Shown here: positions 1 through 40,641 of the stretch, piece by piece
How the letters are laid out: the number at the start of each line of letters is the position of its first letter
Numbering within the stretch: position 1 is the stretch's first letter
Source: Polyangiales bacterium
GTDB lineage: Bacteria > Myxococcota_A > Polyangia > Polyangiales > DASUME01
Direction of reading: 5' to 3'
Assembly: GCA_038257655.1 (NCBI GenBank)
Contig: JBBSJC010000003.1
Span: 1-40,641, forward strand
Length of the DNA stretch: 40,641 nt
The notes under the pieces: model-generated
Seen by the model: only the letters and a program-made list of their open reading frames with translations
The model's database searches: none
What the model was told of the DNA's origin: nothing
Made by a program: the position numbers and the translations under genes

Positions 1-1088
1 CCCGTCAGCATTTCGAGTTGGTAGCCCTGGCAGCGCGCCTGCCTTGCCACCTGCACCGCGCTGAGCTCGCGCAGGGGGCCACGTGTCACGGCAAAGGCCG
101 CGATTTGTAGGGCTGCGAGGCCACACACGAGCAGCCCTAGGGTGCCGTTTAGCGCGAGGATCGCTGCGAGCGAAAGCAGCATCATCAAGCCGTCGAGGCC
201 GCCACTCAACACCGCCGACGTCAGGATCTCCCGGATCATCACGTTGCTGTTCAGGCGCATGATCAGGTCCCCTGCCGAGCGACGCTGAAAAAACGCGTAG
301 GGCAAATCGACCATGCGCTCGAGCAGCCCTAAGGTCAGATCGGCATCGAAGATCGTGCGCAGGGCAAGCAAGAGGTGACCACGAACCAGCGAGGCCAGCA
401 GTTGAAATGCGAGTAGCAGCGCGAATGCGACCCCGACCACACTCAGGAGGTGCGCATCGGCGCGCGGCACGATGCGGTCCACCACCGTGCCGGTGAACAG
501 CGGCGCAGCAAAGGCTATCAATTGCAGGAAGGTGGACAGGATGAGAATGCGCTTCCACTCGCCCGCTGCCGCGAGCAAACGCAGGAGCAGACCGCGCGCA
601 GTGGGAGGCACTCCGTCGGCAGTTTGAAAGTTAGCGCCCTTTGCCAGCGTAAGCGCGACGCCGGTGAAGCTGCGTGACACCTCGGCGAGGGGGACAAACG
701 TCCGGCCAAAGGCGGGGTCGACGATGTCGATGCCTTCGGCACGTACGCGCTCGAGCACGACGAAATGGTTGAAGCCCCAGTGCAGGATCGTGCCTGGCGC
801 CAGCTGGTCGAGCGCCGACAGCTCGACGCGAACGCCGCGCGCCCGCAGGCCGTAGTGCCGCGCCGCCAGTGCGATCGCCTGCGCGCTCGTCCCGTCGCGG
901 CCCACGCCGAGTGTGTCTCGTATCTCCTCGCGCGGCGTCGGACGGCCGAAGTAAGCGAGCACCATCGAAAGGCACGCGACGCCACATTCGGTGTCCGTGA
1001 GCTGTTGCATGTACGGGATGCGCGCGCTGCGGCCGGCAGCTTGCAGTCTGCGCAGCGCGGCATGGCGAGAGGATAAGTCTTTGATCAT
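1..1088 (-). CDS. lanT: Peptidase-containing ABC transporter (C39 peptidase + transmembrane domain), lanthipeptide maturation/export; truncated by the left window edge
   Basis: Not in the ORF track because it has no stop in the window. Manual translation from ATG at 1088 (ATGA overlap with the upstream stop): MIKDLSSRHAALRRLQAAGRSARIPYMQQLTDTECGVACLSMVLAYFG...ILHWGFNHFVVLERVRAEGIDIVDPAFG, containing the C39 Q/Cys/His/Asp residues, followed by hydrophobic ABC-TM helices. Confidence 0.93.
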   Translation of the reverse strand, partial: MIKDLSSRHAALRRLQAAGRSARIPYMQQLTDTECGVACLSMVLAYFGRPTPREEIRDTLGVGRDGTSAQAIALAARHYGLRARGVRVELSALDQLAPGTILHWGFNHFVVLERVRAEGIDIVDPAFGRTFVPLAEVSRSFTGVALTLAKGANFQTADGVPPTARGLLLRLLAAAGEWKRILILSTFLQLIAFAAPLFTGTVVDRIVPRADAHLLSVVGVAFALLLAFQLLASLVRGHLLLALRTIFDADLTLGLLERMVDLPYAFFQRRSAGDLIMRLNSNVMIREILTSAVLSGGLDGLMMLLSLAAILALNGTLGLLVCGLAALQIAAFAVTRGPLRELSAVQVARQARCQGYQLEMLT

Positions 1089-2062
1089 GGCCCAACTCCG
1101 GCGAGAGCGCGCAGGCCAGGCACCAACGCAAATATCAGACGCTGGGAGCGCACGCGCGCCTCGCCCACGCCGGCCATTCCGTCCCGCAGGTCGTACTCCA
1201 CTCCGTCCACCGTGAACTGCTCGTCTGGCATCTTGGCTTCGATGAGCACAAAGGAGCCGTCGAGCGGTACGGTATCCGCGAGCTCCGGACCGAGGTAGCG
1301 CCTCACCACGGCGGGGCCGACTACCTGGGAGCCCACCGACGCTATCACTAGCTCTTGGTAGGAATACTTATACCCGGTGACTTCAAAGCGCAGCGGCATG
1401 CCGGGACGCAGCCGCGGCTGAGCATGACCAGGCAGCATGGTAATCAGCGTGCGTTCGGCGCGGTCGTCCCACAGCGTGACGACGACATCGCCCGGGGCGA
1501 GGCGCTGGCCCTCTCGAATGCGCACGTCGCCCACCACGCCGTCCTGGGGCGCGCGAATGGTAAGCTCCGCGAGACGACTACGCGCGAGGTCTCTTTCCGT
1601 AGTCAGCGTGGCCACTGCGGCGCGTGCTTCGCGGTCGCCGGGGTAACGCAGGGTGCGCGCAAGCGCGAGCTCTAACGCGGACTCCACCTGGGAAAGCTCC
1701 GCCGCCTCGCGGGTTGCGTGAAACTGAGCGAGCACTGTGCCGCGCGCCACGCGCTCGCCGGCGCGTACATTGACTGTGCGGACCGTGGTGGCAAGCGTTG
1801 CGGTAAGGTCCACGCGGTGCTCGACCCATACCACCGAAGGTCCGCTCGCATACTCATCGATGCTGACAAAGGTAAGGATCAGCGCGGCCGCGACAAAGGC
1901 TGCGACGAGCACCCAGTACGCTGCGCGCGTCCAGATCGGCGACAGGTGCAGCACCTCCCCTGTGCCCCTTTCGCCGCCACTTGCGTGTTTGAGCGCTTCG
2001 GGACGGAACAGGCCGAACCCTTGCGCTTCGGAGCGCGCGTTGGGTGGTGCGTCCTGGGTCAT
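1085..2062 (-). CDS. HlyD-family membrane fusion (secretion adaptor) protein
   Basis: N-terminal LFRPEAL and a TM helix (WVLVAAFVAAALILTFVSI); lipoyl half-motifs VRAGERVARGTVLA and IRAPQDGVVGDVRIREGQRL around a coiled coil; C-terminal LRDGMAG; directly upstream of the ABC transporter. Confidence 0.88.
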   Translation of the reverse strand: MTQDAPPNARSEAQGFGLFRPEALKHASGGERGTGEVLHLSPIWTRAAYWVLVAAFVAAALILTFVSIDEYASGPSVVWVEHRVDLTATLATTVRTVNVRAGERVARGTVLAQFHATREAAELSQVESALELALARTLRYPGDREARAAVATLTTERDLARSRLAELTIRAPQDGVVGDVRIREGQRLAPGDVVVTLWDDRAERTLITMLPGHAQPRLRPGMPLRFEVTGYKYSYQELVIASVGSQVVGPAVVRRYLGPELADTVPLDGSFVLIEAKMPDEQFTVDGVEYDLRDGMAGVGEARVRSQRLIFALVPGLRALAGVGP

Positions 2063-2988
2063 GGCCCAACCTTACGGAGTGTCACGCGCACCATCTCGCC
2101 GACGAGCGGGTCCACTGACTGAGCGGCGAGCGTCGCCTCGATCGCGATCGTGCGCGACGCTGCGTCGACTTCGGGCGCGATGCGCACGATCGTTGCGCGC
2201 AACGCGACTGAAGGTGTTTGAACCGCGACCTCTGCTCCCGGTTGCAGTTGGCTTGCGACCTCCTCCGGTGCGGCAAACCGCACGAATCGGCCACCATCGC
2301 CGACGATCGACACGAGGGGCGTTTGCATGTCGACGCTTGCGCCTGGGTCGGCGTAGCGGCGCGCGATCACACCCGCAAAAGGCGCGCGCACCTCCGCTTC
2401 GGCATGCACCTGCTGCAGCCGCTCGAGCTCCGCTATGCGCGCCCCACGCTCTGCGCGAATCCCCGCGATGTGCAGTCGCGCAGCTCGCTCCTGATGCTGC
2501 GCCGCCTCGGCCTCCTCTTCGCTGATCAGGGAGGACGAGAGCAAGCGTTGAGTGCGCTCGCGACGGGTGAGCTTGGCCGCAGCGTCGAGCACGGCACGTT
2601 GTTCTTCGACACGGATGGCTCGCAGTGCCGCACGGGCTTTGGGCACATCGAAGCGTGTGACCGTCACGTCGAGGGCGCCGAGCACCTGTCCTTCGCGCAC
2701 GCGGTCGCCGAGTCTTACGTTCATGGCGCGTAGTCGCCCCTGATAGCGCGGTGCCACCTCCGCCATGCGCTCGGCGAGGATCACGCCCACCATCGAAACG
2801 CTCGCGGCGGCAGCGGGCGCAGGAGTGCGTACGGGAGCCGGAGTGTGCACCGCGGGCACCCGCCTCAGATGTTGCTGCGGAAGCCCTTTCGCGCGACTGC
2901 CTGCGCGCGCACCGCCATTGACCACAGCCATGGCCACTCCCGTGGACAGGAGTAGCGCCGCAAGCCCTAGCGTACCGCCTCGTCGCAT
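2059..2988 (-). CDS. Second membrane fusion protein (RND/ABC periplasmic adaptor subunit), 309 aa
   Basis: Start re-assigned to ATG 2988 (TGATG overlap with the lanM stop). Hydrophobic N-terminus MRRGGTLGLAALLLS, then VRLGDRVREGQVL, VRAPFAGVI and RIAPEVDAASRT adaptor motifs. Confidence 0.85.
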   Translation of the reverse strand: MRRGGTLGLAALLLSTGVAMAVVNGGARAGSRAKGLPQQHLRRVPAVHTPAPVRTPAPAAAASVSMVGVILAERMAEVAPRYQGRLRAMNVRLGDRVREGQVLGALDVTVTRFDVPKARAALRAIRVEEQRAVLDAAAKLTRRERTQRLLSSSLISEEEAEAAQHQERAARLHIAGIRAERGARIAELERLQQVHAEAEVRAPFAGVIARRYADPGASVDMQTPLVSIVGDGGRFVRFAAPEEVASQLQPGAEVAVQTPSVALRATIVRIAPEVDAASRTIAIEATLAAQSVDPLVGEMVRVTLRKVGP

Positions 2989-5900
2989 CAGCCAAGCTCG
3001 CGAGGCGGTGGATCGAGCATCAGCACGGAGGGGATGCGCTGGGGGTCGACCACCCGCAACAACCCATAACCAATGCCCGCAAGGCCCGTGAGCAAGCCCG
3101 GCGTTTCGATACGATGCGGGTTTCCGCAGAGCGGACGCACGCGTACATTGTTCGCGATCGCAGAGGCGAGTCGGGTGGCGTATTCGCGCGACCCGGCGCA
3201 ACCACGGCGTTCAGCGTCTGCGAACAGCAGCTCGAGGTTACCGAGGTCACCATGACACAAGCAGTGGCTAGCTCCGAACCCCTCTGCGCGTGTGGTCTCG
3301 ACTGCGATAGTAAGGTCCTGTTCGAGGGCGGGAGAGCTTTCGCTGCGTAGCGCCTGTACGCGCGCAAGTCCGATCCCGGGCGCGCCGTTACACCAGGACA
3401 TGGAGCAGCGTGCAGCGCCGAGCTCCATGCGCAGATCACGCCAGTTGCGCGACGCTTCACAGTACAACGAACGCTCGTAGGCGAACGCGCCTTGCGCAGC
3501 AGCCGCAAAGCGCGCTTCACCCGAGTACCGCGCGAGCGCGAGCAATGACGCCGCGATACCGGAGCTACCGTGGGCGTAGCCTCCAAGCGGCGGCGTGTGG
3601 GCACCCGCATGACGCCAGGCAAGGCCGCCCGCGAGCCGCTCACTGTGCGCAAGCAGGTGATCGCCACAGACGATGGCGAGGTCCGCCGCGCGACTGTCGC
3701 TAAAACCTAACGCCTGGGCGAGTAAGGCGCGAATGGCGCCAGCGGAGCCCGCGATCACGTCGAAGTCACGATCGTGTGCGATGCCGGCTTCGATCGCGTC
3801 GAGGGCAAACGTGATAGCTTCGCGAGGCACGCAGCCATCCCATACCTTTGTCAGATGGGCGAGTGTGAACAGCAGACCGCCGTGACCATCGAAGGCACCA
3901 ATACGCTGCGTCCCACCCTCGTCACCTGGCCGGCGCGACTGGCGCAGCCGTCGCAGGCAGGATGTGAGCACCTCCTGGGCCAGCTCGGTGTAGGAGGGCT
4001 CACGCGCGCAGCGACCCAACATCGCAAGGAAGAGCGCAATCCCCAGGTTGCCCTCGCCGAGACTCGTTCCAGCCGCGGCGATTTCCCAGCGATCAGCGCG
4101 AAACTGCAGGCCCAGCCACTCTAAGTCCGCACCGCGCCGCAGCGCGAGCGCAGCCAGACGCTCAGCGAGGGCGCAGGCCGTCGCCACCAGTGACTCATCC
4201 TGTTTTGCAGCCTGCGCAGCCGCTGCGTCGAGTACGGTCGGCACGTACTGCTTGGCCCGGAGGCGCTCGGCATCACCTTCTGAGCCGAGCGCAGTGAGCG
4301 CGCTCTGCACCAACCAGCGCTGCCTTGCACGCTCAGCCTGATCGAGCGCTTCAAGCTTGTTGATCACGGTCTGCATCCCGGACATGGGAAAGAACGACGC
4401 GATAACTTCGCCTGTGCTCGTGACTAAGTCGCATGAGGACGCACTCGTACTGAAGTACGGCACGTCTCCGTTCCATAAATCCTGGCGCTCGGCTGAGATG
4501 ACACGGGTCAAAGAGGGTCGGTCGCGCGCTCCAAGCCACAGGCGGTCAAACGCGTGTTCGCGATCGATGGCGTCGCGGAGCAGGTCCGGATGGAACGTCT
4601 CGCGCAACAGGACTGCGTACACCTCCGTCGGGCGCAGCACCGCGCGCACTGGATCATGGGCAAAGCGGGCAATCGCGCCACCCGGGGCCAGGAGCGCGTC
4701 ACGATGCCGCGCAACAAGAGCGAGCGTCGCGTCAAAGGCAGCGCAGAAGGTCTGTTGATGCATGAGAGCCGATACGGGCTCTCCTTCGAACGTGGGCCGA
4801 TGGCTAGTCGGCGCTGTGGACACATACTCCCGTTGGCGCCGCAGCTGATCGGTGCCGTGTCCCTTCCAAACCGGGACTTGCACCTTCCACTTACCTTCCC
4901 CTGAGCCAAGACCCGAATGACAAGCGAGCCCGTTGCGCGCGGGCTCTGGCAACAAGCCAACGCGCAACACCGAGTCTGCCATCACGGCCGCAACTGCGTC
5001 GGCTGCGACTGGGAGCTGTTCTGGGTCTTGGTGAAAGAGAGCTTCGAGGTCGAACAGAATCGGATGCTCGCCGCACGCGATAATATTTTCGCAATGCAGG
5101 TCGGTGCCGTGCAACACGTGGACGAGGGCCAGCAGAGCGCCCTGGCGAGCGTAGAAACGTGCGACCTCGTCCATCGTTGCGCAGGGGGCCGCCTCCACGA
5201 ACGCCATCCAGCCGTGGCTGCCCCGATCGAGCAGGCGTGGACTTCGCAGCTCGGGAACGAGCTGCTGCGTATCGTGCGCATTGACCCACGCCAGCAGCTC
5301 TGCGAAGTGTGCGTCGACCGCCAGGGAGCGCGGTTTGTAGACCAACTTCGCCCCATCACTCAGATGGAGCACTGCCACAGCGCGTCCTCCGCGATGGGTG
5401 TCGCCGCGCCCTAGGTCAGCCGACAGAAGTACAGGACATGGCGCGAGCAGACCCGCGTCGATCAGCGCAGGAGCGTCGGTGATCAGACGTGCGACAAGCT
5501 CGACGGAAGAGCGTTGCCAAGCATCGAGCTGCGTCTGCACCTGCCGAGCAAGCACGGGATACTCGCAAAGCAGCGCCAGCGCCGCGCGTGGTCCGGTCAA
5601 ACGCGCAACGAAGCGCGCAAAGCGCTTGGCCGATGCGTCGCTTGAGTTATCGCAGCTTGTATCGCGTAGTCGCGCGACCTGAAGCTCAAGCGCCAGCGTC
5701 GGACGGAGCATGCGCAATAGGCTCTGATCGAGCGTGTGGGCAAGGCTTGCCTCCAGGGCTTCTGCATCGACGCGCAAGGCCCCTGTGTGCTGAAGCAAGC
5801 CGCTCAGAGCCGAACGAAAACCGCAGCGGCAGCGGTCGACGAGCGGTGCGATGAATGCAAGCAGCCCCCTCTCCAAGTCCAGCTGAGCGTTCCGCGGTGC

Positions 5901-6212
5901 GTCAACAAACGCGTCTTCGATACGCGAAGCCCAGTCGACCGCGGCAGAGGTTTTGTGCGCGCCGTCGAGGAGGCTAGTAAACGCCGCGCAGGTGAGATCA
6001 TCCGCGGCGAGGCGGCGCGCAAACCAGGCATCGTCTTCAAACGGCGCTTGCGCGCGCCATGCCGCGAGCTTCGCGTGCGCGCGAGGGCTGGGCCGCGGCT
6101 TGACACTCATGTCTCTGAGCGCAGCTGCGCGTTCTACAAGCGTCGCGGCTCTTTCCCATGCGCCAGAAGACGATAACCTGTCGAGAGACGGCGACGGCGC
6201 TCGGTGCGGCAT
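2988..6212 (-). CDS. lanM: Class II lanthipeptide synthetase LanM (dehydratase + LanC-like cyclase)
   Basis: Dehydratase motifs VYKPR, DLHCEN, FDLEALF, RAVLRPTEVY; cyclase motifs GYAHGSSG, SWCNGAPG, CLCHG, GLLTGLAGIG (Cys-Cys-His zinc ligands). 1074 aa. Confidence 0.96.
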   Translation of the reverse strand: MPHRAPSPSLDRLSSSGAWERAATLVERAAALRDMSVKPRPSPRAHAKLAAWRAQAPFEDDAWFARRLAADDLTCAAFTSLLDGAHKTSAAVDWASRIEDAFVDAPRNAQLDLERGLLAFIAPLVDRCRCGFRSALSGLLQHTGALRVDAEALEASLAHTLDQSLLRMLRPTLALELQVARLRDTSCDNSSDASAKRFARFVARLTGPRAALALLCEYPVLARQVQTQLDAWQRSSVELVARLITDAPALIDAGLLAPCPVLLSADLGRGDTHRGGRAVAVLHLSDGAKLVYKPRSLAVDAHFAELLAWVNAHDTQQLVPELRSPRLLDRGSHGWMAFVEAAPCATMDEVARFYARQGALLALVHVLHGTDLHCENIIACGEHPILFDLEALFHQDPEQLPVAADAVAAVMADSVLRVGLLPEPARNGLACHSGLGSGEGKWKVQVPVWKGHGTDQLRRQREYVSTAPTSHRPTFEGEPVSALMHQQTFCAAFDATLALVARHRDALLAPGGAIARFAHDPVRAVLRPTEVYAVLLRETFHPDLLRDAIDREHAFDRLWLGARDRPSLTRVISAERQDLWNGDVPYFSTSASSCDLVTSTGEVIASFFPMSGMQTVINKLEALDQAERARQRWLVQSALTALGSEGDAERLRAKQYVPTVLDAAAAQAAKQDESLVATACALAERLAALALRRGADLEWLGLQFRADRWEIAAAGTSLGEGNLGIALFLAMLGRCAREPSYTELAQEVLTSCLRRLRQSRRPGDEGGTQRIGAFDGHGGLLFTLAHLTKVWDGCVPREAITFALDAIEAGIAHDRDFDVIAGSAGAIRALLAQALGFSDSRAADLAIVCGDHLLAHSERLAGGLAWRHAGAHTPPLGGYAHGSSGIAASLLALARYSGEARFAAAAQGAFAYERSLYCEASRNWRDLRMELGAARCSMSWCNGAPGIGLARVQALRSESSPALEQDLTIAVETTRAEGFGASHCLCHGDLGNLELLFADAERRGCAGSREYATRLASAIANNVRVRPLCGNPHRIETPGLLTGLAGIGYGLLRVVDPQRIPSVLMLDPPPRELG

Positions 6213-6250
6213 GGGATAAGGTCCTGGTAGCGATGGGAAATAGTAGGAAT

Positions 6251-6299
6251 GTGAAGAGACACGCCCGGGTGCGTGCTCGGGCGTGTCTCCTTACTTCAC
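6251..6299 (-). terminator. Stem-loop between lanA and lanM (partial terminator or mRNA stabiliser)
   Basis: Perfect 12-bp stem GAGACACGCCCG (6256-6267) / CGGGCGTGTCTC (6278-6289) with a 10-nt loop, plus outer GTGAAG/CTTCAC pairing. It begins just after the lanA stop and has no long U-tract. Confidence 0.7.
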
Positions 6300-6304
6300 T
6301 CGAA

Positions 6305-6502
6305 TCAGCAGCAGGGACCCTGCAGTGTGCCATTGTAGGAGCGCGTTAGCATCATCCTGCCGCCGCTGGCAGCAAGCAGCTCGTCGTCGCTCAGACTGAC
6401 CACGCCGGCAGCGCTGACGGGGAGGAGCGCGCGCTCTTCGGCGGTCAGACCGGCGCGATAATCTGCATCCTTCAAGGCACGGGCGATATCGATATTGTTC
6501 AT
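6305..6502 (-). CDS. lanA: Lanthipeptide precursor, mersacidin/lichenicidin-type leader with double-Gly cleavage site
   Basis: Leader MNNIDIARALKDADYRAGLTAEERALLPVSAAGVVSLSDDELLAASGG (DI-RA-KD--YR--L and LSDDEL---GG), then a Ser/Thr/Cys-containing core RMMLTRSYNGTLQGPCC; immediately upstream of lanM. Confidence 0.92.
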   Translation of the reverse strand: MNNIDIARALKDADYRAGLTAEERALLPVSAAGVVSLSDDELLAASGGRMMLTRSYNGTLQGPCC

Positions 6503-6710
6503 GATGATCTCACTTTATTAACGGTTAGCAATGCACTTCATTGCGACATAATTGCCGCATGAACATCTTAAACCCCCGCATTACTAATACATGCGTCGAT
6601 GGGTGCAATAAGTACGTCTTATATGCCTTGAGTATTCCAACGCACGAGATAGGCAACAGAAACACCCTGTGAATTAATACCCGTCTTGCAGAGGCAGTAA
6701 TATTAGGAGC
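6503..6710 (-). promoter_or_regulatory. AT-rich lanA promoter region containing the palindrome GCAATG-N5-CATTGC (6528-6544)
   Basis: Visibly AT-rich compared with flanking genes; inverted repeat about 25-40 nt upstream of the lanA ATG; a weak GG-N10-GC element (CGGCAATTATGTCGCA, minus, 6557-6542) overlaps it. Confidence 0.45.
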
Positions 6711-7004
6711 TCCCTCAATCCGACACGCAGGAGGCGTGGCAAAGGCGCCATTGAGAGCGTCGGCGATAGGCAGAGTCGGCGGCCACGATAAATGTGACGC
6801 CCTCGACGCCGTGGGGCGCGGGTTTTCCGAGATTCGTCGCGAAGACGAGCAATCTTACCGTCCGTGCGCTGGCAGTCTGAAACAGCCACAGCTCGGCCAA
6901 CTGCGACTTGTGTCTTAAAAATAGCTGACATACATGCTTCCCATCAGCGCGAGCTAGAATGCTTGCTCGGGCTTCGGTCCGACACGAAAGGTTGTACCGT
7001 GACC

Positions 7005-7664
7005 ATGATTCGAGCTTACGTTCTCAGCGCCGCGCTGCTTTCAGCGTTCGCATGCACCGACGAGCCCAGCAAGTCCGATCGGGATGGTGGCGCAGAGGCT
7101 AAGTCTGACGCTGGCCCTGAAGGAAGCGACGGGGGCTCCACCCTCATGTGTGACTTTGGCAAGGTCCCCTTCAAGGCCGACGATGCATGCAAGTCATGCA
7201 TGCTTACCGAGTGCTGCGACAGCGTAGAAGCGTGCGACGCGAATGAGGATTGCGTCGGCCTTCGCGTATGTGGCGGAAAGCCCGATTGTGTGGGGGACTG
7301 TTGGGAGCAGTGCATCGCCGAAAACCCAACTGGCCTTCCCGATCACGCGGTGATGCACGCATGCATGGGCCACCAGTGCACTGAGGTCTGCGAGGCCCAA
7401 GTCGAAGATTGCGGCAGCCTTACCTACGACCCTCCCAGCTGCAACTCGTGTATACGCCAGAACTGTTGTGAGCAGGGTTATCAGGCCGGGATTACCCGCG
7501 ATTTCTGGCGCTGGTACCGGTGTGCTATCGCTTGTACAGAGGATTCGTGCCTCGAGCAGTGCGCCTGGGAGTATCCCAAAGGCCATGTCGCGGCCATCCC
7601 TCCGAACAACTGTGCTATCGAGCACTGCTCGGAGCTCTGCGCGCCACAAACAGAATCCCCCTGA
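7005..7664 (+). CDS. Cys-rich lipoprotein with two tandem disulfide-rich repeats, 219 aa
   Basis: GAAAGG RBS upstream (GTG 6999 is an alternative start); signal peptide MIRAYVLSAALLSAFA-C; DGG/DAG linker; two CxxCxxxxCC...CxEQC..ExPxG...CxxxxCxExC repeats. Confidence 0.8.
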   Translation: MIRAYVLSAALLSAFACTDEPSKSDRDGGAEAKSDAGPEGSDGGSTLMCDFGKVPFKADDACKSCMLTECCDSVEACDANEDCVGLRVCGGKPDCVGDCWEQCIAENPTGLPDHAVMHACMGHQCTEVCEAQVEDCGSLTYDPPSCNSCIRQNCCEQGYQAGITRDFWRWYRCAIACTEDSCLEQCAWEYPKGHVAAIPPNNCAIEHCSELCAPQTESP

Positions 7665-7722
7665 GCGAGAGCGCGGCGTAAGCAACCAGAAAGCGCGTAG
7701 TCGCGAATGACGCGCCGAGTGC

Positions 7723-8502
7723 TTACCCGAGAGCGACATCGAGCACCATCATCAGCGCAAAGCCCGCGACGAGCCACAGCGTCGCCAAGCGCTCTCTTCC
7801 TGCTGCGTGCGTTTCCGGAATCACCTCGCCCGAGATCACGAACATCATCGCGCCGGCCGCGATCGACAGCCCCCAGGGCAAGGCAGCGGCACTGACGCTG
7901 ACGGCGAGCGCTCCGAAAAGCCCGCCTATGGGTTCGACCAGGCCGGTGAGCAGCGCGATGCCCGCGGCGCGCGTGGCGCGGGCGCCGTCGCTTAGCAGCG
8001 CGGCTGCGACGGCAAAACCCTCAGGTATGTTCTGTAGGGCAATACCGATCGCGACTGCCAGACCGGTCTCGGCGTCGGCTGCGTACGCCACGCCCACGCT
8101 CATGCCCTCTGGCAAATTGTGAAGCGTGATCGCGAGCACGAACAGGGTGTGCTTGCCGAGCTTGGCGCTGCCGGGCCCCTCAGGGCCTTTGCCCTTGTGC
8201 TGGTGGGGCGTGGCTGCGTGCAGGCCCCAGATGCCGATCGCGCCGAGCAGCAGGCCGCCTGCAACCGTTAGCACAGCGCGAAGCTCGCTTCCGCCGGCTT
8301 CCTGGACGCTGGCGAGCGCGGGCACGATCAGGGAGAACACGGTCGCGCCGAGCATCACGCCGGCCGCGACCGACAACATCATCACGCGCGTGCGCTCGCT
8401 CCAGCTGGACCGTACGAGGATCGGCAGCGCACCAATCCCAGTGCACAAACCTGCTGCCAGGCTCGCTAAAGTGCCTGCCAGCACCATGGGATAGGACGCC
8501 AA
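7723..8502 (-). CDS. ZIP-family (ZupT/GufA-like) divalent metal transporter
   Basis: AAGVML, HQH loop, AITLHNLPEGMSVG, IALQNIPEG, AAGAMMFVISGEVIPE. Start is TTG 8502 (GGAGG 10 nt upstream) or ATG 8487. Confidence 0.93.
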   Translation of the reverse strand: MASYPMVLAGTLASLAAGLCTGIGALPILVRSSWSERTRVMMLSVAAGVMLGATVFSLIVPALASVQEAGGSELRAVLTVAGGLLLGAIGIWGLHAATPHQHKGKGPEGPGSAKLGKHTLFVLAITLHNLPEGMSVGVAYAADAETGLAVAIGIALQNIPEGFAVAAALLSDGARATRAAGIALLTGLVEPIGGLFGALAVSVSAAALPWGLSIAAGAMMFVISGEVIPETHAAGRERLATLWLVAGFALMMVLDVALG

Positions 8503-8693
8503 GTTGTGTGATCCTCCATGCAGAGAGTAGCCCGTGCGCCGACCATGCGACAATCTGCGCGCGAGGGCGCGCCTGAATGCCCCGACTATCCGGTGCAGAT
8601 ACCGCCTCCGGCCAAGGCCCTTAGCTCGGTACGGGCACGCATGGACGCGCGAAAGGCGCAGCCGTCACAGCCCCCTCCAACTGAGCTTGTCTG

Positions 8694-11600
8694 CTAGGCG
8701 ATCTGACCTTCCAGCTGCGCTATCAACAGCGCCGCCTCTTCGGAATCAGGCGCAGCCTCTAGCGCTTTGCGTGCCCAGAGCAGTGCTCGTTTAGCTCCGC
8801 TGTGATGGATGGCGACGCGCGCCCGCCGCAGAAGCGCCTCACCGCGCGGCATGATCTCGGGCCCCTTGAGCAGAAGCACGCTCGTCAGGGCATTTTCTGC
8901 CACGGACCAGGCCTCGAGCTCCTCTGCGAGCACCGCCAGCTGAACCAGGATCGCGCGATTCGACGTGTCCGTATCTCGCGCCGCTTGCATCGTATTCAGC
9001 GCGGTCTCGTTGTCGCCTTGGGCACGCGCCACCTGCGAAAGCCGCAACAACAGCCGCGCCCGCGGCATCGAATGACCTTCGGCGCTCGGATCGACGAGCG
9101 TCTCGAGCAGCGTGCGCGCCTCGGCCAGGCGCTGTTGGCCTATCAGGGCGTCCGCCAATGCGATGCCGATATCGATGTCACCCGGTGCGGCGCTGTGCAG
9201 CTGCTGCAGCACCTCGGTGGCTTCGGTCGCTGCGCCCGCATCCAAGAAGTGCTGGACGGCGCGCGACATGCAACGCGTGCGCGCCTCGGCTTCAGGGAGT
9301 CGTGGCGCACGCTTCATCAACAGCTCGGCAATACTCAGATCATCCGAAACCGCGGTGAGCGCGCTTATTAGCGTCTCCTCGATCTCGAGTGACTCAGGCT
9401 GCATGCCATGGGCTAGCGTCAGCGCCGCACGAACCTCGGCGACGTCGTCCAGTTGTGGAATGAGCTGAGTAAGCTGTTGTGCGAGATCCGTGCGCAGCTC
9501 ATCTGTGACGTGGCAGAGCCGCGTCGCCAAGATGCGCGCAAGGTCGCTGGACCAGGAAAGCTCCGTATACAGCTCCGAGAGCATACTCAGCCCTTCGTCG
9601 CTCGCTGTTCCGCGTCCTAGCCAAGTTTCGATCAACTGGGCGGCCTCGGGCAGATCCCCCAGGCTGCGGCGCATGCTCGCCATGCGGAAGGTTAGGTCGC
9701 GCTCGGCAGCCTCGTCCTGGGCCTCGAGCGCGAGTAGGCGCGCGTCCTCGAGTGTCTGCAAAAGGTCAGATCCGAGACTCGTCGCTGCGAGCGCAAAGGC
9801 TGCCTGCAGGTCAGCCAGGCCTGCTTCGAGCTTGCTTTGCTGAAGCAGGGTCTTGCCTCGCAGGTGCAGCAGCGACGCGCGCTCCTCGTCATCGTCGCAA
9901 TGCGCTGCGGCGTGGGCGAGATGGCCCGATGCTTCGTCCATGCGTCCAAGCGTGAACAGGTCCAGTGCCAGCTCCTTTCGCAGGCTGCTGTCGTCGGGCA
10001 AGGCTTCAACTGCTTCGAGCAGTAGAGTGGCCGCGGTCCCGTGATCGTCGAGCCGCGCGCGCTGTAGCTGCGCCGCTTCGCGCAGGGTACGCACGCGCGA
10101 AGACACATCGCCTTCGTTGCGCGCGCTTTCGGCCAGCAGCTCGGCGAGCGCTTGTGCATCATCTTGGCGGCGGAGGATCTCGGTGAGCATGAGCACGATC
10201 CCCGCGTGTTGAGGGGCACGCTCGTGCGCCGTGCGTAGGACACGCAGCGCGGCGACCACGTCACCGCAGGTCTCGTAAAGGCTGGCAGCTTCGATCGAAA
10301 GCTCGGCACCATCGGCTATGGGGCGATGCGCCAACATCTGTTCGAGCACCTCCGCTCTTTCGTGTGCGTGCTCGTCGGCTGCGAGCCTGACAAGTAGCGC
10401 GGACCGGACCTCATCGTGATGTGGAGCGAGCATCAAAGCTTGTCGCAGCGCACGCACGGCCTGCGCTTCACGCGCGCCCTCTTCCACGTGCAGGTGGAGC
10501 GCGAGCGCGTAGCGCACGCACGCGTCAACCGCGCCGTCCGCGCACGTTTGCTCAAAGCGCAGCGCCAAATGGTCGAGCAGACGGTCCCACGCGGCGCTCT
10601 CCTGAAAGTACGAAATCAGGCGGTTCTCGGCCTCGATGTCGTCGGGTCGTAGGGCTACCGCTTTACACAGCAGCTCGCCGGCTTCTTGGTCTGTGGCGTC
10701 GTTGGTGAGCAACAGACAGGCGCGCTTTACGAGCAAGGCGGCGCGCAGCTCAGGACTGCTGCCAGCGGCATCGGCTCGCTCTAAAAGGATACCGAGCGCG
10801 GCGGCGTTGCCCTCTTCGGCACACAGCGCCGAAACTTGCAACAGCTGTGGCTCGCTGCAGTCGCGCGCCACGTCCGCAAACAGCGCGAGTAGCTCCGAAT
10901 CGGCCGCCTGCTCGCTCAGTGCGTTCAAGAGTACCCGGGCCGCGCGCATGGGCCTTGGCGCTTCAGCCAGCGCATCACGCATGCGGGCGAGGCCTTCGTT
11001 GCGCGTATCCTCCGCAGCCAAGCGCACCTCTGCCAGTCGATAGAGCACGTCCACACGTTCTTCGTTCGGCAGCTCTGCACCCCCTAGACCATCGAGCTTC
11101 GACAGTAAGGTCGTCTGAGCCTGCACCGCTTCCCGCGCGACGGCGACGCGCAACTGGGCGCGCCAGACATCGCTCTCGCGCACATGCGTCGCTTCCGCCT
11201 CGGAAAAGAGCGTCTGCGCGCCGTCGATGTTGTCCTCCGCGAAGTACAGCGCGCCGAGTCGCAGACACACTTCGCAACGCGCGTATCTGTCGCTCGGCCG
11301 CCGCGCACGCTCGCGCAGGCGCTCGAGTAAGGCGCGAAAGCGCGGCAGACAATCAGGCGTGCACGCCGTCTGCGCGGCATCGTGCAAACGCGGATCACTT
11401 GGGTCAAGCTCGATCGCAGCAAGCCGCAGCTCGATCGATTCGTCGCGTGTTTGCGGGCGAAGCTGCAGCAAGTCAGCGAGCGCATTCATCGCCAGGGCTC
11501 GCTCGGGATGACTCACCGCATGTGCCAGCTCCTGGCGCACGATCTGCTCGAGCAGCTCCGGCGTGCCGCGTTCGCGCAGGCTTTGCTTGATGCGCTCACA

Positions 11601-14600
11601 CTCAGGATCGCCAAAGCGTAAGGCCTCGAGGGCCGACTCGCGCAGGCTGCTCGCTTGGTCGGAGTCGCCGCGCGTCAGGGCAAGCTCGCTGAGCTCCAAC
11701 AGCACTTCGCTTACGCCGAGCGTGCGGCCGGTTGCGAGCACGATGGGTGTGCGCTTCGCTGCCAACAATAGCGACCGTAAGGCCCGTTCGCGGCGCGCTA
11801 GATCACCAGCCTCGGCCGCGCGTTCGGACAGGGCATACATGATCGCCACATCCGCCGACCGCATGTTGAGCGCAAGCTCGAGCTGGGCGCACGACTCTGA
11901 CAGGTCGCCTTCATCGCGCAGGATGTCGGCCAGCTTGACGTGCACGGCCGCGCGTTCGGAGGAGCGACGACGACCGAATTGCGCGAGCAGATACATCAGT
12001 ACCTGGCGCGCCTCATCGAAGCGACCGAGCGCGCGCAAGCCATCGGCCATGATGCCGCACAGCTCCGCGTCATCCGGCTGCAAACCGAGCGCAAGGTCGG
12101 CCACGGCCACCAACGCTTCCGGGTTTTCGAGCGTCGAGTGGTACAGACGCGCGGATTCGATCGCAAGCGTGGCACTTTCGGCGCGGTCTTGGGTTTCGCC
12201 CGCTGCGCGTGCCAAGACACCGGCCAGCTCCGCGTAGCGCTCACCCGCGCGCAGCTGCTCCGTGAGCAAAGTGCGCACCGCCAAATCAGCGGGAGCCTCG
12301 GCAAACGCGGTGTGTAAGGTTTCCAGGGCGGCCTCAACCTGCTGGGCGGCAAGCTGCGCCTGTGCAAGCTCGTGCAGCACGCGGGGTCGCTCGGTGGCGT
12401 CGGTCAGCGTCAGTCGGCGCGCAAGCCAGCGCGCGCTGCCCGCCTGATCCTCGAGTGCGCGACAGAGCCGTACCAGCTCATCTAACACCTGGGCATCGTC
12501 GCTGAGTGCTGCGACTTGCTCAAGCGCGTAGATCGCCTGCTCGCGATCCTGAAGCTTCTCTTCAGACAGCTCCGCGGCCTCTTGCCAGAGCGTGATCGCC
12601 AGCGCATCTTGTCCCGCTTCTGCCACTGCGCGGGCCTGTTTCGCCAGCAAGCTAAAGAGCTCGGGCAAACGATGCTTTTCGGTCAGCAGGGCGCACGCCG
12701 CCTCGAGCGAGTCGTGATGACCCGCATGCTCTTCGAGGTTGCCGAGCAGCATCACAAGGCGGGCGTCACGCTCTTCGAGCAAACCGGTCAACCTGACGAT
12801 CTCGAGACGTAAGGTTAGACGCGCTTCTACTGAGTCCGAAAGCGCAAGCTCGCGTTTGCGTAGCGCAAGCTGCTCCGGCACTCGTTCAAGACGCTGCGCA
12901 AGCGTCGCAAGCCAGCTTACGAGCTCCCGATCCCGCGGCTCTTGCGGCAGCACCGAAAGGCCGACGTGCAGCGCCTCGCTGAGCTGCCCTTCCTGTTCGA
13001 GAATGCGCGCGCTCTGTCGGCGTAAGCCTGCGCGTTGCGCCTCCGACAACGGAAGTCGCACTGCATCATCAAGCAAGTACAGGGCACGCGCTGCTTGCTT
13101 TGCGGCAAGCTCGAGCGGCACCAGTCGCTCCACCGCCCACAACACCCAGCGCTCGAAGTCGCCGCTTACCCCCTCGCGTGTCCACAGGTCCGCAGCGCGT
13201 CGGTAGAGGCGTGCCAGCGTCGCACGTTGATGGGCGGCATCGACGTTGAGTTCAATCAGCAGCTGCGCTGCCTCGATCAATGGCGCGAGCGTGTCGGGTG
13301 ACTGAGCATCCAGCGTGAGTAAGGTTTCAAAGAGTGCCTGGGTCGGTGCCAGTCGCTGAACTGCGGCGAGCATACTCAAGGCCTGGGCGCTGTTCGGTTG
13401 CAGCTTGAGTGCGCGCTGGGCCGCAACTTCTGCGCCGGGGGCGTCCGCGCACTGCTCAAGGCGCCAGCTTGCAAGTTGTAACGAAAGCTCGCAGTGCAGC
13501 GCCGGGGCCAGATCACTGCGGCTGCGCAGCGCCAGCGCAAACGCCTCGCACAGGCTGGGAAAAGCGCTCGCCGCCGTGGCTGCTGAAGCCAGACTCTCGA
13601 GCACCACCGGCTCGAGCCGCGAGCGCACGGCGCACGAGTGGAGCGCTGTGTCGCAGGCGAGGCGATAGGATCCCGCGAGCGCCGCACAGCGTACGAGCGC
13701 GTGCGCCTCGTAGGGTGCGAGTGGATGGACCGCGAGCACGACCTCGTAGGCCTCGGCTGCGCGTTTATAGTCGTTCAGGCGTTCGAACAAGCGACCAGCG
13801 GCCGCCGAAAGATCGGCTGCGCGAGGCCGATCAAAAGAAGCTGCTAGGGCAGCCCAGTGCAGCGCGCTTGCCGCTTCGCGCAAGTGTCCGGTGAGCTCCG
13901 CCAAGCGCAGCAACTCGCGCTGGGCGTGAACGTCTGCAGGCGCGCGAGGAAGCGCCTTGGCCACCAGCGTCAGGGCATGGCTGGGATCTGCGGCGCGCTG
14001 CTCCCACAGCTGCGCAACCTCGAACATACACAAAGCTTGCTGGGTCGGGTCGTCCGTCGCTGCCAAGCGCGCATCGAGCAGATCGATCCGCAGCTGCCAG
14101 TCGTCGGTTGCGATATAGGCCTGGGACAAGGCGCTTGTGACCTCTTGCGCGCAGCCCTTGATGCCCAGCAGCGCAGACAAACCGGAGCGCGCAGCGGCGC
14201 AGCCAGGCTCGAGCTCGAGGGCACGCCCATAGGCGCGCGCGGCCGCACCGTGATCTTCGAGCTCCAGCCGATGCACGTCGCCCAGTCGGCACAGGCGCGC
14301 CACCGATAACGTGCGCTCGCGGTCGGTCGCGCCTTCGAAGATGCGCGCGAGCTCGCAAAAGCGTTTGCTCTCGGTCATCAGCTCATCGAGCGCTTGCAAT
14401 AGATCCGGCTCGTCGCCGAACTCCTCGCGTACAGACAACCAGGTGTCGATGGCGGCGTCGAGATCGCGCAGCGCCGTCGCTTGCAGCGTCGCCACACGCG
14501 TGCGGTCTTGTCTGCGTTGCCGGGGCGTGGGTGCCACCTCGGCACGCTTCTGGAGCTGTGTAACTTCGAGGTCGTGGCGGCCCAGCTGTGCCGCGAGCTC

Positions 14601-16154
14601 GATCGATGCGCTGAGCGCTTCGAGGTCCGCGGCGTCATAGGCAAGCCACGTCTGCCATGCACCTAGGGCGCGCTCTAGATCGCCCGTCTCGTGCGCATGC
14701 TGCGCGATTTCGGAGAGCAGCAAACGCCGCCGATAGGGGCTCGCTTCGCCTTGCGCCAAGCGGTCGAGCACTGCGAGCTGCTCGATCGTGCGCCCAGTCC
14801 CGCGCAACAGACGCTCGAGCTGCCCGGCGGCTTCGCGCAGCTGGGCAGGCTGGGCATTCGCCAACGTGAGCACGCGCTGTCCGAGCGCGATCGCGGCATC
14901 GCGCTGAGCAAGGGGTTCGGCATGCACAGCCATCGCCGCGATCAGGAGCTGCGCTACCTGAGTATGATCCGCGGCAGCCTCGGCTGCGGACACCAGGGCT
15001 TCAGCGTGCGCGGCATGCTCTCCGCTCCGCTCAGCCAGGCGCTCTAGCTGCAGGCGCGCGTCGCCATCGCTCGGCTCAGCGCGCAACGCCTCGGCGTAGT
15101 GCGCCATCGCTGGGCGATCCTCAAAACGCGCCATCAAGCGCGCCGCGAGCTCCCGGCGCAGTCCAAGTTGCGTTGTATCGGGCGCAAAGCTCAACGAACG
15201 CTCAAGCGCCGCGATGGTCGCAAGCGGGCGGTCGGCGCTGTCGTGGTGCAAACGCAACAGTTGCAAGCTCGACAACCGCAGCGCGACGTCCGCTTCGGGC
15301 AGTGCGAGCACTCGCTCGAGCAACGCGCAGGCTTGATCGTCGCCGGGACGTCGTTCGAGCACGCCCGCAGCCTCGTGCAGCGCCTCTGCAGGCGCGGAGA
15401 GGTGATCGAGGTAGACGCGCGCGATGCGCAGGCGCAGCTCGCTTACCAGGCTTTCGGGCGTCGCCTCGAGCTGGGCTTGCCACAGTCCAATCAGCGGCTG
15501 CCATGCCTTTCGTTCAGACAACACGCGTTCGAGCGACGCACACAGCGCATGGGCGCTAGGGTCGAGCCTCAGCAGCTCACGCAGGTACTCGATCGCGCGC
15601 TCGGGGCGATCGGTGAAGTCTTTGGCGACGTGGGCTGCATCATCGAGCAGTTGCCGCCTGCGTGCGGGCGCAAGCCTGCCCAATAGCGCGCGGTCGTAGG
15701 CCTCGAGCAGGCTATCCCAGTGCTGGCCATCGGTGAGCTCACTCACGAGTTGATCAAACGCCCAGCCCGCATCCGGGCAGGTTTCGATCACGTGATCGAG
15801 CACGCGGCGCATCGCGGCTTCGTCATCGCCATACCAGCTGTCGTAGAAGCGAACCGCGCGCCGCCCTAGCTCCTCGCGCAGTGTGTCGGGCCGGGCAGGC
15901 GTCAACATCCTCAGGTATGCATCGGCCACCGGATCGGGCCTCTGCAGCGCCTCGCACAACAGCTCGAGTGTATCCCAGGCGCCAAAGTCTTCGGGCGCGT
16001 CCCGCACGGAGCGCAAGACGCCCACGAACTCGGCCTCGGTCTGCTGGGTTGGCTGCGCACGCAATCGCACCTGACTTGGCGCCGCGTACTGGCCGCTTGG
16101 CGGATGATCTTCGTAGGGGCCGGTGGCATCAGGACGTGCACGGGACTGGGTCAT
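8694..16154 (-). CDS. Giant tetratricopeptide-repeat protein (myxobacterial AgmK-like TPR solenoid), about 2486 aa
   Basis: One long ORF of Ala/Leu/Glu/Arg-rich helical repeats (e.g. AIEYLRELLRLDPS, YGRALELEPG, ARKALEAAPDS). Start placed at ATG 16154 based on the AAGGTGAGG SD and a sigma54 promoter just upstream. No signal peptide or TM seen. Confidence 0.85.
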   Translation of the reverse strand: MTQSRARPDATGPYEDHPPSGQYAAPSQVRLRAQPTQQTEAEFVGVLRSVRDAPEDFGAWDTLELLCEALQRPDPVADAYLRMLTPARPDTLREELGRRAVRFYDSWYGDDEAAMRRVLDHVIETCPDAGWAFDQLVSELTDGQHWDSLLEAYDRALLGRLAPARRRQLLDDAAHVAKDFTDRPERAIEYLRELLRLDPSAHALCASLERVLSERKAWQPLIGLWQAQLEATPESLVSELRLRIARVYLDHLSAPAEALHEAAGVLERRPGDDQACALLERVLALPEADVALRLSSLQLLRLHHDSADRPLATIAALERSLSFAPDTTQLGLRRELAARLMARFEDRPAMAHYAEALRAEPSDGDARLQLERLAERSGEHAAHAEALVSAAEAAADHTQVAQLLIAAMAVHAEPLAQRDAAIALGQRVLTLANAQPAQLREAAGQLERLLRGTGRTIEQLAVLDRLAQGEASPYRRRLLLSEIAQHAHETGDLERALGAWQTWLAYDAADLEALSASIELAAQLGRHDLEVTQLQKRAEVAPTPRQRRQDRTRVATLQATALRDLDAAIDTWLSVREEFGDEPDLLQALDELMTESKRFCELARIFEGATDRERTLSVARLCRLGDVHRLELEDHGAAARAYGRALELEPGCAAARSGLSALLGIKGCAQEVTSALSQAYIATDDWQLRIDLLDARLAATDDPTQQALCMFEVAQLWEQRAADPSHALTLVAKALPRAPADVHAQRELLRLAELTGHLREAASALHWAALAASFDRPRAADLSAAAGRLFERLNDYKRAAEAYEVVLAVHPLAPYEAHALVRCAALAGSYRLACDTALHSCAVRSRLEPVVLESLASAATAASAFPSLCEAFALALRSRSDLAPALHCELSLQLASWRLEQCADAPGAEVAAQRALKLQPNSAQALSMLAAVQRLAPTQALFETLLTLDAQSPDTLAPLIEAAQLLIELNVDAAHQRATLARLYRRAADLWTREGVSGDFERWVLWAVERLVPLELAAKQAARALYLLDDAVRLPLSEAQRAGLRRQSARILEQEGQLSEALHVGLSVLPQEPRDRELVSWLATLAQRLERVPEQLALRKRELALSDSVEARLTLRLEIVRLTGLLEERDARLVMLLGNLEEHAGHHDSLEAACALLTEKHRLPELFSLLAKQARAVAEAGQDALAITLWQEAAELSEEKLQDREQAIYALEQVAALSDDAQVLDELVRLCRALEDQAGSARWLARRLTLTDATERPRVLHELAQAQLAAQQVEAALETLHTAFAEAPADLAVRTLLTEQLRAGERYAELAGVLARAAGETQDRAESATLAIESARLYHSTLENPEALVAVADLALGLQPDDAELCGIMADGLRALGRFDEARQVLMYLLAQFGRRRSSERAAVHVKLADILRDEGDLSESCAQLELALNMRSADVAIMYALSERAAEAGDLARRERALRSLLLAAKRTPIVLATGRTLGVSEVLLELSELALTRGDSDQASSLRESALEALRFGDPECERIKQSLRERGTPELLEQIVRQELAHAVSHPERALAMNALADLLQLRPQTRDESIELRLAAIELDPSDPRLHDAAQTACTPDCLPRFRALLERLRERARRPSDRYARCEVCLRLGALYFAEDNIDGAQTLFSEAEATHVRESDVWRAQLRVAVAREAVQAQTTLLSKLDGLGGAELPNEERVDVLYRLAEVRLAAEDTRNEGLARMRDALAEAPRPMRAARVLLNALSEQAADSELLALFADVARDCSEPQLLQVSALCAEEGNAAALGILLERADAAGSSPELRAALLVKRACLLLTNDATDQEAGELLCKAVALRPDDIEAENRLISYFQESAAWDRLLDHLALRFEQTCADGAVDACVRYALALHLHVEEGAREAQAVRALRQALMLAPHHDEVRSALLVRLAADEHAHERAEVLEQMLAHRPIADGAELSIEAASLYETCGDVVAALRVLRTAHERAPQHAGIVLMLTEILRRQDDAQALAELLAESARNEGDVSSRVRTLREAAQLQRARLDDHGTAATLLLEAVEALPDDSSLRKELALDLFTLGRMDEASGHLAHAAAHCDDDEERASLLHLRGKTLLQQSKLEAGLADLQAAFALAATSLGSDLLQTLEDARLLALEAQDEAAERDLTFRMASMRRSLGDLPEAAQLIETWLGRGTASDEGLSMLSELYTELSWSSDLARILATRLCHVTDELRTDLAQQLTQLIPQLDDVAEVRAALTLAHGMQPESLEIEETLISALTAVSDDLSIAELLMKRAPRLPEAEARTRCMSRAVQHFLDAGAATEATEVLQQLHSAAPGDIDIGIALADALIGQQRLAEARTLLETLVDPSAEGHSMPRARLLLRLSQVARAQGDNETALNTMQAARDTDTSNRAILVQLAVLAEELEAWSVAENALTSVLLLKGPEIMPRGEALLRRARVAIHHSGAKRALLWARKALEAAPDSEEAALLIAQLEGQIA

Positions 16155-16185
16155 CGGGAGCCTCACCTTCGCGAGGCTGCCTACC

Positions 16186-16200
16186 GCAATGGCCATGCCA
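16186..16200 (-). promoter_or_regulatory. Sigma54 (-24/-12) promoter for the giant TPR gene
   Basis: Minus strand TGGCATG-GCCA-TTGC versus consensus TGGCAYR-N4-TTGC, with exact GG-N10-GC spacing. The predicted TSS near 16174 lies just before the SD and ATG 16154. Confidence 0.75.
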
Positions 16201-16265
16201 TCCCAATTTCGCATCCCTTCGTGAGCATTCACGCGGAGAATCCGACATGGGACCCTGATGCACTG

Positions 16266-16297
16266 GGGGCAACGACGACCACAGTTGTCGTTGCCCC
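16266..16297. repeat. Perfect 11-bp inverted repeat (candidate enhancer-binding-protein site or RNA hairpin)
   Basis: GGGGCAACGAC (16266-16276) -N10- GTCGTTGCCCC (16287-16297), roughly -90 to -125 from the predicted sigma54 TSS. Confidence 0.6.
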
Positions 16298-16444
16298 GTT
16301 GGCAACTACAAACGTATCGCCTGCCGCAGGATCTGCGCAGGCTGGGCACATGCTCCTACCTTACCTGCCCTGAACCTGACGGTGAGCCGTCGGCGCGCGG
16401 TGTCGCGAACCTTACGGTATGATATCGCGCTGAAGGTTCGCCAA

Positions 16445-17134
16445 CTAGTGCACCGAATCGAGTGCGCTCTCCGTGATGAGGCGCAGACCGAAGCTCAGGT
16501 GCTGTACGTCTTTCGGCATCGCTGTCAGCACTGGGATCTCGCGCCAAGCCATTTCTGAAGGCGCGAGCACGAAGTGCAGACGCGTCGTGACCGCTTCGGA
16601 AAGCCGAGTACCTTTGCCCGTGGCCAGGCGGATCATGATGGCACCTCCTGGGACGGGCACAGGCTCGACCGCAAGCGGCTCAAGCTTACCTTCGTCACGC
16701 TCCACGAAGGCGCGCGCCACGACGCCCTGCTCGACCCGCGTCGCGGGACGCAAAAGCAGCTCGAGCTCGCGACCGAGCACGTAAGTCCGTAACTCGCCTG
16801 CAGGTAGCTCGTCCACCGGCTCGGCGTCGCGTTGGGCGTCGCGATGCGAAGCGTCAGGTGGGGGCAAGACGAGCGCATAGGCGGGAAGCTCGCTCAGCTC
16901 GGCGCGCGGCCAAAACACCACCAGCGCCGCTGCTGCGACAGACAGCGCGGCGGCGACCATCGGCCAAACACGCACTTTGCGAGTAGGAAGTTGCACCACC
17001 GGAGCGAGCGCGGGAGTTGGTATTGCTGCTGCTGTGTCCGCCTTCCCTAAGCGCGCGAGCACCGCGTCGGCGAGCGCCCTCTCCTCTTCTTCGCTCAACG
17101 GGCCGAAGGGATCGCTGTCCACTTCCGCTGCCAT
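16445..17134 (-). CDS. Single-pass membrane protein with anti-sigma-like layout, 229 aa
   Basis: GGAG RBS before ATG 17134; short acidic helical N-terminus (PLSEEEERALADAVLARL), Pro-rich linker VVQLPTRK, TM (WPMVAAALSVAAAALVVFW), beta-rich periplasmic domain. Confidence 0.6.
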   Translation of the reverse strand: MAAEVDSDPFGPLSEEEERALADAVLARLGKADTAAAIPTPALAPVVQLPTRKVRVWPMVAAALSVAAAALVVFWPRAELSELPAYALVLPPPDASHRDAQRDAEPVDELPAGELRTYVLGRELELLLRPATRVEQGVVARAFVERDEGKLEPLAVEPVPVPGGAIMIRLATGKGTRLSEAVTTRLHFVLAPSEMAWREIPVLTAMPKDVQHLSFGLRLITESALDSVH

Positions 17135-17267
17135 ACTCTTCTCCTGCTCGCGCAGCGGCTCGCAAGCCCTGGCAGGTGACGTAGCCCTGGCACAGCGGGG
17201 CACGGTAGCACCAATGTCTCAGTTCCCAACACTGAGTGTGCGCAGGGTGCGTGCGTCTGACGGCAAT

Positions 17268-18149
17268 CTAGCTTATGCGCTGCTGACGTTGCGTGCTCGT
17301 CCCGTTAGACGCATTTGCAGACGCTGACATGCCGCGATGTAGCAGCGCGGGCGGCGCGATACCGTGCTCACGAAACGCGGTGAGCACGCGCTCGGTGACA
17401 TCGGTCTGAAAGGCGCTTTCGTACTTCACATCGAGAACGTAGGCCTTGGCGCGCAGACGCGTGGCGAAGTAGCTCTCGTGTACAAGCTGGCTTACCCAGA
17501 CCACCCACGGCTTCTTACTGTACACGTAGCGACAGCTGGTCACGGCTTCGGAGACGAGTTGTTTGGCGAGCGCGAAGTCTTGGTCTGCGCCGATGTAGAA
17601 GTCCATCTGGATCAGCATATCGAGCGCGCCCCAGTTACCCGAAGACACCATGTCGGTGAGGAACTTGTTATTCGGGATGGTGACCACGTTGTCGTCGAGG
17701 GTCACAAGACGAACGGAGCGCAGTCCGATCGCCGTGATCTCACCGTATGCCCCCTCGAAGCTGACGCGGTCACCTACCTGAAACGGACGATCGACGATGA
17801 TGATAATGCCCGCCAGGATCGACGCGGCCAAGTCTTTGAGGGCAAAGCCGATGGTGACCGCGGCGGTGCCCGTGATCGCGAGCAGCACCTCGCGCGACAA
17901 ACGCACCGACACGCTGACCGCGAGTAAGATCCCGCCGATATACAATGCAAATCGCAGCAGCGTCGCGACCTGCGCCAGTTGCAAGCGTCGCTCCGGGATG
18001 CGCTTGCCCACGCGCTGCAACGTGCCGGTCGAGAAACTCACGATGAACCAGGTCACGAGCAACACGACCACGCCCGCTGCGACACCGGAAACCTGAATCG
18101 CATCGAAGATGCTTGCGCCGCCGCCGGCGTTTGCTTGGCTGGGATCCAT
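17268..18149 (-). CDS. mscS: Small-conductance mechanosensitive channel, minimal 3-TM MscS family
   Basis: IGFALKDLAASILAGIIIIVDRPFQVGDRVSFEGAYGEITAIGLRSVRLVTLDDNVVTIPN; AAGGAG RBS; 21 bp downstream of the NTPase gene. Confidence 0.92.
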   Translation of the reverse strand: MDPSQANAGGGASIFDAIQVSGVAAGVVVLLVTWFIVSFSTGTLQRVGKRIPERRLQLAQVATLLRFALYIGGILLAVSVSVRLSREVLLAITGTAAVTIGFALKDLAASILAGIIIIVDRPFQVGDRVSFEGAYGEITAIGLRSVRLVTLDDNVVTIPNNKFLTDMVSSGNWGALDMLIQMDFYIGADQDFALAKQLVSEAVTSCRYVYSKKPWVVWVSQLVHESYFATRLRAKAYVLDVKYESAFQTDVTERVLTAFREHGIAPPALLHRGMSASANASNGTSTQRQQRIS

Positions 18150-18170
18150 GGCTGCTCCTTGCTACTTTCG

Positions 18171-21100
18171 TTACGACTCGATCAGGTGGTTGCGACGCAG
18201 GAAGCGCACGGAGGCAGGCCACCAACGCGTGGCGACGGAGTGCAGCGTACCAGCGCGCTCGAGCACACCGAGCTCACCCATACGCTGCATCGCTTCCGCC
18301 ACCGCGAGCGGGGGAAATCGCAGCGCCAGCGCGACATCTTGCTGGGTTATCGCGCCATGCCAGAGCACTGACGCCAGCACGAACTTCTCGTCTTCTTCGA
18401 GCAAGTCCAAGGGACGCGCGTTAGGCGAGGGGAACAGTCGCACGCGTGCGCGATGGCGACTCTCGGGCACGAGCGAGTCGTGCCAGGCCTGCAAGGCGGA
18501 ACGTGGCGAGCCCTCGGCGTAGTCCCAGATCAGCCGGTTGTAGTCGCGGGCGGTCGAGAGCAACTGGGCTTCTGCCGCTAAGCCATCGAGCTTTTCGACT
18601 ACCAAGCCATCGTAAGTCACGGACAGCCCTGCGGCCTCTGTGCGGCGCTGTAGGAGCTCCTCGATCTCTAGCTCAGTCCAGGGCGACAGCCGCACCACCT
18701 GACGAAATACGTCTTTTCCGCCGCAAATCCAGGCGATGAATTCGTAGGCGTAGTGCGAGCACGACACGACCCAGAATACGTGATCACCCGTACGCTCGAT
18801 GATCTCCGCAAACGCGCGAAAGCCGTCGAGGCCTCCGATATTGCGCAGAAACCACATGTGCACGTCATCGACCAGCACCACCTGACGTTCACCCTTCCGT
18901 AAGGCTGCGATAAGCTCGTCCGAGCTTTCGACCTCACCGAGCTCAAGCGCTGTCGAAAGCGTCTGCACGACGCCCGTAACGCTCGCGCTGCGCACAGTCG
19001 GCGACACGCTGCGCGTTACTAGCTTATTTTCCTTTGCTTGGTGCTGGGCCGCGCGCAGCCAGGTGCTCTTGCCAAAGCCCGAACGACCGACCACGAGACA
19101 GGCGCCTACGCTCTTCTTGTGCGGCCACTGCTCCAAAGCGCTCGCAAGCGCATCGAGCCCCGGAAAGCGAGCTGTCAGTAGCGTGGGGTCCTCGACTGGC
19201 TCTTGGGTGAGGCAGCGCTTGATGTCCGCATGAATCTCAACAGTAAGGTCTGGGACGTCGGATGCGCCCACAGCCTGACGTTCCAGGCGCCTGCGAAACA
19301 GGTAAGCGAGCGCGCGACGGGATTGCTCAAAGTCGAGCACAAACCGTTGCAGCGAACGCCACAGGGCCGCCCCCAGCACGACCGCAAGCGCTGCTATCGC
19401 TACGAAAAAGCCATACCAGCGCTCACGGGTGGCGGACACGGCGTCAGCGAGCGCACCGGTCGGCTTACGCCGCAGATACTCCTCGATGATGTCCTCGCGC
19501 CACCAGCGGATCAGACCGTAAGCGATGGGAACGCTGCCCACCCAGGCAAAGCGCAGCACCAGGTGATACAAATACCCCTTACCGAGCATCGCCGCCGAGC
19601 CGACGAGAATGACCGCGAGTGCGAAGCAATAGCGACCCACCAGCCGTACGGATCGTAAGGCGCGCGCGCCGCGTTCCTCGTCGACACCAGCGACGCCGCT
19701 GCTCGTAGCCAACGCGAGCGAGCGATGAGCTATCGTAAAGGCGATTCGATACCAGGCGTAAGCGAGCGCGCCCACGTAGACCACCTGGATCACGTTGGCG
19801 TAGGGCGCGAGCAACCAGGCGCCGATCACCAGCACGAGACCGAGCCAGAGCAGATCGAGATAGACGGCGTCGAGGACCAGCACCAGCCTGCGCAGGCTTC
19901 TTGCCAGCCGCATACTGCGCGTGAGCCTTACTATTAGCGCCTTGCTGCCCGTGCGCAGCCGCACGCGCGAGCGACGCGCGTAGGCAAAGGCGTAGATCGC
20001 GAGCAGCACTGCCACCGCTCGCAGCAGCGCGTCACCGAGCACGAAGGGATCGCGGAAGCGATTGACCCAGTTGCGCAGCATCTTCTCACGCGCGAGCCCA
20101 GCCCACCGGACAGCGAGGCTCATGTGCGTGATTTCACGCTGGAGCTGGGCGAGCCCTTCGCGACCAAAGCCAAGCACACTCCCGCGTTTATCGAGGCTGA
20201 CCTGATCGAGCAGGCCGATGCGCAGCTGGTTTAGCTTTTGCTCGTTCGCGACCAGGCGATTGAGGCGCGTCCAGGCGAGGTCGCGATACTCTTCTTCGAG
20301 GGTCTCGCCAGACTTTGCGACCACCGCCGCGAGCTTGGTAAGGTCAGCCCGTGCCTGCTCGAGCTCCGGCTCGGACGCTAGAAGTAACGAAGGGGCTCCC
20401 GAATACGAAGGGACCGGTGCAGGCGCGCGGTAGTCATCGATCTGCGCGCTGACCTGTTTTCTGAGTGCCTGCAGCTCCGCGACCACGTCGTCATAGAGCC
20501 TATCTGCCTGGGCGGAACGGGCGGCCACCGCCGCCGCCTGCGCGACGATCGCCTCCAGCTTGGCACTGCCCGCGACAACCGCTCGCTCCTCGTGCACGCG
20601 CTTCTCAAGTAAGGGCTGGCGCAGCTCGGCTAGCTGACCACGGACGCCTTCGAGGATCGCACGCTCCTGGGCGATCGCGCGCCCTGCCTCAGTCTTGGCC
20701 TGCTGCGCTCGGACTAACGCGCGCTGTCGCTCAAGCTCGCTGCGGCGTACCTCCTCCGCTGTGGTTTTACTCTCCACATCCTGTTGCGCCCGCTCCTCAG
20801 CGACGCGTACGACCTCCGCATCCGCGGCAACCATCGCCTGTCGTTCGCCTGGCGATGCACGCAGGATCGATAGCTTGGCATCGAGCACTTCGAGGCGCGC
20901 CGCCTCCAGGCGCACCGCTTCGGGCACGTTCGACTCGCCCAGCATGGTCGCGAGTACGAAGGGTGGCTGTTCTGCCTCCTTGCCCTTTGCTTTCTCGCGG
21001 GATGCGGCGAGCAGTGTCAACTCTTGCTCAATCTCGCTGCGCAAGGCCTGCGCCTCAGTTTCGAGTGCTTTGGCGGCCTTGGCCACGGCAGCTTCATCCG

Positions 21101-21383
21101 CGAGCGGGATGCCCAGTAGGTCGGCCGCCCGCACCTGCTCGACGGGTTGCTTGCTCGCAAAGGCGCGTAGGGCACTAGCGTGCTGCGCAAGCTCCGTACG
21201 CTGCAGGTCGAGCTTGGCCGACTCTTGATCGCTGGCTCCGGCATCTCGCGCGGGAGTGCTGGTGCTTGTGTCCTGGGCGTGCGCTGGGCTGAGAACGATC
21301 GAAGGCGAAACGAAGCGCAGGATCAGCGTCAGGCAAAACCACCAGGGCAAGCCACGGAACGAGCACACTCGTGTCGGTATCAT
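18171..21383 (-). CDS. Secreted coiled-coil / multi-TM / P-loop NTPase (STAND/AAA+-like) / winged-helix protein, about 1070 aa
   Basis: Signal peptide ending AHA-QD; about 400-aa coiled-coil region; several TM helices; Walker A GRSGFGKST; Walker B VVLVDDVH; LSPWTELEIEELL; AEGSPR (GxP); C-terminal wHTH-like segment. Start uncertain (21383 or 21404). Confidence 0.8.
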   Translation of the reverse strand: MIPTRVCSFRGLPWWFCLTLILRFVSPSIVLSPAHAQDTSTSTPARDAGASDQESAKLDLQRTELAQHASALRAFASKQPVEQVRAADLLGIPLADEAAVAKAAKALETEAQALRSEIEQELTLLAASREKAKGKEAEQPPFVLATMLGESNVPEAVRLEAARLEVLDAKLSILRASPGERQAMVAADAEVVRVAEERAQQDVESKTTAEEVRRSELERQRALVRAQQAKTEAGRAIAQERAILEGVRGQLAELRQPLLEKRVHEERAVVAGSAKLEAIVAQAAAVAARSAQADRLYDDVVAELQALRKQVSAQIDDYRAPAPVPSYSGAPSLLLASEPELEQARADLTKLAAVVAKSGETLEEEYRDLAWTRLNRLVANEQKLNQLRIGLLDQVSLDKRGSVLGFGREGLAQLQREITHMSLAVRWAGLAREKMLRNWVNRFRDPFVLGDALLRAVAVLLAIYAFAYARRSRVRLRTGSKALIVRLTRSMRLARSLRRLVLVLDAVYLDLLWLGLVLVIGAWLLAPYANVIQVVYVGALAYAWYRIAFTIAHRSLALATSSGVAGVDEERGARALRSVRLVGRYCFALAVILVGSAAMLGKGYLYHLVLRFAWVGSVPIAYGLIRWWREDIIEEYLRRKPTGALADAVSATRERWYGFFVAIAALAVVLGAALWRSLQRFVLDFEQSRRALAYLFRRRLERQAVGASDVPDLTVEIHADIKRCLTQEPVEDPTLLTARFPGLDALASALEQWPHKKSVGACLVVGRSGFGKSTWLRAAQHQAKENKLVTRSVSPTVRSASVTGVVQTLSTALELGEVESSDELIAALRKGERQVVLVDDVHMWFLRNIGGLDGFRAFAEIIERTGDHVFWVVSCSHYAYEFIAWICGGKDVFRQVVRLSPWTELEIEELLQRRTEAAGLSVTYDGLVVEKLDGLAAEAQLLSTARDYNRLIWDYAEGSPRSALQAWHDSLVPESRHRARVRLFPSPNARPLDLLEEDEKFVLASVLWHGAITQQDVALALRFPPLAVAEAMQRMGELGVLERAGTLHSVATRWWPASVRFLRRNHLIES

Positions 21384-22045
21384 CGACGTTGCCCTTCTTC
21401 CCATGACTCGATAGCTCCCGCGACCGTTGCAAAGGGCCGGCTTCCACGCCGACGCAGCTGTATGCAACGCTTTGTTTTCTCGCGCCTGCACGTAGGCTCG
21501 GTCCTACCACAAACCCGTGGTCAAAATGGCTGAAAGCGCGCCGCACCGGGGCGTTCGGGGGCCGCCACGCGACGCCGTGTCGAGAACTGTGTAAGCCGGC
21601 AACAAGCTACTAGCAAACCGCAGTTGGCTTGCGAAGCCGACCTTACGCTGTGATTCTGAATCGGCTCGAAGCTCGTCATAAGTACATGAAGTATGCGGAT
21701 GGCCAGCCCGAGCAGGTCGCAGACTCCGTTGCACGCGCGGTGGAGCAGCAAAGCCGCGGCCCCGACATCGCGTCACCGCCGTCGCCTCGGTGTTCCCGTT
21801 GATCAAGCTAGTCGGGCGCGAACGCGCGCTCGATCGTGTGCACAAGCTGATCGCGGGGATGGCGACCTGACCTGCTCAGGCGCGCCGAACGTGGAGCTCA
21901 TGGGCCCGATGCTCGCCGACAAGCACCAGGTGGGTGACCACGTCAACGTGAGTGAGAAGTGTAAGGTTTCCACGTACGAAGAGCGACGTTGGGTCAGGGC
22001 CTGAACGGCTTTTCCCCCCGGCAAATCGGTGATTTGTCTCCGTGT

Positions 22046-22062
22046 CGGCAAGAATTTTGCCG
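22046..22062 (+). promoter_or_regulatory. Sigma54-like promoter that is also a palindrome
   Basis: CGGCAAG-AATT-TTGC has GG-N10-GC spacing and lies about 25 nt before ATG 22085. It is also CGGCAA-N5-TTGCCG, so it reads GG-N10-GC on both strands. A second palindrome CAAATC-GGT-GATTTG is at 22022-22036. Confidence 0.5.
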
Positions 22063-22084
22063 CACCACTGGCCGAGCATGCCTT

Positions 22085-24550
22085 ATGGTGAGCGGTATGT
22101 CGTATCTCGATTCTGCACTGTCGTTGCCCCTTTCAACTAAGACATCCCAGCTCAGGCATCTGCCCTATGCAGCGTGCTTTCTTTGCTTGGTGTTGACCGC
22201 TTGCTCCGGTGGCGGTGGCGGCGGAACCACCGACCAGGGCAGCAACGCAGGGGGCGATGGCGGAGGTGATTCCGCGAACGGCGGCGCGAACGCGGGTACC
22301 AACGCCGGTGCCAACGCCGGCTCTGGAAACAACGGCAGCACCGAAGGGGGTGGCAATGCCCCCACTGATGCTCCGTTCGATGTGCTGCCCGTGGAGCTGC
22401 AGACGATCGACGTCGACCAGGGCACCAGCATGCCGGTGGTCGAATTCACCGCATCACAGGGAGGACGACCTGTCAGTGCGGCCTTCTCGGTCGACCGTGG
22501 CGACGCTGCGACCATTGCCGCAGGCCCCGCTGTCAGCGCTACCTTTCAACCGACCGGCCGTGTCGGAGGCCTCGTTACCGTGACTGCCGGGTACCAAGGC
22601 AGCACGATCGAGCGTCAGGTTTTGATTCGGTTACGGGCGACGCAAAACGGCGCAACCGGCGGACAGACGGCACAGATTGCCGATGACATCGGCGAGCTGA
22701 CCTCCGGTGGTGGCGTCGGCGGTGTGGGCGGTGAGGGCCTTGGCAGCGCTGTAAGCGATGCGGCGGCAAGCGCTGCACTGGACGCCCCTACCTCCGATGG
22801 CACTGCAGAGGGCTTGCGTTTGCTCTACCCGTACGAGGGCACCGTGTGGCCCCGCGGTCTGCCGGCCCCGCTCTTGATGTGGCAGTGGTCGAATAGCGAC
22901 GCTGATGCGGTACGGGTCGAGCTCGAGACGAGCAGCGGATCTTACCGTTGGTCGGGCACCTTCGGTCGGCCGGCGATCCTCACCCAAACGGGCGGCGCCT
23001 TTGTGCGGCACCCGATCCCCCAAGACGTGTGGGATACCGCGACCCAAACCGCCGGTGGCAGCACACCTACCGGTGCGCCCGATCGGGTGACCGTCAAGCT
23101 TACGGTTGTCAAAGATGGCGTCGCTGCTGGGCCGATTCGCCAAACCTGGACGATCGCCCCCGCGCGGCTGTCGGGCACGATTTACTACAACTCCTACGGC
23201 ACGCAGCTCGCCAAGAACTCCGCCGACAGCGCGGTCGGCGGAGATAAGAAGTTCGGAGGCGCCGTGCTGTCGATCCGCGTCGGCGACACCGGTCCCGTAC
23301 TCGCGGCGGGTGCGACCGGCAATGAGAGCCAATGTCGGGTCTGTCATTCGGTATCAGCGAACGGGTCGCGACTGATCGCTTCGTACAATGGCGGAAGCAA
23401 CGCAGCCTCGTACGCGCTATCGCCCACCGGTATCGCGCAAACTGGACTGACCGTGAGCACCTCGTTTCCCGGAATCTATCCTGACGGCAGCTTCGCTCTC
23501 ACCACGGGCGGGAAGATCTTGGAGATGCCCGCGGCCGCGAGCGCGATTACGCCGGCAGGGCTTGCAGACGTAGCCACGCGAATAGGCACGCCCATGTTCG
23601 ACCCCGCGGGGAAGCTCGTCGCATTCAATCCCATGGCCGGCCCCAGCCTGACCGATCCCACCAAAAAGCTCGTGGTGATGGACTTCGCGCCCGCGACACG
23701 CACCTTTTCCAATGCGCGCACCGTGGTCGACAACAGCGCGCTCCCCGCTGCACAACGTCCGGGCTGGCCGGCCTTTTTGCCCGACGGCGAATCCCTGGTC
23801 TTTCATCAACAGAGTAAGGCCGGAGGCGACGGGAACGCGGACGGTGCTCTGTTTACGCGTAAGGGAGCGAAGGCTCAGATCCATTGGACGAGCACCACGG
23901 ATGCAAGCCAGGTCACGACGCTCAACGCGCTCAATGGGCTCGATCCGCAAGGGGTGTCATACCTTCCGAAGCTCGATGCACCGTTCTCCCTAACCTGCAC
24001 CGCCGACGGTCAATCCGTGGGCGGCATCGAGGCTGACCACGCAGATGACGCCAACCTCAATTACGAGCCAACGGTCAACCCGGTGGCATCCGGTGGATAC
24101 GCCTGGATCGTGTTTGCAAGCCGGCGCATGTACGGCAGCGTGGCGACCATTCCACCCTTCTGCTCTGATCCGCGCGGCGTTGACTTGATCACGAACATCA
24201 CCCCCAAAAAGCTGTGGGTGGCGGCGATCGATCTCAGTGCAAAGCCGGGCGCGGACGCGAGCCATCCGGCGTTCTATCTGCCCGCGCAGGAGCTGCTCGC
24301 GGGCAACTCGCGCGGCTTCTGGGTGCTCGACCCCTGTCGCGATGATGGGCAGTCGTGCGAGAGCGGTGACCAATGCTGCAACGGCTTCTGTACCGCCAAC
24401 GCGAGCGACGGCGCGCTTCAGTGCGGCAACATGCCACCCGATACTGGATGCTCAGCCCAGGGCGACAAGTGCACGCTGGATTCAGATTGCTGCGAAGCTA
24501 CAAATCGCTGCGTAGGTGGCTTCTGTTCGCTGTCTGTCATCGTGCAGTAA
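22085..24550 (+). CDS. Large lipoprotein: Gly/Asn linker, Ig-like region, CxxCH, TolB/PD40-like beta-propeller, C-terminal Cys-knot-like repeats
   Basis: Lipobox VLTA-C; LLYPYEGTVWPRGLPAP; CRVCH; PD40-like motifs (FPGIYPDG, TPMFDPAG, WPAFLPDGESLVF, WIVFASRR); two C-C-CC-C-C modules. Start 22085 or 22097. Confidence 0.82.
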   Translation: MVSGMSYLDSALSLPLSTKTSQLRHLPYAACFLCLVLTACSGGGGGGTTDQGSNAGGDGGGDSANGGANAGTNAGANAGSGNNGSTEGGGNAPTDAPFDVLPVELQTIDVDQGTSMPVVEFTASQGGRPVSAAFSVDRGDAATIAAGPAVSATFQPTGRVGGLVTVTAGYQGSTIERQVLIRLRATQNGATGGQTAQIADDIGELTSGGGVGGVGGEGLGSAVSDAAASAALDAPTSDGTAEGLRLLYPYEGTVWPRGLPAPLLMWQWSNSDADAVRVELETSSGSYRWSGTFGRPAILTQTGGAFVRHPIPQDVWDTATQTAGGSTPTGAPDRVTVKLTVVKDGVAAGPIRQTWTIAPARLSGTIYYNSYGTQLAKNSADSAVGGDKKFGGAVLSIRVGDTGPVLAAGATGNESQCRVCHSVSANGSRLIASYNGGSNAASYALSPTGIAQTGLTVSTSFPGIYPDGSFALTTGGKILEMPAAASAITPAGLADVATRIGTPMFDPAGKLVAFNPMAGPSLTDPTKKLVVMDFAPATRTFSNARTVVDNSALPAAQRPGWPAFLPDGESLVFHQQSKAGGDGNADGALFTRKGAKAQIHWTSTTDASQVTTLNALNGLDPQGVSYLPKLDAPFSLTCTADGQSVGGIEADHADDANLNYEPTVNPVASGGYAWIVFASRRMYGSVATIPPFCSDPRGVDLITNITPKKLWVAAIDLSAKPGADASHPAFYLPAQELLAGNSRGFWVLDPCRDDGQSCESGDQCCNGFCTANASDGALQCGNMPPDTGCSAQGDKCTLDSDCCEATNRCVGGFCSLSVIVQ

Positions 24551-24801
24551 GCTTTCGCGCTCACTGTGGCAGGTCAGTTGCCACACCGCGCGCCTCGCGA
24601 CGCGAGCGGCGGCCACAAAGCGGGGTATGTCGGGGTCGATTGCGATATCCCCGCGTTATCACGCCGACGATGACGCTGGCACATACGCTGCATCGCTTCT
24701 ACCCGTTCCGGAGGAGGTGGGCGTGAGCGATAGAATCCACGGGCGCGCGCAGCTTGGCGGTGTGGCCGGACTGCCGCGCTGGTGAGCAGCTGGTGAGCAA
24801 G

Positions 24802-25776
24802 ATGAACACGGCAAAGAGCACGGAAGCGATGCGCTCGAAGCGCGCGCACTTCAGCAATGATGCGGCGATGCACAGCGAGTATGCTGGCTCTCGCTTCGGC
24901 GAGGTATGGAGCACCATCGCATCGGACCCCTACGACCTTCTCCCTGAGCAGCGCATCGGCTTCAGCACCTTGGTCGAGTTCGCACGAAAGAGTCTGTATC
25001 GGTCTGCTCGCCGCACACTCAGCACCAGGCACGACCTTTTGCCTGACTTCGACAAGCTCGTGCACCCGATTGGGATCTGCCTGCGCGGCACATGGAAGAT
25101 TACCGAGCCCACGCCCTATACGGGATACTTCGGCACCGGCGCTCAAGGCCTGCTGATCGCGCGCGCATCGGACAATATGGGGGAGACACGCCCGGGTAGG
25201 CTTCGCTTTCTCGGCCTTGCCGGCAAGCTCTACCCGACGTGCAATCCTCGGCATGCGCAACCTCTGCGGACGGCCAACTTCTTGGCCAATGAGAACCTGA
25301 TCGGCTCTCACACCTCGCACTTCGCACACGCTTCGTTCTCCAATGATCTGCTGCCGTTCAGCATGCACGCCGACCCACGCGTCGAGGTCCCGCTCGGTCT
25401 GTTGGTGGCAATCGTGTTCGCGGCCGCTGAGCGGGCTACGGGACATCCGCCCCGACCGCTGTCTCGACCCGTGTACCGTATCGCCGAGCTCGGGGAGGAG
25501 CGGCCCGAGCACGCCATGGGGCCTGAGGTGATACGGCTTGTTGGCTCACCCGATAACCGACGCGTCAATACGCCCGACTTTCGCGAAGAGCTCGATATGG
25601 CCTACCACCCCGATGGCATTCGCTTCGAGATCCAAGTATCCGATCAACGCTCCTATGTCTTTGAGCGCAGCTTTCGACGGATAGGCGAGATTCACTTCAC
25701 GGACTCGATCGCATCCTATAGCGGCGATCATCGTCTACATTTCGCTCACGCTCCCACGCGAACGCCGCAAAAGTAA
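24802..25776 (+). CDS. Catalase-like heme-domain protein, 324 aa
   Basis: KLVHPIGICLRGTW (distal His), YTGYF, IARAS, GLAGKLY and ANFLANEN follow the catalase beta-barrel pattern; GGTGAG RBS before ATG 24802. Confidence 0.65.
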   Translation: MNTAKSTEAMRSKRAHFSNDAAMHSEYAGSRFGEVWSTIASDPYDLLPEQRIGFSTLVEFARKSLYRSARRTLSTRHDLLPDFDKLVHPIGICLRGTWKITEPTPYTGYFGTGAQGLLIARASDNMGETRPGRLRFLGLAGKLYPTCNPRHAQPLRTANFLANENLIGSHTSHFAHASFSNDLLPFSMHADPRVEVPLGLLVAIVFAAAERATGHPPRPLSRPVYRIAELGEERPEHAMGPEVIRLVGSPDNRRVNTPDFREELDMAYHPDGIRFEIQVSDQRSYVFERSFRRIGEIHFTDSIASYSGDHRLHFAHAPTRTPQK

Positions 25777-25900
25777 GACGACGACGCTGGGGGCTATCCT
25801 GGCCGGTCCGGGTACCCACACACTCAGCCTGCTCGCCAAGGATTAGGGCTCCAGGTCTCTTCGGTTGAAGACGGCCTGCCGCCGGTGTGACGCGTGACCG

Positions 25901-26002
25901 CTAAGTCGGGTTAGCATTCACCGCCAGGGCGATCGCGACGACGATGCCGACGAGCGTCACCGCGACCAGCGTGCCGACTCGTCGTGCATAGATGTGCAGC
26001 AT
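25901..26002 (-). CDS. 33-aa single-TM small protein, not in the ORF track
   Basis: MLHIYARRVGTLVAVTLVGIVVAIALAVNANPT*; perfect GGAGG SD right after the stop of the ferric-reductase gene; basic residues followed by a roughly 20-aa hydrophobic helix. Confidence 0.75.
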   Translation of the reverse strand: MLHIYARRVGTLVAVTLVGIVVAIALAVNANPT

Positions 26003-26013
26003 GAAAGACCTCC

Positions 26014-27333
26014 TCAGATAATGTCGAAGCGTTCAGAGTGCAGATGCGCCAGCGCCACACCGCGCTTGCGCAAGATGGGCTCGACTTGGTCCATCATCGG
26101 CGGCGGTCCGCACAGAAAGTAGTCTATCTCCCCATCGTCCTTTGGCAGGTGACGAGCGAGCAAAGCCTCATCGACATAACCGGTCTCGCCGGTCCATGAA
26201 TCGCCGGGAGACGCAAGCACATGCACGACGGTCAGCGATAGTTGGTCAGCCAACGAATCCAACGTGTCCCGAAAGAGCATCGCATCCTGGTTGTCGTTGG
26301 CATAGATCAGCCACATTTGCTGCCGCCACTGCTCGGTGCAGCAGCGGCGCAGCATGCTCATGATCGGCGTGATGCCAACGCCACCGGCGATGAACACAGC
26401 ACGGCGGCCGGCGCTGGGATCGATCGAGAACGCGCCGTAGGGGCCCTCCAGCCAGGCGCGTGTACCAGGTGCGACCTTGGGTAGCCCACAGGTGAAATCG
26501 CCGCTGTGCTTGGCGGTGAACTCGAGTCTGCGCGGCTGACTGCAATCGGATGACATGGAAAATGGGTGCTGTTGCACCGAAAAAGGGCTGTCACCCAGCG
26601 TGAGCCAAGCGTATTGGCCGGCCTGAAACGGCATCCCCCCATGCTCCACGGCCTCGAGCACCAGGCGCGTGGCGTCACCCGCTATCTCATCGACACTTAC
26701 GACTTGCCATGGCCGCCTGCTAAGTCGCCACGGACGCAGCAGTCGTGTTTCGATCAGAAGCGCGAGCGGAATACCTATCGCGCCCGCAAGACTAACCTTA
26801 GTCGCCATGTCGGCCGTGTAGTGATCCACAAGCAGCGCGTGGACGAGGCCATTGGCGACGATCACCAGGGCCAACGTGGCGTGGATCGCCCGCCACCATT
26901 CGTACTGTAAACCCATGCCAACGCGCCAAAGCGAGCTCGCGATCAGGAACGTGGTGGCGATCAGCACGAAGCTCAACGACACGGCGCGCAGTAGGTTGTC
27001 CCGTGGATCGAGGTAGCTAAGAAACGCCGGGTCCCCCACAAACAGGGTCAGCGGATGCGCTAGCACCAGCAGCCAGGCGAGCAAGCCCGTTTGACGGTGG
27101 AACTGCAGCAAGTTGTCCTGGCCCATTCCGCGCGCAAACCAGCGGTGACGGCCCGAGATCACAAGCTGCATCGACAGCACCCCGAGGCCGAGCAGCCCGA
27201 GCATCGCGCCCAGCTCAATCAGCAGTCCACGGGGGGCGGGCCGCTCAATCGAAAGCGCCAGGCCCAACGGCACCAGGGCCAAAAGTGCATACAGAAACAG
27301 CCAAGCAAGAAGGCGTGCGAACCCGAGCTTCAT
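26014..27333 (-). CDS. Ferric-reductase-like TM domain + FAD/NAD(P)H-binding domain (bacterial NOX-like flavocytochrome b)
   Basis: Six TM segments with four candidate heme His (QFHR, LAHP, AIHA, LVHA); HPFSMSS (FAD); LEGPYG; IAGGVGITP; CGPPPMM; terminal SERF. Confidence 0.9.
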   Translation of the reverse strand: MKLGFARLLAWLFLYALLALVPLGLALSIERPAPRGLLIELGAMLGLLGLGVLSMQLVISGRHRWFARGMGQDNLLQFHRQTGLLAWLLVLAHPLTLFVGDPAFLSYLDPRDNLLRAVSLSFVLIATTFLIASSLWRVGMGLQYEWWRAIHATLALVIVANGLVHALLVDHYTADMATKVSLAGAIGIPLALLIETRLLRPWRLSRRPWQVVSVDEIAGDATRLVLEAVEHGGMPFQAGQYAWLTLGDSPFSVQQHPFSMSSDCSQPRRLEFTAKHSGDFTCGLPKVAPGTRAWLEGPYGAFSIDPSAGRRAVFIAGGVGITPIMSMLRRCCTEQWRQQMWLIYANDNQDAMLFRDTLDSLADQLSLTVVHVLASPGDSWTGETGYVDEALLARHLPKDDGEIDYFLCGPPPMMDQVEPILRKRGVALAHLHSERFDII

Positions 27334-27548
27334 CGTGGGTCTCCTGGGAGTTAGCGAGGGCTAATGTCCCGCACATAGCCGTTTCGGTCACCGTTACAAA
27401 GTCTGAGTACTTTACTGCCCCCGATGCCCGCTTCGAATCTGGGAAGGGCCTTCCACCCCGCGCCAAGCGCCACGAACCGCGCGCAGCTTGCGCGCCGTAC
27501 AACTTTGGGCCAAATAGATGTACACCCACCTACGCGACGGAGACGAGC

Positions 27549-28502
27549 ATGCGTTGTCACGCATCGAGCTACGTCTTTGCAGCTGCTCTGTTTGCAAGCA
27601 GCTGTGGAGATGACAGCACAACCATGACCATGAGCCAGGGCTCAGAGCCCCGCCCCGACGCGACGCACGACGGCGATGGGCAGGTAAGCACGGCCGACGC
27701 GGACGCAAGCACCGAGCAGATTGAGACGAGTGATGCGGGTACGGTTGGCGATGCGGCGACACCGGTTGAGCCGGACGGCCCAAAGGACGTAGAGCGTCCG
27801 ATCGTCAACGAGCCGAGCGCCGCACAGCAGCTAGTCGGTCAATACGCCATGCGCCAGCGCTCGGCAGTGACTTCCAGTGCGTTGGGTATGAAGCTCAAGA
27901 GCGCGACCACCAATTACATGCTCGTCGCGATCGTTGAGCGCGAGGGTAAGGTTGTGTGGAGCCAGCGCGGTTGCAGGTCCGAGGTTGTGAACGACCCGGA
28001 GAGCACCACAGTCAGCGTGGCTGACATCGTGCCGCGCACGACACCAGCGCTCGAGGTGGACCTTACCGCGAGTCAGAACGGCTACGTGATCGAGTGGGAG
28101 CGCGAGCAAGCCAGTATCGCGCTTGGCTTTCGTGACTCCGATCCCGCACAGCCGCTGCCTACAGATAAGAGCGATGCACGCGTCTACGACCAAGACGGCG
28201 ACGGCCAACCTGGCGTCACCGTGCACATTCGTACCAAGGTAGCGTTCTCGTCGATCGAAGGCGACACCTACAACGTGCAGAGGCTGCACAGTCGGTTGCG
28301 GGGCAGCTTCGATGGTGAGCGACTCTCAGGCGAAACCTTCGAGAGCAGCGAGACCCAGGTGCTCGAAGCCACCCACCCCGCACTCAGATTGTCGCTCACG
28401 CCTCAGCGCGATGCTGCCGGCGATAACAGCGTGCTGCTCGTTAAGGTCGCGCAGAGCATGAGCTGCGACGACTTGGTCCAGGGGCTTGACCAAATCTTCT
28501 GA
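27549..28502 (+). CDS. Lipoprotein of unknown function, 317 aa
   Basis: GGAG RBS; MRCHASSYVFAAALFASS-C-GDD lipoprotein signal; acidic DAG linker; beta-rich domain with a DQDGDGQPG (DxDxDG, Ca-binding-like) motif. Confidence 0.75.
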   Translation: MRCHASSYVFAAALFASSCGDDSTTMTMSQGSEPRPDATHDGDGQVSTADADASTEQIETSDAGTVGDAATPVEPDGPKDVERPIVNEPSAAQQLVGQYAMRQRSAVTSSALGMKLKSATTNYMLVAIVEREGKVVWSQRGCRSEVVNDPESTTVSVADIVPRTTPALEVDLTASQNGYVIEWEREQASIALGFRDSDPAQPLPTDKSDARVYDQDGDGQPGVTVHIRTKVAFSSIEGDTYNVQRLHSRLRGSFDGERLSGETFESSETQVLEATHPALRLSLTPQRDAAGDNSVLLVKVAQSMSCDDLVQGLDQIF

Positions 28503-28527
28503 GCTGTGGTCGGCCCGTTGAACGGTG

Positions 28528-29028
28528 CTAAACGTCGCTCTCGAAGTCCACCCGGTCTCCGACGCGGATATGCGCGCCCTGCAGCACTCGAGCAAGGATG
28601 CCGCCATGGCCGCGCATGGCGTTATAGCCCCCTATGCCCAGTGCCAGCTCCATCTTGGAGCACGGCTCGCAAGTGCCAACCCCCTGCAGTACGGCGTCGC
28701 CCACGCGAAAGCGACGCGATCGCAAGGCGAGCAAGTTGATGCCCGACACCACGATGTTGCGCCGCAGCTGTTCTGGCGTCACCGCCGATCGTGCGCATAA
28801 GGCGGCGATCACGGGCAAGTGCTCGGCTTGCATCAGACTGACCTGTCGCGTGCCCGCGCGGCGCACGCTCGCGTAGTCGCCTAGCACCCCTTCTTCCTCG
28901 ACCAGGTGGGCATGATCGACCACACGCATCGGCGCTGCGCGCTGTTCGCGCAACCCGATCCAGGTGATGCGTCCAGGGCAAGGACGTTGCGTCAACAGTG
29001 CGCGCAATGCCATGTGAGGTTCCGCCAT
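28528..29028 (-). CDS. MOSC-domain protein (YiiM-like)
   Basis: GRITWIGLR, RQVSLMQAEHL, LRRNIVVSGINL, CEPCSKME, GHGGILARVLQGAHIRVGD. Start probably 29028 or 29013 rather than 29190. Confidence 0.9.
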   Translation of the reverse strand: MAEPHMALRALLTQRPCPGRITWIGLREQRAAPMRVVDHAHLVEEEGVLGDYASVRRAGTRQVSLMQAEHLPVIAALCARSAVTPEQLRRNIVVSGINLLALRSRRFRVGDAVLQGVGTCEPCSKMELALGIGGYNAMRGHGGILARVLQGAHIRVGDRVDFESDV

Positions 29029-29041
29029 GTTCAAGGATTCA

Positions 29042-29230
29042 CTAAGGTCGCCTGGGGCGACGTACCACACGCACCTTACTGCTCGGGCAGCCACCGCACA
29101 AAAACAGATCTCGGCCATCGGACTCGAGTCCCCTGACTGTAACGCCAGTAGCCATCGCCAACCGTTCGAGCACGTCGCCGGATTCGGCATGCACGCGCAT
29201 CAGCTCGCTTTCGTTGTCTTACCAGGTGCC
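29042..29230 (-). pseudogene. 3' remnant of a glutamine-cyclotransferase-like / PQQ-like beta-propeller gene
   Basis: Manual translation GTW*DNESELMRVHAESGDVLERLAMATGVTVRGLESDGRDLFLCGGCPSSKVRVVRRPRRP* resembles, from memory, the family C-terminus GTWE..ES.LRR.DP..GEVLE.L.MP.G..VSGLESDG.D.F.CGGG.SGKVR.VRRP. In-frame TAA at 29221-29219; 5' part missing. Confidence 0.7.
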
Positions 29231-29419
29231 GCTGACGTCCGACGAGAACGCGCCCGAAGGGGCCATTCCTATCTGGCATTGGCTCCTGACGAGCAACACC
29301 GTCTGATAACGCGGGTCAGCTGAGGATTGACCTTGTCGACCGCTTCAGGTTGACGCACAAAGTGGCCCGCGGTCGCCCGCAGGCTCTCTGCTCCCCTTGG
29401 CGATTGCAGGAGTATTCTC

Positions 29420-29956
29420 ATGCGTCACCACTCATCCGTCATCACGGCCGCGATCATCGCGTCTGCCTTCAACGCAGCCGACGCCTCCAGCGCTCTTGCC
29501 GACAGGCTGATCGTCGAGCCCAGCTCACCCGACCTTACCCCAGAAAGCTTCGATTACCGCTTCGATGCCACGCGGCGCTGGCTTGGTTGCTATTCCTACG
29601 ACGTCCTCCAGGGCAGCGGTTGGTATCCTGCCGTTTGGCATCACACCGCCGCGTTCACGCCCGCCGATGGCGACTTCGAGGTCGAGCTTCGTCGCAGCTG
29701 GTCGGAGCGCTACTGTGCCGCCGAGCTGGGTATCAACAACTACGTTCAGGTCGTTTGGACCAACCCCGCCGATCCCACCCAGGTGCATCGTGGTGTGCTG
29801 CAGGTGGAAGCAAACGGAACAGACAAGGTCGACGAGGTGAGCTGCTCGCTCGTCGACTCGAGCAATCCATGGAACGCGATTGAGTGCGAGCGAGCGTCAG
29901 TCAACGTTTCCGGCTCGGGCGACGCATACATCATCATCCACTTCTCCGGCGTGTGA
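29420..29956 (+). CDS. Secreted hypothetical protein, 178 aa, 4 Cys
   Basis: CAGGAG RBS; signal-like N-terminus ending ALA-D; GC3-biased codons; no recognised domain. Confidence 0.72.
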   Translation: MRHHSSVITAAIIASAFNAADASSALADRLIVEPSSPDLTPESFDYRFDATRRWLGCYSYDVLQGSGWYPAVWHHTAAFTPADGDFEVELRRSWSERYCAAELGINNYVQVVWTNPADPTQVHRGVLQVEANGTDKVDEVSCSLVDSSNPWNAIECERASVNVSGSGDAYIIIHFSGV

Positions 29957-30283
29957 TCGGGCGACGTGTGGCGCTTGCTTCGCCGCGCGAGCCTTACCAT
30001 CCTATTCGTGAACCGCTGCTCGCCCATCCGCGCGCGCAGCCCAGGCGTGCCACACGCGGTAAGTGGCATGACCACAGCCTGCTGGACTGTCGGAGCCCAC
30101 GCACCATTCGGCAGGCCGAAAGCGGTGTAAGTGCGGTGAAGTGGCCGATCCGCAGCCTCTTCTGAGAGCGCGCGCGCGAGCGCCCCCTTATGCTTTCTCG
30201 ATGACCCGAATCTTGGAAGACCACGCACTTGTCGAGGGTCATCCAGCTACACAGCCTGCCGTGCTGATACGCCTGCGAGTATC

Positions 30284-31162
30284 GTGAGGCCCGTGACAAG
30301 AACCATCAGTATCAAACGTCTTTTCCGCCAAACCCTGCCCACCTCCGCATGGAGATGGCCCCTGTGGGCTGCGCTGAGCGGCTGCGCGGCGCTTGCTCCC
30401 GATGCCCTTGAGCTCGGCTCAGCCTCTTCCGGTGAGAGACAGACCGACGGCGCGCGACCTGACGACGGCGGGGCCGAGAAGCCCGCGGAGGGCGGTCAAA
30501 GTATCGCGCCCGATGGCGGTGATGTTGGCGCACCTGACGCTGCGCCGGGCGACGGCGGTCCCGTGGCAGAGCCCGTGGTGACGATCGTGGTCGAAGCCGA
30601 GAGTTATGACGTGATCGACCCCAATATGACCGCGCGCAGCTTCTATCCCACGGCCAAAGGCATAGGCGGGCCCTCGCCCGATCCGGATGGCTCTCACGCG
30701 GGTACTGCCAGCGGCGCCAAGTATCTCGAGGTGCTGCCGGACACGCGCGTGACAGGCACAGACCCGTTCGACGACGCCGTCTTCGAAGAGGCGGGCACGG
30801 GACCTATCGTCTCGTACTTCATCTCGTTCCCTGTGCCAGGCACGTACTACCTGTGGGTGCGCGGCTTCTCCACGGGCACCGAAGACGAGACCGTGCACGT
30901 GGGCCTTGATCGCGATTGGCTGACGAGCGTCATCGCCAAGCTGTGCTCCGACGGACAGGGCTGGCAGTGGGCTTCCCACGAGCGCGTGGATAAGTTTAGT
31001 TGCGGCAACATCGGGGAGCTTAGGCTCGAGGTGCCGAGCGCCGGGCTCCACACCGTAAGCTTCGCCGCGCGCGAAGACGGCTTTGAGCTCGATAAGTGGT
31101 TACTCACCACCGACGCTACCTTCGTCCCGCGCGACAAAGGGCCCGAAGAGACGCCGCGCTGA
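30284..31162 (+). CDS. Lipoprotein with a galactose-binding-like / CBM-type beta-sandwich domain
   Basis: ALSG-C lipobox; DGG-rich linker; IVVEAESY, PGTYYLWVRG, DETVHVGLD, GLHTVSFAAREDGFELDKWLLTTD. Start uncertain. Confidence 0.72.
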   Translation: MRPVTRTISIKRLFRQTLPTSAWRWPLWAALSGCAALAPDALELGSASSGERQTDGARPDDGGAEKPAEGGQSIAPDGGDVGAPDAAPGDGGPVAEPVVTIVVEAESYDVIDPNMTARSFYPTAKGIGGPSPDPDGSHAGTASGAKYLEVLPDTRVTGTDPFDDAVFEEAGTGPIVSYFISFPVPGTYYLWVRGFSTGTEDETVHVGLDRDWLTSVIAKLCSDGQGWQWASHERVDKFSCGNIGELRLEVPSAGLHTVSFAAREDGFELDKWLLTTDATFVPRDKGPEETPR

Positions 31163-31238
31163 AGCGAAGCTGTGGCCCGAGCTGAAGACGAGCCTCCACG
31201 GCTACAACAGCGATACAGCAGCATTTTTCGCCGCGGCG

Positions 31239-31268
31239 GTGAGCCATTCCGAAGGCACTGAGGGGACT
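31239..31268 (+). promoter_or_regulatory. Candidate ECF sigma promoter, copy 1 (DUF1592-DUF1552 operon)
   Basis: GTGAGCC (31239-31245) -N16- GGGGACT (31262-31268), followed by the GAGGAGG SD and GTG 31297. Confidence 0.75.
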
Positions 31269-31296
31269 CGTCCTTCGTAACCCTGAGGAGGACGCT

Positions 31297-33024
31297 GTGT
31301 CACCAGTTCTGCGCTCGAGCGTGTTGTGTTTGCTGCCGGTGCTGATCTCGTGCACCGCGCTTATCGACTCGTCTCCAAAAGGTCCAGTTGAGTCCGGCGA
31401 GGCGGACGGCCCCGGACGGCCCGGCGACTTAGACCCGTCCGAAACAGACCCCGGCGGCACGGGAACCCCGGACGACGTGATCGCTGCCTCCGAGTGCGGG
31501 CAGATGAGTCGCAGCACCGCCGCCAGAAGGCTCAACCGCGACGAGATTGGCAACGCGTTGTTCGACGTGCTCGGTGTCGACGCGAGTAAGGTCAAAGGGG
31601 CTTTGCCTCCCGACGGTACGATCGGAGGTTTTGCCACCGTGGGCGAACAGCTCAGCTCGGGCGATCTGTTTACAACCCAATACCTCGAGCTTGCCGAGCA
31701 GGTCGCTGACGACCTGGTGCGTAACAGTCAGGTCGGCAAAGCCTGCGGTGCAAGCCCTACCCTCTCCTGCTTGGAGGACGCGCTGTCCTCGCTCGCGCGC
31801 AGACTCTACCGAGGCGCTTCGAGCGAGGAGACCGCCACGCTGAGACAAGTCCTCGCTCGCGCCTTTACCGAGCTCGGAGCCGCCGACGCGTTGCGCGTAG
31901 CCCTGACGACGCTGATGACCTCACCGCGCTTTCTGTTCGTCTTGCCGGAACCTGCCGAGGACAAGACCCGTTCGCTGACGGCGCGTGAGCTTGCCTCTCG
32001 CCTATCTCTTACCCTCTGGCAGTCCGTGCCCGATGACGCCTTGCTCGATGCGGCCGAAAGCGGCGACTTGCTGCAAGGGACAGAGTTCGACGCCCAGATC
32101 GAACGCATGATGGACGATCCCAAGTTCTCGCGTTTTCGTAACGAGTTCTTTGCGCAGACCCTGACTCTTTCACGCTTGGATAATAGTTCGATCGAACCGG
32201 ACGCCTTCGGTCTGAGTGAAGACGAGCTGCGGGTGTTGCTGGCCGACATGCGACAGGAAACGGGACGCTTTATCGATTCCGTCTGGGACGATTCCGCACC
32301 GGTCGACACCTTACTTTCAGGCGCCTATACTTTCGTCAACGAGCGACTGGCGCGTCACTACGGCTTGCCCAGTGTCGCCGGGCAGGAGCTGGTGCGGGTC
32401 GAGCTCGATCCGGCCACGGGACGTCGTGGCTTGTTGACCCAGGGCGCGCTGCTCGCTCAGGCAGCCTCTGGTGATCGTGCCTCGATCGTCATGCGAGGCG
32501 ACTTGGTGATGGCGGGTTTGCTCTGCCAACCGCCACCTCCGCCGCCGGCCTCGTTAGAAGAAGTCATTCAAGATCTCACCGCATCGGGTGCGACCGAACG
32601 CGAAAAGATGTCGATTCGCGCCGCGGACCCCGTGTGCGCGGGCTGCCATCGCAGTCTTGACCCGATCGGTTGGGGATTAACAGCGATGGACCCCCTAGGG
32701 AGGCCCGCCACGGCCGATCCCGACGGGGGTAAGCTCGACCCGACAGGTGTTCTCGATGACACCGCCTACAACGGAGCAGTCGAGCTATCAAAGATCTTAG
32801 TGCTTCGCGATCGCATCACCCCCTGCTTAGTCGAGAAGCTACTGATCTATTCGGTGGGCCGAGCATTCGACCCCGTCGCACGCGATGAGGATGGCTGCCT
32901 GATCAGCGCGGTCGTCGCAGACGCTCGCAAGGGCGGTGCGGAAACTCTGAAGCAACTTGTGCTTTCGGTCATGCGTAGTGTCGCCTTTCGGGCGCAGGGA
33001 ACTGGCGAGGAGCAAGGGTCATGA
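31297..33024 (+). CDS. DUF1587/1595/1592/1588/1585 (PSD/PSCyt3) lipoprotein with a c-type heme motif
   Basis: LIS-C lipobox; RRLNRDEIGN, LMTSPRFLF, ELASRLSLTLWQSVPDDALLDAA, TFVNERLARHYGL, RRGLLTQG, CQPPPPPP, CAGCH...DPIG. Confidence 0.92.
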   Translation: MSPVLRSSVLCLLPVLISCTALIDSSPKGPVESGEADGPGRPGDLDPSETDPGGTGTPDDVIAASECGQMSRSTAARRLNRDEIGNALFDVLGVDASKVKGALPPDGTIGGFATVGEQLSSGDLFTTQYLELAEQVADDLVRNSQVGKACGASPTLSCLEDALSSLARRLYRGASSEETATLRQVLARAFTELGAADALRVALTTLMTSPRFLFVLPEPAEDKTRSLTARELASRLSLTLWQSVPDDALLDAAESGDLLQGTEFDAQIERMMDDPKFSRFRNEFFAQTLTLSRLDNSSIEPDAFGLSEDELRVLLADMRQETGRFIDSVWDDSAPVDTLLSGAYTFVNERLARHYGLPSVAGQELVRVELDPATGRRGLLTQGALLAQAASGDRASIVMRGDLVMAGLLCQPPPPPPASLEEVIQDLTASGATEREKMSIRAADPVCAGCHRSLDPIGWGLTAMDPLGRPATADPDGGKLDPTGVLDDTAYNGAVELSKILVLRDRITPCLVEKLLIYSVGRAFDPVARDEDGCLISAVVADARKGGAETLKQLVLSVMRSVAFRAQGTGEEQGS

Positions 33025-34406
33025 AACGAATTAACTCGAAGCAAAGTAGCTCGAACGGCATGTCCCGTCGCACGCTGTTGCGCGGTGTTTCCCTAGGCGC
33101 GGTCACGGCGCTTTCGCTTCCACCCCTGGAGGTCATGTTTGGCAGCGACAGCGCCTACGCCCAAGCGACCTCCAACCGTGCGCGCTTTGTCGGCGTGTAC
33201 ACGCCCAATGGCACGATCCAAGAGCGCTGGTGTCCAAAGCCGGCGGCCACAACGGTGACGCGGACCTTTTCCCTTGCTGGCACCGCCCTTGCGCCCCTTG
33301 AGCGGCATAAGGCGAACCTGAGTGTGTTCCGAAATGCACAGAATGCCGGCAGCAATGGAAACGGCAACGCTCACATGAAGGCCATCGCGGGCTTTCTCAC
33401 CGGGCGGGCCATTCCCAACGATACGGTAGGCACCCATCAGGTCTCCATCGATCAGTTCGTGACCAATGCGGCGGCGCAGAAAGCCGGCATCGGCTCGCTG
33501 CAATTGGCCGGCAACAACGAGCTCGATCCACCGAACAACACCCGGTACAACAACTCGCTCAAAAACGCGCTCAGCTTCGATGCCCAAGGGCGCATTCTGC
33601 CCAACACGGCCAACCTGCGTGCGGTCTTCGATCGCGTGTTCAAGGGCGTGTCGCCGGTGGCGGGTCCAGGCGCGGATGCCGCGGCACAACGTCGCGCGCT
33701 CATGCGCAACAGCGTGTTGGACGCGGTCGCGGCCGACAGAGCGGCGCTGAGCACCAAGCTCGGGCAGCAAGATAGGGTAAGGGTCGATGAGTACTTTGAG
33801 AGCTTGCGCGCACTCGAGCTCGATATCGATGCCCTTGCACCGCAGTGCACCATCCCTAGTAGCAATGACTTCCCACAGACTCAGGACGGTCCACGGCTGA
33901 ACGCGATCGGCAATCACGGAAAGCTTGCGGGCAGACTTATCGCCCTCGCCTTTGTCTGCGACCTGGTGCAAAGCGCGACTTATATGATGGGCGGCGAGGG
34001 CACGGGCTGTGGGTACTCCGAGCTCAACATCAACCAACACTTCCACAACACCATTTCCCACAACCGCGCTGCCAAAGCGGATTTGCATCATCGCATCGAT
34101 ACCTTCCATTCCGATTTGGTGGCCTCCCTGCTCGATGCGCTCGAAGACACGAGCTACGCCACTGGAACCTTACTCGATGGCACGGCCGTCTTGTACGGCG
34201 CGGGCCTGGGCAACGCCGACAGTCATTCGCTCTCAAACATCGGGCTCGTGCTCGCCGGGCGCTTTGGTAAGGTGCGGCAGGGCGCTTTTCATACGGACCT
34301 CAAGAATCAGAATCACGCTAAGATCCTGCGCACGATCGTAGCGGAGCTGGGGCTTGATGCCGACGCGTTTTTGCCGGGCAGTGTGGGCACGCTCGATCTT
34401 ACGTAG
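33021..34406 (+). CDS. DUF1552 (HXXSHH-family) Tat-exported protein
   Basis: Tat motif SRRTLLRG; LSLPPLEVM; YTPNG; SIDQ; FDRVF; SVLDAV; KLGQQDRVRVDEYFESLRALE; GTLLDGT; HSLSN. ATGA overlap with the DUF1592 gene. Confidence 0.92.
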   Translation: MKRINSKQSSSNGMSRRTLLRGVSLGAVTALSLPPLEVMFGSDSAYAQATSNRARFVGVYTPNGTIQERWCPKPAATTVTRTFSLAGTALAPLERHKANLSVFRNAQNAGSNGNGNAHMKAIAGFLTGRAIPNDTVGTHQVSIDQFVTNAAAQKAGIGSLQLAGNNELDPPNNTRYNNSLKNALSFDAQGRILPNTANLRAVFDRVFKGVSPVAGPGADAAAQRRALMRNSVLDAVAADRAALSTKLGQQDRVRVDEYFESLRALELDIDALAPQCTIPSSNDFPQTQDGPRLNAIGNHGKLAGRLIALAFVCDLVQSATYMMGGEGTGCGYSELNINQHFHNTISHNRAAKADLHHRIDTFHSDLVASLLDALEDTSYATGTLLDGTAVLYGAGLGNADSHSLSNIGLVLAGRFGKVRQGAFHTDLKNQNHAKILRTIVAELGLDADAFLPGSVGTLDLT

Positions 34407-34433
34407 GTCCAGGGCTGCGAAGGCGGAGAGCGC

Positions 34434-34562
34434 TTACCAGCAGCCTTGGGTCAGAAGGGATGGCGCCCATGCTGGTCCGCGTGGGTTGATTTCGCGCGAG
34501 CCCCCCGGCACGAGCGCCATCAGGCAGACCACACCGTGAGCCATCAGGGAGAAGCGGTGCAT
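34434..34562 (-). CDS. Possible 42-aa leaderless small ORF or decayed signal-peptide remnant
   Basis: MHRFSLMAHGVVCLMALVPGGSREINPRGPAWAPSLLTQGCW*; the ATG lies 9 nt after the -10 box of promoter copy 2; the N-terminus is signal-peptide-like. Confidence 0.35.
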   Translation of the reverse strand: MHRFSLMAHGVVCLMALVPGGSREINPRGPAWAPSLLTQGCW

Positions 34563-34571
34563 GTAGGGAGT

Positions 34572-34600
34572 AGTCCCCGCGGCGCAAGAAAACGGCTCAC
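34572..34600 (-). promoter_or_regulatory. Candidate ECF sigma promoter, copy 2 (minus strand)
   Basis: Minus strand GTGAGCC (34600-34594) -N15- GGGGACT (34578-34572), then ACTCCCTAC-ATG. Confidence 0.65.
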
Positions 34601-34690
34601 GGAGCTTTTTGCTGAACGCGGCGAGCGCGGGAGACAGCACGAATCGTCGACGCGAGGAGCACGTGCTCTTATAGTGAGCTCATCGCACCG

Positions 34691-35713
34691 ATGCGCCGCC
34701 GCCCGCTTCTATCCGCGCTCCAGCTCCTATGGTTCGCCGGATTCGCATGGCTATCCATGGGTACGTGCTGGGGCCCAAGCCCGGTGCGTGCGTCGGATGT
34801 GCGCGTGCTGGTGGTGGCGCGCGATGAAGTCTGCGCGTCGCTTGCACGGCGTACCCAGGCAGAGGCGCGGGCCGCCGACTTCGTAGTCAGTGACGCGCCG
34901 CCGCAGATCGTCGCGGATGCCGAGACCGACTTATTGGTCGCCTTGATGGAACAGAGCGCAGTCCAGGCGCTGGTGTTGCTGTCTAACTGTGCTCGAGCGA
35001 CCGAGATAAGCGTGCTCGTCATCGACCCTGTGAGCGGCCGTGATCACTTTCGACGCATGGATCGCCGCGGCACCGGTGAGGAGGCGCGTGTCGCGCTGCA
35101 GGCCGTGGAGGTACTGCGTGCGGCGTGGCTTGAAACGGGCATTGCACAGCCGAGTCAGCCCAGCGCGGCGCCAAGCCAGCCGGCCCTTCCCACGAGCTCG
35201 TCGGGAGCTGAGGCGCTCCCCTCCGCGACGCTTTCAGTTGCGAGCGGCGTCACCTATTCACCGGGTGGCGTGTTTGCCACTTGGAAGGTCGCGACCGGTC
35301 TTGAGCTGTATTCCCGCGACTGGCTGGGCGTTGCCCTCGATGCCGCGGGGACACCCTGGCCGGCTCGCGTGCGCGGAGATCGCAGCCTGACGCTCCGGCA
35401 TGCCTCGCTATCCCTAGGGCCGGTGCTGCGCTTTGCGCCCTCCCCGCGCGCCCGTGTATGGGTTACTCCGGCGCTGGGTGGCGCGCTGATGTGGGGCGCT
35501 CTGGGCCGCGATGCGGCAGCGAGCTGGGCGCCGATCGTCGCCCTACGCGTGGGCGCCGGCTACGCGCTGACTCGAAGCCTTACGTTGCGTGCCAACGTAG
35601 CCGCGCAAAGCTTCTCCTCTCCGCTGCGTATCGAAGTCGACGGCGACAGCGCAGCGCGTTTCGGCGTACCCGTGCTGGATGCAACCCTCGGCTTCGATCT
35701 GGCCCTTCGGTAA
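34691..35713 (+). CDS. Exported protein with an N-terminal alpha/beta domain, Pro/Ser linker and C-terminal outer-membrane beta-barrel-like domain
   Basis: Signal-like N-terminus; VALQAVEVLRA helix; QPSQPSAAPSQP linker; amphipathic strands (LRVGAGYAL, VLDATLGFDL); upstream of the ECF sigma / FecR pair. Confidence 0.65.
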   Translation: MRRRPLLSALQLLWFAGFAWLSMGTCWGPSPVRASDVRVLVVARDEVCASLARRTQAEARAADFVVSDAPPQIVADAETDLLVALMEQSAVQALVLLSNCARATEISVLVIDPVSGRDHFRRMDRRGTGEEARVALQAVEVLRAAWLETGIAQPSQPSAAPSQPALPTSSSGAEALPSATLSVASGVTYSPGGVFATWKVATGLELYSRDWLGVALDAAGTPWPARVRGDRSLTLRHASLSLGPVLRFAPSPRARVWVTPALGGALMWGALGRDAAASWAPIVALRVGAGYALTRSLTLRANVAAQSFSSPLRIEVDGDSAARFGVPVLDATLGFDLALR

Positions 35714-35740
35714 CCGAGCGCACAGACTACCGTCCTCGCT

Positions 35741-35770
35741 GTGAGCCTTTTCTGCCCGGGCTGGGGGACT
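35741..35770 (+). promoter_or_regulatory. Candidate ECF sigma promoter, copy 3 (autoregulatory, probably leaderless transcript)
   Basis: GTGAGCC (35741-35747) -N16- GGGGACT (35764-35770), 7 nt before the sigma ATG at 35778, leaving no room for an SD. Confidence 0.78.
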
Positions 35771-35777
35771 ACCCTGC

Positions 35778-36443
35778 ATGATGGTAGGTGTGCTGGGTCG
35801 AAGACCGGAACTGGTCGCTTCGGAAATCTCCGAGCGCAGGCCCGCTGCCTCGTGGCATGGGTCGAGCGACGCGGAGCTTATCGCCGGCGTCATCGCAAGG
35901 GACGACGCCGCCACCGCACGCCTGTACGACCGCTTTGCGGGCTTGATCAATCACGTGATCTTGCGTGTGCTCGGTGGCGATGCCGATCACGACGATTTGG
36001 TGCACGACGTGTTCCTCAAGCTGTGGCACGCCGTTGCCGCGGGCCGCGTGCAGAACCCGGACAGCCTTCAGGCCTATGCCGCAAGCATCGCGACCAACGT
36101 GGTCTACAAGGAGCTGCGCAAAAGGTATGTGAGGCGACGTTTCTTTGGACGAGAAGAACGAGCTCCCGAGATGACCTCCCGGGTGGAAGATCACGAGGCG
36201 CGCGAAGTGCTGACCTTAGTCTATGCCATTGCCTCCGAGTTTGGTCCCCAGGACCGCCTGCTCTTTACGCTGCGGCACCTCGGGCAGTACAAACTGGCGG
36301 AGGTTGCCAAGCTAGCGGACTGCTCTCTAGCCACGGTCAAGCGCCGACTCGCCAAGGCTGAGGCCCAGTTTGTGTTGCGCGCCCAGGACTACCCTGAGTA
36401 CCCACGTCTCGCGGCTCTGATAGAAGAGGGAGGGGCCCCATGA
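35778..36443 (+). CDS. ECF-type RNA polymerase sigma-70 factor
   Basis: Region 2: SDAELIA...LYDRF...DHDDLVHDVFL...IATNVVYKELRKR; region 4: QDRLLFTLRHLGQYKLAEVAKLADCSLATVKRRLAKA. Confidence 0.94.
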   Translation: MMVGVLGRRPELVASEISERRPAASWHGSSDAELIAGVIARDDAATARLYDRFAGLINHVILRVLGGDADHDDLVHDVFLKLWHAVAAGRVQNPDSLQAYAASIATNVVYKELRKRYVRRRFFGREERAPEMTSRVEDHEAREVLTLVYAIASEFGPQDRLLFTLRHLGQYKLAEVAKLADCSLATVKRRLAKAEAQFVLRAQDYPEYPRLAALIEEGGAP

Positions 36444-37639
36444 ATCGTCCTACGAACATCCTTGAGGATGCCCTGGAGGCGCTGGACGCAAACCTCGACG
36501 CGCCGCGACGAGACGCACAAAAGCGCAGACTGCGTGCCGCGATTCCTGTACGCCGCGCTTCGATCCTGGCGTGGAGTGGTTTCGCTGCAGCCGCGACTGC
36601 CGCAGTGCTCGCGGGCTTTGTCCTGCTCGAAGGCACTCCCGGCGTAGAAAGCAAGGTTGCCGTCTCCACTCCTGTTGTTGCTGTCGCTCCTGTCAGGGGC
36701 ATCGCGCGGCAACCGAGCGAGCAGGAACCTGCCAAGCCGCCAAGCGAGGATGCCTTGCCTGGCACTCCGTCGCTGCGGCACGTGTCGCTCGGTCGCGGAG
36801 TGGTCATGGCACTGGGTGAGCACGCCAAAGCGCGTGGCCGCCGCGTCGGTCCGCGAAGGTACCAGGTGCAGCTCGAGGAAGGTATGGTCGAGCTTGGCGA
36901 TCAACCCATGCCCACGCGCACGGTGACGCGAGCAGCCTGGGTCGTGCTGGCAGGCGAGTACCGCGTGAACGCCCAGGATGCGGTGTTTAGCGTCAGCTAC
37001 GAAGCCGCTTCGCGAGCCGTGCACGTGCAAGTTTCCAAGGGACAGGTGCTCGTCTCGGGTCCTTACGCACCCCCGCAGAAAATCAGCGCAGGTCAAGAGC
37101 TGCACGCGTCTAAGACACTCAGATCTGCAAGCAACCGCAAACAGGCACAGCGTGACCCCGCTGCACCCAGCCCGGAAAGCCAGGATTGGCATGCGTTGTA
37201 TCAAGCGGGGCGCTACGGCGATGCTCTGACTCTCGCACGGCGTAGTGGGCTGACCGCTTCACTGGGCGCGGGGCTCAGCGCGGGCGACCTGACGGATCTT
37301 GCCCACGCCGCACGACTTGCGCGTGCTTCGAGCGAAGCACAAACGCTATTGCAGGCTCTTAGGACGCGCTATCCCGATGCCCGTGGCGCACGGGATGCCG
37401 CCTTTCTATTGGGGCGCCTGGCGAGCGACCGCGGCTCTGCAGCGGAGGCGCAGTCCTGGTTCACGACCTATCTGCGCGAGAGCCCGTCCGGAGCTTACGC
37501 GCAAGAGTCCCTGGGCCGCTTACTTACGCTTGCCTCCCAAGGGTCAGACTCGGCGCGCGCAAGAGACCTCGCGAATCGCTATCTGAGTAAGTTCCCCGGT
37601 GGCCCCTACGCCGTGCTCGCTCGAACCCTGACGCACTAA
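36440..37639 (+). CDS. FecR-like transmembrane anti-sigma factor with C-terminal TPR domain
   Basis: ATGA overlap with the sigma gene; short N-terminal domain; TM (WSGFAAAATAAVLAGFVLL); FecR-like strands (VQLEEGMV, AVFSVS, VHVQVSKGQVLV, ISAGQ); TPRs (LRTRYPDARGARDAAFLLGRL, YLSKFPGGPYA). Confidence 0.85.
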   Translation: MNRPTNILEDALEALDANLDAPRRDAQKRRLRAAIPVRRASILAWSGFAAAATAAVLAGFVLLEGTPGVESKVAVSTPVVAVAPVRGIARQPSEQEPAKPPSEDALPGTPSLRHVSLGRGVVMALGEHAKARGRRVGPRRYQVQLEEGMVELGDQPMPTRTVTRAAWVVLAGEYRVNAQDAVFSVSYEAASRAVHVQVSKGQVLVSGPYAPPQKISAGQELHASKTLRSASNRKQAQRDPAAPSPESQDWHALYQAGRYGDALTLARRSGLTASLGAGLSAGDLTDLAHAARLARASSEAQTLLQALRTRYPDARGARDAAFLLGRLASDRGSAAEAQSWFTTYLRESPSGAYAQESLGRLLTLASQGSDSARARDLANRYLSKFPGGPYAVLARTLTH

Positions 37640-37657
37640 GGTGGGGTACCGCTTCCG

Positions 37658-38761
37658 TTACTCGCTGCCGAGCCAGCGCGCCTTGATCCGGTCCAGGCCG
37701 TCGCGCTCGGCAAGCTCGAGCAGGGCCACGTTGAGCCGAGCCACATCGTCGGAGGCGTGCTTCTGCATCGCAAATCCGTAGCCCAAGGGATCATACTCTT
37801 TATCCGAGAGTGATATTTCCTGTTCGGGGTGTTGATTTAGGTAATACGCGAGCACGGGTCGGTCCCACACGACTGCGCTTACCTTCTCCTGTTGAAGCGC
37901 CAGCACCGCGTCGGCAAGCGAGCTCACTGCGACAAGCCGACCTCCGAACTCTTTGACGAAGGTGGCAGCGGGCGACCCCTTCGGAGCGGCCACTCTGAGG
38001 TCTGCCAAATCTCGCACCCTAGTCACGGACGGGGTCTCAATCTGCGATAGCGTCAACGCGGTGGCGATCGATGCCGTCAAGGACGACGCCGTGATCATGG
38101 CAAGCACCATCCAGACTCCCGCCACAAAGCGGCCGGCCATCGAGAGCGGCGCGCGATCGCCATACCCCACCGTGGTCATCGTCACCAAGGCCAGCCAGAT
38201 TCCGTTCCCGATGCCACGTGCTGGGTCAGCGGGAAACTGCGCGCTGTTCTGCTTGCGTTCGCACAACCAAAGCAAGACGCCCACCGCACCGAGCACCACT
38301 AACAGGAAGCTGACTCCGACCAGAAATGTCTTACTCATGAACGGTCGCATGCGATCCCAGTAAGACACGGCCGCAGGTGCTAAGAGGGATAGCGTCGACT
38401 GATGAAAAGGCTGCGTGAAGGCCACCCGACGTGCCCGCTTGGCCGTGATGCTTACCGGGCCGACCACCAGATCTGCCTGATCGGCTTCGAGCGCCGCAAT
38501 CGCGTCGTCCACCGAGTCATACCGCGCGTAAGTCCAGCGTGGCGCGAGCGACGCCCCGACAGCCCGCCAGACATCGATCGCAAGTCCGACGGGTTCTCCG
38601 CCACGGTCGATAACGAAGGGTGCACTGCCCGCGACCGCGACGCGCAAAGACGCAGGAGCCTCCTTTGCCGCACCCGCATCAGCGCCGTCAGCGCGCGTCG
38701 AGATCGGGCATAACAACAGCAGCGCGCTGGCTGCTGCGCAGGCGAGCCATACGTCCCTCAT
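37658..38761 (-). CDS. GluR0-like ligand-gated K+ channel (periplasmic binding domain split by an inverted K+ pore), 367 aa
   Basis: Signal peptide; S1 (APFV, GLAIDVW, GPVSITAKRARRVAFTQPF); M1; pore WLALVTMTTVGYGD; M2 with SSLTASIATAL; S2 (WDRPVL, YGFAM). Confidence 0.92.
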   Translation of the reverse strand: MRDVWLACAAASALLLLCPISTRADGADAGAAKEAPASLRVAVAGSAPFVIDRGGEPVGLAIDVWRAVGASLAPRWTYARYDSVDDAIAALEADQADLVVGPVSITAKRARRVAFTQPFHQSTLSLLAPAAVSYWDRMRPFMSKTFLVGVSFLLVVLGAVGVLLWLCERKQNSAQFPADPARGIGNGIWLALVTMTTVGYGDRAPLSMAGRFVAGVWMVLAMITASSLTASIATALTLSQIETPSVTRVRDLADLRVAAPKGSPAATFVKEFGGRLVAVSSLADAVLALQQEKVSAVVWDRPVLAYYLNQHPEQEISLSDKEYDPLGYGFAMQKHASDDVARLNVALLELAERDGLDRIKARWLGSE

Positions 38762-38814
38762 AATGCCCACCTTGCCACGGCTTTGCGTCCCAACGCGAGC
38801 ATCCTGCGCCTGCG

Positions 38815-40083
38815 TCAAGCGCGTGCTGCAAGCGCCACCCGAATGTCAGAGCCACTGGGCGCTTGAAATACGCGCAGACCGAACTCCGGCACGATCGCGA
38901 GCAGGTGATCGAAAATATCGGCCTGGATTGCCTCGTAGTTGGCCCAGACGATGTCGTTTGCGAAGCAGTAGAGCTCGATCGCGATGCCGCCTTCGTCAGG
39001 CGGTAACTGACGTACGATAAGCGTCCGATCACTGTAGATCTTCGGATTTGCGCGCAGGTAGGCATGCACGTACGCGCGAAACGTACCGAGGTTTGTCAGC
39101 CTTCGTCCGTTGACGACCTCATCGACTTCGATCTGCTGCTCCCGGTTGTAGCGCTCCACATCTTGCCGCTGAGTCGCGAGATAGGGGCGCAAAAGCTGAA
39201 TACGGTCGTAGCGCGTTAGATCCTCGGGCGTGCAGAAGCGCACGGAAGTCATGTCGATCTTCAGCGCACGCATAATGCGTCTACCGCCTGACTCCTGCAT
39301 GCCCCGCCAGTTGCGAAAGGAGTCGCTGATCAGCGAGTAAGCGGGGATGGTCGAGATCGTCTTGTCGAAGTTCTGCACCTTGATCGTCGTCAGCGCGATA
39401 TCTATCACGTCGCCGTTGGCGCCGTACTTTGGCACTTCGATCCAATCGCCCTTGCGCACCATGTCTTGGGCGCTGAGCTGCACGGAGGCGACAAGCCCCA
39501 GGATCGCGTCCTTGAACACCAAAATCAACACGGCGCTCAGTGCGCCAAGACCACTTAGTAACACGACCGGAGAGCGTCCGATGATGGTTGCGATCAGTAA
39601 GATCGCAGCGATCACGTAGGCGACGATCCGAACCACCTGCATGTAGCTCTTGATCGGCGTGAAACGTGCGGCATTCATGCCGTCGTAAACGTCGGTCACC
39701 GCGTACAAGAAGCCGTCGACGGCGCGCACCGTGACGATACCCATATAGAGGAGCGCAGCGCGCTGGGATAGCTCGAGCAGCCCCTCCGAACGTGCGAACA
39801 CGACCGGTGCAGTCAAGAACAGGATCATGCCGGGCACCAGCTGCGAGAGCCTGTCGAACACATGGTTATCGATTAGCTTGTCGTCCCAGCCAGTCTGGGT
39901 GCGTCGCACAAAGGCGTTTACCGCACGGATGATGAAGTGCTTGGCGAAGTAATTCGCGATCAGCGCGAGCAGAATCACGGCAAAGAACATCACAGCGACC
40001 GCCGCAAGCTCCCTATCATCTGCAGGCACGCCCCAGGTCGCAACTAGCTTCTCGATACGATGGTGCAGCTCGGGTGTCTTCAT
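38815..40083 (-). CDS. ybdG: YbdG-type (miniconductance) MscS-family mechanosensitive channel, 422 aa
   Basis: SGLGALSAVLILVFKDAILGLVASVQLSAQDMVRKGDWIEVPKYGANGDVIDIALTTIKVQNFDKTISTIP, SFRNWRGMQESGGRRI, RRLTNLGTFRAY, YEAIQADIFDHL, FGLRVFQAPSG. Confidence 0.92.
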   Translation of the reverse strand: MKTPELHHRIEKLVATWGVPADDRELAAVAVMFFAVILLALIANYFAKHFIIRAVNAFVRRTQTGWDDKLIDNHVFDRLSQLVPGMILFLTAPVVFARSEGLLELSQRAALLYMGIVTVRAVDGFLYAVTDVYDGMNAARFTPIKSYMQVVRIVAYVIAAILLIATIIGRSPVVLLSGLGALSAVLILVFKDAILGLVASVQLSAQDMVRKGDWIEVPKYGANGDVIDIALTTIKVQNFDKTISTIPAYSLISDSFRNWRGMQESGGRRIMRALKIDMTSVRFCTPEDLTRYDRIQLLRPYLATQRQDVERYNREQQIEVDEVVNGRRLTNLGTFRAYVHAYLRANPKIYSDRTLIVRQLPPDEGGIAIELYCFANDIVWANYEAIQADIFDHLLAIVPEFGLRVFQAPSGSDIRVALAARA

Positions 40084-40400
40084 GGACCAATCATCACAGC
40101 TAAAGGTACAGGAGAAGACCCCACTGTAGCGCCTCAGCGCGAGCGCGCATGCCCGGCGCTTCAAACACTCAGGTCGCGAGCGACACATAGTAAGGCTGAC
40201 GAAAGTGCGACCGAGTCATCCCGCGCACGATGCGTAAGGTGGAGCAGCAACAGGATGACCGCCTTGCGCTCATGAGCGGGGCTACGCCGGTCGCAGAAGC
40301 GCACACAACGACCCTGTCTATCGAGCTGCTCGAAGGCCGGTTGCAAGCCGTGTAGATGTGAGCCGCCCTCGACTGCCCCTCCCTGATACGACCTTCGGTA

Positions 40401-40641
40401 TTAGAACCGGACCAACGCTCCCCCCATTAAGTCGACATAGGTGCCCTGAATCATGCGCACGGCAAGCTGCACGAAGGGTTCGATGCGCTCGCCTGCGCGA
40501 AACAGGCAACCCCCGATTAGATTGAGCTTGAGCGTGCTGCCGTTTGAAAACGATAGACCGAGTCCTGGCGCCACGTAGGGCACGATGTGAGGATTGGGCA
40601 TCGAGATCAGAAACGGCAAGTCGACTTCGATCAGATCGACA
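40401..40641 (-). CDS. C-terminal part of an outer-membrane beta-barrel protein; truncated by the right window edge
   Basis: Frame is open to the window edge: ...VPYVAPGLGLSF...LKLNLIGGCLF...IEPFVQL...DLMGGALVRF*, with alternating strands and a terminal Phe. Confidence 0.7.
   Translation of the reverse strand, partial: VDLIEVDLPFLISMPNPHIVPYVAPGLGLSFSNGSTLKLNLIGGCLFRAGERIEPFVQLAVRMIQGTYVDLMGGALVRF

Follow-up and report, generated by a model that had tools for sequence, protein, structure and literature searches.

MscK (KefA) and MscM (YjeP) of E. coli are MscS-like channels that have 11 TMs and a large domain in the periplasm, and MscK is modulated by external K+; we know of no nucleotide that acts on MscK. 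KefC-type CPA2 antiporters bear a cytoplasmic regulatory domain. In bCNG channels, according to excerpts of a review, a cNMP-binding ligand domain is fused to an MscS-family channel (PMC13591265). The locus described here lies in a window of 40,641 nucleotides (the whole stretch of DNA that was analysed) from a Polyangiales bacterium. It resembles bCNG, as far as those excerpts describe it, in that an MscS-family pore would be coupled to a cytoplasmic nucleotide-binding module, but the module is a P-loop NTPase and is carried by a separate membrane-spanning subunit rather than being fused to the channel. No literature on the gene pair was found. We suggest, with a probability of roughly 55%, that the products of the two genes are the partner subunits of a single nucleotide-modulated MscS-type channel complex for ion homeostasis.

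The features of the locus are collected in Table 1. The two-gene module claimed by an earlier sequence-only reading of the window is there: both ORFs are present, and the 21-nt gap between the large gene and the MscS gene, as well as the Shine-Dalgarno sequence belonging to the latter, were verified. The features are real, but they are on the minus strand, and the start of the large gene was probably placed seven codons too far downstream. That reading began at the ATG at 21383, which gives a protein of 1070 aa (18171..21383, minus strand), and we prefer the ATG at 21404 because the copy in a public collection (P0003), 100% identical, has 1077 aa. The open frame extends upstream as far as a GTG at 21491, and the stop codon is at 18171-18173. 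P0001 is numbered according to the 1070-aa version throughout.

Table 1. Features of the NTPase-MscS locus (amino acid positions follow the 1070-aa version of P0001)
Feature	Position	Strand	Description
Accessory/NTPase subunit gene (P0001)	18171..21404	-	1077 aa from the probable start, ATG at 21404
Signal-peptide-like N-terminus, aa 1-36	21276..21383	-	Basic start, hydrophobic stretch, AHA-Q
All-helical region, aa 37-445	20049..21275	-	AF2 helices; presumed periplasmic, co-linear with the MscK periplasmic domain
Membrane region, aa 446-707	19263..20048	-	Six hydrophobic helices
P-loop NTPase core, aa 740-900	18684..19166	-	Walker A 766-773, Walker B 835-840
Helical lid, aa 901-985	18429..18683	-	Invariant R914; W953/G958/P960 'GxP(R)' motif
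Winged helix and C-terminal tail, aa 986-1070	18174..18428	-	H1009 in 23/25 members
Shine-Dalgarno AAGGAG	18155-18160	-	In the 21-nt gap, 5 nt upstream of the MscS ATG
Pore subunit gene (P0002)	17268..18149	-	293 aa, 3-TM MscS-family channel

An MscS homologue lies directly downstream of the large gene, on the same strand, in all 11 full-length loci from relatives; the same position and strand are found in 29/29 loci from the phylum and in 78 of 80 loci from several phyla, the three sets overlapping in part. Of the two exceptions, one is at a contig end and the other has its channel gene 5.5 kb away. Partner-type MscS genes (E ≤ 1e-75) were confined to the same 12 of 41 related genomes as the large gene, with no orphan. 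Conservation of the pair had been named as a check by the sequence-only reading, and by these counts the pairing is close to obligatory. The genes are nevertheless separate in 108/108 pairs, with no NTPase-MscS fusion among them, and no third conserved gene was found near the pair, the flanks of which are variable. It is extremely improbable that the two proteins are independent and merely co-transcribed. The identity matrices of the two subunits correlate with r = 0.87 (64 pairs), which is expected of any linked genes and would suit that explanation. However, adjacency is kept across phyla although the flanks are otherwise unrelated, co-occurrence is exact (12/12), and in a second family an MscS protein again accompanies this NTPase module. 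Moreover, the partner channels form a dedicated MscS subfamily, with 50-72% identity across phyla yet no more than 17-22% to MscS proteins outside it.

The same genome contains a paralogous pair, in a gene row of trkA, trkH, a Na_H_Exchanger::NTPase fusion gene coding for 1395 aa, and an MscS-like gene. This fusion of antiporter and NTPase occurs again in 10/11 further loci, with an MscS-like gene downstream in 8/11 and trkH upstream in 6/11. As in the KefC-type antiporters, a Na_H_Exchanger domain is here joined to a cytoplasmic nucleotide-binding regulator beside K+ transport genes; in place of a KTN/RCK domain, however, the paralogue has a STAND/Orc-like NTPase as its regulator, with a dedicated MscS-like gene next in the row. 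In the main family, K+ channels, antiporters or RCK transporters are the next genes in 3/12 loci, and the flanks of these 12 loci are mostly metabolic or ion-transport genes. A role of the pair in ion (probably K+) and osmolyte homeostasis is likely.

The large-protein family comprises 1954 clusters at E ≤ 1e-30, spread across several phyla. Within the genus of the window, the pair was found in 4/10 genomes, and no copy turned up in a genome that is a single contig and 98% complete; copies from the same genus are 39-48% identical in the NTPase and 65-66% in the MscS protein. Over 64 pairs, the mean pairwise identity is 58% for the pore subunit versus 34% for the NTPase partner. This patchy spread is as compatible with an accessory module, which may have been transferred, as with a housekeeping one. 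It would also suit an anti-phage or conflict module, in which a STAND-like sensor of infection or envelope damage opens the MscS channel and the depolarised or drained cell undergoes abortive infection, as would the rapid divergence of the copies even within a genus, the STAND-like switch with hhhhDD and GxP motifs, and the self-contained two-gene unit with variable flanks in several phyla. A TIR_2 gene in 1/12 flanks and a D12 methylase gene in another 1/12, the only defence-like neighbours seen, point the same way. Nonetheless, we regard such a function as decidedly unlikely, and the 'sensor-pore pair' of the sequence-only reading, taken in this sense, found no support: no PADLOC-DB 2.0 family matched P0001, P0002 or the 252-aa ORF downstream (E ≤ 0.1), and the 12 loci contain no integrases or defence islands and are flanked mostly by metabolic or ion-transport genes. 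In addition, the paralogous module belongs to a trkA-trkH-antiporter operon, and the pore subunit evolves slowly, unlike typical effector-sensor arms-race pairs.

The MscS beta domain is recognised in P0002 by PF00924 (65.6 bits, E = 4.4e-18; gathering score 20.2). Its three hydrophobic helices align with TM1-3 of E. coli MscS, and a cytoplasmic cage follows the pore-lining TM3. With E. coli MscS (YggB) and the 3-TM MscS proteins it has in common its size, the three TMs, the beta and alpha-beta subdomains and the hydrophobic gate positions. However, it is only 22% identical to E. coli MscS, carries V98 and F102 at the gate positions L105/L109, has an invariant Asp (D106) at the position of the G113 hinge, and contains a small insertion following the beta domain; G94, G101 and G114 are conserved. 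In the alignment, V98 and F102 also correspond to V921 and F925 of MscK, which are its gate residues according to excerpts of the study describing them (PMC9653487). Since gate residues are kept on the pore-lining helix, the channel formed by P0002 probably conducts. P0002 is neither MscK nor MscM by their equivalog profiles, with scores of 62.2 versus 991 (MscK, NF008438) and 54.8 versus 809 (MscM, NF008180), both over the C-terminal core only.

The N-part of the large protein is all-helical in its AF2 model (mean pLDDT 83.8), and the part presumed to be periplasmic contributes about 400 aa of helices. A family-wide hydrophobicity peak at aa 19-24 lies in an N-terminus that resembles a signal peptide, the cleavage of which is putative. 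The 'multi-TM bundle' of the sequence-only reading is present as hydrophobic helices centred at 458, 515, 543, 590, 616 and 666, the last of which is prolonged up to aa 707 by a basic helical stretch; two AF2 models conflict over the helix 491-561. If the N-domain is periplasmic and all six helices cross the membrane fully, the NTPase ends up on the periplasmic side, so that the helix parity of the bundle misfits a cytoplasmic NTPase. The NTPase is putatively cytoplasmic, and the parity of the six helices counts against this placement.

The predicted order of parts in this half resembles that of MscK and MscM: a signal peptide, a helical periplasmic domain of 400-500 aa, and six peripheral TMs with near-equal spacing (57/28/47/26/50 in the large protein versus 55/29/45/26/35 for TM1-6 of MscK). 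MscK also has the V/F gate in the pore helix in common with P0002. The differences are that there are two polypeptides here, that TM7-8 are missing, and that only here does the accessory half bear an NTPase and a winged helix. When the N-half was compared with the accessory half of MscK/MscM by hhalign, a match of 91.5% was obtained (E = 8.5e-7, score 66.7, 492 columns), aligning aa 95 onward of the large protein with residue 128 onward of MscK; the control scores reached maxima of 33.4 and 40.8 with block-shuffled and 31.5 with reversed sequences. Sub-regions alone, including the periplasmic region, gave no significant hhalign match (E of 0.05-0.26), and the value against the single E. coli sequence was 0.15%. 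Foldseek did not recover MscK with the N-half (best E 1.3), and the Pfam families MscS_TM (PF12794) and MscS_porin (PF12795) were detected neither on P0001 (E ≤ 0.1) nor in any of 25 members (E ≤ 0.01). VIA-align superposed 143 residues on MscK (7uw5_A, residues 504-682) with Z = 7.0, which is in the noise range of helical bundles, and an rmsd of 5.1 A. The proposal of a 'split MscK' has moderate support: the co-linearity in hhalign, the TM spacing, the weak structural match and the V/F gate speak for it, whereas the Pfam, sub-region and Foldseek results, and a predicted subunit contact that is cytoplasmic rather than TM-TM, speak against it. As a lead only, the Atlas clusters nearest to the large protein were MscS_TM, MscS_porin and MscM, at 0.77.

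The AF2 model of the C-part has a P-loop core of five strands, followed by a helical lid and, at aa ~990-1064, a winged helix. The Walker A, hhhhDD, GxP and winged-helix elements named by the sequence-only reading were all found, the motifs being GRSGFGKST (aa 766-774), VVLVDD (835-840) and EGSPR (957-961). Among 25 homologues, G769, G771, K772, [TS]773, D839, G958 and P960 are present in 25/25, G766 in 24/25 and D840 in 18/25. A P-loop core, lid and winged helix are common to the large subunit, to STAND NTPases (Apaf-1/CED-4, NB-ARC, NACHT), in which the winged helix packs onto the NTPase, and to Orc1/Cdc6 AAA+ proteins. The Walker A GxxxxGK[ST], the Walker B hhhhD[DE], the GxP helical domain and the conserved winged-helix His are those of STAND proteins, H1009 being the putative counterpart of the 'MHD' His. 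All Pfam matches on P0001, including every STAND/AAA one, are below the gathering score: NB-ARC (16.3 versus 23.5), nSTAND_NTPase5 (14.7 versus 34), nSTAND3 (13.6 versus 27.2) and AAA_22 (22.4 versus 27). AAA_22 is listed in 25/25 members (best E 6.1e-9), NACHT at E ≤ 0.01 in just 3/25, and an ORC-CDC6-like profile in 1/25. In Foldseek, Orc1/Cdc6 structures match over core, lid and winged helix (1fnn_A, E = 1.1e-7; 1w5t_A, 2.4e-7; 2v1u_A, 9.2e-7; 2qby_A, 5.7e-6), and Apaf-1 (3shf, E = 2.9e-6) stands slightly below the top Orc1/Cdc6 row, scores so close that they do not separate the two classes. Unlike STAND and Orc1/Cdc6 proteins, the large subunit has no C-terminal repeat or sensor domain, the chain ending 6 residues past the last winged-helix helix, and the module terminates a polytopic membrane protein. 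'STAND-like' is a fair description in view of the motifs and of the winged helix with its His, although the ranking of Orc1/Cdc6 above Apaf-1, the sub-cut-off Pfam scores and the lack of a repeat sensor count against it. The C-terminal end would be a STAND/Orc1-Cdc6-like NTP-binding switch with putative hydrolysis and oligomerisation.

The absence of an interaction had been named as an outcome that would speak against the pair; an interaction was instead predicted, with clean controls. The complex of the large protein and MscS scored 0.64, the best of 3 controls 0.00. This level is attained by 116/157 solved complexes and 2/215 mismatched pairs, counts that apply only roughly because our own alignments were used. 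At least 94% of the contacts agree between runs, with a partner pLDDT of at least 76. The interface derives from one model, run with monomers, whereas MscS is a heptamer. In it, the NTPase (loop 847-852, helix 881-886) and the winged helix (1001-1005, 1020-1022, 1066-1069) are predicted to grip the cytoplasmic cage of the channel at residue 176 and at residues 198-215 and 239-258 of the alpha-beta subdomain. No TM-TM contact, which a split MscK should show, was reported in this prediction. The interface takes in the invariant or nearly invariant W215, D240, D250 and R254 of MscS and R847, F1001 and L1067 of its partner, and is only slightly more conserved than the respective domains (entropy of 1.07 versus 1.13 in MscS and 1.59 versus 1.90 in the NTPase). 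The invariance of W215 and R254 at the predicted contact suggests a lasting functional interface.

The pairing and the predicted binding would be equally expected of an AAA+/STAND scaffold. The large protein would then help to assemble, anchor or localise MscS without acute control of gating, and might insert or oligomerise the heptamer or tether it, for example, to the envelope through the long periplasmic helices. Orc1/Cdc6-like AAA+ modules, which occupy the top Foldseek rows, are known as loaders and assembly switches, and the helices of about 400 aa would suit a tether. We consider this unlikely, however: E. coli MscS-family channels assemble without helpers, and strong constraint acts on the pore subunit at the predicted contact surface. 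An E. coli precedent ties that surface to gating, since in MscM, according to excerpts of the study, a cytoplasmic TM7 extension touches the alpha-beta subdomain and gates lateral fenestrations (PMC13503660).

Signalling might also run in the reverse direction, the MscS-like protein acting as a tension sensor and the NTPase with its winged helix as a membrane-tethered output, such as a DNA-binding regulator released or activated by stress. The terminal winged helix, matched by HTH_24, MarR_2 and HTH_Crp_2 in single members each, a MarR match in a paralogue, and the Orc1/Cdc6 structures at the top of the structural matches would agree with this. We hold it to be highly unlikely, as the winged helix sits in the predicted protein-protein interface, no conserved target gene lies nearby, and the pore helix retains its gate residues, as in a channel that probably conducts.

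Our preferred reading remains a two-subunit channel complex. P0002 would be the pore, with a minimal 3-TM MscS core and a cytoplasmic cage, and P0001 a dedicated accessory subunit, the N-half of which would be equivalent to the periplasmic domain and TM1-6, the peripheral half of single-chain MscK/MscM. The nucleotide state of the NTPase, with a possible contribution from a periplasmic or membrane signal received through the N-half, may set the conformation that the cage or TM3b adopts, and this conformation would determine when the valve conducts. We infer both the control of gating by the NTPase and the direction of regulation, and a 7:7 stoichiometry is a guess. With a valve set in this manner by nucleotide, the release of solutes would be governed by more than membrane tension. 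The pair, which is found in many bacterial phyla, suggests an undescribed nucleotide-controlled release valve.

Both genes of the pair, the large gene and the MscS gene directly downstream of it, lie on the minus strand of the window, which is one contig (C3) of an 8.2-Mb genome in 847 contigs estimated to be 89% complete. The database protein P0003, identical to P0001, the large accessory or NTPase subunit, has 1077 aa, so the called start of the large gene is the ATG at 21404; residue numbers here count from the downstream Met. P0002, the pore subunit, matched PF00924 with 65.6 bits (cut-off 20.2) and is thus an MscS-family protein by Pfam; its NCBIfam matches, to the MscS, MscK and MscM cores, were below the cut-off. 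PADLOC gave no match for P0001 or P0002. The two-gene module described in the sequence-only reading, with a large P-loop gene, a gap of 21 nt, a Shine-Dalgarno motif and an MscS gene, is confirmed as an observation.

Positions and conservation of features of the gene pair, of other features of the window and of the paralogous row in the same genome
Feature	Position	Strand	Basis or remark
Large ORF	18171 to possible GTG start at 21491	-	open frame
P0001, 1070 aa	Met at 21383, used in the sequence-only reading	-	translation
Stop TAA of large gene	18171-18173	-	
AAGGAG	18155-18160	-	inside 21-nt gap between P0001 stop and P0002 ATG
P0002, 293-aa ORF, ATG start	17268-18149	-	
P0001 signal-like N-terminus			AF2 model, low confidence
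P0001 long helices	up to ~aa 445		AF2 model
P0001 hydrophobic helices	within aa 446-707		AF2 model
P0001 five-stranded P-loop core	strands 761-766, 789-793, 834-838, 869-876, 895-898		AF2 model
P0001 helical lid	aa 904-970		AF2 model
P0001 winged helix	aa ~990-1064		AF2 model
P0001 G769, G771, K772			25/25 homologues
P0001 [ST]773			25/25 homologues
P0001 D839			25/25 homologues
P0001 D840			18/25 homologues
P0001 R914			25/25 homologues
P0001 W953, G958, P960			25/25 homologues
P0001 R961			17/25 homologues
P0001 H1009			23/25 homologues
Class II lanthipeptide cluster	3-6212	-	LanM-type synthetase (DUF4135 + LANC_like, 1074 aa), two HlyD-family genes; C39-peptidase ABC exporter running off window end
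TPR-repeat protein, 2551 aa	8694-16349	-	downstream of MscS gene, same strand
ORF, 252 aa	16445-17203	-	directly downstream of MscS gene, same strand; no family match
ORF, 853 aa	21989-24550	+	lipoprotein-like N-terminus, Gly/Asn-rich low-complexity stretch, Cys-rich C-terminus; no Pfam family above cut-off
DUF1592/DUF1588/DUF1587/DUF1585/DUF1595 protein (575 aa), adjacent DUF1552 protein (461 aa)	31297-34406	+	arrangement typical of planctomycete-type 'PSD/PSCyt' genes
GluR0-like ligand-gated K+ channel, 386 aa	37658-38818	-	SBP_bac_3 + Lig_chan + Ion_trans_2
MscS-family gene, 457 aa	38815-40188	-	just upstream of GluR0-like channel, 4-nt overlap; second channel pair in window
trkA	C188, 5-1276		paralogous row
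trkH	C188, 1273-2718		paralogous row
Antiporter::NTPase fusion, 1395 aa	C188, 2684-6871		paralogous row
MscS-like gene, 294 aa	C188, 6855-7739		paralogous row

The pair recognized in the window is conserved across genomes. A full-length homologue of P0001 was found in 12 of 41 relatives, the window's own genome included, and an MscS homologue lies directly downstream on the same strand in 11/11 of the foreign loci. Profile matches at E ≤ 1e-20 occurred in 146 of 401 genomes of the phylum, with the channel downstream in 29/29 best loci. A scan of a single genome from each species yielded 80 loci spanning Polyangia, Acidobacteriota, Gammaproteobacteria, Burkholderiales, Chloroflexota, Krumholzibacteriia and Methylomirabilota, and the channel is located within -17 to +212 nt of the large gene in 78 of them; these sets of 11, 29 and 80 loci overlap in part. 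One of the two exceptions is a contig that ends too early, and the other has the channel 5.5 kb away (8748-14267 of its locus), with seven intervening ORFs over ~5.5 kb and no Pfam match. The reverse search with the partner-type MscS (E ≤ 1e-75, 46-66% identity) recovered exactly the same 12/41 genomes at adjacent coordinates, and the next-best match elsewhere was a 34%-identical paralogue. No fused form of the two genes was seen among 108 pairs. When all flanking ORFs were clustered, no third conserved gene emerged, the next-largest cluster covering 15/80 loci, all from close relatives; the window's neighbours (the 2551-aa TPR protein, the 252-aa and 853-aa ORFs and others) were not seen beside the pair at any other searched locus.

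Of the two subunits, the pore is the conserved one, with a mean pairwise identity of 58% compared with 34% for the large protein over 64 pairs; incomplete matches excluded 16 of the 80 loci. The identity matrices of the two subunits correlate with r = 0.87, the value expected from linkage alone. In a representative library of 1.84 billion proteins, the family comprises 4257 clusters at E ≤ 1e-3, 3236 at E ≤ 1e-10 and 1954 at E ≤ 1e-30, and the cultured gammaproteobacterial isolates Paraperlucidibaca baekdonensis DSM 26022 and Solimonas terrae KIS83-12 carry the pair. Within the window's genus, the pair was found in 4/10 genomes, a search of a single-contig genome at 98% completeness gave none, and identity between the copies is only 39-48% for the large protein and 65-66% for the channel. 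This patchy distribution and low identity indicate that the module is accessory and probably mobile over evolutionary time.

Such a patchy, accessory and probably mobile distribution would also suit a conflict module, and among 12 sampled loci of the main family, i.e. the pair itself, a TIR_2 gene flanks one and a D12 methylase another. However, the ion-transport context of both the main family and a paralogous family speaks against this role, to which we give low odds. The flanks of the 12 loci are heterogeneous, the next genes being ion-transport genes in 3/12. In P. baekdonensis (9994-12904 of its locus), the start of a TrkA_N K+ channel overlaps the MscS stop and is followed by two more MscS-family genes; Ion_trans and Na_H_Exchanger genes lie next to the pair in a Burkholderiales MAG, and a CitMHS+TrkA_C transporter does so in a Pseudomonadales MAG. 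The paralogue in the window's genome belongs to a four-gene row on contig C188, in which the fusion protein carries an Na_H_Exchanger domain (aa 52-431), then a long linker of helices and then an NTPase with a winged helix. Over 249 aa this last module is 25% identical to that of P0001 (E 9e-14), and its GAGKTS and LLDD motifs are intact. The MscS-like gene overlapping the end of the fusion matches PF00924 with 21.0 bits vs 20.2. Among eleven further paralogue loci taken from other genomes of the order, Pfam identified the antiporter::NTPase fusion in 10/11, an MscS-like gene is directly downstream in 8/11 (6 with Pfam scores above the cut-off, 2 through tblastn only), and trkH is directly upstream in 6/11. 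The gene context thus points to ion homeostasis rather than defence.

P0001 itself matched Pfam only in its P-loop region (aa 743-843), with AAA_22 (22.4 vs a cut-off of 27), AAA_16, NB-ARC, TniB and nSTAND all below the cut-off, and searches of Pfam, NCBIfam and PDB sequences gave no match on its N-half, the periplasmic and membrane part. Member by member, AAA_22 was detected in 25/25 homologues, AAA_16 in 7, NACHT in 3 and ORC-CDC6-like in 1. With the AF2 model built from these 25 homologues (mean pLDDT 83.8), Foldseek ranked Orc1/Cdc6 structures first (1fnn_A, 1.1e-7, then 1w5t_A, 2v1u_A and 2qby_A), closely followed by RuvB, Apaf-1 (3shf, 2.9e-6), CED-4 and two archaeal ATPases. On the basis of this ranking and the member-wise Pfam matches, the module is assigned by sequence and model as a STAND/Orc1-Cdc6-type switch, two classes that the tools do not separate. 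The earlier label "STAND-like" is favoured by the hhhhDD and GxP motifs, whereas the fold ranking favours Orc1/Cdc6 and, unlike in STAND NTPases, no repeat sensor follows the winged helix. One family member is N-terminally extended to 1758 aa (3448-8721 of its locus; a 2105-aa open frame in a matching genome), with AAA_22 as its sole Pfam match.

It had also been proposed that the pair resembles a split MscK. Pfam MscS_TM and MscS_porin matched neither P0001 nor any family member among the 25 examined; with the lone E. coli MscK sequence as target, hhalign of the family reached 0.15%, and Foldseek, run on a TM-domain model made separately (pLDDT 83.8), gave no match at E ≤ 0.001 (best E 1.3). 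However, against a profile of the MscK family, built from E. coli MscK plus 18 ORFs of the phylum with MscS_TM matches and truncated ahead of the MscS core, the N-half was co-linear over 492 columns with 91.5% probability (E 8.5e-7, score 66.7), pairing aa 95-631 of P0001 with MscK 128-682. The reversed template scored 31.5, and 25 shuffles each of 40-column and 100-column blocks gave means of 26.3 (sd 4.0, max 33.4) and 30.3 (sd 4.8, max 40.8); neither the periplasmic region alone (17.7, E 0.26) nor the TM region alone (21.5, E 0.054) was significant. The MscK signal therefore lies in the order and spacing of the parts. The hydrophobic peaks of P0001 (22, 458, 515, 543, 590, 616 and 666; spacing 57/28/47/26/50) resemble those of E. 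coli MscK (22, 511, 566, ~595, ~640, 667 and 702; spacing 55/29/45/26/35), whose peripheral bundle is formed by TM1-6 (PMC9653487). VIA-align superposed model residues 54-229 (aa 453-628) on MscK 504-682 with a Z of 7.0 (rmsd 5.1 Å, 143 aligned residues), which is within helical-bundle noise, yet the helices are those paired by hhalign. Its wide search gave only generic helical rows within the noise range of the tool (Z 7-8.8), including MscK, AtMSL1, Flycatcher1 and 3udc, which we take to be T. tengcongensis MscS. As a lead only, the Atlas clusters nearest to aa 1-730 were MscS_TM, MscS_porin, DUF3772 and MscM at 0.76-0.77. In the pore, V98/F102 and K105-D106 of P0002 occupy the positions of the MscK gate residues V921/F925 and of Q928-E929, whereas E. 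coli MscS has L105, L109 and Q112-G113 there. An architecture of the N-half equivalent to the MscK half appears well supported, and common descent of the two is plausible and rather probable.

The topology of P0001 is less straightforward. The K/R-rich segments 472-498, 554-577, 626-659 and 682-720 all look cytoplasmic, and two short loops look periplasmic. An exported N-domain followed by six full crossings would place the NTPase outside the cell, in conflict with its intact NTP-binding motifs and the contact predicted on the cytoplasmic cage. Simple hydrophobicity or positive-inside counting did not yield an odd number of crossings; the conflict would be resolved most simply if helix 660-681 did not span the membrane fully. 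Region 491-561 is a single helix in one AF2 model and a hairpin in the other. A cytoplasmic N-terminal domain was rejected, since the K/R-rich loop 472-498 would then lie outside and the signal-like N-terminus would be disregarded.

A contact between the large protein and the channel, as the sequence-only reading envisaged, was predicted from aa 440-1070 of P0001 (own alignment) and P0002 (24-row alignment) with a score of 0.64, against 0.00 for the best of three controls. That mark is reached by 116/157 solved complexes and 2/215 mismatched pairs, a rough calibration since custom alignments were supplied. Contact agreement between runs was at least 94%, and the partner pLDDT was at least 76. 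We know of no solved complex of MscS with such an NTPase partner, so recall from the memory of the model is unlikely. The predicted interface would be cytoplasmic. The NTPase would contribute the loop 847-852 right after Walker B (R847 conserved in 23/25), helix 881-886, residues 1001-1005 and 1020-1022 of the winged helix, and tail residues 1066-1069. The channel would contribute residues 176, 198-215 and 239-258, i.e. the two outer helices of the alpha-beta subdomain, with W215 and R254 invariant and D240 and D250 conserved in 23/24. Conservation of the interface positions is only slightly above that of their domains. No TM contact was reported, which per the tool is not evidence of absence.

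Taken together, the pair is a real, widespread and previously undescribed two-subunit MscS-type system, whose accessory subunit, as assigned by sequence and model, joins an outer half resembling that of MscK to a STAND/Orc-like NTP switch. The overall interpretation offered earlier is partly supported. The best-supported mechanism, to which we assign a probability of about 55%, is that nucleotide controls the cage, a proposal built on prediction and analogy; a precedent for the contact is MscM, in which, according to a recent study, the cytoplasmic cage can itself act as a gate (PMC13503660). In a bolder and less likely reading, STAND/Orc-like NTPase modules would form a ring that clamps the seven-fold MscS cage, whose fenestrations would open or close depending on a periplasmic signal and on whether ATP or ADP is bound. 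In this reading, the NTPase/winged-helix module would hard-wire a dedicated MscS valve to an MscK-like sensor half in the main family, or to a cation/proton antiporter in a Trk operon in the paralogue, and K+ uptake, exchange and emergency release would come under one nucleotide-timed machine. That the pair is the first mechanosensitive-channel family gated by a P-loop nucleotide switch and, at the same time, that this module is a portable adaptor is a joint claim we regard as tentative and rather unlikely.

A review of MscS-like gating from 2026 gives bCNG channels as the members linked to nucleotides and does not contain the words 'ATPase', 'partner' or 'operon' (PMC13591265). Our search of the open-access literature found no paper on a pair of MscS and an NTPase partner. 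MscS-like channels are the textbook example of gating by tension alone, and to our knowledge their modifiers are domains fused to the channel, such as the periplasmic ring of MscK and MscM or the cNMP domain of bCNG. Considering that the family is large and present in harmless cultured isolates, the question is directly testable. An obligatory NTP-binding subunit on a chain of its own would give a bacterial release valve a further input, energy or nucleotide state, and extend the MscM finding of the cage as a gate.

Follow-up and report, generated by a model that had tools for sequence, protein, structure and literature searches.

To our knowledge, cell-surface signalling through ECF sigma factors has been worked out almost exclusively for systems with TonB-dependent transducers, as in FecI-FecR-FecA (ECF239-243). 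A FecR-TPR anti-sigma group without a TonB-dependent receptor was recorded in 2021, with its partner unnamed in the sections of the source available to us (PMC7826278). In those sections, ECF267 of Sorangium and Chondromyces (Polyangiaceae) is described with a FecR-like anti-sigma in +1 that carries a TPR fusion, with protein kinases in its genetic context and no TonB-dependent receptor, and with target promoters that are 'not conserved'; a barrel gene in +2 goes unmentioned in the supplement passages seen (PMC7826278). The same sections describe ECF21 of Bacteroidetes, in which an outer-membrane beta-barrel is either part of the anti-sigma itself or comes after it as a separate protein (PMC7826278).

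The locus described here lies in a window of 40,641 nucleotides, the whole stretch of DNA that was analysed, and its host is a soil myxobacterium. We refer to the window's own genome (8.2 Mb) as G000 and to its sister genome as G083. All six plus-strand genes of the original prediction are present by ORF and domain scan (Table 1). The CAGCH motif assigned to the DUF1592 lipoprotein lies exactly at 32635-32649, at aa 447, in a single copy, and, as had been claimed, a scan of 12 ORFs from 26014 to 40188 shows no TonB-dependent receptor. Taken as a whole, that first reading was largely right, with its glycan signal and redox chemistry standing as suggestions.

Table 1. Genes and promoter-like elements of the locus, in window coordinates
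Feature	Position	Strand	Details
Lipoprotein, CBM-like	30284-31162	+	ORF, lipobox LSGC
DUF1592 lipoprotein	31297-33024	+	PSD3-PSD5-PSD4(DUF1592)-PSCyt3(DUF1588)-PSD2, lipobox LISC
DUF1552 protein, Tat signal	33021-34406	+	Pfam 1.3e-59; RRTLL at aa 16
Barrel protein, 340 aa	34691-35713	+	AlphaFold fold; signal peptide
ECF sigma factor	35778-36443	+	Sigma70_r2, Sigma70_ECF, r4_2; TIGR02937 2.6e-22
Candidate single-pass anti-sigma	36440-37639	+	FecR-like domain, TPR, one TM helix
Promoter-like motif P1, TGAGCC-N17-GGGACT	31240-31268	+	28 nt upstream of DUF1592 start
Promoter-like motif P2, TGAGCC-N17-GGGACT	35742-35770	+	Ends 7 nt upstream of sigma ATG
Third motif copy, N16 spacing	34572-34599	-	In 284-nt gap 5' of barrel gene
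Sigma-70-like promoter candidate, TCGACG-17-TATAGT	34647-34675	+	15 nt 5' of barrel start; weak

The sigma factor scores 38 bits against the NCBIfam FecI models, whose cut-off is 260, and the ATG of the candidate anti-sigma overlaps its stop codon. The anti-sigma comprises about 45 cytoplasmic aa, a TM helix, a FecR-like domain at about 111-203 and a YbgF/CpoB-like TPR at about 262-399. FecR (E 0.0095) and TPR_16 (E 0.0014) both fall below the Pfam cut-offs in the window copy, and the TPR is recognised as YbgF-like by NCBIfam (TIGR02795, 5.5e-7). Across the aligned family, FecR is found in 49/52 members and TPR_16 in 31/52. The cytoplasmic stretch of about 45 aa gave no match to any anti-sigma-domain model.

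A barrel-family profile matches 33 of the 301 genomes in our phylum sample, and at 53 of the 60 loci examined across the phylum the sigma, anti-sigma and barrel genes are adjacent and share a strand. The order sigma, anti-sigma, barrel prevails (46/60), with barrel, sigma, anti-sigma, the order of the window, at seven loci; in three of the 60 the contig ends within the anti-sigma gene. G000 itself holds four such modules, and the relatives are Polyangiales/Polyangiaceae MAGs. No TonB-dependent transducer occurs among 100 immediate neighbours of 54 modules (E 1e-6), which bears out the proposal of a conserved barrel/sigma/FecR-TPR unit lacking one. Pkinase is present in two of these 100 neighbours (L052 and L067) and in none of the window's 12 scanned ORFs.

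The barrel protein has no Pfam or NCBIfam match in its window copy, and its family is without any Pfam model; its likeness to OmpA, OmpW and OmpX is one of fold only. Word-index and profile searches found two and eight homologues, respectively, the latter all named 'hypothetical protein' or without a name, and an exhaustive HMMER search yields a family of 949 representatives. An AlphaFold model built on a 126-sequence alignment (pLDDT 85.9), superseding a four-sequence run (pLDDT 49), shows a signal peptide, a TolB-N-like alpha/beta domain (aa 36-149), a Pro/Ser linker and an eight-stranded barrel (aa 179-339). The barrel part resembles OmpA, NspA and OmpW at E 7e-9 to 5e-7 in Foldseek (best values 7e-9 for OmpA and 1.4e-7 for NspA). 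In VIA-align it superposes on OmpW and NspA with Z 17.7 (17-18 overall) and an rmsd of 2.4-2.5 over 148-160 aa. The N-domain aligns with the TolB N-domain (7mx5_B residues 40-153; Z 9.8, rmsd 2.5, 104 aa) and with 1c5k_A (Z 8.7) in the same program, and anticodon-binding domains of HisRS, which belong to this fold class too, score about as well (Z about 9). TolB itself is ruled out as an identity for the protein, whose C-terminus is a membrane barrel and not a Pal-binding beta-propeller.

The original prediction had this barrel protein contacting the TPR of the anti-sigma, and complex modelling supports the contact. The N-domain probably docks onto the TPR: the modelled complex reached an ipSAE of 0.84 in all three runs, against 0.22 for the best of three controls. 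Among 80 solved complexes 58 attain the docking mark, and among 110 mismatched pairs two do so; this calibration applies only roughly to runs made, as here, with our own alignments. The runs share at least 64% of their contacts, with partner pLDDT of at least 72. The predicted interface spans anti-sigma residues 257-390, wholly within the TPR, and barrel-protein helices 53-61 and 123-145. It includes the invariant E140 and near-invariant E58 and A144 of the barrel family, together with the near-invariant R292 and G388 of the anti-sigma. Mirror-tree analysis over 53 loci did not single out the N-domain/TPR pair and is too weak to use, with r of 0.32-0.70 among all parts and, after control for sigma, a partial r of 0.11 for N-domain against TPR and -0.02 for N-domain against FecR. 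The two predicted docking domains resemble, in fold, parts of Tol-Pal, namely the TolB N-domain and the CpoB/YbgF TPR, whereas the module lacks the TolB propeller, Pal, TolA, TolQ and TolR. TolB and CpoB each bind TolA and are not known to bind one another, and the modelled contact therefore copies no known complex.

We favour, with moderate confidence, the reading that the locus combines a local regulon with a three-component envelope signalling module as carried by Polyangiales-type myxobacteria. The single-pass anti-sigma would hold the ECF sigma factor and place a FecR-like domain in the periplasm, with a YbgF/CpoB-like TPR beyond it at the distal end. The TolB-N-like domain, on a flexible linker from the eight-stranded barrel, would dock on the concave TPR tip, so that the barrel protein would take the place of the N-terminal signalling domain of the TonB-dependent transducer in Fec-type systems. 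Once freed, the sigma factor would read TGAGCC-N17-GGGACT promoters, if signalling runs in the direction assumed here. P2 would drive the sigma factor's own gene and that of the anti-sigma, whereas P1 would drive the operon of DUF1592 lipoprotein and Tat-DUF1552, from which transcription might run on into the barrel gene.

Like FecI-FecR-FecA, this arrangement pairs an ECF sigma factor with a candidate single-pass anti-sigma whose FecR domain is periplasmic, and is putatively autoregulated; its outer-membrane partner has a periplasmic domain that, by prediction, contacts the anti-sigma at its distal end. In contrast to Fec-type systems, the module is without a 22-strand TonB-dependent transducer, STN domain or TonB box, its partner being an eight-strand barrel with a TolB-N-like domain; the anti-sigma ends in TPR in place of the usual C-terminal domain, and the apparent targets are not iron-uptake genes. 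Judged by the published description in the parts available, ECF267 shares the FecR-TPR anti-sigma in +1, the lack of a TonB-dependent receptor and Polyangiaceae hosts, whereas the present module has a constant barrel (53/60) and a common TGAGCC-type motif (27/56). ECF21 likewise unites anti-sigma and outer-membrane barrel, in some subgroups split over +1/+2. It belongs to another phylum, however, and the description compared reports neither FecR/TPR nor TolB-N-like domains. In the literature searched, with subscription journals outside its coverage and the supplement of PMC7826278 seen in part, we found no described module of this kind. The module is a variant of ECF cell-surface signalling that is new relative to that literature.

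RseB protects RseA, and a TonB-dependent transducer shields its anti-sigma when no signal is present. The barrel protein might likewise serve not as a sensor but as an accessory, shielding or tethering the anti-sigma, or as a mechanical coupler. What the module reports would in that case be damage to the outer membrane or the spacing of the envelope, and not a ligand, with DUF1592/DUF1552 as one of several envelope-stress targets. Several features are consistent with this account: the barrel is small and of the OmpA/OmpX class, with short loops; invariant or near-invariant positions are mostly periplasmic (eight, as against two in the barrel); both periplasmic folds are Tol-Pal parts; and the immediate neighbours of the module are heterogeneous. 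There is also a parallel in Pseudomonas aeruginosa, where the OmpA-like barrel OprF is reported to affect SigX activity (SigX-CfrX-CmpX-OprF, ECF102; PMC7826278, in the parts available). OprF differs, as described there, in being a major porin with a peptidoglycan-binding domain, and SigX in having no FecR/TPR anti-sigma and an unsettled mechanism. The docking model fits sensor and accessory alike, whereas the genes at or near motif sites have a glycan and exported-enzyme theme, not one of envelope repair, and we consider an accessory or coupler unlikely.

The favoured signalling module further depends on the promoter-like motif, which we infer to be read by the window's sigma factor. TGAGCC-N17-GGGACT has two matches in the window, against 0.00 expected from 100 shuffles, and only four exact matches in all of G000, where base composition would give about two by our own arithmetic; at least one of the four, on contig C217, appears to be a chance match. 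An ECF sigma factor encoded on contig C511, distinct and 25% identical, is likewise preceded by the motif, which might therefore be read by more than one sigma factor. The original prediction had tied all the genes by a shared motif. This stands for the DUF1592 and sigma genes (two of six) and not for the remaining four, and the motif found here may not be the one first meant. With at most one mismatch allowed in each half and N16-18 spacing, no plus-strand copy lies upstream of the CBM-like gene or the barrel gene, and no ORF of at least 50 aa begins within 200 nt downstream of the minus-strand copy. The sigma-70-like candidate before the barrel gene matches at 9/12 positions, with two sites found against 1.0 expected. 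A resemblance by eye between the stretches upstream of the barrel and DUF1592 genes (TTTTT...CGCGGCG) was dropped, as it did not fit the bipartite motif.

The motif recurs beyond the window. In the orthologous locus of G083, it precedes the sigma gene, a non-orthologous DUF1592/DUF1552 paralog and a DUF4874/DUF4832 gene, the last copy having arisen by duplication of about 150 nt that span the barrel 3' end, promoter and ATG. In line with the proposed tie, the operon thus has the sigma gene's motif both in the window and in the sister genome, where the pair is non-orthologous. Sigma and DUF1592 genes have locus-specific motif versions in common at L064 and L082, with a weaker case at L077, by patterns drawn up after the sites were seen. 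Within 180 nt upstream, TGA[ACG]CC-N15-18-GNNAC is found at 27 of 56 family sigma genes and in 1.3% of random windows. No clear common motif is found in four of the nine modules with DUF1592/DUF1552 nearby (L050, L060, L071 and L076).

In the window pair, the lipoprotein carries PSD4/DUF1592 (1.1e-34), PSCyt3/DUF1588 (3.1e-23), PSD3 and PSD2, with PSD5 below cut-off, and the DUF1552 ORF overlaps its stop by 4 nt. The succession of PSD, PSCyt3, CXXCH and a DUF1552 gene follows the PSCyt3/PSD + DUF1552 pattern of Planctomycetes and Verrucomicrobia, with the same domain order and an adjacent partner gene, as far as the source was available (PMC5615132); in contrast to the pairs described there, this one combines a lipoprotein with a Tat protein, in a myxobacterium and behind a putative ECF-type promoter. 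The H..SH. pattern has no regex match in the window DUF1552 because this copy reads H-N-T-I-S-H-N. A profile search of the PDB with DUF1552 found nothing, and an ESM Atlas link to DUF1501 (score 0.83, under the level of use) serves as a lead only. The pair may have the heme/metallo character first proposed for it, as one CXXCH, conserved His residues and the family name suggest.

G000 contains 17 DUF1552 and 19 DUF1592-family genes, and every DUF1552 gene adjoins a DUF1592 paralog. The window DUF1592 groups with the paralog on G000 contig C633 (98/100 tree support) and not with its G083 neighbour. We rejected the idea that the G083 pair is a fast-evolving ortholog of the window pair: it is not the best G083 match of the window pair, and the tree joins the window gene to another G000 paralog. 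Module-adjacent DUF1592 genes form no clade, with seven label changes against a shuffled mean of 6.9. DUF1592/DUF1552 genes flank nine of 60 modules, where about 1.4 would be expected from a G000 simulation (binomial 9e-6, which overstates the case, as loci of related genomes are non-independent). The linkage predicted across Myxococcota thus exceeds expectation, although the pair is a minority neighbour, absent near 51/60 modules. That the module and the pair are neighbours by chance, with the motif before DUF1592 coincidental or read by another sigma factor, would agree with a genome rich in such pairs, the lack of a clade and the C511 motif, but is very improbable given two exact window matches at the right places, recurrence with a different paralog in G083, the locus-specific motifs of L064 and L082, and adjacency above expectation. 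With the signalling module as the preferred reading, the switch seems, from gene order and motif placement, to turn on the neighbouring DUF1592/DUF1552 pair.

The lipoprotein first called CBM-like is confirmed as a lipoprotein, and its C-terminal domain has a sub-threshold resemblance to GH115_C (E 0.011; E 0.0034 in an ortholog), an identity to be taken as a lead only. ESM Atlas places it with GH115_C clusters (score 0.96), and a PDB sequence search found nothing. A 52% identical ortholog adjoins the module in G083, and this adjacency, conserved in two genomes, is the only detectable tie of the gene to the module. GH115_C-like, PL14, DUF4874/DUF4832 and F5/8 type C genes occur at or near motif sites. 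On the circumstantial evidence of these glycan-type genes, the module may respond to a cue from the envelope or one related to glycans.

A wider reading, which we put forward tentatively, is that such modules could form a widespread type of trans-envelope signalling in Myxococcota. Paralogous switches would each drive their own exported glycan-acting or redox proteins via module-specific TGAGCC-type promoters. These promoters would have been recruited repeatedly, in G083 by duplication, before different DUF1592/DUF1552 paralogs, making the pair inducible for the first time.

Our analysis identifies a constant third gene alongside the FecR-TPR anti-sigma, with a confident fold and a control-tested model of its contact with the anti-sigma. 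The predicted contact involves the residues that are best conserved in each of the two families, which offers direct targets for mutagenesis. Planctomycetota, Verrucomicrobiota, Acidobacteriota and Myxococcota all have the DUF1592/DUF1552 pair in abundance, and it is without known function in the parts of the source available (PMC5615132). The putative promoter link offers a way to switch on the DUF1592/DUF1552 operon, and thus a regulatory handle.

The ECF sigma factor, the FecR/TPR anti-sigma candidate and the barrel protein form one conserved unit. Sixty loci, comprising 54 places found with a barrel-family profile (about 10 kb around each), two genus relatives and four from the genome of the window itself (G000), were scored with profiles made from the window's genes. 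The order sigma, anti-sigma, barrel is present in 46 of these loci and the window's order, with the barrel gene first, in 7. A contig ends inside the anti-sigma gene in three others, the barrel match was missed on rescoring in one, and in three the barrel gene has no adjoining sigma/anti-sigma pair: one of these sits on a truncated contig, in another the pair is found on the opposite strand at a distance of 2 kb, and the third has no pair. Of 52 aligned anti-sigmas, 49 have a FecR match and 31 a TPR_16 match, and this recurrence, with the locus arrangements, makes the three genes a single unit. For the module, the original prediction is largely supported. G000 itself carries four paralogous modules.

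A word-index search returned hardly any homologs of the barrel protein, and as a single query the protein had credible full-length matches in just two other genomes among 201 of the order. Exhaustive HMMER searching with a four-row profile recovered 949 cluster representatives at E <=0.001, of which 317 reach 1e-10; almost every one is 310-370 residues long and aligns over its full length; the family profile placed members in 33 of 301 genomes in a sample of the phylum. No convincing Pfam match was obtained for any of 126 aligned members, and the source annotation reads 'hypothetical protein'. An AlphaFold model from the 126-member alignment (pLDDT 85.9) starts with a signal peptide, followed by an alpha/beta domain (36-149) and, beyond a linker rich in Pro and Ser, a barrel at residues 179-339. 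The barrel part matches OmpA, NspA, OmpW and OmpX in Foldseek (E 7e-9 to 9e-6) and OmpW, NspA and the OprF barrel in VIA-align (Z 17-18), while the N-domain aligns with the TolB N-terminal domain (Z 9.8, rmsd 2.5, 104 residues). Most invariant or near-invariant columns fall in the N-domain (E58, G63, D112, R121, E140, L142, A144, E148), with two only, G273 and G325, in the barrel.

Complex prediction was carried out with the anti-sigma periplasmic part (64-399, 52-row alignment) and residues 30-178 of the barrel protein, covering N-domain and linker. The score was 0.84 in all three runs, against 0.22 for the best of three controls. Of 80 solved complexes, 58 reach the mark for this score, as do 2 of 110 mismatched pairs; this calibration is only rough here because our own alignments served as input. 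The runs share at least 64% of contacts, with partner pLDDT of at least 72. Confident contacts lie entirely within the TPR region of the anti-sigma (257-390) and on helices 53-61 and 123-145 of the barrel protein, and the predicted interface includes E58 and the invariant E140 on one side and R292 and G388 on the other. No experimental structure of a TolB-N domain with a TPR is known from which the model might have been copied. The N-domain/TPR contact received no specific support from a mirror-tree comparison. The proposed contact between N-domain and TPR is largely supported, at the level of a model.

No description of a sigma/FecR-TPR/barrel module was found in the papers searched. In the sections available from PMC7826278, ECF267, a Sorangium and Chondromyces group, is described without mention of a barrel, and its promoters are termed not conserved; judged by that description, the window's module differs in having a barrel gene and a motif. 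The supplement of the same paper, as far as available, describes ECF21 of Bacteroidetes, in which the anti-sigma is fused to an outer-membrane barrel or the barrel is next in line.

The window derives from a metagenome-assembled genome (8.2 Mb, 847 contigs, 89% complete), and all six predicted plus-strand ORFs are present, as is the single CAGCH of the DUF1592 lipoprotein. The first lipoprotein has no Pfam match at E 0.01; its C-terminal 190 residues give a sub-threshold match to GH115_C (E 0.011; 0.0034 for the ortholog), and an ESM Atlas lead to GH115_C clusters scores 0.96. The anti-sigma ATG overlaps the sigma stop, and its TPR is YbgF/CpoB-like. The window also holds a ferric-reductase-like flavoprotein gene with an adjoining MOSC-domain gene, and a prokaryotic glutamate-receptor-type channel gene.

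Features of the window and of related loci
Sequence	Feature	Position	Strand	Remark
Window	NOX/ferric-reductase-like membrane flavoprotein	26014-27333	-	Ferric_reduct, FAD_binding_8, NAD_binding_1
Window	MOSC-domain gene	28528-29190
Window	Lipoprotein with lipobox, CBM-like candidate	30284-31162	+	ORF reading
Window	TGAGCC-N17-GGGACT	31240-31268	+	28 nt upstream of DUF1592 start
Window	DUF1592 lipoprotein	31297-33024	+	PSD3, PSD5, PSD4/DUF1592, PSCyt3/DUF1588, PSD2; domain search
Window	CAGCH	32635-32649		In DUF1592 lipoprotein
Window	DUF1552 protein, Tat signal	33021-34406	+	Domain search, sequence reading
Window	N16 motif copy	34572-34599	-	Points away from barrel gene, into DUF1552 3' end
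Window	Barrel protein	34691-35713	+	Family search: no match
Window	TGAGCC-N17-GGGACT	35742-35770	+	7 nt upstream of sigma ATG
Window	ECF sigma	35778-36443	+	Fifth ORF; domain search
Window	Anti-sigma candidate	36440-37639	+	Sixth ORF; one membrane helix, weak FecR match, TPR; domain search
Window	Glutamate-receptor-type channel	37658-40188	-	SBP_bac_3, Lig_chan, Ion_trans_2; overlaps MscS-like channel gene end
G000, contig C511 (L092)	Third exact motif copy, ECF sigma	932-3473
G000, contig C155 (L093)	N16 variant, lipoprotein	2064-4633
Sister genome G083 (L007)	Duplicated promoter segment	6470-6665		Before DUF4874/DUF4832 gene
G123 (L064)	Opposed palindromic elements	~7100-7260		Divergent sigma/DUF1592 region
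Genus relative G038 (L008)	Cys-rich lipoproteins	7863-8696; 11749-12600		Either side of module

Two copies of the promoter-like motif lie in the window (0.00 in 100 shuffles), and G000 as a whole has four exact copies, where about two would be expected by chance from base composition. The third copy, TTTTC extension included, lies 21 nt upstream of a different ECF sigma (25% identical to the window's). Downstream of that sigma come a PL14 polysaccharide-lyase lipoprotein and a DsbA-like protein, with no anti-sigma evident at that locus; the common motif could reflect cross-talk or a cascade of sigma factors. The fourth copy appears to be a chance occurrence. On contig C155, an N16 variant lies upstream of a gene for a lipoprotein with CXXCH and F5/8 type C; the gene that follows encodes a cytochrome c domain fused to a domain resembling copper type II monooxygenases. 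The window's minus-strand copy has no ORF of at least 50 aa downstream, by eye one 37-codon frame only, and may be a rearrangement relic or antisense promoter.

The 100 immediate neighbours of 54 modules contain one recurrent family only, DUF1592/DUF1552 (5 times); two are protein kinases, single cases include an arabinofuranosidase, a 3-keto-disaccharide hydrolase and a polysaccharide deacetylase, and most have no Pfam match. The pair is a minority neighbour of the module: it flanks 9 of 60 loci and is missing from the others, against 1.4 expected by simulation in G000 with its 19 DUF1592-family ORFs (2.3% per locus; binomial 9e-6, a guide only, given kinship of loci and unequal copy numbers). 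DUF1592 copy number varies among genomes, with first-look candidates up to 44 per genome. The available text of PMC5615132 gives the function of the PSCyt3/DUF1552 pair as not known.

Across the family, TGA[ACG]CC-N15-18-GNNAC lies within 180 nt upstream of 27 of 56 sigma genes, compared with 1.3% of random windows. Locus-specific versions common to sigma and DUF1592, with patterns written after the sites had been seen, are present in L064 and L082, with a less clear case in L077; none was found in L050, L060, L071 or L076. L064 also holds two opposed copies of a ~30-nt element around the perfect palindrome GGTTCATTAATGAACC, which could be an operator or small mobile repeat. In G038 the module sits between two paralogous Cys-rich lipoproteins without Pfam match, and GTGAGCC-N15-G[GA]ACAC precedes the first of them and the sigma.

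In the sister genome G083 (identity to the window: CBM-like 52%, barrel 52%, sigma 75%, anti-sigma 53%), the motif stands before the sigma, the neighbouring DUF1592/DUF1552 pair and a DUF4874/DUF4832 gene. That pair is 27-29% identical to the window's, which other G083 genes match better. In a 24-row tree the window DUF1592 groups with another G000 paralog (support 98/100), and module-adjacent DUF1592 genes are scattered (7 label changes; shuffled mean 6.9). The motif had been said to tie all six genes; it precedes the DUF1592 and sigma genes and not the other four. Control of DUF1592/DUF1552 is supported as far as conserved promoter-like sites go, in the window and G083. Before the 653-aa DUF4874/DUF4832 protein stands a ~150-nt duplication that begins in the final codons of the barrel gene, takes in the sigma promoter and ends at the ATG, a clear case of promoter capture by duplication. 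Given the motif's position before non-orthologous pairs, this promoter has become attached to a different paralog in each of the two closely related genomes.

Follow-up and report, generated by a model that had tools for sequence, protein, structure and literature searches.

A predicted autoregulated ECF sigma factor promoter shared with a DUF1592/DUF1552 operon in a Polyangiales genome

Organisation of the locus

The window, i.e., the whole 40,641-nt stretch of Polyangiales DNA analysed here, belongs to an assembly of 8,210,685 bases in 847 contigs (89% complete; G000). It contains an ECF sigma factor gene followed by the gene of a probable anti-sigma factor, a DUF1592/DUF1552 gene pair and exactly three copies of the bipartite motif GTGAGCC-N15/16-GGGGACT (Table 1). 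The positions, strands and spacers given for these copies in an earlier note were reproduced (N16, N15 and N16 for sites 1, 2 and 3, respectively). As that note had also stated, all copies are intergenic (gene calls from a codon-usage model), each stands ahead of a start codon, and their spacers are unequal; the flanks vary as well. The distances to the start codons are 28 nt (GTG 31297), 9 nt (ATG 34562) and 7 nt (ATG 35778).

Table 1. Features of the sigma factor locus (window coordinates)
Feature	Coordinates	Strand	Basis or remark
Site 1, predicted ECF-type promoter (GTGAGCC-16 nt-GGGGACT) of the DUF1592-DUF1552 operon	31239..31268	+	
DUF1592-type protein (PSD3-PSD5-PSD4-PSCyt3-PSD2)	31297..33024	+	Pfam
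DUF1552 (HXXSHH) protein	33021..34406	+	Pfam, E 1.3e-59
42-codon ORF starting after site 2	34434..34562	-	
Site 2, exact motif copy (N15) facing away from the sigma operon; promoter-like orphan	34572..34600	-	
Sigma-70-like promoter (TCGACG-17 nt-TATAGT) of the 340-aa gene	34647..34675	+	Scan, 9/12 matches
340-aa protein, no known family	34691..35713	+	Conserved, also immediately ahead of the sigma gene, in a genus relative (G009), 52% identity
Site 3, predicted own promoter of the sigma gene	35741..35770	+	
ECF sigma factor	35778..36443	+	Pfam, NCBIfam
Probable anti-sigma factor (short cytoplasmic N-terminus, one hydrophobic span, FecR and TPR domains)	36440..37639	+	

The sigma factor carries the domains Sigma70_r2 (E 9.2e-13), Sigma70_r4_2 (E 4.3e-7) and Sigma70_ECF (E 2.3e-7), and its TIGR02937 score of 79.2 bits (cut-off 42.9) identifies it as an ECF (group 4) sigma-70 factor. 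Among solved proteins, E. coli sigma-E is its nearest match by profile (E 1e-23). A single-protein scan with this sigma returned one close relative, the remaining ECF factors being distant (21%–39% identity). The sigma frame opens just 11 codons ahead of ATG 35778, where the TGA inside the GTGAGCC box of site 3 is the in-frame stop that closes it upstream; ATG 35778 is therefore the first possible sigma start.

The DUF1592 and DUF1552 genes overlap by 4 nt (start over stop) and therefore form one operon. Together they have the arrangement of a PSCyt3/PSD-DUF1552 pair, in which the gene of a multidomain PSD/PSCyt3 protein comes first and that of a DUF1552 protein second. The N-terminus of the DUF1592-type protein looks like a lipoprotein signal with a lipobox, and that of the DUF1552 protein contains a twin-arginine-like SRRTLL, suggesting Tat export. 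Transcription from site 1 is predicted to start at about 31275–31277, giving a leader of ca. 20 nt with the Shine-Dalgarno-like GAGGAGGA ahead of GTG 31297.

The small ORF that the earlier note placed behind the minus-strand copy is present but is probably not a real gene. Its coding log-likelihood was -0.16 per codon, compared with +0.075 to +0.167 for four neighbouring genes, and tblastn found no other match below E 0.05, and thus no paralogs, in G000. A blastn search with 34407–34690 found no counterpart of site 2 in G009. A small RNA was considered and rejected, since the downstream 187 nt fold no better than shuffles (z -0.29), as was a known RNA family, Rfam yielding just a sub-threshold match to a eukaryotic snoRNA. 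A transcript from site 2, were one made, would be antisense and head for the 3' end of the DUF1552 gene.

The product of the 340-aa gene upstream of the sigma gene is placed by the Atlas among Myxococcota hypothetical-protein clusters (0.98); an Atlas match to an outer-membrane beta-barrel (0.89) is only a lead. The GAATCGTCGACG...TATAGT block of the sigma-70-like promoter of this gene recurs in intergenic sequence of G009, and this promoter is a possible source of basal read-through into the sigma gene.

Rarity and spacing of the motif

In 100 dinucleotide-preserving shuffles made from the window, GTGAGCC-N15/16-GGGGACT never appeared. A genome-wide scan, which the earlier note had proposed, gave four exact matches in G000 across spacers of 8–25, two each at spacers 15 and 16, and no match with the boxes in reversed order in the whole assembly. 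GTGAGCC alone occurs 1446 times and GGGGACT 376 times, and from such 7-mer counts the bipartite pattern is estimated to arise by chance about 0.07 times per genome. Among spacers of 10–24, the 13-base core GTGAGCC/GGGACT matched exactly only at 16 (two), 17 (three) and 20 (two). With N16/17, G000 holds six core sites, including one at a contig end; the backwards control gave two. When one mismatch was allowed, 8 and 11 matches were found, compared with 2–13 at other spacers, and this excess is so small that weaker regulon members are not callable.

Conservation in relatives

The sigma factor of G009 is 75% identical to that of the window. The upstream regions of both genes have CGTCC.CGC.GTGAGCCTTTTC and GGGACT.CC.CTGCATGATG in common, and the 12-nt core of the spacer has diverged. 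Over the wider family, a search upstream of homologous sigma genes found TGAGCC-N19/20-ACT directly upstream in 18 of 24 loci, 13 of them exact; in the other six the pattern was absent upstream. This loose family pattern has just 103 occurrences on 16.4 Mb of G000, and its intergenic matches there numbered 18 and 19 at N19/20 versus 5–14 at 15 other spacers.

The variant of the -10 box agrees among the promoters within a locus and, across loci, follows the adjacent sigma factor: GGGACT occurs three times in the window and four times in G009, GACACT three times in G018, GGACACT twice at locus L109 of G004 and GCCACT twice at locus L098. An alignment of sigma-2 and sigma-4 between factors with GGGACT and CACT promoters revealed no obvious specificity residue. 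GTGAGCC-N15-17-GGGACT was counted six times in G000 and three times in G009, both of which encode a window-type sigma; eight genomes of the genus without a close sigma ortholog gave one, one and, in six of them, zero. The boxes shared with the ortholog, the homologous loci and this co-occurrence of motif and sigma back the proposal of the earlier note that the motif is the promoter of the sigma gene at 35778. An oriented motif of fixed spacing upstream of the gene, with conserved boxes and a free spacer and shared across the group, is the pattern of an autoregulated ECF promoter. A literature search, covering the text of papers rather than the ECF group logos of figures and supplements, found no printed description of this motif.

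The link from the sigma factor to the DUF1592/DUF1552 pair, proposed in the same note, gained comparative support. In G009, the counterpart of site 1 (TTGAGCCATTC...GGGACTCG), of the form TTGAGCC...GGGACT, lies ahead of that genome's own DUF1592 gene; the DUF1592/DUF1552 pair concerned adjoins the sigma gene but is a paralog distinct from the window pair. In G018, the -10 variant of that locus stands ahead of both the sigma gene and a DUF1592/DUF1552 pair. A pair with the locus-specific motif was thus found in three genomes, and within G000 the family motif occurs on just two of 19 DUF1592 paralogs. In the literature searched, ECF sigma factors were not found treated together with DUF1552, and no paper joining DUF1592 and DUF1552 was found.

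The suggestion of a leaderless sigma mRNA proved plausible from the position of the start codon. In addition to the in-frame TGA within the -35 box, the first possible start lies 7 nt after the -10 box in the window sigma gene and 8 nt after it in the 75% ortholog, and the first in-frame start follows at 5–13 nt in 14 of 18 family promoters. Several other family targets encode a signal-peptide protein starting at an ATG 7–11 nt after ACT. If transcription reads through from upstream, GGGGGA, 7–12 nt before ATG 35778, could also act as a ribosome-binding site, and a leadered sigma mRNA may therefore coexist. In G009, ca. 145 nt ending exactly at ATGAT have been duplicated ahead of a DUF4874/DUF4832 gene.

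The FecR/TPR partner

The gene of the FecR/TPR protein starts within the end of the sigma gene (4-nt overlap with its stop), and 16 of 19 distant loci have a homolog of it next to their sigma gene. FecR was detected in all 16 members of this partner family and TPR_16 in 12 of the 16; the matches of the window partner itself are weak (E 0.0095 and 0.0014, respectively). Structure prediction of the sigma–partner complex gave a score of 0.87, the best control reaching 0.01; 58 of 80 solved complexes came up to the mark for this score, as did 2 of 110 mismatched pairs. Agreement between the runs covers at least 79% of contacts, the partner pLDDT is at least 64, and the model places the partner as a clamp on sigma-2 and sigma-4. 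Since sigma/anti-sigma complexes have already been solved, resemblance to these may have contributed to the score. According to this model, the protein encoded downstream, with its FecR and TPR domains, is likely an anti-sigma factor.

Proposed regulatory circuit

The pattern, its conservation and its distribution are observed; from them we infer that the motif is, with high probability, the promoter recognised by the ECF sigma factor at 35778–36443, GTGAGCC serving as the -35 and GGGACT as the -10 element, 16–17 nt apart. Basal sigma would come from transcripts that begin at the sigma-70-like promoter of the 340-aa gene and read through into the sigma gene, and would be held inactive by the N-terminal ca. 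35 residues of the membrane FecR/TPR protein. An envelope signal would free the sigma factor, and RNA polymerase bearing it would start about 7 nt after GGGACT. At the sigma gene this predicted start is the A of ATG 35778, which would therefore yield a leaderless mRNA and a positive feedback loop. From 31239, the enzyme would transcribe the operon of the DUF1592 lipoprotein and DUF1552 through the short leader with its ribosome-binding site. The earlier note had described a local regulon. It is not confined to the window, as three more sites lie on other contigs: ahead of genes for an F5/8-type-C protein and a copper-monooxygenase-like protein (C155), ahead of a second ECF sigma gene and a PL14-domain gene (C511), and at a contig end (C22). 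At least these three would be unlinked targets of the same sigma factor.

The site on C511 bears on the strongest competing explanation, namely that the motif is a true ECF promoter read by another sigma of the same family (that of C511 or another paralog), with the window sigma as a target. Behind GTGAGCCTTTTC...CGGGACT at C511:3445-3474(-) come a Shine-Dalgarno-like sequence and the start codon (ATG) of a gene for a 212-aa ECF sigma. As this second sigma gene, the product of which is 25% identical, carries the motif with one mismatch, the motif does not single out one reading sigma within G000; moreover, G000 has 19 matches to the window sigma, several of them with TGAGCC -35 boxes. The comparison with relatives speaks against such a paralog. 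G009 combines a window-type sigma with three exact GTGAGCC...GGGACT sites (one with off-register spacing) and a one-mismatch site before DUF1592, but has no close relative of the C511 sigma: its best match is 37% identical, and the GGCACT promoter of that match agrees instead with that of the C23 sigma of G000. A search of the genus for close relatives of the C511 sigma was negative (best 39%), and the -10 variant tracks the adjacent sigma across loci. Recognition by a different family member therefore appears improbable, albeit the least improbable of the alternatives.

A conserved motif ahead of genes may in principle always be an operator, so the two boxes might instead bind a conventional repressor or activator. 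Their halves, however, are neither direct nor inverted repeats, and the motif is strictly oriented to the downstream gene, with spacing fixed at two adjacent values, and tracks the ECF sigma family. In addition, the first possible start codon of 14 of 18 sigma genes follows the end of the motif by 5–13 nt, too short a distance for a separate promoter downstream. An operator is thus very unlikely. That the copies are remnants of short dispersed repeats, local duplications or chance matches is less credible still: site 2 has no clear target and shares GGGGACTACTCCC with the C155 site, and one G009 copy did come from the duplication of ca. 145 nt, but spacers and flanks are unequal between copies, no shuffle gives even one, and what is conserved between species and between families is the two boxes alone.

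Under the preferred reading, in which the sigma factor recognises the promoter of its own gene, a broader scenario can be tentatively raised, which we consider rather unlikely on present evidence. This ECF family of the Polyangiales might have a portable cassette of promoter plus leaderless ATG, as copied in G009 onto the DUF4874/DUF4832 gene, and might repeatedly have recruited non-orthologous PSCyt3/PSD-DUF1552 pairs into its regulons. In the same scenario, the inward-facing orphan copy at 34572 could contribute antisense control, dependent on the sigma factor, of the window's DUF1592/DUF1552 operon. If this were true, the sigma factor would be the first experimental handle on the function of these abundant, wholly uncharacterised envelope gene pairs.

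An autoregulated ECF sigma factor is in itself a textbook system and an ordinary bacterial switch. For a sigma/anti-sigma pair that had been anonymous, in a soil myxobacterium that is uncultured, the analysis yields a circuit open to testing, in which the promoter is defined and the candidate target sites number at least five, and ties this circuit to DUF1592 (PSCyt3/PSD) and DUF1552 pairs. Given the specific-looking and unusual pair of boxes, GTGAGCC/GGGACT, the sigma factor could also serve as an orthogonal expression part.

Comparison with known systems

The locus resembles FecI/FecR/FecA cell-surface signalling in having, after the ECF sigma gene, the gene of a single-pass FecR-domain protein. 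In contrast to that system, the predicted targets of the window sigma are not iron-uptake genes. The sigma scored 38.1 bits against the FecI equivalog (cut-off 260), and no TonB-dependent transducer was detected among the 20 window proteins scanned, a set that leaves out four ORFs at the window ends.

The E. coli sigma-E (RpoE)/RseA system shares a two-domain sigma (sigma-2 and sigma-4), a bipartite -35/-10 promoter before the sigma's own gene and a co-transcribed single-pass membrane partner. The promoter boxes of E. coli sigma-E are GGAACTT/TCAAA, whereas those of the window are GTGAGCC/GGGACT; the FecR and TPR domains of the partner and the apparently leaderless sigma gene are further differences.

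With HrpL (ECF32), the family consensus shares xGAxCC at -35, a C/A-rich ...CAC(T) at -10 and a similar spacing. The canonical hrp box is GGAACC-N15/16-CCACNNA. The window sigma differs in using GGGACT rather than CCAC. A variant hrp box, GGAACC-N20-TCAT, is given in a passage of PMC4544800, and HrpL is described in a section of PMC7826278 as not autoregulated and without an anti-sigma factor.

ECF267 is placed, in a section of Casas-Pastor et al. (2021, PMC7826278), far from the FecI clade and within the clade of ECF02 and ECF32; the same section defines the group also by a conserved protein kinase neighbour. The co-encoded FecR-like anti-sigma with TPR, a trait of this group, is found here in the partner family, although the window copy matches weakly, and the best solved relative of the window sigma is an ECF02 member. 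This comparison is by description only, with the group models and the promoter logo outside it, so that membership and identity of the motif are not established. The kinase hallmark is missing: the 120 Pkinase matches of G000 are all on contigs other than that of the window, so that the 40.6-kb window has none. A kinase occurs within 10 kb in five of 19 distant and neither of two close loci, about the chance rate for genomes with at least 120 kinases.

On the target side, PSCyt3 genes usually adjoin a family of unknown genes, and their function is wholly obscure, according to a passage of He et al. (2017, PMC5615132). The window pair has the identical domain set and adjacent DUF1552 gene of the PSCyt3/PSD-DUF1552 pairs of Planctomycetes and Verrucomicrobia. 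It differs from them in belonging to a lineage labelled Polyangiales and in being tied to a specific, predicted ECF promoter.

Motif Copies in the Window and the Genome

A pattern scan of the window for GTGAGCC-N12-20-GGGGACT returned exactly three exact matches, the same three copies that the earlier note had reported, and none of 100 dinucleotide-preserving shuffles of the window gave even one match. The genome-wide scan proposed there agreed with this picture. In the assembly (8,210,685 bases, 847 contigs; the window is all of contig C3), the two 7-mers occurred singly 1446 (GTGAGCC) and 376 (GGGGACT) times, and the bipartite arrangement four times, with spacers of 15 and 16 only and never in reversed box order (spacers 8-25). 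The exact 13-base core GTGAGCC/GGGACT was found only at spacers of 16 (n = 2), 17 (n = 3) and 20 (n = 2) among spacers 10-24. The core pattern had six matches, the sixth lying right at one end of contig C22, versus two for the backwards control pattern.

Motif copies and genes of the sigma region (contig C3; genes from a codon-usage gene model with Pfam/NCBIfam searches) and other predicted regulon sites of the genome
Feature	Position	Strand	Remarks
292-aa protein of unknown kind	30284-31162		Precedes site 1
Site 1	31239-31268	+	GTGAGCC-N16-GGGGACT, exact; regulon site before DUF1592-DUF1552
DUF1592-type protein	31297-33024		After site 1; PSD3, PSD5, PSD4, PSCyt3, PSD2 domains
DUF1552 protein	33021-34406		4-nt overlap with DUF1592-type gene; site 2 next
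Site 2	34572-34600	-	GTGAGCC-N15-GGGGACT, exact; orphan regulon site
Sigma-70-like promoter	34647-34675	+	TCGACG-17-TATAGT; precedes 340-aa gene
340-aa protein of unknown kind	34691-35713		Precedes site 3
Site 3	35741-35770	+	GTGAGCC-N16-GGGGACT, exact; regulon site before sigma gene
ECF sigma	35778-36443		After site 3
399-aa protein	36440-37639		4-nt overlap with sigma stop
C155 site	11562-11590		Fourth exact copy; before 346-aa F5/8-type-C protein, then copper-monooxygenase-like/cytochrome c protein
C511 site			Before second ECF sigma, then PL14-domain protein; one mismatch to 14-mer
C22 site			At contig end

The sigma-70-like block (GAATCGTCGACG ... TATAGT) is common to the window and an intergenic region of the genus relative G009 (L028:12828-12988), whereas the two species show no conservation in the rest of that intergenic region. 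A channel gene pair (37658-40188, minus strand) is convergent with the sigma operon: an MscS-type channel gene (457 aa) is followed, with a 4-nt overlap, by one for a prokaryotic glutamate-receptor-like channel (SBP_bac_3 and Lig_chan, 386 aa); a second MscS-like gene occupies 17268-18149. Elsewhere on the minus strand, the window encodes a 1040-aa protein (2988-6110) with DUF4135 (E 6e-116) and LANC_like (E 1.7e-56), the architecture of a class II lanthipeptide synthetase, and a 2512-aa protein (8694-16232) whose sole recognisable domains are scattered TPR repeats.

Comparative Support for an ECF Promoter

In a species-level genome collection, the window sigma had a sole close relative (75% identity). 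A genome search placed a 75% ortholog in G009, the next best match among 61 genomes being 41% identical. Before the G009 sigma gene, GTGAGCCTTTTC, GGGACT and the ATGATG start are all kept, and the spacer centre differs. The comparison was extended, as the earlier note had suggested, to the upstream regions of homologous sigmas at 24 loci (the window, one paralog from the same genome and 22 loci from 12 other genomes; 30-75% identity). The looser pattern TGAGCC-N19/20-ACT, with at most one mismatch, lay directly upstream of the sigma frame at 18 of the 24 loci (exact in 13) and was absent in six. Both strands of the window genome carry just 103 occurrences of this pattern at N19/20; its intergenic counts were 18 and 19 at these spacers versus 5-14 at 15 other spacers.

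The -10 variant was specific to each locus and matched among the promoters of one locus. GGGACT occurred in three copies in the window and four in G009, GGACACT twice at a locus of another genome (L109) and GCCACT in two back-to-back copies at L098. In G018, which represents a different family of the order, GACACT preceded the sigma gene, a divergent lipoprotein gene and a DUF1592 gene. GTGAGCC-N15-17-GGGACT matched six times in the window genome and three times in G009; eight genus genomes in which no close sigma ortholog was found (completeness 72-99%; backwards control 0-3 per genome) had one, one and, in six cases, zero matches. Because kin are not independent, these four lines (ortholog footprint, family-wide motif, locus-matched -10 and genus control) are taken as consistent support rather than as a statistical test. 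They support the interpretation of the motif as the ECF promoter of the sigma gene at 35778.

A second ECF sigma, on C511, has the same motif upstream, shares 25% identity with the window sigma and lacks close relatives within the genus (best match 39%). GGGACT sites are present in G009 without a C511-like sigma, which favours the window sigma as the probable reader of the motif and the C511 sigma gene as its target in a cascade. The best G009 match to the C511 sigma (37%) has a GGCACT promoter, as does the C23 sigma of the window genome. Cross-recognition of the motif between the window and C511 sigmas may occur.

Start Codon and Possible Leaderless Transcription

At site 3, the TGA inside GTGAGCC closes the sigma frame upstream; thus, ATG 35778 is the earliest possible start, 7 nt past the -10 box. 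The corresponding distance in G009 is 8 nt, and the first in-frame start lies 5-13 nt past ACT in 14 of the 18 family promoters. At several secondary targets, a signal peptide beginning at an ATG 7-11 nt past ACT pins the start codon. In G009, ca. 145 nt are duplicated before a 653-aa DUF4874/DUF4832 gene (L028:9513-9656 vs L028:13845-13988). The duplicated stretch runs from the 3' end of the 340-aa gene through the sigma promoter to the fifth base of the sigma ORF (ATGAT), and homology ends exactly there, which suggests that a promoter was captured along with its start codon. A leaderless sigma mRNA, as the earlier note proposed, is plausible. The window scan found no terminator-like site between the 340-aa gene and the sigma gene, so read-through may also yield a leadered sigma mRNA, on which, we infer, the G-run of the -10 box could serve as ribosome-binding site.

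Predicted Regulon and the DUF1592/DUF1552 Link

The regulon had been described as local; three sites do lie in the window, but further sites occur on C155, C511 and C22. The excess of one-mismatch matches over other spacers is too small for further members to be called. One such match (C132:8839-8867, GCGACT) lies ca. 170 nt upstream of another DUF1592 paralog. On C30, a one-mismatch copy (GGGGGCT; 9305-9333, minus strand) precedes the ATG of a candidate 74-aa ORF by 6 nt; this ORF belongs to no family and is absent from the calls of the codon-usage gene model. On C87, two near-identical copies of a longer sequence 12.8 kb apart (4523-4550 and 17334-17361, plus strand) share TGAGCCACTCCATG...AATATTACT and ca. 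35 identical downstream bases; they represent a dispersed repeat rather than family promoters.

The proposed link between the sigma and DUF1592/DUF1552 held in that the motif precedes such pairs in the window, G009 and G018. In G009, TTGAGCCATTC...GGGACTCG lies 8 nt before an in-frame ATG of the sigma-adjacent DUF1592 gene. Relative to the window, the G009 pair flanks the sigma operon at its opposite end and is inverted. The two pairs are not orthologous: the best matches of the G009 pair in the window genome are on C521 and C38, the window copy falling outside the top eight. In G018, the locus's own -10 variant precedes a PSD3-PSD5-PSD4-PSCyt3-PSD2 protein followed by DUF1552. The link thus reappears with other paralogs, yet it is not a general one: the family motif was found at only 2 of the 19 DUF1592 paralogs of the window genome, and of 20 other sigma loci only 3 had a DUF pair within 10 kb, one of them with no detected motif.

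The small ORF that the earlier note placed behind site 2 is present, but its 42 codons score -0.16 per codon versus +0.075 to +0.167 for four neighbours, and it has no paralog in the genome. The region showed no unusual fold, RNA family match or homology in G009. Back-to-back divergent promoters with the same motif stand beside family sigma genes at three loci (L098, L099 and L103), so site 2 may be one whose gene was lost when the loci of the two species became rearranged relative to each other, or else a promoter directed antisense towards the DUF operon.

Candidate Anti-Sigma Factor and Known Systems

A homolog of the 399-aa protein, the probable anti-sigma, lay within 10 kb of the sigma gene at 16 of 19 distant loci; 15 were on the same strand immediately downstream, mostly overlapping the sigma stop. 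All 16 aligned family members matched FecR and 12 matched TPR_16. When the sigma was modelled in complex with residues 1-66 of the 399-aa protein, the score was 0.87 (best control 0.01); 58 of 80 solved complexes reached that mark, as did 2 of 110 mismatched pairs. Because solved sigma/anti-sigma complexes exist, this score reflects likeness to known complexes rather than binding. Runs agreed in at least 79% of contacts, with partner pLDDT of at least 64, and partner residues 6-35 touched sigma-2 (46-83) and sigma-4 (132-170) alike. After the second ECF sigma, C511 encodes a 320-aa protein (1786-2748, minus strand) with a C-terminal polysaccharide lyase 14 domain (E 6.6e-37) and an N-terminal half of ca. 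150 aa without a family match; this protein may act as an anti-sigma whose sensor domain is lyase-like.

Neither the motif nor a connection between an ECF sigma and DUF1592/DUF1552 turned up in the literature searches. In the ECF classification, ECFs usually autoregulate and target promoters are group-specific (Casas-Pastor et al. 2021, PMC7826278). ECF267, which shares a clade there with ECF02 and ECF32, is described as having a FecR-like anti-sigma with TPR, resembling the probable one of the window sigma family. Its second hallmark, a protein kinase neighbour, is not a conserved feature of the loci examined here. The window sigma family may belong to ECF267, and the motif may already have been predicted at that group level. 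The observation is confirmed, and the kind of system, an autoregulated ECF sigma, is textbook.
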